Shown here one piece after another: positions 1-32,000 of a stretch of DNA of 32,000 bases. Both the position numbers and the translations under genes were made by a program. Numbering within the stretch: the stretch's first letter is position 1; the number at the start of each line of letters is the position of its first letter. Source of the DNA: Microcystis aeruginosa NIES-2549. GTDB taxonomy: Bacteria; Cyanobacteriota; Cyanobacteriia; Cyanobacteriales; Microcystaceae. The notes beneath the pieces were generated by a model. That model was not told the origin of the DNA and searched no databases. It was given only the letters and a program-made list of their open reading frames with translations. The stretch lies in contig NZ_CP011304.1 of NCBI RefSeq assembly GCF_000981785.2, forward strand, positions 3,150,001 to 3,182,000, read 5' to 3'.

Positions 1-1840
1 CCTGAATTTGACTTGGGAGAATATTCCAATTAATCTGTCCATGACAGCTATTACTGCCCAAATTAACCCCGACTTTGACGATTTTGCTGCGGCGATCTTT
101 CCCCTCGGTTAATAGGAGTTTTAACACCCGTTGTACCCAAAGATCGGCATATCTTTGCAGGGGGGAGAGACAGTGGGTATAATTGCTAGGATAGGCCAAA
201 CCAAAATGGGGTAGAGGATGGCTGCTATATCTAACTAATTTGAGAGTTTCTTGCAGGAGATAATTGAGGACTTTCACCGATGAGGAAGCGGAAAAAGTGC
301 GGGTGAGATTTTGATAGTCATTGGGTTTAATCTCCTCCTCGGCAGTTAAATTTAATTCTGCCCCTAAATTATTGGCTAATTTGAGTAAATCCTCCAATTC
401 ATCCCAATCCGGTTCCGATTGTCCGCAGTAGATACAGGGCAAGTGTAAAGCTTGCAAATGTTCAGCGACGACTTTGCCGGCTAAAATTGCCACTTCTGTC
501 AGTAAAGAACGGGCTGGTAAATTATTAGAAGCGAGAACAGTCCCCCCCCGTCCTTCGTCTTTATAGGGAGAGATTTTGTCTAATTGAATATCAAAACTAC
601 CCCGCTGCAGACGTTGGGATTTTAGGGTGGGGCAAACGCTAAAAAATAAATCTTTCAGGGTTTCAACGGTATCAGTGGGGGCAGCTTCGCTATCTTCTTC
701 ACTGAGCAGATCGCGCACCTGTTGATAGGTAAAATGTTGATCCACTTGGATGAGGCTGCGGGTGATTTCGTACTCCATTAGATCACCCTTGTCATCGAGG
801 GTGACGAGGATAGAGATAGCGGGGCGCTGTTCTTGCGGTGACAGGGAACAACGACTGGTAACGGCAGCCGGGACTAATGGCAGCACTTTTTCGCCTAAAT
901 AGACGGCAGTTCCCCGTTTTTTGGCAACTTTATCCAATAATCCACCCCGTTCAATGTAACGGACTACATCGCTGATATGAATGGCGACTCGCCAGCGATT
1001 TTGGTTGATTTTCTCCAAGGAAAAGGCATTTTCGATGATTGGGGGATAATCCAGGGGGGTGTCATCTTCGATGGTAAAGGTGAAGAGTTGGGTTAAATCT
1101 CGCAGTTGTTCTTTTTCGCCACTATCGAAGAAATCCGCTAAATTATCGGCAATTTCTAGGGCTTCTGGCGGAAAATTATGGGGTAGATCGTGTTTACAGG
1201 AGACGATATCCGTGTCGGCAGCGGCCTCGGCCGTGGAACCGAGAATGCGAGTAACTTTGCCGATGGGAGGCATTTCCCCTAGGGGATAACGGAGGACGGA
1301 AACATGAACGAGGTGATCGATGTTTTCTAGGAGATTTTGACCATTTTCGAGGAGATTAAGGGTAAATTTCAGACGATCATCGAGGGGAACCGCCACAAAC
1401 TGCTCATTTTCCTGTTTTACTTGCGCTAGAAGCGAAGGATTAGCTCGTTCGAGAATTAATCTCACCTCTCCTTCCGGGGAACGACGACGGGTCCCCTCGC
1501 GGATGATTTTGACTAAAACTCGATCGCCATTCCAAGCGTTACTGAGATGATTTTTCGAGACGTAGATGTCATCAGCATCTTCGATATCTTGGATAGCAAA
1601 GCAAAATTCTTTACTGGAACAGCGCAGCTTTGCTTCTACGATATTTTCCTCGATCACGCGACGATAGCGCCCGCGTTCTTTGACAACCATTCCCAGACGT
1701 TCCAAAGCATCGAGAATCACTTGCAATTTTTCGCAGCTTTCGGGATCGTCTTCGCAGCCTAGTTTTTTTTCGAGAATTTTACCCGTAGCTAATTTATCAT
1801 CACTAAGATGAGAGAGGAGTGTGGCGATCGAGAAGTCCAT
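1..1840 (-). CDS. RNase II / RNase R family 3'-5' exoribonuclease, partial (N-terminal ~613 codons; the C-terminus lies beyond the window start)
   Basis: It is absent from the ORF track because it runs off the window edge. The reverse-strand ATG at 1840 gives MDFSIATLLSHLSDDKLATGKILEKKLG... I checked by hand that this frame has no stop over positions 1-290. The translation of ~900-1020 reads LEKINQNRWRVAIHISDVVRYIERGGLLDKVAKKRGTAVY, which matches the RNB catalytic-domain pattern HI(A/S)DV...RGT(S/A)VY. Confidence 0.8.
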   Translation of the reverse strand, partial: MDFSIATLLSHLSDDKLATGKILEKKLGCEDDPESCEKLQVILDALERLGMVVKERGRYRRVIEENIVEAKLRCSSKEFCFAIQDIEDADDIYVSKNHLSNAWNGDRVLVKIIREGTRRRSPEGEVRLILERANPSLLAQVKQENEQFVAVPLDDRLKFTLNLLENGQNLLENIDHLVHVSVLRYPLGEMPPIGKVTRILGSTAEAAADTDIVSCKHDLPHNFPPEALEIADNLADFFDSGEKEQLRDLTQLFTFTIEDDTPLDYPPIIENAFSLEKINQNRWRVAIHISDVVRYIERGGLLDKVAKKRGTAVYLGEKVLPLVPAAVTSRCSLSPQEQRPAISILVTLDDKGDLMEYEITRSLIQVDQHFTYQQVRDLLSEEDSEAAPTDTVETLKDLFFSVCPTLKSQRLQRGSFDIQLDKISPYKDEGRGGTVLASNNLPARSLLTEVAILAGKVVAEHLQALHLPCIYCGQSEPDWDELEDLLKLANNLGAELNLTAEEEIKPNDYQNLTRTFSASSSVKVLNYLLQETLKLVRYSSHPLPHFGLAYPSNYTHCLSPLQRYADLWVQRVLKLLLTEGKDRRSKIVKVGVNLGSNSCHGQINWNILPSQIQ

Positions 1841-2260
1841 CTGACAATAATCCTTACTTACAAGACACTGACGGAATCGTGAATAATTAAGTTTAAATAC
1901 TTAATAATGAGAAGGTGGATTGAAACCATTGACTCCAGAGATTATCTCTATCGGGGTAATTGCGATCGCTGGTGGTGACAGTGAGGGTAAACTGACCAAG
2001 CATCAAACACCCGAACCTACCCTGAGCATTATCGAAGCCTTCGTTAGTATAAGCCAATAGCGAACACCGGCAATTTTTTGGCGATCGCTAGTCTTTCTGG
2101 CGGAAGCTTCAGCCTAGTAGAATCTTGTTACTGTGGGCAAGGCTAATCCTAGGACTGAAAATTTTATCTAACCTTTAATCTTAGCAAGAACTTGCTACAT
2201 TTTTCCATAATTACGATAGAGTATTCTCATATAAGTACAAAAGAACTCGAAAAAGTCACC

Positions 2261-3082
2261 ATGTTGCAAAAGTTACGCCAACGTTACCCCCAAGTTGCCC
2301 TGATTAGTGAGTTAGTTCAAATCGATCACGGCAAGTATATTGTGAAAGCGAGCGTCGAAATTGAGGGAAAAACGGTCGTTACAGGTTTAGCGGCAGCAGA
2401 TACGGTGGAAATCGCCGAAGATAGAGCCAGAGAACGAGCTTTACTGCTTTTAGAGGCTGAAAGCTCTCCCGATCTCCAGCCTGTGGACAAAGTCAGCCCC
2501 AATAATATTTCTCTACCGTCCGATTTACCTAAACCCGTCGCTAGTGCCAAAAAATCGACCAAAACGGCTAAAGTCACTGAAATACCTCGTCCTGAAGCTA
2601 AAATTGAACCGGAATTACCCCCAGTTAAGGATATTCCCCCGGCTAAAATTGAACCGGAATTACCCCAAGTTGAGGATATTCCCCCGGCTAAAATTGAACC
2701 GGAATTACCCCAAGTTGAGGATATTCCCCCGGCTAAAATTGAACCGGAATTACCCCAAGTTGAGGATATTCCTTTACCAGAACCAGAGCCTTTATTATTA
2801 GAAATGGAAACCGATAATTACTCCTTATTATCAGAATTGCCAGAAGAAGCGAGTTTAACTGAAGAAGAACCCCCAGCACCAGAACCAGTTGTTGTTATTC
2901 CCGAAGAAATCGATTATTCAGTCCTTAAAACTAAAATTGATGTGGAGATGAAACGATTAGCTTGGACTACAGAAAAAGGTCGGGAATACCTGATTTCTAC
3001 CTATGGCAAAAAGTCCCGTTTACTACTAACTAACGAGGAGTTATTAGAATTCTATAACTACTTATCTAGTATCAGTGTCTGA
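2261..3082 (+). CDS. Hypothetical protein with a Pro/Glu-rich tandem-repeat linker between conserved-looking N- and C-terminal domains
   Basis: This is the ORF-track frame 2192..3082. I prefer the first ATG at 2261 (MLQKLRQRYPQVALISELVQIDHGKY...), because the 2192 start is a TTG. The central region repeats PAKIEPELPQVEDIP about four times. I did not recognise a family. Confidence 0.55.
   Translation: MLQKLRQRYPQVALISELVQIDHGKYIVKASVEIEGKTVVTGLAAADTVEIAEDRARERALLLLEAESSPDLQPVDKVSPNNISLPSDLPKPVASAKKSTKTAKVTEIPRPEAKIEPELPPVKDIPPAKIEPELPQVEDIPPAKIEPELPQVEDIPPAKIEPELPQVEDIPLPEPEPLLLEMETDNYSLLSELPEEASLTEEEPPAPEPVVVIPEEIDYSVLKTKIDVEMKRLAWTTEKGREYLISTYGKKSRLLLTNEELLEFYNYLSSISV
2597..2776 (+). repeat. 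In-frame 45-bp tandem repeat, 4 copies (gctaaaattgaaccggaattaccccaagttgaggatattcccccg)
   Basis: Direct reading gives units at 2597-2641, 2642-2686, 2687-2731 and 2732-2776. Units 2 and 3 are identical, and units 1 and 4 differ by a few bases. Confidence 0.9.
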
Positions 3083-3086
3083 GTAA

Positions 3087-3305
3087 TTAGGGTTTGCTGA
3101 AAAAGTTTCTAGTGGGGGCAGGGTGTGGGGTGTGGGGTGTAGGGTGTAGGGTTGTACCCATTTTCATCTGGTAAATTCCCTAATTTTCAGGGAAAAAGTC
3201 CCTAAATTTTCCCCCCGATCCCTCCAATGGCTGGCACTTTTTGATTGACAAAAAGTCTAAAATTATTACCCAACAAGGTTTTTAGATTTATTCAGCAACA
3301 CCTAA
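3087..3305. mobile_element. MITE-like non-autonomous element, copy 1 (about 219 bp)
   Basis: The termini are TTAGGGTTTGCTGAAAAAGTTT and, reverse-complemented, TTAGGTGTTGCTGAATAAATCT, which form imperfect terminal inverted repeats. Inside is a (GGTGTRG)n array at 3121-3152. The whole element recurs in inverted orientation at 28090-28287. It contains no ORF. Confidence 0.6.
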
Positions 3306-3570
3306 TTATTAGTCAGCAGTTAGCTGTCAGCTTTTGAATGCTAGAAACCCATTAACTTGAGAGGGCATATCATATTTTCAAATCTATAAGTTGAGATTTC
3401 CCGATAGCAACTATATTCTAAGCTGTTGACTATCTAAATTGCTCGTTAAGAATGCACCAGAGTGCCGGAGTTGGGAGCAGGGAGAGGAAGTTTGAGCATT
3501 TGTACTAAAATTTCCAATAAGCAGTTTAAATTCAGTACAGCTTAGAATCGGGGGATATTTCTAATTTTTT

Positions 3571-3626
3571 CACTCAATCCCAACTTTTGGGGGTAGATAC
3601 CCCAAACCCTAGCCCGTTGGGGGGGG
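3571..3626. repeat. Dispersed repeat module (cactcaatcc-aa-cttttgggggt..accccaaaccc..ccgttggggg)
   Basis: The same ~50-nt module recurs at 16211-16262. It contains a G-run/C-run hairpin. Confidence 0.55.
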
Positions 3627-3800
3627 ACGCGACTGGACGGCCTGTGTACGCAGTTTCAGATAGCCGTGGCGTATTTTGACAAGATGATCATTCTGGCTTA
3701 ATACATACTAGATTTTTGGGAAAGAATCGAGCATTTAAGAGTTGACTAATTTAGGAACTGTGGATATAATCTTAACCCAAAGACTGTGGGTTATTTTTCC

Positions 3801-4826
3801 ATGAAGCGGATTGTCGGTTTAGATTCACTAAGAGCTATGGCTGCCCTCTGGGTAATGATAGGCCATGGTGCTGTACCACCAATTACTGCTGGCCATGATG
3901 AATCTTCGTTTTTTCCTTGGGCTTTGAATGGAATATACGGAGGCTCTTTTAGCGGTCCGGCTGCTGTTATTGTATTTTTCGTTATTTCTGGGTTTTGCGT
4001 ACATTATCCATATTCCTGCCACAAAAAATTTAACTTGGGTGAATTTTTTGTGAGACGTTATCTAAGAATTCTGCTACCTATGGCTGCGGCAATTTTAATT
4101 ATTCGAGCAGTAGGATATATTCCTTGGGATAGTCCGAGGCTTCTTTCAGGCATTCCTGGATGGTCTCTAGTGGCTGAATTGATCTACTATTCCTTGTACC
4201 CTCTTTTGGTTATTATTGGGCAACGGGTTAAATGGATTAATTTATTTTATATAACCTTTATCATCGGTATTTTCTTTGCCTTCACAGTTCCTATCAATAA
4301 TATAAATTATCCAGCCTGGGGCTACCGAGGGGACTGGATTCTTGGATTACCCTGTTGGCTCTTGGGCATTTTGCTGGCGGAATCTTTGAAAAATCCACTG
4401 CCTAACCCGACTTCTTCTAGTATTTGGACTTGGAGAATAGGAGCGATTATTCTAGGTTCTATTACCCGTAATTTGGCTTTTCAAAGGATTATTGGTAATC
4501 ATCTGACACTAAATTTCTTCGCTATATACGTTTTCTTTTGGCTATTGCGTGAAGTCAGTTATTACAATAAACAAGAGAATAAACCTCTAGCTTTTTTAGA
4601 ATGGGCTGGACTATGGAGTTATTCTCTTTTTCTTATTCATCCTCTGGCTTTTTATCTATTCAAGTCCATGCAATTACCTAGTTTTGGTTATATGGTCGAT
4701 TGGTTTCTGAAATTTAACTTTGTACTCCTTCTGAGCATTGCCTTTTATTTTGCTGTGGAAAAACCATCTCATCTGCTTTCCAGAAGGATTGGTCAAATGC
4801 TCACTATTAGTCCATCTCAATCTTAA
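3801..4826 (+). CDS. Acyltransferase family 3 (OafA/YrhL-like) integral membrane protein
   Basis: The N-terminus MKRIVGLDSLRAMAALWVMIGHG is typical of acyltransferase_3 proteins, and the rest is multi-span hydrophobic sequence. I chose the ATG at 3801 over the upstream in-frame GTG at 3786. Confidence 0.7.
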   Translation: MKRIVGLDSLRAMAALWVMIGHGAVPPITAGHDESSFFPWALNGIYGGSFSGPAAVIVFFVISGFCVHYPYSCHKKFNLGEFFVRRYLRILLPMAAAILIIRAVGYIPWDSPRLLSGIPGWSLVAELIYYSLYPLLVIIGQRVKWINLFYITFIIGIFFAFTVPINNINYPAWGYRGDWILGLPCWLLGILLAESLKNPLPNPTSSSIWTWRIGAIILGSITRNLAFQRIIGNHLTLNFFAIYVFFWLLREVSYYNKQENKPLAFLEWAGLWSYSLFLIHPLAFYLFKSMQLPSFGYMVDWFLKFNFVLLLSIAFYFAVEKPSHLLSRRIGQMLTISPSQS

Positions 4827-5015
4827 TCTGGACTTCAGTTAGTTTAGGGTAATTTTGTCATTACCTTCGGGAAATAATAGGGCTGACCTACTAATACCCC
4901 ATCAGGATTTTAGGTTATATTCATGTTGAGGTAAATGCGCCTAATAAAACCAACTTGCCACCTAGACAAAGGGGAAGTTTGTACTGGGGTTGTTAAACCC
5001 AACATGATATTATCC

Positions 5016-6212
5016 CTAATTTCTCACAGCTTCTGTTTCCGCTTCTTTGGGAACAACCACTGGCAATCCGCTGACCGTTTCAATTTGATAAATAACGCGA
5101 CTTAATTGGGAGGGACAACAGAGAGGATCCGTGTCTTTATAGCGATTAAAAACTACAATAATTCGATCGCTATTTTGTAAAACAATTCTCTGAGATGCCC
5201 CATCAGCGCGAGAATCCATCGGTCGCGGGGAAAGAGTGCCAGCAAATTTACCATCAACAAAAACAAAGTCTTGATAACCCATCGGTCGGCACATTCCATC
5301 CACTCCACTCATGGCCGAAATAACGCTAGTTTTGCCATAGGTTTGCACGGCCCCGTAGAGTAACCATCCTGCTTTATTAAGTGCTTGATCATTGGCAGTA
5401 ATTGCCGGCCGAACCTGTTCACGACACTGGTTATCGATCACGGTTTTAACGGGAGATTTGGGGATAGATGCCTTGGCTTTATTCCAATTAGTTAACGGTC
5501 GATCAAACCAAGCTCGCGGAGTCTCTTTTTCTGGGGTTTGGCTAATAACTTCTAATAGCTTCCATGTCTCCGAACTTTGATTATTAGCTGGATTGGAGAC
5601 GGTTTCAACACTAACTTTAATTTGATATAAAAATCCTGGTTTATAATCAAATCCCTCGATACTATTGGCGAACAATCTCCAGTTTTCCTCTGGTTTTTCT
5701 CGCATCTGTAAACAGTCTTTGGTTGTGCCTTGGCTGCAGGGTTGTTTCCGAGAATTGATATAAATTGTCCTTTCCGTGCGCGTGGTGGTCGGTGCGGGGG
5801 TAAAAGTGAGTATTCCTAAACCTTCGGGAGTACGATAAAATAATTGTAAATCGCCTTTAGCTGTCACTTGGAATTGTTCCACTCCTTGCAGGGCGGCCAG
5901 ATATTGATTTTCTTGTTTCATCTGCGGTTCTGGACAAGCTTTTTTCGTAGTAGCGATCGCTTGGTTAACCTTGAGCGTGTCATCATTGACTTGATAGCCG
6001 GTATTATACTGGTTGCATCCAGCCGAACCACTGAGGATATTTTTCTGGAAAGCGGCAGTAATTTCCGTTTCTTTCACCAAACTTCCGGCTGTCCACCCCC
6101 TTAGTTTCCATCGAGTCCCCTCCAAAGGGGAAGTATTAGCGATCGCCGCTTTCCCCGCTAAAGCACAACTGAGGGCAATTGTCAAGAAAATTACCGTTTT
6201 TTTGGCGTTCAA
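5016..6212 (-). CDS. Secreted META (HslJ-like) domain protein with DUF4377-like and C-terminal domains
   Basis: The segment LEGTRWKLRGW...SGSAGCNQYNTGYQV...L is META-domain-like. A signal-peptide-like N-terminus is present. I prefer the TTG at 6212 (MNAKKTVIFLTIALSCALAG...), which has GAGGAG about 9 nt upstream. The ORF track starts at the TTG at 6233. Confidence 0.65.
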   Translation of the reverse strand: MNAKKTVIFLTIALSCALAGKAAIANTSPLEGTRWKLRGWTAGSLVKETEITAAFQKNILSGSAGCNQYNTGYQVNDDTLKVNQAIATTKKACPEPQMKQENQYLAALQGVEQFQVTAKGDLQLFYRTPEGLGILTFTPAPTTTRTERTIYINSRKQPCSQGTTKDCLQMREKPEENWRLFANSIEGFDYKPGFLYQIKVSVETVSNPANNQSSETWKLLEVISQTPEKETPRAWFDRPLTNWNKAKASIPKSPVKTVIDNQCREQVRPAITANDQALNKAGWLLYGAVQTYGKTSVISAMSGVDGMCRPMGYQDFVFVDGKFAGTLSPRPMDSRADGASQRIVLQNSDRIIVVFNRYKDTDPLCCPSQLSRVIYQIETVSGLPVVVPKEAETEAVRN

Positions 6213-6828
6213 AATTGCTATTCTCCTCGTCAAAGCAACAATTCTATTATGGCGTAGGGTAATCGAATGAGTGGTTAGGATAATTTTTAGGATTTCTCTT
6301 GCTGACCATGCCGTGACGGATTAAGAGAGAATAAGTTCCCGCAAACCTTAACCCAGTCAGAAAGTCATCGTTGTCATCGGAAATTTTGGGTCTGAAACCC
6401 CGCCGTTCTAGGTTGGCTTTACGTTAGAATTAAAAGGCCAGTCTCGAAAACCAAGTGGACGGCGCAGCACCTTGAAAACTCGGCTTAGGGGGTTCCGACC
6501 AGAAAAGCTTGGCCGGGTAAAAAGTCGCGCGCAACAAGTACAAGAAGCTATAGGCGGTCAACGTACCGTGGGACACACGGAATCGGGCTTCTGAAATGGG
6601 GCGAAAGTCTGTGGACTCTGTGTAAGACAGTACATGGTTTTTTAACTGTGGTATGCGACGGTGGTGGAAGCAGAAACTTAAATCGTGAGGTTTAGGAATC
6701 GCCGCACTTTTAGGGCGGCGAGGATGTCAATAATCACTTTTTGCCCTCAAATGGCCAAAAGTTGACCCCGGTTCACCTTAAGCAGTACAATAAAAACCTT
6801 GAGTGACCCCTTAAACAAAAAAAACATT

Positions 6829-7173
6829 ATGGCACAAGGACAAGGATTCGGATTCGGTCTCGGTAAGATTAAAGAACTACAAGACGCTTTCCAAAAAGCG
6901 CAACAGGTGCAACAAGGGGCGAAAGTTCTGCAAGAAGAACTGGAAACTATGGAAATTCCTGGCCAGAGTGAAAATGGCTTGGTGACAGTCTATCTCAGTG
7001 GCAACCAAGAACCCCGGGGTATTGAAATCGATCCTGCTCTCCTCTCCCAAGAACCGGAGATTGTGGCCGAGTCTATTCTAGAAGCCATGAAGGCCGCCTA
7101 TACTGCTTCTACGGAAACCATGCGCGCCAAAATGGAAGAACTGACCAGTGGTTTAAATATCCCCAGTATGTAA
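6829..7173 (+). CDS. ybaB: YbaB/EbfC family nucleoid-associated DNA-binding protein
   Basis: The size (114 aa) and the sequence ...[56 protein letters not shown]... are typical of YbaB. I chose the ATG at 6829 over the TTG at 6799. Confidence 0.85.
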
Positions 7174-7232
7174 TCGCTTTTGACCGCAATGGTAAAATGG
7201 AAAGTTGGACTAACAAGCGAGGAGGTTCAACT

Positions 7233-7955
7233 TTGCTGACTTTGGGTGTCAATATCGACCATGTGGCCACAATTCGCCAAGCTCGCCGCACCGTGGAACC
7301 AGATCCCGTGGCGGCGGCCGTTTTGGCCGAAATCGGCGGCGCTGATGGCATTACCGTTCACTTGCGCGAGGATCGTCGTCATATCCAAGACCGCGATGTG
7401 CGGCTCCTCCGGCAAACGGTGCGGACTCATCTGAATCTGGAAATGGCCCCGACGGAGGAAATGATCGCCATTGCTCTCGATATTAAACCCGATTATGTCA
7501 CCCTTGTCCCCGAAAAGCGCCAGGAAGTGACCACGGAAGGGGGGATCGATATGCTGGGCAATTTTGACCGTTTTTGTCGGGTTGTAGAGCGCCTGCAATC
7601 GGCTAATATCCCCGTTAGTTGGTTTATTGATGCCGATTTTGCCCAAATTCAAGCGGCCGCTAACACGGGGGCGAAATTTATCGAACTCCACACCGGTCAA
7701 TACGCCGACGCACAACAGGAGAGCGATCGTCAAGCGGAGTTAACAATTCTTAAAGAAGGTTGTGAATACGCTTCCTCTCTCGGTTTGCGGGTGAATGCCG
7801 GTCACGGTTTGACCTATTGGAATGTTTATGCCGTCGCCTGTTTGCCCAATATGGAAGAATTGAACATTGGTCACACAATTATCAGTCGTGCGGTTTTGGT
7901 CGGGTTAGAACGGGCTGTTAGGGAAATGAAATTGGCTATGCGTGGGGAATTGTAA
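7233..7955 (+). CDS. pdxJ: Pyridoxine 5'-phosphate synthase
   Basis: [55 protein letters not shown] is the canonical PdxJ N-terminus. The TTG at 7233 follows GAGGAGG and gives about 240 aa. The ATG at 7197 is an alternative start. Confidence 0.9.
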
Positions 7956-8022
7956 AAGCCATCAGCTATCAGCTAATCTCCCGACTAACGAACAATTACA
8001 CTGAAAAATTAAAGGAAAGATC

Positions 8023-8334
8023 ATGACAACTTATTATTATTTGGTAGCCAGTCAAAAGTTTTTAGAAGAAGAAGCGATCGAAAAGGAAGTTTTGAAGGAA
8101 AGAATCAGGAATTATCAAGAAAAAGGTCAAGAAATTGATTTTTGGTTAATTGCCAATCCAGCTTTTTTAGATACTCCCGCTTTTGCCGATATCAAAAAGA
8201 AAACTCCCCAACCGGCAGCGGCGATTGTTTCTCTCAATCAACAGTTTATTACTTGGCTAAAATTGCGTCTAGAATACGTTATTACAGGACAGTTTGAGGC
8301 TCCTTCCGATACTATTCCCGAACCGTTAAAATAA
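8023..8334 (+). CDS. ycf54: Ycf54-like protein (DUF2488; Mg-protoporphyrin monomethylester cyclase complex family)
   Basis: MTTYYYLVASQKFLEEEAIEKEVLKERIRNYQEKGQEIDFWLI...QFITWLKLRLEYVITGQFEAPS matches my recollection of the Ycf54/DUF2488 signature. This rests on memory and was not searched. Confidence 0.6.
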   Translation: MTTYYYLVASQKFLEEEAIEKEVLKERIRNYQEKGQEIDFWLIANPAFLDTPAFADIKKKTPQPAAAIVSLNQQFITWLKLRLEYVITGQFEAPSDTIPEPLK

Positions 8335-8374
8335 CCCTTTTGGACTGGGGCAAAAAATACAGACGAGGCAATCA

Positions 8375-10024
8375 TCACCAGCTGACTTTGCCTTGCAGCT
8401 TGTTGATTTTTCCCTGACCGATTCCCGATACTCGATCCAAATCTTCTAGGGAAGTAAAGGGTTTTTGTTGCCGGGCTGCGATAATTTTTTCAGCTAATTT
8501 GCCACTGATACCGGGTAAACTATCTAATTCTTCTTTGGTGGCGGTGTTTAAATTAATTAAGCGCTCGCTTTTAATTGTTACAGATTGGGGGCAGTTTTTT
8601 CTATCCTGTTCGATCCGATTTTTAATAGTTTCCGGCAGTCCTAATTTAGCGGTACGGTAAAGATATTGAAATTCTCGATCGAAATGAGCGGCAACGGTGG
8701 GATTATCGATAATAACTAAAGCTTCATCGTTTTTATGGTTAGCGGCTCTTGACCAATTATGAGAACCAGTAATCACAATTTTATCATCGATTAAACCGAA
8801 TTTATGGTGTAATTTATCTCCCGGGGCTAGAGCGGGAACTCCTAGGGTATTAATTGGGTTTTGCCAAGGCTGATTATCTGGTTCATAACGACATTTATTA
8901 CTGAGAGCAACTCCTAATAAATCTAATCCTTCGCTATAGTATCGGAAGGCAAAACTAGGATCAATTAAAGCCTTAATTTCTATCCCTTTTTGATGTCGTT
9001 GGGCGAGAATATTAGCTAAAGGCTGTTCCGTAAAGACAAACAGGGCTAAATCCACGGATTTTTTAGCTTTATTTAAAGTTTCACCGATCAAACCATTGCT
9101 AGTAATTGCCCAGGGATAAGTGGTAGAATCGGGGGAAAATTTTACCGTCAGAATACTATTACCGATAAGGATTGTTTGCGGTTTTCTCTGGGGTTTATCT
9201 AAGCCAAATTTATGCTGATCTTCCCTTCCCCACATCAGATTAAATTCTCTTTGAAAAACTCTAGCTAGTGGGGGATTATTAATGACTAATAAGTGATTGG
9301 CATTCCCGACAGTTTGGGGATTAGAAAAGTCTCCATGAATATCACTTAAGGTATAGTTAGCTGAACTGATTAAAGTAGTGTAATTATCAATAACCATGAA
9401 TTTATGGTGCATTAAACCGCTACCTTTTGAGCGATCAGTGCTATCATCAATTAGGGGAATACCAGCTTTTTTGAGGATAGTAATTGCATCTCTTTGGGCG
9501 ATTTCCTCTGGAGTTAATTTACCATCGCGATTTATGTCAACTAAGTCAAAAAGATTTTGATAACGTTCCTGTTCTCGATCACTTAATTGTTCTTGGTTTT
9601 TGGCTAAACTATTAATAGGTTTATTGTAAATATTTTCGAGGATAACCCTAACTTTAATTCCCTGTTGCTGACGAGTAGCTAAAGCTTGAGCGATGGCGGG
9701 TAAACGTAACTCTTGCACTGCTAGATCGATCGAAATTTTTGCCGAGTTGATATGATCAATAATAACCTGTTCTAAATTATCCCCTGGGCGATTAATTTGG
9801 CGATAGGGATCGGTATAATTTGAATTTCGGGCTTGATTATGATTAAAATAGACTTGAATATATTGATCTTGGGGCAAGGGTTGCGGACGATTTTGGATAA
9901 CATTCAGAGAATGACAACCACCCAAGAGAAAAACTGTTCCTAATAAAAATCCTAACTGTACCATGGGCAGAATTTTTTTTAATCTCCATTTATCTATTGC
10001 CATTTTTGCCCGCATAATTATCAT
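8375..10024 (-). CDS. Phospholipase D-family (two HKD motifs) nuclease-like lipoprotein with an EF-hand loop and a C-terminal ComEA-type helix-hairpin-helix DNA-binding domain
   Basis: HKD motifs are HHKFMVIDN and HHKFGLIDDKIVITGSHNWS. There is a canonical EF-hand loop, DINRDGKLTPEE. The C-terminus INLNTATKEELDSLPGISGKLAEKIIAARQQKPFTSLEDLDRVSGIGQGKINKL is ComEA-like. The N-terminus ...LGFLLGTVFLLGGCHS looks like a lipoprotein signal. The exact start is uncertain, since several in-frame Met codons exist. Confidence 0.75.
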   Translation of the reverse strand: MIIMRAKMAIDKWRLKKILPMVQLGFLLGTVFLLGGCHSLNVIQNRPQPLPQDQYIQVYFNHNQARNSNYTDPYRQINRPGDNLEQVIIDHINSAKISIDLAVQELRLPAIAQALATRQQQGIKVRVILENIYNKPINSLAKNQEQLSDREQERYQNLFDLVDINRDGKLTPEEIAQRDAITILKKAGIPLIDDSTDRSKGSGLMHHKFMVIDNYTTLISSANYTLSDIHGDFSNPQTVGNANHLLVINNPPLARVFQREFNLMWGREDQHKFGLDKPQRKPQTILIGNSILTVKFSPDSTTYPWAITSNGLIGETLNKAKKSVDLALFVFTEQPLANILAQRHQKGIEIKALIDPSFAFRYYSEGLDLLGVALSNKCRYEPDNQPWQNPINTLGVPALAPGDKLHHKFGLIDDKIVITGSHNWSRAANHKNDEALVIIDNPTVAAHFDREFQYLYRTAKLGLPETIKNRIEQDRKNCPQSVTIKSERLINLNTATKEELDSLPGISGKLAEKIIAARQQKPFTSLEDLDRVSGIGQGKINKLQGKVSW

Positions 10025-10170
10025 TACCCTAGGATTCAGGAGACAGGAGGTAATTTTTACCTAAGCAGGTTCTCGGAAATCGGTATGTACTAAATTGATT
10101 ATAATCAATCCTGATTCTAGATTCAAGACTAGGGCCTTTTCCTTGATTGCTTAAATTACTGAGCAAAGAT

Positions 10171-10201
10171 GTGACATCTAGTTAGGGAATTTTGTTATAA
10201 T
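10171..10201 (+). promoter_or_regulatory. Putative sigma70-type promoter for the dynamin-like gene
   Basis: An extended -10, TGTTATAAT, lies at 10193-10201, and a GTGACA -35-like hexamer lies at 10171-10176. The 19-nt spacing is longer than ideal. The site is about 43 nt upstream of the ATG at 10244. Confidence 0.3.
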
Positions 10202-10243
10202 CTGGGGAACAATAGCACTGTTCTTCTAGATCTGGGTTTTACC

Positions 10244-12670
10244 ATGACTGAACTTTTACCCCAATGCAGTAATCTGGCTGGTAATGTTAACAGTATAATT
10301 GAACTATGCAAAGGCGAATCTTCTCTCCGCAATCAACAGGATACCAGCAAGATAGAAATTGCCCTACAAAAAGCCATTTCTCCCAAATTTGAAATCGTTT
10401 TTGCTGGTGCTTTTAGTGCCGGGAAATCAATGTTAATCAATGCACTTTTAGAGCGAGAATTGCTCTATAGTGCCGAAGGACACGCAACGGGTACAGAATG
10501 TTATATTGAGTACGCAGAAGCTGATGAGGAAAGAGTGGTTTTAACCTTTCTCAGCGAAGTAGAAATTCGTACTTTAGTCGATACCGTCTGTCAAAATCTA
10601 CAATTAACTAATCCCAGTAACATTAATTCCCCCGAATACTGTAGTCAGTTAAACCAATACTGTCAAAAAATTATCGAACAGGAAGGGGGAGAAGGCAAAT
10701 CCGAGCGAGCTAAACAAGCTCAGGGTTTAAAATTATTAATTGAAGGATTTACTCAAAATCGTGAGCGGATCCATACGCTGCATAATGCCACCTATTCCAT
10801 GGAACAATTTCACTTTTCTAATTTAGCAGAAGCGGCCAGTTTTGCCCGTCGTGGTAGCAATAGTGCCGTCTTAAAACGTCTAGAATATTACTGTCATCAT
10901 CCTCTCCTTAAAGATGGTAACGTTTTGGTAGATTTGCCCGGTATTGATGCCCCAGTCAAAAAAGATGCCGCATTAGCCTATCGTAAAATAGAGCATCCTG
11001 ATACTTCAGCAGTGGTTTGTGTTTTAAAGGCTGCTTCTGCGGGAGAATTAGCCACAGAAGAAACGGAATTACTCGAAAAAATTCGCTCTAATGCTGGTAT
11101 TCGTGATCGAGTTTTTTATGTTTTTAACCGCATTGATGAAACCTGGTACTCAGCCCAACTAAAACAGCGTTTAGAAAATCTAATTCAAACGCAATTTCGT
11201 GATACTTCCCGCATTTATAAAACCAGCGGACTTTTAGGGTTTTATGGGTATCAGGTGAAAAATCAAACCAATATTAATCAGCGTTATGGTTTAGATTCTA
11301 TCTTTGCCGAAAGTGTTAAAAATTTAGGAGGAGAAGAAGAAACACCGCAATTTGTCAGCGAGTTTAATAACTATTGTGCCAACTCTGGGAAATTACTGGC
11401 AACTCCCTTTAAAGTTTCCATCCACGGTTATGAAACTCCTAATAAAAATTACTTCCGAGTTTTAAGTGAGTGGGGAACTCCTTTACTAGAGCAGTTAATT
11501 GCTGATAGCGGTATCGAAGAATTTCGCAGGGCAATTACTCGTTATCTCACCGAAGAAAAACGTCCGCAATTGTTTGCAACTTTAGCTGATGATTTACAAT
11601 CTCTCTGTATCACTCTCAAAAATCATTACCAAGGGATTTATCGTGATTTAGAAAGTCAACCACGAGAAATTGAGGCGATGAAAGCTCTGGAGTTAAATCA
11701 CCTCAATCAAGAGTTAAAGGAAGTGGGAGAGAAATTAACTAAACATATCGAGGGTTATGTCAATGCTATCGTGGTTAATAGCGATGAAAACTTTGAAGAA
11801 GACTTTAAGAAACTGAAAGCGAGAATGGTATCAAGATTGGATGAGTTATTAAATACTTTTTCTGTTAGAAATGCTTACTCGCAAGCGACTTTAACCCATC
11901 CTCGCAATGCTACAGCACCTTTATTAGCAGTATTAGTAGAAGCTTTTTATTATCTGTCTAACCAGCTAGAAGATGTGTTAATTGAGGAGTCAACCAGTTT
12001 AGTTAATCGCTTCTGTCAGCGTCTTTTAGATGCGGTAAGGCAAGGTGATTATTATCGGCAAATCTATCGTTTATTGGGTAACGATGGTGGCATAGAAAAT
12101 CAGCTAAAACAGTTAGAATTGCAGTTAATTCATGCCTTAGTTTCTCAAGGGAGAACAGAGTGCGATCGTTATGTAAGAGAAAATCACAATTTTTACAACG
12201 AAGGCACTTTTTCTATCTTTCAATTTCGGCAAACTGTCCAACAAACTGCCCAAGGTTATGACTGTGAAAGTATTCTTGATGCCGAACCTGCTATCCGTCA
12301 ATTACTTAAGTTAGATTTTGAGCCAAAAGTATCAGCGACAATTCAGATAAACTTCCGTCACACGGTTAATAATACTCTGAAAAATCAATTGATACCAATG
12401 GCAAAAAAACAAGCCGATACTATTCTACAACAGTTCAATCAAGCTCGTTCCTATCTAGAACAAACCTTAGAACAGGAAGCGGCGGAAAAAATTGCTAATA
12501 ATGCCCACAAACAGCAAGAAATTCACCAAAAAATTGAGGATTATAATCAAGCGATCAACTCTCTCAATACTTGTTTAACTGCTATGGGTTTACAGAAAAA
12601 TCATTTACCTGTAATTGGTGAACAAGAATTAGAGATTGTCCCAGAAGTTGTTAATCACTCCAGCAATTAA
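10244..12670 (+). CDS. Dynamin-family large GTPase (bacterial dynamin-like protein)
   Basis: The G1 P-loop is GAFSAGKS, G3 is DLPGID and G4 is NRID. A long helical or coiled-coil C-terminal region follows, and the protein is 808 aa. Confidence 0.8.
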   Translation: MTELLPQCSNLAGNVNSIIELCKGESSLRNQQDTSKIEIALQKAISPKFEIVFAGAFSAGKSMLINALLERELLYSAEGHATGTECYIEYAEADEERVVLTFLSEVEIRTLVDTVCQNLQLTNPSNINSPEYCSQLNQYCQKIIEQEGGEGKSERAKQAQGLKLLIEGFTQNRERIHTLHNATYSMEQFHFSNLAEAASFARRGSNSAVLKRLEYYCHHPLLKDGNVLVDLPGIDAPVKKDAALAYRKIEHPDTSAVVCVLKAASAGELATEETELLEKIRSNAGIRDRVFYVFNRIDETWYSAQLKQRLENLIQTQFRDTSRIYKTSGLLGFYGYQVKNQTNINQRYGLDSIFAESVKNLGGEEETPQFVSEFNNYCANSGKLLATPFKVSIHGYETPNKNYFRVLSEWGTPLLEQLIADSGIEEFRRAITRYLTEEKRPQLFATLADDLQSLCITLKNHYQGIYRDLESQPREIEAMKALELNHLNQELKEVGEKLTKHIEGYVNAIVVNSDENFEEDFKKLKARMVSRLDELLNTFSVRNAYSQATLTHPRNATAPLLAVLVEAFYYLSNQLEDVLIEESTSLVNRFCQRLLDAVRQGDYYRQIYRLLGNDGGIENQLKQLELQLIHALVSQGRTECDRYVRENHNFYNEGTFSIFQFRQTVQQTAQGYDCESILDAEPAIRQLLKLDFEPKVSATIQINFRHTVNNTLKNQLIPMAKKQADTILQQFNQARSYLEQTLEQEAAEKIANNAHKQQEIHQKIEDYNQAINSLNTCLTAMGLQKNHLPVIGEQELEIVPEVVNHSSN

Positions 12671-12845
12671 TATGGGGAGTGGGAAGGTGGGAAGTGAGGG
12701 GGAACAATCCAAAAAATTAATTAAAATTAAAACTGATCGGGGGATAAGCGATCGAAGTCTTGTTATTCTTAAACTGGTAGGTTTCGAGATGTTTTTAGGC
12801 TCGCAGCTGAACCTGATCAACCGATAACCGATAGAGGGGTGCAGA

Positions 12846-13706
12846 ATGGGAGAATGGTTAGATTTTACCGATGAGGTGGTCACTGTTAATAGCAAAGGTG
12901 AGGAAATTAAACGGGAAAAAGTCACTAATCGAGGTTATAAATATTTTTTAAGCAAAAAAACCTTTTTAGAGATGATTTCTATCCCTAGCGGTCAATACCT
13001 CATCGGTGCGCCCAAAAACGAGTTAGGCTGGAAATTGAGTCAAAGTCCCCAATCTCCGGTTAATATTCAGGCTTTTTGTCTGAGTCGCTACCCAATTACC
13101 CAACGACAATGGCGCGAGGTGGCAAAATTAGAACCGGTAAATATTGAACTTAATCCCTATCCGGCCCATTTTGAAGGTTACGATCGCCCCGTAGAACAAA
13201 TTAACTGGTGGGAAGCGGTGGAATTTTGCGATCGCGTATCCCGTCTCACCGGACTGAATTATCGTTTACCCGCAGAAAAAGAATGGGAATACGCTTGTCG
13301 GGGAGGAACATCAACCCCTTTTCACTTTGGCCCGACAATTTCCACTGATTTAGCCAACTATTCCGGGGTGGACTGGGATTATGGCGGGAAAGTGTGCAGT
13401 TCTGGTCGTTATGGGGAAGGTTCCCTAGGTTGCGATCGCAGAGAAACCACACCGGTGGGAATGTTTGCCGTCGCTAACCCTTTCGGACTCTACGATCTGC
13501 ACGGAAATGTCAGGGAATGGTGTGCAGATTACTGGCGCGATAACTACGAAGCAGCCACAATAGAAGATAGGGACAGACGAGTTTTACGCGGGGGTTCCTG
13601 GAATGACGGCCCTAACAAATGTCGCTCGGCCTACCGGGTCAAATTTCTGGCTACTGCTGGACTCTATGATATCGGTTTTCGTGTGGTTAGCGATAATTCT
13701 CCTTAA
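12846..13706 (+). CDS. Formylglycine-generating enzyme / SUMF1-EgtB-PvdO family domain protein (stand-alone)
   Basis: The motifs RLPAEKEWEYACRGG, GLYDLHGNVREWCADYW, RVLRGGSW and RSAYR are typical of the FGE-sulfatase fold. There is no signal peptide. Confidence 0.85.
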   Translation: MGEWLDFTDEVVTVNSKGEEIKREKVTNRGYKYFLSKKTFLEMISIPSGQYLIGAPKNELGWKLSQSPQSPVNIQAFCLSRYPITQRQWREVAKLEPVNIELNPYPAHFEGYDRPVEQINWWEAVEFCDRVSRLTGLNYRLPAEKEWEYACRGGTSTPFHFGPTISTDLANYSGVDWDYGGKVCSSGRYGEGSLGCDRRETTPVGMFAVANPFGLYDLHGNVREWCADYWRDNYEAATIEDRDRRVLRGGSWNDGPNKCRSAYRVKFLATAGLYDIGFRVVSDNSP

Positions 13707-13743
13707 ATCTGAAAACCGATCACTGATTACCGGTGACAGGGAG

Positions 13744-14061
13744 GTGAAAAAATTGAAAATAGAACTACCCCAGCAAATAATCAGCGAATTTTGTCAGAAA
13801 TGGCAGATATCTGAAATGTGTTTATTCGGATCGGTTTTGCGGGAAGATTTTCGTCCAGATAGCGATATTGATATACTGGTCAGTTTTCAAGATAGTGTTT
13901 CTTGGGGACTTCTGGAGTTTTCGAGGATGAAACGGGAATTAGAGAATTTATTGGGACGGAAAGTTGATTTGCTAACGAAAAAATCGATCGAGCAGAGTCA
14001 TAATTGGATTCGTCAACGAGAGATTTTAGAGACAGCACAAGTGATTTATGTGGCGGGATAA
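13744..14061 (+). CDS. mntA: MntA-type nucleotidyltransferase antitoxin (type VII TA)
   Basis: LFGSVLREDFRPDSDIDILV is the minimal nucleotidyltransferase GS...DxD motif. I trimmed the ORF-track start at 13603, which overlaps the FGE gene, to the GTG at 13744. A TTG at 13753, with GGAGG upstream, is also possible. Confidence 0.8.
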   Translation: MKKLKIELPQQIISEFCQKWQISEMCLFGSVLREDFRPDSDIDILVSFQDSVSWGLLEFSRMKRELENLLGRKVDLLTKKSIEQSHNWIRQREILETAQVIYVAG

Positions 14062-14389
14062 GGCTTTTTTACTAGATATTGTCCGAGCCGGTCAATTAGC
14101 TCAACAATTTGCCGAGCAACTGGATCGGGAACTACTAGAATCGGATTTACGCACCCAATCCGCGATTCTCTATCAAATTACTATTATGGGAGAAGCTACC
14201 AAGCGCCTATCCCCTGGATTTCGTAAACAACATCCAGAAATTCCTTGGGACGACATCGCCGGTATGCGAGATATTATCGCCCATCAATATGATCGGATCG
14301 ATCTTGATATCGTCTGGCAGGTTATTCGACGGAATATTCCTGAACTATTGAACTTGTTAATACCTTTATTGCCCACACAAGATACTTGA
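14048..14389 (+). CDS. hepT: HepT-type HEPN (DUF86) toxin
   Basis: The Rx4H HEPN motif is in MRDIIAHQYDRID. The protein is 113 aa, and a 14-nt overlap with the upstream nucleotidyltransferase is typical of MNT/HEPN pairs. Confidence 0.8.
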   Translation: MWRDKAFLLDIVRAGQLAQQFAEQLDRELLESDLRTQSAILYQITIMGEATKRLSPGFRKQHPEIPWDDIAGMRDIIAHQYDRIDLDIVWQVIRRNIPELLNLLIPLLPTQDT

Positions 14390-14532
14390 TTAGTGATATC
14401 TTTGATGAGGTTCGGTAAAATGAAAGAGAAATACTCACTTTAAATCAGACTTATGGTCAAATTTTAAAAATGTACCGCTCCTCGATCGAGAGTTAGAATT
14501 GATTTTAGAGACAATAAAGGTGATTTAACCAA

Positions 14533-15108
14533 ATGATTGCTAACTTTGACTATAACTATCTTTCCCCGGAAGATTATTTAGCAACGGAGAGAATAGCCAA
14601 GGATAAACACGAATACATTCGCGGTCAAACCTACGCCATGGCTGGTGCAAGTAAAGCCCATGGTATGATTATTATCAACTTAGCCACACTTTTAAAAAAC
14701 CGGCTGCGGGGTAGTGGTTGTCTTGTCTATGCCACAGATATGAAAGTTCGTCTAGAAATAGCTAATAGTTATTTTTATCCCGATCTTGTGGTCACTTGCG
14801 ACTCGCGAGATAATCGGTCTTTCTCGGAAGATTTTATCCGTTATCCGCGCTTGATTGTAGAAGTATTATCCCCCACTACTGCTGCCTTTGACCGGGGCGA
14901 TAAATTTGCCGACTATCGTTCGATCGAAACTTTAGAAGAATACGTTCTTATCAGTCAAGAACGCATCAGTGTAGATTGTTTTCGTCGCAATGACGAAGGA
15001 TTCTGGGTTCTTTATCCCTACAGCAAAGGAGCAGATATTTATCTAGCTAGTATCGATTTTCACTGTGCGATCGAATCTTTATATGAAGATATAACAGAAA
15101 TCTGTTAA
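14533..15108 (+). CDS. Uma2 family (DUF820) putative restriction-endonuclease-fold protein
   Basis: The layout EYIRGQ...MAGAS..H...YPDLVV...P.LIVEVLSPTT...DRGDKFADY is the characteristic cyanobacterial Uma2 pattern. Confidence 0.8.
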   Translation: MIANFDYNYLSPEDYLATERIAKDKHEYIRGQTYAMAGASKAHGMIIINLATLLKNRLRGSGCLVYATDMKVRLEIANSYFYPDLVVTCDSRDNRSFSEDFIRYPRLIVEVLSPTTAAFDRGDKFADYRSIETLEEYVLISQERISVDCFRRNDEGFWVLYPYSKGADIYLASIDFHCAIESLYEDITEIC

Positions 15109-15157
15109 AAAATCAGATCAGTTTTTTTCTGTTTACTATTTACTTTTTACTTGATTA

Positions 15158-16054
15158 ATGCTTGCTATTCTCTCCGCTATTGTTCCAGTGGGTTTTATCA
15201 TCCTCATCGGTGTGATAGCAGGAAAAATTCTCACTGTGGAAGTGCATTCCCTTTCCCAAATCACGGTATATATTCTTGCCCCCGCTTTGGTGATTGATGG
15301 ACTCTATCACACCACTTTATCCGACAGCAATATCGGTTTAATTCTCCTAGGCTTTGCCCTTATTTCACTGGTAATGGTGATTGTCGTCGAAATTATCGCC
15401 TATTGTCTCAGTCTCGATGCCGATACCCGCAAAAGCATCATGGCTGCCGCCGTGATGCCCAATAACGGTAATATGGGTTTACCAGTGGCTAGTTTTGCCC
15501 TGGGTGCGGCCGGACTGGAAAGAGCGATAATCTATATGATTGGCTCTAGTATTCTTTTATTTGGTATTAGTCCCGCTTATTTGCAAGGAAAAAGCTTTCT
15601 TTCAGGATTTCGCTTAGTTTTTCAATTGCCCTTAATCTGGTCAATTTTTATCGGCATTGGCTTTCAAACTTTCCCTTTTCATCTTCCCCTGCAATTAGAT
15701 AAAAGCGTTAGCTATCTGGGACAAGCGGCAATTCCCTTGGCTTTAATTATCCTAGGTATCCAATTATCTCAGCAAAAATTAGCGATCGGTAAATTAGAGT
15801 TATTAGGGACCTGTTTGCGTCTTTTAGTCGCTCCTCTTTTGGCATTTGCGATCGGCAGTAGTTTAGGATTAACCGGTATGGATCTAAAAATTCTCATCCT
15901 ACAAAGTGCCATGCCCACCGCCGTTAATACTGTCATTTTAGTCACAGAATTCGGTGGTTCAGCCGCTTTAATGGCCCGCACAGTTGTGGTCACTACCCTT
16001 GCCAGTTTTCTGACTATTCCTTTTTTTCTTTGGTTATTAAAAGTCTATTTATAG
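15158..16054 (+). CDS. AEC (auxin efflux carrier) family transporter
   Basis: It is a 298-aa polytopic membrane protein. The N-terminus MLAILSAIVPVGFIILIGVIAGK and the C-terminal half ...LQSAMPTAVNTVILV... are typical of the AEC/Mem_trans family. Confidence 0.75.
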   Translation: MLAILSAIVPVGFIILIGVIAGKILTVEVHSLSQITVYILAPALVIDGLYHTTLSDSNIGLILLGFALISLVMVIVVEIIAYCLSLDADTRKSIMAAAVMPNNGNMGLPVASFALGAAGLERAIIYMIGSSILLFGISPAYLQGKSFLSGFRLVFQLPLIWSIFIGIGFQTFPFHLPLQLDKSVSYLGQAAIPLALIILGIQLSQQKLAIGKLELLGTCLRLLVAPLLAFAIGSSLGLTGMDLKILILQSAMPTAVNTVILVTEFGGSAALMARTVVVTTLASFLTIPFFLWLLKVYL

Positions 16055-16210
16055 CAGTTATCTTAATGGTGAGGTGCGAAGTTTTCGTTTTGGGGAGCCA
16101 GTATTCAGTTATCAGTATTCAGGGGGTGCATCTCATTTTGGTAAATCTACTAATTTGGGATTTTTAAGGGGAAACTTTCTCCTAAAATTGGGCATTACTT
16201 TCGGTTTTAT

Positions 16211-16262
16211 CACTCAATCCAAGCTTTTGGGGGGTTCTACCCCCCAAACCCCCCGTTGGGGG
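16211..16262. repeat. Dispersed repeat module (second copy of the 3571-3626 module) within a repeat-rich spacer (16060-16690)
   Basis: Direct comparison with 3571-3626 shows the match. It contains the hairpin ttggggggt-tct-accccccaa. Confidence 0.55.
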
Positions 16263-16436
16263 CGTGGCGCCGCCCCCAAACCCCCCGCGCATTAGTTTTT
16301 CGGTGGGATGCTTACACGCGATTGTTCATATTTTTGTACTAATTTAAGAGTCACTGATAATTGCTGATTGTTGGTATTTCTGCAAGTGTGGGATGCACCC
16401 TTATTCAGGAGATTATTTTATTTATTCTCCCCTCTC

Positions 16437-16537
16437 CCCAATTCCCCAATTCCCCAATTCCCCACTTCCCCAATTCCCCAATTCCCACACCCCACACCCC
16501 ACACCCTACACCCTACACCCCACTTCCCAATTCATAA
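16437..16537. repeat. Short tandem repeat array: CCCCAATT-type 8-mers followed by CCCACAC / CCTACAC 7-mers
   Basis: Direct reading gives ccccaatt ccccaatt ccccaatt ccccactt ccccaatt ccccaatt cccacac cccacac cccacac cctacac cctacac... Confidence 0.85.
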
Positions 16538-16625
16538 GTAGGTAGGCACAATTATTTGTAGGATGGGTTAGCGGTAGCGTAACATAATCGGGCGTTGGGT
16601 TTCATGCTTCAACCCAACCTACGTT
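16538..16625. mobile_element. Small (88-bp) insertion with hairpin and TIR-like ends (gtaggatgggtta ... aacccaacctac)
   Basis: It is flanked by a perfect 32-bp direct duplication (16506-16537 equals 16626-16657). It contains the stem gttgggtt (16594-16601) paired with aacccaac (16611-16618). Confidence 0.5.
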
Positions 16626-16650
16626 CTACACCCTACACCCCACTTCCCAA

Positions 16651-16685
16651 TTCATAATTCATAATTCATAATTCATAATTCATAA
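16651..16685. repeat. (TTCATAA)5 heptamer tandem repeat
   Basis: Read directly from the sequence. It overlaps the last codons and the stop codon (16673-16675) of the O-antigen-ligase-like gene. Confidence 0.9.
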
Positions 16686-17947
16686 TTTAACCTTTGACTC
16701 ACCCCGGCAATAGCAGCCAAGAGAAACCAAACAATAGTATTAATCTTGACATCGGAGAGGGTAACATCGACGAGATTAAATAAAACACAAGCACCAAAGG
16801 CCACCAGATAGGTAAAGATAATTAACTCACCCCCGGCTTTTTGTTGCCGTAGAAAGATAAATAAACGCAACCCTTGAGCATAAATCCAACCCACCCAAAC
16901 AGACAATAAAATTAAGCCAATAATTCCCGTTTCTGCCATTAACATCAAATATAAATTATGGGGATGACCCAACCATAATCCCTGACTTTTTTCGTAGAGA
17001 GGTGTAAAACTGCGTAATCCCCAACCGAATAGGGGTCTTTCTTGGGTCATTTCTAGAGTAAAACGCCATTGAGTTGATCTGAGAGTAGCTAGAGGGCGAT
17101 TAGGGAACATTTCATCGGATAATCGCGCCCAAATCGCCCTAGGAACCAAAAAACGCAAACTATCCCTGAAAGGATTTGGCCCCCAAGAAGCAAGAGAAAT
17201 CACCCCTCCCAAGAGGACAAAACCGGCGACTAAGGCATTCCAACCCAGATAAAGGGCGAAAATTAGGCACCCTAAAAAGGCTAAGGCCCAAGCATTGCGA
17301 GAATTACTTAAAAATAGCCCTACACTATCGATAAATATGGTTAAAGTTAAAAACCCGATTTTGAGATTTAGATTCCGATTTCTTTGTCTGTGCCACTGCC
17401 GACAAGTTAGAATTAATAAACCGAGGGCTAAAATCAGAGTTATGAGTAAATAAGCCCCCAAAAGATTAGCATACATAAAAACCGAAGACATTCGCCCCAA
17501 AGGTTCACCCCCCGCTCCGTAGGGCCAGGTAAAAATCCCTTTTAATGCTTCCGGTTTTTGCCAACCGAGAAAAATTTGTCCCCATCCCATCACCACTACC
17601 CAAACTGAGGGGATAACCATCGCCCAAGCTAGTTGACGCAATTGAGAGGGTTTTTTAATTAATTGCCGAATATTGCTAAAAAAGAAGAAAAAAGGCAGGA
17701 AATTTCCTAAACCAATCCAAGCATTCCCCGGAGTTAGGGAAAGACTGGCACTAATCATCAACCAAAGAGTGACGATACCGAGACCTTGATTGAGACGTGA
17801 CTGGATAATTGCCCGAAAATTGCCAGTAAAAACCCTAATTAACACGATAATAATGCCGATACCCGCTAACTCTGGCAGGATCATGGCGATAAAAACTGAA
17901 AAAAGTATTAAATTCCACTCCCACCCTTGACAAAAAATCTTTTTCAT
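16673..17947 (-). CDS. O-antigen ligase / polymerase (Wzy_C) family membrane protein
   Basis: The protein is polytopic, and a central segment ...LFLSNSRNAWALAFLG... is typical of the O-antigen ligase domain. I prefer the ATG at 17947 (MKKIF...), which sits 1 nt after the upstream gene's stop. The ORF-track start is 17974. Confidence 0.65.
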   Translation of the reverse strand: MKKIFCQGWEWNLILFSVFIAMILPELAGIGIIIVLIRVFTGNFRAIIQSRLNQGLGIVTLWLMISASLSLTPGNAWIGLGNFLPFFFFFSNIRQLIKKPSQLRQLAWAMVIPSVWVVVMGWGQIFLGWQKPEALKGIFTWPYGAGGEPLGRMSSVFMYANLLGAYLLITLILALGLLILTCRQWHRQRNRNLNLKIGFLTLTIFIDSVGLFLSNSRNAWALAFLGCLIFALYLGWNALVAGFVLLGGVISLASWGPNPFRDSLRFLVPRAIWARLSDEMFPNRPLATLRSTQWRFTLEMTQERPLFGWGLRSFTPLYEKSQGLWLGHPHNLYLMLMAETGIIGLILLSVWVGWIYAQGLRLFIFLRQQKAGGELIIFTYLVAFGACVLFNLVDVTLSDVKINTIVWFLLAAIAGVSQRLNYEL

Positions 17948-17948
17948 G

Positions 17949-18776
17949 TTAAGCGGGTTGCCAACAATCGTCACGAGTCAGACGAATTTGGGCAAGGGCA
18001 AAAATAGTCGGGATAATCCGGCCGTAGTCAGTGGCGATCGCCTTCCAACCGAGATCAGCAATAAACCAACCCCATAAAGCCGGTCCGACTAAACTTAACA
18101 CGGTTCTGACCGCTCCGTAGCGGGCCGCCGCCCGAGTCATGCCCTGTTTAGCCGTTTGTAGGGCGATTTGATTAGCAATTGCCCCACCCTGGACTAGGGC
18201 AGTCTTTGCCCCTTGATAGCGGGCAAAATGGAGAGCGAACTGCCCGGCGATATGTTTAAGCAGAATCGGTTTCAGGATAGAATTAATGGCGATGACGCTG
18301 CCGCCTTTGAAGACTATATCGAGGGGATTATGTTGTAGGTGAACGGGTAAGGGTTGGAGAGTGTGGGAATCCGCGAGCGCCTTTTGAATTTGAATCGAGA
18401 GGGATTTTTGTTCCGATGGGGGGAGACGTTTCCAAGCTTTGTTAACGAGGTGAAGATAGATTTCCGCTTCAATTTCCGTTGTCGGCATTTTTTGGGAGTA
18501 GGGAACCTTGAGGAAATGACAGACACGGACGAGAATTTGACGATAACTAACTTTTTCGGTTTGACCTTTTAATACTGTCACACCATCGGCAGCCAAATAA
18601 CGAAAACGATCCTCGACGCTATCTAACCAACTATCCCAATCTTGACTTTGAACGGCGATTGCGTCCGGCGCTCGTAGATAATCGAGAGGGTTAAAACGAC
18701 GGCAAAAGAGGATGTTAGTGATTTGCTGCAGTTCCTCCTCGGTGGCTAACTCCAAAGCTGTGCGTAGTTCGTCCAA
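17949..18776 (-). CDS. Conserved hypothetical protein, YaaW/UPF0174-like (DUF3944 N-terminus)
   Basis: The pattern ...EEELQQITNILF...YRQILVRVCHFLKVPYSQKMPTTEIEAEIYLHLVNKAWKRL... resembles my recollection of E. coli YaaW. This was not searched. Confidence 0.45.
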   Translation of the reverse strand: MDELRTALELATEEELQQITNILFCRRFNPLDYLRAPDAIAVQSQDWDSWLDSVEDRFRYLAADGVTVLKGQTEKVSYRQILVRVCHFLKVPYSQKMPTTEIEAEIYLHLVNKAWKRLPPSEQKSLSIQIQKALADSHTLQPLPVHLQHNPLDIVFKGGSVIAINSILKPILLKHIAGQFALHFARYQGAKTALVQGGAIANQIALQTAKQGMTRAAARYGAVRTVLSLVGPALWGWFIADLGWKAIATDYGRIIPTIFALAQIRLTRDDCWQPA

Positions 18777-19195
18777 TGTGGTTTCTCCTCCTCAGCCCCA
18801 ATAATTAAATCAGTTTCGCTAGTGCTGATTACTACTAATAGTGAACTACTCTCAAGGTCATTGAGAGCTTCCTGCTTCAATGAGATGCGCTTTCTACCTC
18901 GAAAGATAGCAAGTCTTACCTTCCCTCAACAGGCAGGAGTCCTAGTTCCTAAGACCCATACTTTTTCTTGCAACACGACCCGCCGAAGCTCGCTTATCGC
19001 AGAAGGAATAGCGCTCAAGATGTATTCATTTATAGCACAGTTTTTGAGAATTGCCTATATACTGGTCAGCATTCATGAGGGGAACCCTGGGACGAATTAC
19101 TTCGCCCCTTTAAAAGCCCCTTACCACCGCACTAAGCGCGAGGGACGAATGCTGACACTAAATTAACTCAAGGGTTCACAGGATTAGGAAGGCTA

Positions 19196-20140
19196 GTGAC
19201 AAATTTTTCGATTAATGTTGGGATCATTGGCGCGGGTTTAGCCGGGTTAACCTGCGCTCGTCAGTTGTGCGATCGAGGTTATACTGTTAAGCTATTTGAT
19301 AAGTCTAGAGGCATTGGTGGTCGTTTAGCCACGCGACGGGTTAATCGAGCTAATCAAGAGATGGCTGTGGATCATGGCTTGCCTTTTTTGACTATTCAGG
19401 GCGAAAAAACGGCGGCTTTAATTGATAATCTCCTGAGAGAGAATATAGTTACTTCTTGGTTTGATTCTAGCTATGTTGCTCCTTCTGGCATCAATAGCGT
19501 GGCGAAATTTTTAGCTAAAGGTTTAGAAATTGAACGAGATTTTCTGGTTACTCGTCTGGAAAATCATCAAGAAAAATGGTTTTTAAACAATAACGGTCAA
19601 ATTCGGGGAGAGTTTTCGGTGATTGTCCTGGCTATTCCCGCCCCGCAAGCGGCGTTATTGTTAGAAAACTCTCCCATAACTACTATGCCAGAATTGCGAT
19701 CGATCGTTTACGATCCCTGTTTAACGGTAATGGCGGGTTATGGCGATTCTTTACCCGCAGTTGCTCCCTCCACCGATATCGCTTGGTTAGGACTTGATAG
19801 CAGTAAACGGCAATCATCCCCTGATTATGTCTTTGTTGTGCATAGTAGTGCCGATTTTGCGGTTAAATATCTCGATAGCGAGGATTTGGAAGCAGTTAAG
19901 CTAGATTTGCTCTCTCGAGCTTCTTTGCCTCTCCCGGATTGGTCACAGATTCACCGTTGGCGTTATGCTTTAGTCCGTCAGGGTTTAGCTGTACCCTGTT
20001 TAAGTGTTAATAGTCCTTTACCTCTAGTTGCCTGTGGTGATTGGTGTCAAGGAGGAGATTTATCGAGAAATTCTTCCCTAGAAACGGCCTTAACTTCTGG
20101 GATAGCGGCGGCTAATCAAGTTGAGCAGCTACTCTCTTAA
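19196..20140 (+). CDS. NAD(P)/FAD-dependent oxidoreductase (renalase-like / amine-oxidase fold)
   Basis: The N-terminal Rossmann motif is VGIIGAGLAGLTCA...LFDKSRGIGGR. It uses a GTG start and is 314 aa. Confidence 0.7.
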   Translation: MTNFSINVGIIGAGLAGLTCARQLCDRGYTVKLFDKSRGIGGRLATRRVNRANQEMAVDHGLPFLTIQGEKTAALIDNLLRENIVTSWFDSSYVAPSGINSVAKFLAKGLEIERDFLVTRLENHQEKWFLNNNGQIRGEFSVIVLAIPAPQAALLLENSPITTMPELRSIVYDPCLTVMAGYGDSLPAVAPSTDIAWLGLDSSKRQSSPDYVFVVHSSADFAVKYLDSEDLEAVKLDLLSRASLPLPDWSQIHRWRYALVRQGLAVPCLSVNSPLPLVACGDWCQGGDLSRNSSLETALTSGIAAANQVEQLLS

Positions 20141-20238
20141 GAATCTAGAGACAGGTTTAAATTCTTAGGTTAAGCTTGGGTTAACAAAAGGTTAAATATA
20201 TAATAATGTAGATATCCTATACTGGGGGGTTGGTCACA

Positions 20239-20493
20239 ATGGAAAAATTCAATTCTAAAGATAACTTTCTCTACCCTAAAACCAGCTACAGGGGTTTATT
20301 CACGCCACAAAATCTGGTTTTTAACGCTAACTTGCAGGAATTCGCCCTGAGAGTCTCTTTTATCGCCGGTTTACACAGTGGAGGAAAACTTACCTCTACG
20401 GAAGCTTACGAGAAAATTAACCAGCTTTGGCAAGAGTTGAATACCAGTCGAAAATTCCTACTAGCTAATCATTTTGAGGATCACGGAGATTGA
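20239..20493 (+). CDS. Small conserved hypothetical protein
   Basis: This is the ORF-track frame 20230..20493. I prefer the ATG at 20239 (MEKFNSKDNFLYPKTSYRGLFTPQNLVFNANLQEF...). I assigned no family. Confidence 0.45.
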   Translation: MEKFNSKDNFLYPKTSYRGLFTPQNLVFNANLQEFALRVSFIAGLHSGGKLTSTEAYEKINQLWQELNTSRKFLLANHFEDHGD

Positions 20494-20872
20494 GAGATGG
20501 GGGTTTTTCAGTGACCAGTAATCAGTATCTAAAGTGGCACAGTAACAAAAGTGGGTCAAGTAGTTATTAGTTATCTCAGAGCTTTCTCGCCATAGTTGGC
20601 AGTATTCTGAGAGACTGGGACTGGGTAAGTAGCGACTAATTCCGGTTTAGTCGTCAGAATCGAATATTCACAAGACTGCGGATTGTCCATCCGCTCCTGA
20701 GCATTTCGGCACATGACTTAAGGTGATTTTGAGAGCATCAACGACCGGATCATCGGTCACTTTCGTCTTCGAGATAAAAATGTTACCAAAAGACAAAAAC
20801 GGGTAATTCTCCCGCTACAATGTAGTATTGAGTTGTCAAGAGAACAGTAAAAGAACTGCCAATTGCATCTAG

Positions 20873-22936
20873 ATGCCCCAAGATACTACTAAACAAGCAA
20901 CGGAAAACCCTGTTGTGTCCGACCAGTCCTCCAAGAATCCCTTTTCACTATTTGGTCAATTTTGGGAAAGCCTAAAAATTGTGGCTCAACCCTATTGGTA
21001 TCCAACGGAGTTAAATGGACGTGCCTTTGGAGATGTACTCATTTCTTGGGGGATGTCAGCTTTGGTTTTTTTAAGTATCTTGGCAACGGTGGGGGTAGAA
21101 GCTTTTAGTAGTTACTGGAATCGTTATGTACTCGATATTATTATTGAAGATAGAGACCTTTCTAAATATCTAAATACGTTGTGGTTATCCAGTTTTTTGA
21201 TTATCGTGGCAACGGGTTTATTTGCTTTTTCTCAATTTATTCGTCGCAAAGTAGCCTTAGATTGGTATCAATGGTTAACGAAACAAACCGTTAAAAAGTA
21301 TCTCAATTATCGCGCTTATTATAATATTGATTTTACCTCGGACTTAAAAAATCCCGATCAAAGACTATCTCAAGAAATTGAACCAATTACGACCATGACC
21401 CTAAGGTTGTTAATTACCTTCGTGGAAAAAGGGTTACAAATGATTACTTTTGCGATTATTCTTTGGACAATTTCTCGGCAAATTGCGGTTTATCTGATCA
21501 TTTATACGATCACAGGAAATTTAATAGCAATTTATCTAACTCAAGAATTAAACAAAATTAATCAATCTGAACTTAATAATAAAGCTGATTATAATTATGC
21601 TTTAACCCATGTGCGTAACCACGCCGAATCCATTGCTTTTTTTCAGGGAGAAGAGCAGGAAGAAAAAATCATTGAAGGCCGTTTTGAACGGGTTATTCAA
21701 AGCTCGGAAAAACTGATCAATTGGGAACGGTTTAATAATCTTTTTAATCGAGGTTATCAGTCAGCGATTAGTGTATTTTCAATGTTTATTTTGACCCCGA
21801 TGTTTATTAAAAACGAAATCGATTATGGGGAAATTAGTCAAGCGAGTTTATGCTGTTTCCTTTTTTCTAATGCCTTGGGACAATTAATTACTGAATGGGG
21901 AACATCGGGTAAAGTTTCAAGTTATATTGAACGGTTAGCTACCTTGACAGATGCCTTAAAAGTTGCCAGTGAAGAGCCGAAAAACTTAAGTCGTATTATC
22001 ACCCTGGAAGATAATCGTCTAGCTTTTGAAAATTTTACCCTACAAACTCCCGATTATGAAAAGGTAATTGTGGAGAATTTATCGGTTTCTGTTCCTTTGG
22101 GAGAAAGCCTACTGATTATTGGCCCCAGTGGTCGAGGAAAAAGTTCCTTGTTACGAGCAATCGCCGGTTTATGGAAAGCAGGTAGCGGCCGTTTAGTGCG
22201 TCCTCCTTTAGCTAAAATGTTATTTTTACCCCAACGTCCTTATATTATCCTTGGCACTTTACGCCAGCAATTACTTTATCCCCATACCAATGAGCAGGTG
22301 AGCGATGAAGAATTAGAAAACATCTTAAAAAAAGTCAACCTGCAACATTTATTAACTGACAAAAATACCTTAGATAAACAAGTCAATTGGGAACAAATTT
22401 TATCTCTGGGAGAACAGCAAAGACTAGCTTTTGCTCGACTATTAATCACTAAACCCACTTTTACTATCTTAGATGAAGCAACCAGCGCTTTAGATTTGGC
22501 CAATGAAGCCAGCTTATATCAGCAATTACAGGAAAGTGAAACCACTTTTATTAGTGTTGGTCATCGGGAAAGTTTATTTAATTATCATCGATGGGTCTTA
22601 GAGTTAACAGAAAATTCCCATTGGCAGCTGTCAACTGTAGAAGATTATCAGCGCAAAAAAGTTAATAACCTAGTGATGACATCAAAAAAATCAGAAAATT
22701 TCTCGGCGGTAAAAATAGAGACTTTGTCTGAGGTTAAAACTGAGCATGATGCGGAAATTGCCGGAGTTTCTGAAATAGCCGAAGGTTTGTCCCATCAACA
22801 AATGCAGTCTCTAACTGATTATTCTTTAAGTAACGTCCGGAGTCGTGCCAGTTTAGGTAAAATTATTACTGCCAAAGATGGTTTTAATTATCGTTACGAT
22901 AAAGACCCAAAAACCTTAAAATGGGTGAGAATATAG
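20873..22936 (+). CDS. mdnE: ABC transporter, fused permease and ATPase (SbmA/BacA-ABCD-like TMD); microviridin cluster transporter MdnE-like
   Basis: Walker A is GPSGRGKSS, the signature is LSLGEQQRLAFARL and Walker B is FTILDEATSALD. The N-terminal half is membrane-spanning. The gene is adjacent to the GNAT and converges on the ATP-grasp genes. A tail of about 90 aa follows the NBD. Confidence 0.7.
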   Translation: MPQDTTKQATENPVVSDQSSKNPFSLFGQFWESLKIVAQPYWYPTELNGRAFGDVLISWGMSALVFLSILATVGVEAFSSYWNRYVLDIIIEDRDLSKYLNTLWLSSFLIIVATGLFAFSQFIRRKVALDWYQWLTKQTVKKYLNYRAYYNIDFTSDLKNPDQRLSQEIEPITTMTLRLLITFVEKGLQMITFAIILWTISRQIAVYLIIYTITGNLIAIYLTQELNKINQSELNNKADYNYALTHVRNHAESIAFFQGEEQEEKIIEGRFERVIQSSEKLINWERFNNLFNRGYQSAISVFSMFILTPMFIKNEIDYGEISQASLCCFLFSNALGQLITEWGTSGKVSSYIERLATLTDALKVASEEPKNLSRIITLEDNRLAFENFTLQTPDYEKVIVENLSVSVPLGESLLIIGPSGRGKSSLLRAIAGLWKAGSGRLVRPPLAKMLFLPQRPYIILGTLRQQLLYPHTNEQVSDEELENILKKVNLQHLLTDKNTLDKQVNWEQILSLGEQQRLAFARLLITKPTFTILDEATSALDLANEASLYQQLQESETTFISVGHRESLFNYHRWVLELTENSHWQLSTVEDYQRKKVNNLVMTSKKSENFSAVKIETLSEVKTEHDAEIAGVSEIAEGLSHQQMQSLTDYSLSNVRSRASLGKIITAKDGFNYRYDKDPKTLKWVRI

Positions 22937-23043
22937 CTAATGGGGTGACAAACAGATTGAAAGTGAGACAGAGTATTCAGACTTCCCCCTCTCAGGAGAA
23001 CTAGAGAATGAGGTTTTTGCTGGGTAAGTTGATTAACAAGCTA

Positions 23044-23072
23044 CTAACTGATAACTGATAACTGATAACTGG
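23044..23072. repeat. (CTGATAA)n heptamer array
   Basis: Direct reading gives ctaactgataactgataactgataactgg, just upstream of the GNAT gene. Confidence 0.85.
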
Positions 23073-23089
23073 TATAGGAGTTTTATCAA

Positions 23090-23623
23090 ATGAAAGCACT
23101 GGAAAAACTGGTGACGGAACGATTATATTTAGTCCCCTTCAAGCTTGAACTTCTCAAGGCCGCAATTATAGGTATCGATGAATTAGCAACAATTTTGGGG
23201 GTAAAAGTTGCAGCTGACTGGGCCGAACAAGAGTTGATTCAAGCTTTCCCTGATATTGCCAATATTTTGCTGCAATTCCCCTTACAAAATGAGTGGGGGT
23301 GGGGGAGTTTAATTATTCATCAAGCAGAAAATACCCTTATTGGTCATGTGATGATCAAAATTATTCCTGATGTCACAGGTTTACCCACAGATGCTGTAGA
23401 AATTGGCTATCAAGTAGCGCCGTTATATCGACGACAAGGCTACGCATCCGAGGCGACAAAAGCAATGATGGACTGGACACTTTCTCAACCTGGTATGCAA
23501 ACAGTGACCGCCGGCTGCGCTCCCGATAATATAGCTTCAAAGCGAGTTTTAGAAAAAATAGGCATGGATCTGATAGAAGCACGAGAGAAAGTCTTGGTCT
23601 GGAAATTAAGTAGGGTTTGCTGA
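23090..23623 (+). CDS. mdnD: GNAT family N-acetyltransferase (RimJ/RimL-like); MdnD-like
   Basis: The acetyl-CoA-binding segment is ...IGYQVAPLYRRQGYASEATKAMMDW.... It is 177 aa. The context matches the known N-acetylation of microviridins. Confidence 0.75.
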   Translation: MKALEKLVTERLYLVPFKLELLKAAIIGIDELATILGVKVAADWAEQELIQAFPDIANILLQFPLQNEWGWGSLIIHQAENTLIGHVMIKIIPDVTGLPTDAVEIGYQVAPLYRRQGYASEATKAMMDWTLSQPGMQTVTAGCAPDNIASKRVLEKIGMDLIEAREKVLVWKLSRVC

Positions 23624-23809
23624 AAAAGTTTGTTGGTGGGGTTAGGAGTCAGTTATCAGTTATCAGTTATCAGTTATCAGTTCACTGAGAAAACTCCCCA
23701 CTTCCCCACTTCCCACACCCTACACCCTCTTTCAAGTCAGGAGTCGGGGGGAATCGGGAGTCAGAGCCTCGTCGATGCGATAAAATACTCTGGCTCTGTC
23801 TTTGCCAGT
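23611..23809. mobile_element. MITE-related repeat element filling the mdnD-mdnC spacer
   Basis: It starts with the same terminus, TAGGGTTTGCTGAAAAAGTTT, as the element at 3087. It contains (CAGTTAT)4 at 23650-23677 (a degenerate fifth unit, cagttca, extends it to 23684) followed by CCCCACTT/CCCACAC/CCTACAC units. The far terminus is degenerate. Confidence 0.45.
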
Positions 23810-24784
23810 TTATGAGTTGACAAGGATTTCAGCGATTGCCTGGGAGATAGGAAAATAAGGAGGATAAAGTTCTAGCCAGAAAAACTCGCCAACGGGATTA
23901 ATTTCTAAAAAGATATAACGTTCATCTGGTGTGACAATCATATCAATTGCACCATAATTAAGACCGAAATATTTCATTAATTCTAGTAGTTGCTTTTCAA
24001 TAGTTTTCGGTAAATCGTAGGGTTGCCATTGTTGATGGAGCGCTCTTCCCTCTTTTCGCCAATCGTAGATAGCGCCGTCTAATTGTTGGGAATTAATCGC
24101 CGCCGTAAATATTTGTTCACCGACGATAGTGATGCGTAATTCCAAAGCTTTAGGAATGTTTTCCTGAAAAGTCATGGGACAAAATTGCAAACCTTCCAAA
24201 TTATCTAGGTCTTCCTTAGTAACAGGACTTGTAAAAACAACCATTTCCTCTTGCTTGTCTCCATAAATAGCAAATTGAGAAAGCATTTTAGTCACAATTC
24301 CTGTCGCTTCAAACTCCTGAGCAAATTGCTTGACAGCTTCAGGATTATTAGAAGTTAAAGTCCCAGGAATTAATAAACCTAATTGTTGCGCTACTTGTAA
24401 CTGCAATTGTTTATGATTGGCATGATCTACCTTAGCAATTGGGTCAAGATGAAAACCAGATAAACTAGCAATCATTCCTCGAATACTTAACCGACATTCC
24501 TTAAGAGAAGCTTCGCGAAATTGACTATCCATCCCATCGGGTAATTTTAGTCCGTATCTCATGCGTCGATACCAGACAGAAGAAACTTCTTTTAGCTCTA
24601 ATTTTTGTTCTCCATCGGTAATAATTCCGCCTTTTTTATCGTCTGAGTAAAGATCAACTTTCACCTCTGTAGGGAAGCGATCAGTATCAAAACGGAAGGC
24701 TTTTTTCCCCATCGTTTCTATGGCTTTGATTACCAGAGGAATACTTTCATTATCGTGGCTAAAAGTAACAATTAAAACGGTCAT
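23810..24784 (-). CDS. mdnC: Microviridin ATP-grasp ligase MdnC (omega-ester / lactone-forming)
   Basis: It has the RimK-type ATP-grasp fold. From the ATG at 24784 (AAGGAAA RBS upstream) the protein starts MTVLIVTFSHDNESIPLVIKAIE..., which matches my recollection of the MdnC N-terminus. The ORF-track start at 24841 is a TTG that overlaps mdnB. Confidence 0.9.
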   Translation of the reverse strand: MTVLIVTFSHDNESIPLVIKAIETMGKKAFRFDTDRFPTEVKVDLYSDDKKGGIITDGEQKLELKEVSSVWYRRMRYGLKLPDGMDSQFREASLKECRLSIRGMIASLSGFHLDPIAKVDHANHKQLQLQVAQQLGLLIPGTLTSNNPEAVKQFAQEFEATGIVTKMLSQFAIYGDKQEEMVVFTSPVTKEDLDNLEGLQFCPMTFQENIPKALELRITIVGEQIFTAAINSQQLDGAIYDWRKEGRALHQQWQPYDLPKTIEKQLLELMKYFGLNYGAIDMIVTPDERYIFLEINPVGEFFWLELYPPYFPISQAIAEILVNS

Positions 24785-24837
24785 AGATTTCCTTGAAAAC
24801 TTAGGATTAACAATTTTTTGAGCGCCAGCTTTGCCGA

Positions 24838-25818
24838 TCAACCGAAGACTAAAAAATCAGCGATTGCATTAGAAATAGGTAAATCTAAATCCCGTTCTAA
24901 CATTCCCCACTCACCACCCGGATTAACTTCTAAAAAAACGTATTCTCCCCCAGGAGTTAAGATAAAATCAAACGCCCCAAAATTCAACCCTAAATTAGCC
25001 ATAAAAATCTGAAGTTGCTGCAATAGTGAATCGGGTAAAGTATGATGTTGCCAAGCACCAGGATCAATACCAGGTCTTCGCCAATCTACGGCAGAATTAT
25101 TATACTGAGAAGATTCTAAAGCTCCCACAAATGTCTGTCCATTAACCACGACAACTCTCAATTCTAATTGTTTGGGAATTTCCGCTTGAAAAACCATGGG
25201 ACAATAGCGTAAAGATTCCGCTTCCTCAAGGTCTTCTGCTTTCACCCTACTGGTATAAAGAAAAAATTCCGGCGATTCCATGCTGTGGGCGATCGCAGTT
25301 AACAATTTACTCACCATTCTTCCCTGAACCTGGGAAAAAAACTCCCGGGCAGCATCAGGATTATTGGTAACTAAGGTAGGGGGAATAATTAAGCCAACTT
25401 CTGAGGCCAAACGAAGTTGTAATAACTTATTTTTAGCCTTCTCAATTTGCGCTAAATTATCTAACCAACGCGCTGACCTTAAACTATCCCAAAAACCAGC
25501 CAAAGTCGTCTGGGATTCTCGCACACAAACCTCCCGAAACTGAGGATCTAAATCTCCTGTTAGTTCAGGTTGCCAAATACGTCTTGTCCAAACAGATTGC
25601 ACCTGTTGACTATCAATAGATTGATGGTTATAGGTTAATTGATAAAAACTTTTTTTACCATTAAATTGGGCTGCTAATTGAACCTCTAAGGGAAATTTAT
25701 CGGTATCTAAGCGAAAAGGTGTGACTCCTTTTTTTTCTATCGCCTCAGCCACGCGGTCAATCGTGAAAAAATCGCCGCTATGGGTCAACAATAAAACAAC
25801 TTTAGGCGATTCTTTCAT
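24838..25818 (-). CDS. mdnB: Microviridin ATP-grasp ligase MdnB (omega-amide / lactam-forming)
   Basis: This second ATP-grasp paralogue (326 aa, MKESPKVVLLLTHSGDFFTIDRVAEAIEKKG...) lies immediately downstream of the precursor gene, as in mdnA-B-C. Confidence 0.88.
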   Translation of the reverse strand: MKESPKVVLLLTHSGDFFTIDRVAEAIEKKGVTPFRLDTDKFPLEVQLAAQFNGKKSFYQLTYNHQSIDSQQVQSVWTRRIWQPELTGDLDPQFREVCVRESQTTLAGFWDSLRSARWLDNLAQIEKAKNKLLQLRLASEVGLIIPPTLVTNNPDAAREFFSQVQGRMVSKLLTAIAHSMESPEFFLYTSRVKAEDLEEAESLRYCPMVFQAEIPKQLELRVVVVNGQTFVGALESSQYNNSAVDWRRPGIDPGAWQHHTLPDSLLQQLQIFMANLGLNFGAFDFILTPGGEYVFLEVNPGGEWGMLERDLDLPISNAIADFLVFG

Positions 25819-25945
25819 ATCAGTTGCAAGTCCTTACATTTTAACCCATCTTAAGGCTTTTGGGTCGGTCTTTATTGATCCTAATCTCAAGAAAATGCTG
25901 CAAAAAGTCTTGCTTTTGCTTGACTTATTGCAGTATTGGTTTTTT

Positions 25946-26084
25946 CTTGAGTAATTACTAAAGTTACTTTACAGCACTTCTCAGGATCTCAACGTGCAGT
26001 TTTTTTGGCTGCGAGCCTTGTTAGTGGAGCCTTTAGCTTTTTGTCTGTACGGTGTAATCAAGAAAAGTGCTGTAATTACTCAAG
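25946..26084 (-). promoter_or_regulatory. Long-range inverted repeat (potential RNA stem) in the mdnA-mdnB spacer
   Basis: cttgagtaattac...agcactt (25946-25979) is the reverse complement of aagtgct-gtaattactcaag (26065-26084). That gives 13 + 7 bp with a 14-nt bulge and encloses about 85 nt. It begins about 10 nt after the mdnA stop on the transcript. Confidence 0.4.
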
Positions 26085-26094
26085 TGATCTGAGT

Positions 26095-26247
26095 TTAATA
26101 CTCTTCCCAGTCAGAAGGGTATTTCAAGGTGGTCCCGAAGGTAGGCTCAGGGGAAGGAGACTTGATGGAAGATTCCTCTTTGCTTACGGACAAGAAACGA
26201 GCAAAGAAAGGAAGTGCTTTACCTTGTTGATCGTTGGGATATGCCAT
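26095..26247 (-). CDS. mdnA: Microviridin precursor peptide MdnA (50 aa), core FGTTLKYPSDWEEY
   Basis: It is below the size cut-off of the ORF track. My hand translation is MAYPNDQQGKALPFFARFLSVSKEESSIKSPSPEPTFGTTLKYPSDWEEY*. GAGG lies 7 nt upstream of the ATG. The PFFARFL leader motif and the KYPSDWEE core motif are both present. Confidence 0.95.
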   Translation of the reverse strand: MAYPNDQQGKALPFFARFLSVSKEESSIKSPSPEPTFGTTLKYPSDWEEY

Positions 26248-26729
26248 AGTTATTCCTCTGGTAATTTCGAGTGAATAGGTTTAATCACTCAGACAAAACT
26301 AACAACCTGTACTAACCCTTGAAAGCTTTGCTGTGCATGGCTTTCAGAATTGGGATTGTGCAAATAATTTGCCTTTGTTTGGGTGATGGGAAACATAATA
26401 AGCACTAATCTGGCCAATGTCAAGCACTTAAGAACAATTTCTGCTAAATCCGACATTCAGCATATCTTCATATACTTGTATATGTTTTTACATTCCCCAA
26501 GATGTTTTAACGAAAAACCTTGATTATAGAAACTACTATTGAGAACATTGTCAATAATTGATTTTTTCTGAGAAAAAAATTTACAATTCTTCACCTTGAT
26601 CAAAATCCATGATTGTAGCTATAATCCTTACTGGACAAGGATTGTAAGCAATATATTGGTAAAAATTATTAATTGAATGTTAAGAAGTGCGGAAAGTGGG
26701 ATTTAATACTCCACACTTAAAACTCAAAT

Positions 26730-26774
26730 CTGATAACTGATCACTGATAACTGATCACTGATAACTGATAGCTG
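26730..26774. repeat. (CTGATAA / CTGATCA)n heptamer array
   Basis: Direct reading gives ctgataa ctgatca ctgataa ctgatca ctgataa ctgatag ctg. It lies between the rodA stop and the region upstream of mdnA. Confidence 0.9.
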
Positions 26775-26783
26775 TACAACTAC

Positions 26784-28064
26784 TTAGTACAAACGCTTAC
26801 GGGGGCGATAATTAGCCACGGATTCCACTAAACCCAAGGCGATAAAATTGGTTAATAAAGATGAACGTCCATAACTTAACCAGGGTAAAGGAATCCCTGT
26901 AATCGGGGCTAATCCCACGGTCATGCTAATATTAAGAATTGCCTGAAAAGCGATCATCGAGAGAACACCGATCGCTATTAAAGAACCGAAGTTTTCTTTA
27001 GCAGTATTAGCAATAACTAACAAACGCCAACAGATTAACCAGAAAGCTATTAAAACTAGAATACTGCCGACAAAACCGAGTTCTTCCCCGACTACAGAGA
27101 AGATAAAATCGGTGTGTTGTTCGGGAATAAAATTTAATTGGGTTTGGGTGCCTTGGTGTAATCCCCTTCCCAATAATTCTCCCGATCCGATGGCAATGCG
27201 GGATTGAATTAATTGATAACCTCCCCCCAAAGGATTCTTTTCTGGGTCAAGAAATAGGGTTAAACGATCTTTTTGATATTCTTTTAATAAACCCCAAAAA
27301 ACCTCGCCTAATTTACCCACTGCCAAATTAGTTGCCACCACGAGGAAAGTAGATAAAAAACGGTAGGGAAGGGTAAACCAAGCAAGCACAGCGATGATAA
27401 TTGCTAAAACAATCCAAGCAGGAAAAAGTAAATTAAACAGAAAAACCGATGCGAGGGGAGATAAGAGGATAATCATCCAAGGTAGTTTCGCATTAGCCCA
27501 GTAAATCATGCCTAGGGTAATTGCACCAAAGACTAATCCTGTCCCCAAGTCCGGCTGCGCCATAATTAACACCCAGGGGATGGCAGTGACGGCAAAAACA
27601 CGAGCGATCGCAAAAAGATTATCGGCGGGACGATGATGTAGGAGGGCTGCTAGGGTGATAATTAAACCTACCTTGGCAAATTCCGACGGTTGCACGTTAA
27701 AACTGCCGATATTAATCCAACTTTGCGCCCCATTCGCCGTCACCCCTAGGACAATTACCGCAATTAGGGAGAGATTGGTAAGAAGATAGGTTAACCAGTG
27801 CCATTTGAGCAGACTTTCGTAACGACAACGGGCCAGAAATAAAGCGATCGCCACTCCCACGGATCCGAATAACCAGTGTTGCCACCAGTCGAGAGCGGTG
27901 GTGTTCCTTTCGGCACTACGAATCATTAAACCACCGAAAACGGTTAAACCCGTCACCAAAACGAACAAAAGCCAATCAATTTGGGCTAGATCCCGGAAAA
28001 TAAAGCTAAACTGCTCACCAAAACCGCTTAGTTTCCTACTAATAAGGGACTGTCTTCTCACCAT
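26784..28064 (-). CDS. rodA: SEDS-family peptidoglycan glycosyltransferase RodA
   Basis: DRLTLFLDPEKNPLGGGYQLIQSRIAIGSGELLGRGLHQGTQTQLNFIPEQHTDFIFSVVGEELGFVG aligns closely with the E. coli RodA segment ...[46 protein letters not shown]. I prefer the ATG at 28064 to the TTG at 28076. Confidence 0.85.
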   Translation of the reverse strand: MVRRQSLISRKLSGFGEQFSFIFRDLAQIDWLLFVLVTGLTVFGGLMIRSAERNTTALDWWQHWLFGSVGVAIALFLARCRYESLLKWHWLTYLLTNLSLIAVIVLGVTANGAQSWINIGSFNVQPSEFAKVGLIITLAALLHHRPADNLFAIARVFAVTAIPWVLIMAQPDLGTGLVFGAITLGMIYWANAKLPWMIILLSPLASVFLFNLLFPAWIVLAIIIAVLAWFTLPYRFLSTFLVVATNLAVGKLGEVFWGLLKEYQKDRLTLFLDPEKNPLGGGYQLIQSRIAIGSGELLGRGLHQGTQTQLNFIPEQHTDFIFSVVGEELGFVGSILVLIAFWLICWRLLVIANTAKENFGSLIAIGVLSMIAFQAILNISMTVGLAPITGIPLPWLSYGRSSLLTNFIALGLVESVANYRPRKRLY

Positions 28065-28089
28065 TTCTCTCCCCAAATTTACTAACTAA

Positions 28090-28287
28090 CTAGGGTTTGC
28101 TCAATAAATCTAAAAACATTGTTCGATAAGACTTTTAGACCTTTTTGAAATCCAAAAGCACCGGACATTGGAGTGATTGGGGGGAAAATTTAGGGACTTT
28201 TTCCCTGAAAATGGGTAAAATCCTACACCCTACACCCTACACCCTACACCCTGCCCCCACCGAAAAACTTTTTGCCGCAAACCCTAA
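28090..28287. mobile_element. MITE-like element, copy 2 (inverted relative to 3087-3305)
   Basis: It aligns along its length with the reverse complement of 3087-3305, including ggggggaaaatttagggactttttccctgaaaat and a (CCTACAC)n array. The termini are CTAGGGTTTGCTCAATAAATCT and AAACTTTTTGCCGCAAACCCTAA. Confidence 0.6.
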
Positions 28288-29345
28288 CTATAGGCTGCTA
28301 CGGATACTTTCGCCGCCACCTGACGAGCGATCGCTATCAGGGCTTTAGCTGAGGCCGATTCTGGTTGCCCCAAGACCACTGGTACACCAGTATCACCGCC
28401 CTCCCGGAGGGATATCTCCAGAGGTACACATCCCAGTAAAGGAATGCCCAATTCTTGCGAGGTTTTTTCCCCACCACCGGACCCAAATAGATCATAGGAG
28501 CGATCGGGCTGATCTGGAGGGATAAAATAACTCATATTTTCCACGATACCCAAAACCCGCGCCCCTAGCTGTTGGAACATTTTTAAACCCCGACGCGCAT
28601 CAATTAAAGAAACCGTCTGGGGAGTGGTGACAATCACCGCACCGGCTAGGGGGACCGATTGAATTAAAGTTAATTGTGCATCCCCGGTACCGGGAGGCAT
28701 ATCGACGATTAAATAGTCTAAATCGCCCCAATTGACTTGATAGAGAAACTGACGGATAATGCCGTTTAACATCGGACCGCGCCAGATTACCGGTTGATCG
28801 GGGTTGATCAAAAAGCCCATGGAAACCATTTTGATGCCATGGTTAAAAGCGGGTTCCAATATCTCGCCATTTGCGCCCTGTACGGTCACTTGTGCGTCAT
28901 TTAAGCCCAACATTGTCGGGGCGTTGGGGCCGTAGATGTCCGCGTCTAATAGCCCCACTTTTGCCCCTAAATGAGCTAAGGCGACGGCGATATTGACAGC
29001 CACGGTACTTTTCCCGACACCGCCCTTACCACTGGAAACGGCGATAATATTTTTAACCCCCTCCACGCCTTGGCGATCGGGTAAAGCTTTTTGTTGCGGG
29101 GTTTCGGCAGTTACCTCCACGGCGACACTTTCCACCCCGGGCAGCTGTTTAACGGCTTTTTGGCAGTCTTCCACGATAAATTCGCGCAAAGGACAGGCAG
29201 GAGTGGTCAAAACTAGGGTAAAGCTAACTTTTCCGCCATCGATCGCCACATTGCGGATCATGTTCAATTCCACTAGGCTTTTTTGCAGTTCTGGATCTTG
29301 AACGGGACGTAATACTTCTAAAATCGATGCGGTATCAAGGGGCAT
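28284..29345 (-). CDS. Mrp/NBP35/ApbC family Fe-S cluster carrier ATPase with N-terminal DUF59 (MIP18-like) domain
   Basis: The deviant Walker A is SGKGGVGKST. The N-terminus is ...VLRPVQDPELQKSLVELNMIRNV, and a CPxxC-like cysteine segment follows. I prefer the ATG at 29345 (MPLDTASILEVL...) to the TTG at 29366. Confidence 0.85.
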   Translation of the reverse strand: MPLDTASILEVLRPVQDPELQKSLVELNMIRNVAIDGGKVSFTLVLTTPACPLREFIVEDCQKAVKQLPGVESVAVEVTAETPQQKALPDRQGVEGVKNIIAVSSGKGGVGKSTVAVNIAVALAHLGAKVGLLDADIYGPNAPTMLGLNDAQVTVQGANGEILEPAFNHGIKMVSMGFLINPDQPVIWRGPMLNGIIRQFLYQVNWGDLDYLIVDMPPGTGDAQLTLIQSVPLAGAVIVTTPQTVSLIDARRGLKMFQQLGARVLGIVENMSYFIPPDQPDRSYDLFGSGGGEKTSQELGIPLLGCVPLEISLREGGDTGVPVVLGQPESASAKALIAIARQVAAKVSVAAYS

Positions 29346-29611
29346 GGTTTCAGTGTCTCTAATCAAGTATTGTTCTTATGGTTATTTATCTTAACCTTGA
29401 TGCCCGCACAGTTATCAGTGGGGAGTGGGGAGTTTTTTGCTGTGAACAGTGAACAGTAAGTAGTCGTGCAAAATTAATTTCCTAGTGAAGATAGGCAAGA
29501 GGCACTCATGCAATAGGCAAGAGCGGGGTTAGATATGTGTAATTAATTTTGCTTAGGTACTTAATCAGTGAACTGAAAACTCACATCTGATAACTGATAA
29601 CCTCTATCCCC

Positions 29612-29633
29612 CTAGATCTCTAGATCTCTAGAT
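29612..29633. repeat. Tandem palindromic octamer (CTAGATCT)n
   Basis: Direct reading gives ctagatct ctagatct ctagat. It contains the stop codon (29628-29630) of the MOSC gene. Confidence 0.8.
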
Positions 29634-30419
29634 TACGGTAATAGGATCGCCGACTCTAATTGTACCTGTCTTTTCGGGGATGACATTTTCTCCGAACATG
29701 ATGCCTCCGGGGAAACTGCGAAAAGTGCTTAAGGTTTTTAAAGGTTCTTGCTGGGGATTTCTTCTACCTGTTTCTTGATCGGTGGTGGTGATAATACAGC
29801 GACTACAGGGTTTAACTAGAGCATAGGTGATCTCGGCAATTTTGATCTTTTGCCAACTACTTTCGCTAAAAGCTCGATCGCTACTAATAACAATATTAGG
29901 ACGAAAACGATTCATCGGCACCGGTGTGACTAAACGCCGATTTAAGTCCTCTAAAGAAGCAGTATTAGTCAATAAAATTGGATAACCATCGGCAAAGCTG
30001 ACGGGAGTATGATCGTTCCCTGCATAGCGATGATTCGCGGGACGTGGATAATCGGGAGATTGTCGCACTAAACGACAGGAAATGTCGAGAATTTTCTGGA
30101 ACCATTCGGCGATTTCATCCCCTTGATCCATGGCTATGGTTTGAGATTCCCAGATTTGAACCGCTCTTTTTTCTCCTGTGAAATTAGGACAAAAAGTTAG
30201 GGAATCTTGAGATGTTTTCAGAGAAAAGTTATCTCCTGTCATCCTGATAGAAACCCTGGCTAATTGCGGATATTCTCTTTGAGTGATAAATTTACCCTTA
30301 GCATCCACCAACATCATTTCCCGATCCCAGAGTAAACCTTTAGGAGTCACTTCAGCTTGGGATAATTGAATACCTCGACAGGATTTAATCGGGTAGATAT
30401 AGAGATCAGTAACCTGCAT
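29628..30419 (-). CDS. MOSC domain-containing protein (YcbX-like, MOSC_N beta-barrel plus MOSC)
   Basis: MQVTDLYIYPIKSCRGI... is the typical MOSC_N start. The motif ...RFRPNIV...CSRCIITTTDQETG... carries the conserved MOSC cysteine. Confidence 0.8.
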   Translation of the reverse strand: MQVTDLYIYPIKSCRGIQLSQAEVTPKGLLWDREMMLVDAKGKFITQREYPQLARVSIRMTGDNFSLKTSQDSLTFCPNFTGEKRAVQIWESQTIAMDQGDEIAEWFQKILDISCRLVRQSPDYPRPANHRYAGNDHTPVSFADGYPILLTNTASLEDLNRRLVTPVPMNRFRPNIVISSDRAFSESSWQKIKIAEITYALVKPCSRCIITTTDQETGRRNPQQEPLKTLSTFRSFPGGIMFGENVIPEKTGTIRVGDPITVI

Positions 30420-31683
30420 TTTCTTTCAGTATTTCTACATATTTTTTTGCCACATCTTCCCAAGTCCAGAGATTAACTCTATTGGGGATATCTTCGGGTA
30501 ACAAGCGAGGAATTGGATTGAGGATAAATTGTTCTAAACAATTGGCTAAACTGTCCGCATCTCCCCTAGGATAGAATTGCACTCTTTCGGGACAATTATA
30601 TAATTCTACCTGTTCTTGAAACACTTCTAAATCGGAAGCGATAACGGGAATACCTTGTAAAATTGCTTCTGCTATTGCTAATCCAAAACCTTCGTATTTT
30701 GAGGGAAATACCACACAGGAACAGGTTTGATAATAAAATTGCAAGGTTTCATAGTCTTGATAACCTAATCCCTTGATATGACTCTCGAAAATTTCTTGAT
30801 TTTCCCGATAAAGTCGGGTACATTCTTTGAGATAATCTTGATATTCTTGAGTTTGGGACTGTTGAGACAATTGCAGATTTCCACTAACTAGATTATCGGT
30901 TTCTTTGCCGATAAAAACTATTTGAAATTTTAAACCTTTTTTAGCTAGTGTCATGGCTGCTTTGAGTAAAGTCAGATGATCTTTGTAGATACCAAAAGAG
31001 GAGGGAAAATAAAAAGTAACTAGCTCACTTTTGACTAGATCACTCTTGGGATGAGACTGCTCGATAAATCCTGCTAAGGGTACAGCTTTTAATTTACTGG
31101 CATAGGTAGCATTGGGAAAAACTTTTAAAACATCGTCTTTAGTTTTTTGGGAAATTGTGAAGAGTAGATCGGCCTTATCTAACCATTCTTTTAACGCTTC
31201 ATTGTAGGGTTCTTGATAGGATTCTGAGTAAGTTAAGGGAGCAAATTGCCAAAACACATCATAAATAATGCCACTTAAAGTAACCTTGACATTGGGGGGA
31301 GAAATCCGATTAGTCATCCCATACAAACAGTGATCAGCTTGGTAACGATTGATAATCTGATTGATTCTTGCTTCGCTGCGTAAAAGCTCAATTCTACGAG
31401 AGAAAAGACGATGAATATAATTCAGTCTTAGGGTTTTGTAAAAATTGGCTATAAGACCATAAAAATAGATTAATTTTGTCTCAAAACTCTGGGGATAAAA
31501 ATCAAAATTTTCGTAGATAAGTTTATCGGAATCGGGCATTAAAGACTTAAAATATTCAATGTCATGACGAGGGAGGACGATAATAATTTGTTCGACGTAT
31601 TCTAATAAGCTAGGTATTAAAGAGATAATGACTCTTTCTACTCCTCCTTTGCGATAAAACACGATCGGGATGACAATTTTCAT
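30406..31683 (-). CDS. Glycosyltransferase family 4 (GT-B, Glycos_transf_1 domain)
   Basis: The C-terminal motif is FPSKYEGFGLAIAEAILQGIPVIASD. It is 425 aa, and its stop overlaps the MOSC start by 14 nt. Confidence 0.8.
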   Translation of the reverse strand: MKIVIPIVFYRKGGVERVIISLIPSLLEYVEQIIIVLPRHDIEYFKSLMPDSDKLIYENFDFYPQSFETKLIYFYGLIANFYKTLRLNYIHRLFSRRIELLRSEARINQIINRYQADHCLYGMTNRISPPNVKVTLSGIIYDVFWQFAPLTYSESYQEPYNEALKEWLDKADLLFTISQKTKDDVLKVFPNATYASKLKAVPLAGFIEQSHPKSDLVKSELVTFYFPSSFGIYKDHLTLLKAAMTLAKKGLKFQIVFIGKETDNLVSGNLQLSQQSQTQEYQDYLKECTRLYRENQEIFESHIKGLGYQDYETLQFYYQTCSCVVFPSKYEGFGLAIAEAILQGIPVIASDLEVFQEQVELYNCPERVQFYPRGDADSLANCLEQFILNPIPRLLPEDIPNRVNLWTWEDVAKKYVEILKENAGY

Positions 31684-32000
31684 AGATTTACTTACAGATA
31701 GATGGCAATAAAAAGATTGATTTTTGACTTGAACCTATTATATGATAGGCTCGAATTGTTCTACTGAGTCGAGAAATCGAGTTAAATTCAAGGAACTAAG
31801 ACTCTATCACCCATCGCCCCTATTTTCCCTCGATCTTGGAGAAAAAGAGTGTCACAAGCTACTCCATCCCTACAATCTAATCTCAAACAATGGCTACGAG
31901 CCAGCGCACCTTCTCTATTTCAAATTAAACAACGTTTGAGCGCCCGTCGTTGGCCGAAAAAATCGATCGTTATTTACACAGAAAAATATCGTCCCATGCT

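Follow-up and report, generated by a model that had tools for sequence, protein, structure and literature searches.

Positions 20873-26247 of the window, by which we mean the whole 32-kb stretch of DNA analyzed, very probably hold the chromosomal microviridin (mdn) cluster of the Microcystis aeruginosa NIES-2549/NIES-2481 type, encoding microviridin B and organized as is usual for the genus. Two convergent gene units make up the cluster, a layout that is, across the loci compared, the norm in Microcystis (the type I locus) and an exception among cyanobacteria. Publication and annotation already cover the source genome, the cluster, the product, and the enzymes (including crystal structures), and the cluster itself adds little new; the clear answer concerns the layout, as a Microcystis rule and a cyanobacterial exception. 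Three small leads were also obtained, namely a hairpin after mdnA, a fossil of the mdnE 3' end, and the C-terminal domain of MdnE. Coordinates are collected in Table 1.

Table 1. Genes and other features of the mdn region (positions in the window)
Feature	Position	Strand	Description
mdnE	20873..22936	+	687 aa; predicted ABC half-transporter, transmembrane and nucleotide-binding domains
Heptamer array (TAACTGA)x3.9	23045..23071		In the 153-bp mdnE-mdnD intergenic region
mdnD	23090..23623	+	177 aa; GNAT N-acetyltransferase, acting on the processed peptide N terminus
Convergent spacer	23624..23809		186 bp between the 3' ends of mdnD and mdnC
mdnC	23810..24784	-	324 aa; ATP-grasp, MvdD family; two omega-ester (lactone) rings
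mdnB	24838..25818	-	326 aa; ATP-grasp, MvdC family; omega-amide (lactam) ring
mdnE 3'-end fossil	25835..25866	-	32 nt; ends 16 nt before the mdnB start codon
Extended hairpin	25948..26082	-	135 nt; begins 13 nt past the mdnA stop codon; conserved
mdnA	26095..26247	-	50-aa precursor; NF033738 and Pfam Inhibitor_I10
Candidate promoter of mdnA(-B-C)	26395..26423	-	Sigma-70 type, TTGACA-17 nt-TATTAT; 148 nt upstream of the ATG
Heptamer array (CTGATAA)x6.4	26730..26774		Between rodA and the mdnA promoter region; inverted relative to the spacer array

Identity of the cluster and its product

An earlier note on this DNA had recognized all five functions of a microviridin pathway and had placed the product in a known natural-product family rather than a new one. 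Both assignments held: the ORF list agrees with the five genes, each of which satisfied curated family cut-offs or tests of orthology, and microviridin B can be given as the product. Each of the five ORFs is intact and full-length, and MdnA, MdnB, MdnC, MdnD, and MdnE are all letter-for-letter equal to database proteins of NIES-2549 or NIES-2481. DNA identity to NIES-2481 was 99.76% over the 13.2 kb compared.

The precursor MdnA scored 40.1 bits against NF033738 (cut-off 26) and matched the UniRef entry B2G3C3_MICAE ("Microviridin") exactly. Its leader carries the recognition motif PFFARFL at residues 13-19 and has a Pro-rich end, SPSPEP. The last 14 residues form a single core at the C terminus of the precursor, FGTTLKYPSDWEEY, which exactly equals microviridin B as written in PMC7823629 and contains all of the ring residues (Thr4, Lys6, Ser9, Asp10, Glu12, and Glu13); the core motif of class I microviridins is TxKxPSDx(E/D)(E/D) (PMC7823629, PMC5934393). 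A ribosome-binding site, GAGGA, lies 6 nt before the mdnA ATG.

Both ligases exceeded their equivalog cut-offs and aligned over their full length with crystal structures of the respective enzymes. MdnB scored 532.7 bits against TIGR04185 (cut-off 425) and 724.2 bits against the MdnB structure (PDB 5IG8) over residues 1-326, and MdnC scored 557.2 bits against TIGR04184 (cut-off 475) and 710.6 bits against the MdnC structure (PDB 5IG9) over residues 1-324. For mdnC, a TTG at 24841 would allow a longer reading; the start taken in the earlier note, the ATG at 24784, gives a 324-aa protein that is found exactly in public databases and aligns from residue 1 to 324 with 5IG9. The order of the two genes is kept, with mdnB directly before mdnC.

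The nearest described system is the mdnA-E cluster of NIES-298, which makes microviridin B (Ziemert et al. 2008, cited in PMC7823629). Its 50-aa precursor is identical, its five functions are the same, and the predicted product is likewise Ac-FGTTLKYPSDWEEY; apart from the strain, no substantial difference was found. This match was drawn at the protein level, from the precursor and the near-identical enzymes. That the cluster is silent or defective in the present strain is improbable given the intact reading frames, enzymes nearly identical to crystallized, active proteins, a precursor identical to that of a known producer, and a conserved promoter-like element and ribosome-binding site. In addition, in a natural bloom the microviridin precursor transcript ranked among the most abundant mRNAs of Microcystis (PMC4139720).

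Proposed maturation

The steps of maturation were taken from published work on near-identical proteins, with the review PMC7823629 as the source for the order of ring closure, the dependence on the leader, the acetylation, and MdnE as a scaffold. Translation would yield the 50-residue MdnA precursor, whose PFFARFL leader helix would bind and activate MdnC. With ATP, MdnC would then close the Thr4-Asp10 ester and next the Ser9-Glu12 ester in the core, after which MdnB would make the Lys6-Glu13 amide. The leader would be cut off by a protease encoded outside the window, the new N terminus would be acetylated by MdnD, and MdnE, an ABC protein of the membrane that has no peptidase domain, would keep the complex at the membrane and possibly export the product.

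The absence of a leader protease, which had been claimed on first reading, was borne out by a domain search, in which no peptidase domain was found in any ORF of at least 100 aa in the 32-kb window. For Pro-rich Microcystis leaders, the protease is still unknown (PMC13039773). A search for Rfam families and tRNAs returned no match anywhere in the window.

Gene layout in Microcystis

In the window, the cluster reads E> D> <C <B <A between a DUF7219 gene and rodA, so that mdnA-B-C and mdnE-D converge in the orientation originally described. The same order, with the same flanking genes, was found in NIES-843 and NIES-2481, and the order itself recurs in four Microcystis species representatives (L001, L004, L007, and L008) and in two metagenome contigs (L087 and L093). 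The mdn cluster of NIES-843, which Humbert et al. 2013 (PMC3741299) used as their reference, has the same order and orientation and the same neighbors (amine oxidase and DUF7219 genes on one side, RodA and Mrp genes on the other) at 95-97% DNA identity. It differs in its core, YGGTFKYPSDWEDY, and in its C-D spacer, which is 263 bp instead of 186 bp and has other repeat content. The earlier note had singled out the convergent layout for comparison with published clusters; it is no oddity within the genus, as D and E are generally not co-directional with A-C in Microcystis. No written statement on mdn gene orientation was found in the text of the searchable literature.

A rearrangement peculiar to this strain, such as a recent flip between inverted arrays, or an assembly artefact would be very unlikely explanations of the layout. 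Inverted heptamer arrays do flank mdnD (23045-23071 and 23650-23676, 100% complementary over 27 nt) as well as mdnA-B-C (23649-23682 and 26735-26768, 94% complementary over 34 nt), but such arrays are common throughout the window, and layout and flanks are the same in the complete genomes of NIES-843, NIES-2481, and FBCC-A1114, in drafts, and in metagenome contigs. Moreover, the only other Microcystis arrangement found, which we call type II (L003 and L091), occupies another place in the chromosome, by RNase E/RNase HII genes and an NRPS gene, and reads D>A>B>C>A2>; it is without these particular arrays and is not a simple flip of type I.

The convergent layout is thus regarded as a feature of the genus. 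Its consequence for expression is that two units would be transcribed separately: from the orientation of the genes and the match to a consensus promoter, we infer that mdnA-B-C stands behind its own promoter and that mdnE-D is a separate unit. For cloning or refactoring, the layout matters, as there would be two promoters and not one operon.

Comparison with other cyanobacteria and origin of the layout

Among 72 microviridin loci from outside Microcystis, homologues of MdnE (55-85% identity) were found by the ligases in 62 and homologues of MdnD (60-70%) in 18, always on the strand of the ligases and never opposite. In the mvdA-F cluster of Planktothrix agardhii, which makes microviridin K (Philmus et al. 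2008, cited in PMC7823629), the five functions are the same, and the protein identities are 69% for B, 78% for C, 61-63% for D, and 75% for E. All genes of the Planktothrix loci (L012-L015) are, however, co-directional in the order E-D-B-C-A, with the precursor after the ligases; the leader is without the Pro-rich end and is cut by a NosP-type M1 protease (PMC13039773), and MvdA, at 597 aa, is without the C-terminal tail of MdnE. Nostocales clusters, such as that of Nostoc punctiforme PCC 73102 (microviridins N3-N9), have A-B-C followed by E and often D, with ligases 62-75% identical to those studied here. In these clusters E and D are co-directional with A-C, several precursor genes are often present, and the ligases are often flanked by two mdnE paralogues, one to either side.

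The most parsimonious reading of these gene orders is that convergence arose as a derived state shared across the genus, for which a single inversion of E-D from the Nostocales order A-B-C-E-D would suffice. More than one step must nevertheless have been involved in the history of the locus, because a remnant of a second mdnE 3' end lies before mdnB. In frame, this fossil reads DPKALRWVKM-stop, against DPKTLKWVRI-stop in the intact mdnE, and its local alignment score of 39 was reached by none of 300 dinucleotide shuffles (mean 24, maximum 32). All Microcystis loci examined carry the fossil in this position, and in Snowella an intact mdnE lies directly upstream of mdnB. We take the fossil to record a rebuilding of the locus.

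MdnD and MdnE as members of the pathway

MdnD scored 72.5 bits against Acetyltransf_3 and 48.5 bits against Acetyltransf_1 in Pfam. A curated MdnD model does not exist, and its orthology rests on the 60-70% identity to GNATs inside the microviridin clusters of other genera, where in 18 loci the mdnD homologue adjoins that of mdnE. For MdnE, the Pfam matches were ABC_membrane_2 (119.8 bits) and ABC_tran (76.1 bits), with no C39 peptidase domain. Its best relatives of solved structure are ABCD1, Rv1819c of M. tuberculosis (6TQE), and ABCD4, and by its domains and relatives MdnE is classed as an ABCD-type half-transporter. Its identity to the Planktothrix protein named MvdA in databases is 75%.

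The assignment of the ABC and GNAT genes to the pathway, made in the earlier note, is supported by homologues that adjoin both ligase genes in Snowella, Planktothrix, Nostoc, Scytonema, Brasilonema, and others; the refuting check that the note had proposed did not overturn the assignment. That the two genes are chance neighbors of a cluster comprising only mdnA-B-C is barely credible and is already largely refuted by synteny: mdnE-D does lie on the other strand behind the spacer, a tricyclic peptide was obtained from mdnA-C alone in E. coli (PMC7823629), and some Microcystis loci (L002 and L005) have neither D nor E within 8 kb, but homologues of both genes stay by the ligases in other genera while gene orders differ, D accompanies A-B-C to the other site in the type II locus, MdnE closely resembles MvdA, and acetylation has been assigned to MdnD/MvdB and correct processing to MdnE (PMC7823629).

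Past residue ~590, MdnE has a variable linker and then a conserved C-terminal domain of ~50 residues, spanning residues ~637-687. A homology search with this tail (55 residues) returned only fragments, and a profile search against PDB sequences yielded no more than weak hints of sigma-70 region 4 (E 0.2-1.5). Structure prediction produced a confident model, with which Foldseek found no significant match in the PDB; for this reason, the tail was called neither a winged helix nor a RiPP recognition element. The domain might bear on the proposed scaffold role of MdnE.

Promoter and hairpin around mdnA

The candidate promoter of mdnA matches the consensus at 11 of 12 positions, in a region where promoter-like sites are no commoner than in shuffles. 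Across eight Microcystis loci of both types, the -35 hexamer and the spacer are invariant and the -10 hexamer is TAT(T/G)AT; homology upstream of mdnA among Microcystis loci stops ~220 nt before the ATG.

Downstream of mdnA, the whole mdnA-mdnB intergenic region folds at -77.2 kcal/mol, compared with -49.9 ± 4.4 kcal/mol for shuffles (z -6.15; 0 of 200). The hairpin alone accounts for -40.4 kcal/mol (z -5.0) and is nearly invariant in the eight Microcystis loci. A dispersed mobile element was considered and rejected, as each locus has a single copy of the 28-nt hairpin arm, invariably located between mdnA and mdnB; in the eight loci and 10 metagenome contigs it was found only downstream of mdnA. 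An intrinsic terminator, in the sense of a G+C-rich stem-loop with a U-tract, was not found within 25819-26094. An A-rich stretch comes after the hairpin, which has no U-tract and so is not a canonical intrinsic terminator.

In other RiPP operons, such as at the lantibiotic nisA/nisB junction, a stable stem-loop follows a small, highly expressed precursor gene and precedes the enzyme genes. The mdnA hairpin likewise comes directly after the precursor gene; it differs in being long and in its lack of a U-tract. We tentatively propose, with somewhat less than even confidence, that the hairpin and promoter form an RNA-level device that stabilizes a short mdnA transcript, attenuates read-through into mdnB-C, or does both, such that precursor mRNA would greatly exceed enzyme mRNA. 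The high abundance of the precursor transcript in the bloom (PMC4139720) is in line with this proposal.

Folding after the precursor gene was also compared outside Microcystis. The 160 nt past precursor genes (98 cases) had a median fold z of -2.55, compared with -0.75 for other long ORFs of the same loci (Mann-Whitney p = 4e-10, a value that overstates the evidence, as the compared loci are interrelated). Structured RNA after the precursor gene may be a general property of microviridin clusters that has so far gone undescribed; no mention of a structured element after mdnA was found in the searchable literature.

Convergent spacer and heptamer arrays

The spacer between mdnD and mdnC had been described as 186 bp long and filled with repeats. 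The length was correct, and the repeats fill it only in part, with ~54 of 186 nt in two arrays, (TCAGTTA)x4.9 at 23649-23682 and (TCCCCACT)x2.5 at 23695-23714. The ends of the spacer are conserved, and its center varies between strains. The same heptamer is arrayed again at 23045-23071, 26730-26774, and 29571-29601, and many of the window's other intergenic regions contain further arrays of 7-8-nt units; for this reason, the repeats are considered a genome-wide feature and not a property of the spacer, and the idea that they are something special here was dropped.

Three further candidates were rejected. The inverted arrays as a switch flipping mdnABC or mdnD did not fit the type II locus, which lies elsewhere and is without these arrays. 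A terminator or structured RNA in the spacer was dismissed, as there was no terminator-like site and fold z-scores ranged from +0.6 to -1.6. A remnant of a second, Snowella-type precursor gene in the spacer was discarded, as only one ORF in the window encodes PFFARFL.

In some Microcystis, a second, Snowella-type precursor gene does lie downstream of mdnC. Just after mdnC there is also a conserved 7-bp inverted repeat, which shows no compensatory change. The repeats, when translated, account for the 61-aa ORF at 23630-23815.

Features of the microviridin region (positions in the window)
Feature	Position	Strand	Description
mdnE	20873-22936	+	687 aa; ABC half-transporter without peptidase domain
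MdnE C-terminal domain	22781-22933	+	residues about 637-687; conserved tail, no Pfam family
mdnD	23090-23623	+	177 aa; GNAT
mdnC	3' end at 23810, ATG at 24784	-	324 aa; MvdD family, TIGR04184
mdnB	24838-25818	-	326 aa; MvdC family, TIGR04185
mdnE 3'-end fossil	25866-25835	-	84% identical to last 32 nt of mdnE
Extended hairpin	25948-26082	-	135 nt; directly 3' of mdnA stop; main element of intergenic fold
mdnA	26095-26247	-	50 aa; passes microviridin/marinostatin model
Candidate mdnA promoter	26423-26395	-	TTGACA-17 nt-TATTAT; 11 of 12 consensus positions

Identity of the microviridin genes

Curated models and domain matches assigned all five microviridin functions claimed in the earlier note, and its ORF coordinates agreed exactly with the ORF list of the window. 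MdnB scored 532.7 bits against the MvdC-family ligase model (cut-off 425), with its ORF adjoining the precursor, and MdnC scored 557.2 bits against the MvdD-family model (cut-off 475). On sequence, MdnB is unambiguously predicted to be the amide-forming enzyme and MdnC the ester-forming one. Both gave full-length, near-identity matches to Microcystis crystal structures (MdnB to 5IG8, 724 bits; MdnC to 5IG9, 711 bits). For mdnC, an alternative TTG start is possible at 24841; the ATG picked at first reading yields a protein found letter for letter in public databases, residues 1-324 of which align with the crystallised MdnC. MdnA, which contains both PFFARFL and TLKYPSDWEE, scored 40.1 bits against its model (cut-off 26) and is identical to UniRef B2G3C3 'Microviridin'.

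All five proteins were exact matches to Microcystis proteins in databases, those of MdnB and MdnE being limited to NIES-2549 and NIES-2481. At the DNA level, the window shares 99.76% identity with NIES-2481 over 13.2 kb and 95-97% with NIES-843. Since the genome paper for NIES-2481 (PMC5865083) already reports a microviridin cluster, the cluster is known and annotated, in keeping with its first description as a known natural-product family. The original observation is confirmed and its interpretation supported.

Proposed biosynthesis

By analogy with near-identical proteins (PMC7823629), the PFFARFL helix of the leader would activate MdnC, which would form the Thr4-Asp10 ester first and the Ser9-Glu12 ester second; MdnB would then form the Lys6-Glu13 amide. 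The leader would be cut off and the new N-terminus acetylated by MdnD, with MdnE predicted to be required for correct processing and thought to anchor the complex at the membrane (PMC7823629). No protease was found among the other window ORFs of at least 100 aa, and to that extent the statement that no leader protease is encoded holds. This absence is as expected, since NosP, the M1 protease identified in 2026 for the Nostoc/Planktothrix leader type, is encoded elsewhere, and Pro-rich Microcystis leaders (SPSPEP in the window MdnA) have no protease assigned so far (PMC13039773).

Gene order across cyanobacteria

The convergent layout had been flagged for comparison, which was carried out over 80 loci, in addition to the NIES strains. 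Homologues of the five proteins were located by tblastn, using one genome per species chosen by similarity to MdnC. Both mdnD and mdnE were present in four of the eight Microcystis representatives, and all four had the order A+ B+ C+ D- E-, matching the window. The same order was seen in two metagenome contigs (L087 and L093) and in NIES-2481 and NIES-843, whose clusters are flanked, as in the window, by amine oxidase and DUF7219 genes at one end and by rodA and mrp at the other. Among the 72 non-Microcystis loci, MdnE homologues, defined by 50% identity or more over 300 aa or more, lay on the ligase strand in 62 and MdnD in 18, with neither on the opposite strand in any locus. A convergent layout is therefore both normal for Microcystis and peculiar to that genus. 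Other orders were E-B-C-A in Snowella, E-D-B-C-A in Planktothrix and A-B-C-E-D in many Nostocales, the last of which becomes the Microcystis order if the E-D pair is inverted once. No wording on mdn gene orientation was found in the part of the microviridin literature that was searchable. The cluster is already known and its layout normal for the genus; the hairpin, fossil and MdnE tail are minor leads.

Synteny was also used to check whether the ABC and GNAT genes lie beside unrelated genes in strains without mdnABC, and the reading of both as pathway members was not refuted. Across cyanobacterial orders they stay beside the ligases despite rearrangements, the GNAT gene travels with A-B-C in the type II Microcystis locus, and MdnE shares 75% identity with Planktothrix proteins entered in databases as MvdA.

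The type II locus (L003, 5475-9396; L091, 5243-9119) has its genes on one strand as D>A>B>C>A2> and occupies another chromosomal site, adjoining an NRPS gene and those for RNase E and RNase HII. It has no mdnE nearby and carries a Snowella-like second precursor (...APVWTWKWPSDWEDS) 3' of mdnC.

Candidate promoter and inferred transcription units

Upstream of mdnA, a GAGGA ribosome-binding site lies 6 nt 5' of the ATG. The 220 nt 5' of this ATG are conserved in eight Microcystis loci of both types, and homology extends no further; neither the -35 hexamer nor the spacer varies, and the -10 element is TAT(T/G)AT. This conservation supports reading mdnA-B-C as an independent unit that has a promoter of its own. 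The argument is from conservation and not from the scan, as promoter-like sites as a class were not enriched in the region. No convincing promoter was found for mdnE.

Convergent spacer and tandem repeats

The spacer between the convergent 3' ends (23624-23809) is 186 bp, as first reported, and contains two tandem repeats totalling about 54 nt, (TCAGTTA)x4.9 and (TCCCCACT)x2.5. Scanning it revealed no terminator, its RNA fold was not significant, and between strains its ends are conserved and its centre differs. A 61-aa ORF at 23630-23815, a gene in the NIES-2481 annotation, was rejected as a translation of the repeats.

Tandem arrays with 7-8-nt units occur in many intergenic regions of the window (e.g. 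16435-16523, 16649-16687 and 28222-28252). Four are TAACTGA/TCAGTTA heptamer arrays (23045-23071, 23649-23682, 26730-26774 and 29571-29601), three of which, alternating in orientation, lie at mdn unit borders. Between rodA and mrp, about 190 bp (about 28092-28284) containing a (CCTACAC)x4.4 array did not align in NIES-2481, probably a repeat-associated indel between close strains.

The hairpin after mdnA

Between mdnA and mdnB, the 276-nt intergenic region (25819-26094) folds at -77.2 kcal/mol, against -49.9 +/- 4.4 for shuffled sequences (z -6.15; 0 of 200 shuffles as stable); the hairpin alone gave z -5.0. Across eight Microcystis loci the hairpin hardly varies, leaving too few changes for covariation to be read, although the core-peptide codons just 5' of it are hypervariable. 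A dispersed repeat was ruled out, because its 28-nt arm was found a single time in each locus, in every case between mdnA and mdnB, ten metagenome contigs included; a canonical terminator was ruled out by the lack of a U-tract after the hairpin.

Folds of the 160 nt 3' of precursor genes were compared with those 3' of other long ORFs in the same loci. The median z was -2.55 for precursors (98 non-Microcystis cases) and -0.75 for other ORFs (n = 150); the Mann-Whitney p of 4e-10 comes from mutually related loci and unequal shuffle numbers, so structure 3' of precursors counts as a trend rather than proof. The microviridin precursor mRNA was among the most abundant Microcystis transcripts in a natural bloom (PMC4139720). 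Behind a strong promoter, the hairpin may act as a 3' stem-loop that stabilises or attenuates the transcript, which would fit this abundance. No description of a stem-loop at this position was found in the searchable literature.

An mdnE fossil before mdnB

The fossil ends 16 nt 5' of the mdnB start and is in frame, stop included (DPKALRWVKM-stop, against DPKTLKWVRI-stop in intact mdnE). Its alignment score of 39 was reached by 0 of 300 shuffles (maximum 32), and its position is shared by all Microcystis loci examined, of both types. Snowella, the nearest relative among the loci compared, has an intact mdnE (85% identical) directly 5' of mdnB and the precursor 3' of mdnC, where some Microcystis keep a Snowella-type second precursor. 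The simplest reading would be that, in the ancestor of Microcystis, a cassette of promoter, mdnA and hairpin took the place of an upstream mdnE copy, the surviving E-D pair now lying inverted downstream. A two-copy ancestor is plausible, since in many Nostocales loci the ligases lie between two mdnE paralogues.

The MdnE family and its C-terminal tail

Among proteins of known structure, MdnE best matches ABCD-type transporters (plant ABCD1, 357 bits; M. tuberculosis Rv1819c, 207; ABCD4, 206), not the bacteriocin exporters that contain a peptidase. After the ATPase domain, a variable linker leads to a conserved domain of about 50 residues (consensus GLSHxEMQxLTxYSxxTIRxKAS.GKxITTKDGxTYRYxKDPKVLKWVR), present in Microcystis, Snowella and Nostocales, whereas Planktothrix MvdA (597 aa) lacks it. 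The AlphaFold2 model of this domain is confident (pLDDT 91-96) and has strand-helix-helix and then three strands. Foldseek found nothing significant among PDB folds (best E 0.4, TM no higher than 0.38), and the sequence profile gave weak hints of sigma-70 region 4 (E 0.2-1.5).

Other features of the window

The surrounding genes are ordinary chromosomal ones (among them pdxJ, ycf54, a dynamin-like GTPase, an MNT/HEPN pair, rodA and mrp). The nucleotidyltransferase (MNT-like) and HepT-like (HEPN) ribonuclease genes (13603-14389, plus strand) overlap like a toxin-antitoxin pair and are followed by a Uma2-family endonuclease gene (14533-15108, plus strand). The 808-aa dynamin-family GTPase (10244-12670, plus strand) is divergent from the adjoining gene (8375-10024, minus strand) for a 549-aa protein with two PLD-like domains and a C-terminal helix-hairpin-helix. 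An ORF at 2192-3082 (plus strand; 296 aa, no Pfam match) contains a 45-bp tandem repeat (x3.9, 98% identity, 2597-2772) that would encode a repeated 15-residue unit.

Follow-up and report, generated by a model that had tools for sequence, protein, structure and literature searches.

Microviridin B is a tricyclic depsipeptide of the composition Ac-FGTTLKYPSDWEEY, published as a three-letter sequence, whose side chains are linked by two esters, Thr-Asp and Ser-Glu(I), and one amide, Lys-Glu(II) (PMC7823629). Its enzymology and its inhibition of elastase have been described (PMC7823629, PMC11672978): elastase is inhibited at ~25 nM, and the tricyclic precursor with the leader still attached is a nanomolar inhibitor too (PMC11672978). 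The leader of such precursors carries a helix, PFFARFL, that is recognised by the ATP-grasp ligases, and a stabilising role in the biosynthetic complex has been proposed for the ABC protein MdnE (PMC7823629). Outside Microcystis, the closest described systems are the mvdA-E cluster of Planktothrix agardhii, with the precursor MvdE and the product microviridin K, and the marinostatin system. Both share the PFFARFL leader and the TxKxPSD core with the locus analysed here, and both have paired ATP-grasp ligases, a GNAT acetyltransferase and an ABC transporter in common with it (PMC7823629). The P. agardhii system belongs to another genus and differs in its core and in its gene names, with MdnB as the counterpart of MvdC and MdnC as that of MvdD; marinostatin, for its part, is bicyclic (PMC7823629).

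The reading frame described here lies on the minus strand of the window, by which we mean the whole 32-kb stretch of DNA that was analysed. This short frame is almost certainly mdnA, the precursor gene of the tricyclic depsipeptide microviridin B, located within a complete mdnA-E cluster of Microcystis. The elements of the precursor gene are as follows.

26095..26247, minus strand: mdnA, microviridin precursor gene, 50 aa, TAA stop included (translation, PF12559 and NF033738, exact database match)
26255..26258, minus strand: GAGG, Shine-Dalgarno-like, with 7 nt between the motif and the mdnA ATG at 26247 (read from the sequence)
26140..26247, minus strand: leader peptide, residues 1-36 (residues 1-33 identical to MdnA, chain P of PDB 5IG9)
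26191..26211, minus strand: PFFARFL recognition helix, residues 13-19 (role from PMC7823629)
26098..26139, minus strand: core peptide FGTTLKYPSDWEEY, residues 37-50 (matches the published composition of microviridin B, PMC7823629)

Translation of the minus strand from ATG to TAA yields MAYPNDQQGKALPFFARFLSVSKEESSIKSPSPEPTFGTTLKYPSDWEEY, the same 50-residue peptide that the original prediction had read from this interval, and the GAGG that it placed 7 nt before the start codon was found at 26258..26255. The gene is absent from the first list of open reading frames because of the size cut-off only, as had been supposed; with a threshold of 40 aa, the mechanical list includes it. The proposed identity of the peptide as MdnA was borne out by profile searches and exact look-ups alike. 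MdnA scores 34.5 bits against Pfam PF12559 (Inhibitor_I10; curated cut-off 21, E 2.4e-8) and 40.1 bits against NCBIfam NF033738 (microviridin/marinostatin family tricyclic proteinase inhibitor; curated cut-off 26, E 4.9e-10), so that the match to the family is far above chance. An exact-sequence look-up finds the identical 50-aa protein in UniProt as B2G3C3 (B2G3C3_MICAE), named "Microviridin", and the same protein occurs in several NCBI Microcystis genomes under the name 'microviridin/marinostatin family tricyclic proteinase inhibitor'. Contigs with the exact protein numbered 17 in the look-up of clusters, and 23 were read in the look-up of encoding DNA. The sole match in the PDB is chain P of 5IG9 ('Microviridin'), a precursor co-crystallised with the ligase MdnC. 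Public annotation pipelines call mdnA through the NF033738 model. Open reading frame tracks limited by size routinely miss the precursor genes of RiPPs, which can be picked up with standard family models, NF033738 among them.

The interval is also covered by a longer frame on the opposite strand, 26005..26274 (+), which did enter the first track. The original prediction had called it spurious; it exists, with 89 aa, but starts with TTG and has no Pfam match. Were this frame the real gene, the minus-strand peptide would have to be a product of chance, and yet that peptide has two curated family matches, exact identity to database proteins and a match in the PDB, and the minus-strand gene is called by public annotation in every related locus. 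We regard this reading as vanishingly improbable, and the opposite-strand frame was rejected as a gene for want of a family match.

The assignment of the minus-strand frame to mdnA extends to its parts. The PFFARFL motif, which had been put forward as the leader helix for ATP-grasp ligases, agrees with the published description of that helix (PMC7823629), and the leader around it equals the crystallised 5IG9 chain over residues 1-33. The expected microviridin core signature is present: T-L-K-Y-P-S-D-W-E-E comprises the TxKxPSD motif, followed by correctly spaced acidic acceptors (Asp, Glu, Glu). By comparison with the published sequence (PMC7823629), the last 14 residues of MdnA are the peptide chain of microviridin B, as the original prediction had proposed. 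The literal string FGTTLKYPSDWEEY returned no match in a full-text literature search; the sequence is given in three-letter form in PMC7823629. The mass computed for Ac-FGTTLKYPSDWEEY minus three H2O is 1722.757 Da (monoisotopic) or 1723.86 Da (average), against a published value of 1723.8. The predicted topology, in core numbering Thr4-Asp10 and Ser9-Glu12 esters, a Lys6-Glu13 amide and an acetylated Phe1, coincides with the published one (PMC7823629), and by analogy the cross-links would be Thr40-Asp46, Ser45-Glu48 and Lys42-Glu49 in the numbering of the precursor. We found no sequence feature that speaks against a microviridin B precursor. At the level of DNA, a 41-nt string from the leader occurs at six loci in species-representative genomes, all of them from Microcystis, with conserved leaders and varying cores, and an exact scan of a one-genome-per-species collection with the 45-nt core DNA gave no match.

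Genes for the two types of ligase lie directly downstream of mdnA on the same strand, MvdC-type and MvdD-type, and two further genes, convergent with mdnC, complete the cluster.

24838..25818, minus strand: mdnB, MvdC-family ATP-grasp ligase, 326 aa, Lys-Glu lactam (TIGR04185, PDB 5IG8)
23810..24784, minus strand: mdnC, MvdD-family ATP-grasp ligase, 324 aa, two lactones (TIGR04184, PDB 5IG9 chain A)
23090..23623, plus strand: mdnD, GNAT N-acetyltransferase, 177 aa (PF13302, PF00583; role from PMC7823629)
20873..22936, plus strand: mdnE, ABC transporter, 687 aa, transmembrane and ATPase domains (PF06472, PF00664, PF00005)

Both ligases are recovered by equivalog models well above their cut-offs and align with crystallised proteins over their entire lengths. 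MdnB scores 532.7 bits against TIGR04185 (cut-off 425) and 724 bits against PDB 5IG8 over residues 1-326; MdnC scores 556.9 bits against TIGR04184 (cut-off 475) and 710.6 bits against chain A of PDB 5IG9 over residues 1-324. The mechanical list begins mdnC with a TTG at 24841, while other genomes call the 324-aa protein with an ATG at 24784. To place the cluster among its relatives we used nine comparison loci of Microcystis (L001-L009), retrieved by exact matches to MdnA and MdnB. Each of them contains these five genes, unchanged in size and orientation, and in all nine the cluster is flanked by rodA on one side and by a DUF7219 gene and an amine-oxidase-like gene on the other. The window thus carries a complete mdnA-E cluster with all five genes intact, in the position that it normally occupies on the chromosome. 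Across the whole 32-kb window, a scan found no Rfam family and no tRNA.

Several observations concern the surroundings of the cluster. The DUF7219 gene, at 20230..20493 (+), is an 87-aa frame here and has 84 aa elsewhere; it sits directly beside the mdnE side in every related locus. The FAD/NAD-binding amine-oxidase-like gene, at 19196..20140 (+), likewise adjoins the mdnE side in every related locus. A second, divergent precursor gene, e.g. MNYPNTEQSKAIPFFARFLSADQDEAPTPDSPPDSEPAPVWTWKWPSDWEDS, is present between mdnC and mdnD in the Microcystis clusters L005, L008, L010 and L015 (L005:10754-10912 and L008:3007-3165), accompanied in the first two of these by a 159-aa frame of no known family. 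The window is without this insertion. In L003 (GCA_002897275.1, BEIU01000002), positions 9513-10063 encode three extra 66-aa MvdD pre-ATP-grasp fragments ahead of the full mdnC, with a period of ~175 bp; the repeats would be explained by tandem duplication of the 5' end of mdnC, or else by an error of assembly.

The literature on identical or near-identical proteins suggests how the product would be made and what it would do. The leader, 36 residues long, would dock on the ATP-grasp ligases with its PFFARFL helix, which would activate them. MdnC would phosphorylate the side-chain carboxylates and close the larger Thr40-Asp46 lactone first and the Ser45-Glu48 lactone second, and MdnB would then close the Lys42-Glu49 lactam. 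A protease encoded outside the cluster would cut off the leader before Phe37, the GNAT protein MdnD would acetylate the new N-terminus, and the ABC protein MdnE would support the biosynthetic complex, the export of the peptide, or both. The expected product is Ac-FGTTLKYPSDWEEY minus three H2O, of ~1723.9 Da, presumably a nanomolar inhibitor of elastase-type serine proteases. The chemistry, the order of its steps and the activity are all carried over from those described proteins, and production of microviridin B by this strain would follow by the same analogy.

No gene for a leader protease is located within the cluster, and a Pfam search of MdnE found no C39 peptidase domain. The first of these points would fit a cluster that is silent or non-productive, in which a genuine mdnA gives rise to no microviridin B or only to partly processed forms, for instance bicyclic microviridin C; the latter, which lacks the Ser-Glu ester, accompanies microviridin B in the original producer (PMC7823629). 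All five genes, on the other hand, are full-length and nearly identical to homologues that are functional, or were crystallised or heterologously expressed, and the conservation of the locus in many strains argues for maintained function. We consider a silent cluster improbable and retain the reading of an intact, presumably productive microviridin B locus. In practical terms the strain is a carrier of an intact cluster for a known elastase inhibitor, microviridin B, which is of little consequence beyond annotation.

The non-coding DNA on either side of mdnA contains two further elements.

25819..26094, minus strand: mdnA-mdnB spacer, 276 nt, predicted strongly structured RNA with two long hairpins (fold energy, inverted repeats)
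26395..26423, minus strand: candidate promoter, TTGACA-17 nt-TATTAT, 11/12 matches, ~150 nt upstream of mdnA (consensus scan)

The predicted fold energy of the spacer is -77.2 kcal/mol, with z = -6.08 relative to shuffled sequences. It contains a 31-nt imperfect inverted repeat (25969-25999/26045-26075), a 13-nt perfect one (25946-25958/26072-26084) and a second hairpin. We searched the 32-kb window for further copies of the inverted repeat and found none. The spacer is kept in all nine related loci at an identity of at least 94.5%; a covariation test found 0 compensatory pairs among six distinct sequences which, at 94.5% identity or more, are too similar for covariation to show. A consensus scan found no intrinsic terminator after mdnA. 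The predicted structure may serve to tune the ratio of precursor to enzyme, and one conceivable role of the spacer is that of a dedicated element regulating in cis, whether as attenuator, as processing site or as stabiliser of the mRNA, which would favour a high ratio of precursor to ligase. We know of no comparable RNA element described for microviridin clusters. On the upstream side, promoter-like sites are no more numerous than in shuffled sequence, and the site listed above accordingly counts as a candidate. A 55-aa frame at 26289..26456 (-), just upstream of mdnA, overlaps the candidate promoter and has no family match; it is probably no gene. The same frame is annotated as a gene in two public records (L004, L006).

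The tract containing mdnA appears to differ in history from the rest of the cluster. The nearest genome retrieved, that of strain NIES-2481 (CP012375, L009), shows no difference from the window over 22000-26019, an interval that takes in mdnB, mdnC and mdnD completely and mdnE in part; the whole of mdnE is 100% identical as well. In the adjoining interval 26020..26778, the two genomes differ at 19 sites, among them the core codon at 26133/26132. Another locus, L006 (GCA_009811815.1), matches the window base for base over 25725..26882 and shows many differences outside. This mosaic pattern, relative to NIES-2481 on the one hand and L006 on the other, is the reason for considering recombination: it suggests that a ~1-kb tract with mdnA and its upstream region (about 26020..26880) was exchanged by homologous recombination. 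If true, the swap of this tract would make the precursor allele an exchangeable cassette. Taken jointly, a cis-regulatory spacer and a swapped ~1-kb mdnA cassette form a possible but rather doubtful combination.

Among known microviridin loci, that of NIES-2481 differs from the window in the precursor and in the DNA upstream of it. Its mdnB, mdnC, mdnD and mdnE have 100% DNA identity with those of the window and the leader of its MdnA is identical, but its core is FGGTLKYPSDWEEY, with Gly in place of Thr at residue 3 (GG instead of the AC of the window at 26133/26132), and the intergenic region upstream of its mdnA is only 95% identical. For the chemotyping of strains, a single codon thus divides the present allele from the FGGT variant of NIES-2481. 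The precursor in PDB 5IG9, that of microviridin J in complex with MdnC, has the same leader over residues 1-33 and differs in the N-terminal half of the core and in its last residue, Trp against Tyr here. Microviridin J inhibits trypsin, not elastase (PMC7823629). The ligases of the window align over their full lengths with MdnC of 5IG9 and MdnB of 5IG8, at 711 and 724 bits.

The closest counterpart is MdnA of M. aeruginosa as recorded in B2G3C3, whose 50-aa protein is identical, with nothing different at the protein level, and which belongs to the same mdnA-E cluster. We take B2G3C3 to be the MdnA of strain NIES-298, the source of which is reportedly Ziemert et al. 2008. The mdnA gene of NIES-298 encodes the variant B/C (PMC8310014). 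Among the loci encoding the B2G3C3 protein, the DNA of mdnA is identical in eight, while the flanking genes differ by 1-5% between strains. These eight loci, L001-L008 (e.g. L001:8001-8153), have mdnA DNA that is 100% identical to that of the window, with flanking genes that differ from it by 1-5%, and mdnA shows fewer synonymous differences in them than its neighbourhood would predict. The mdnA gene described here is a known, already annotated gene, and publications cover its protein, the enzymes, the structures and also the product.
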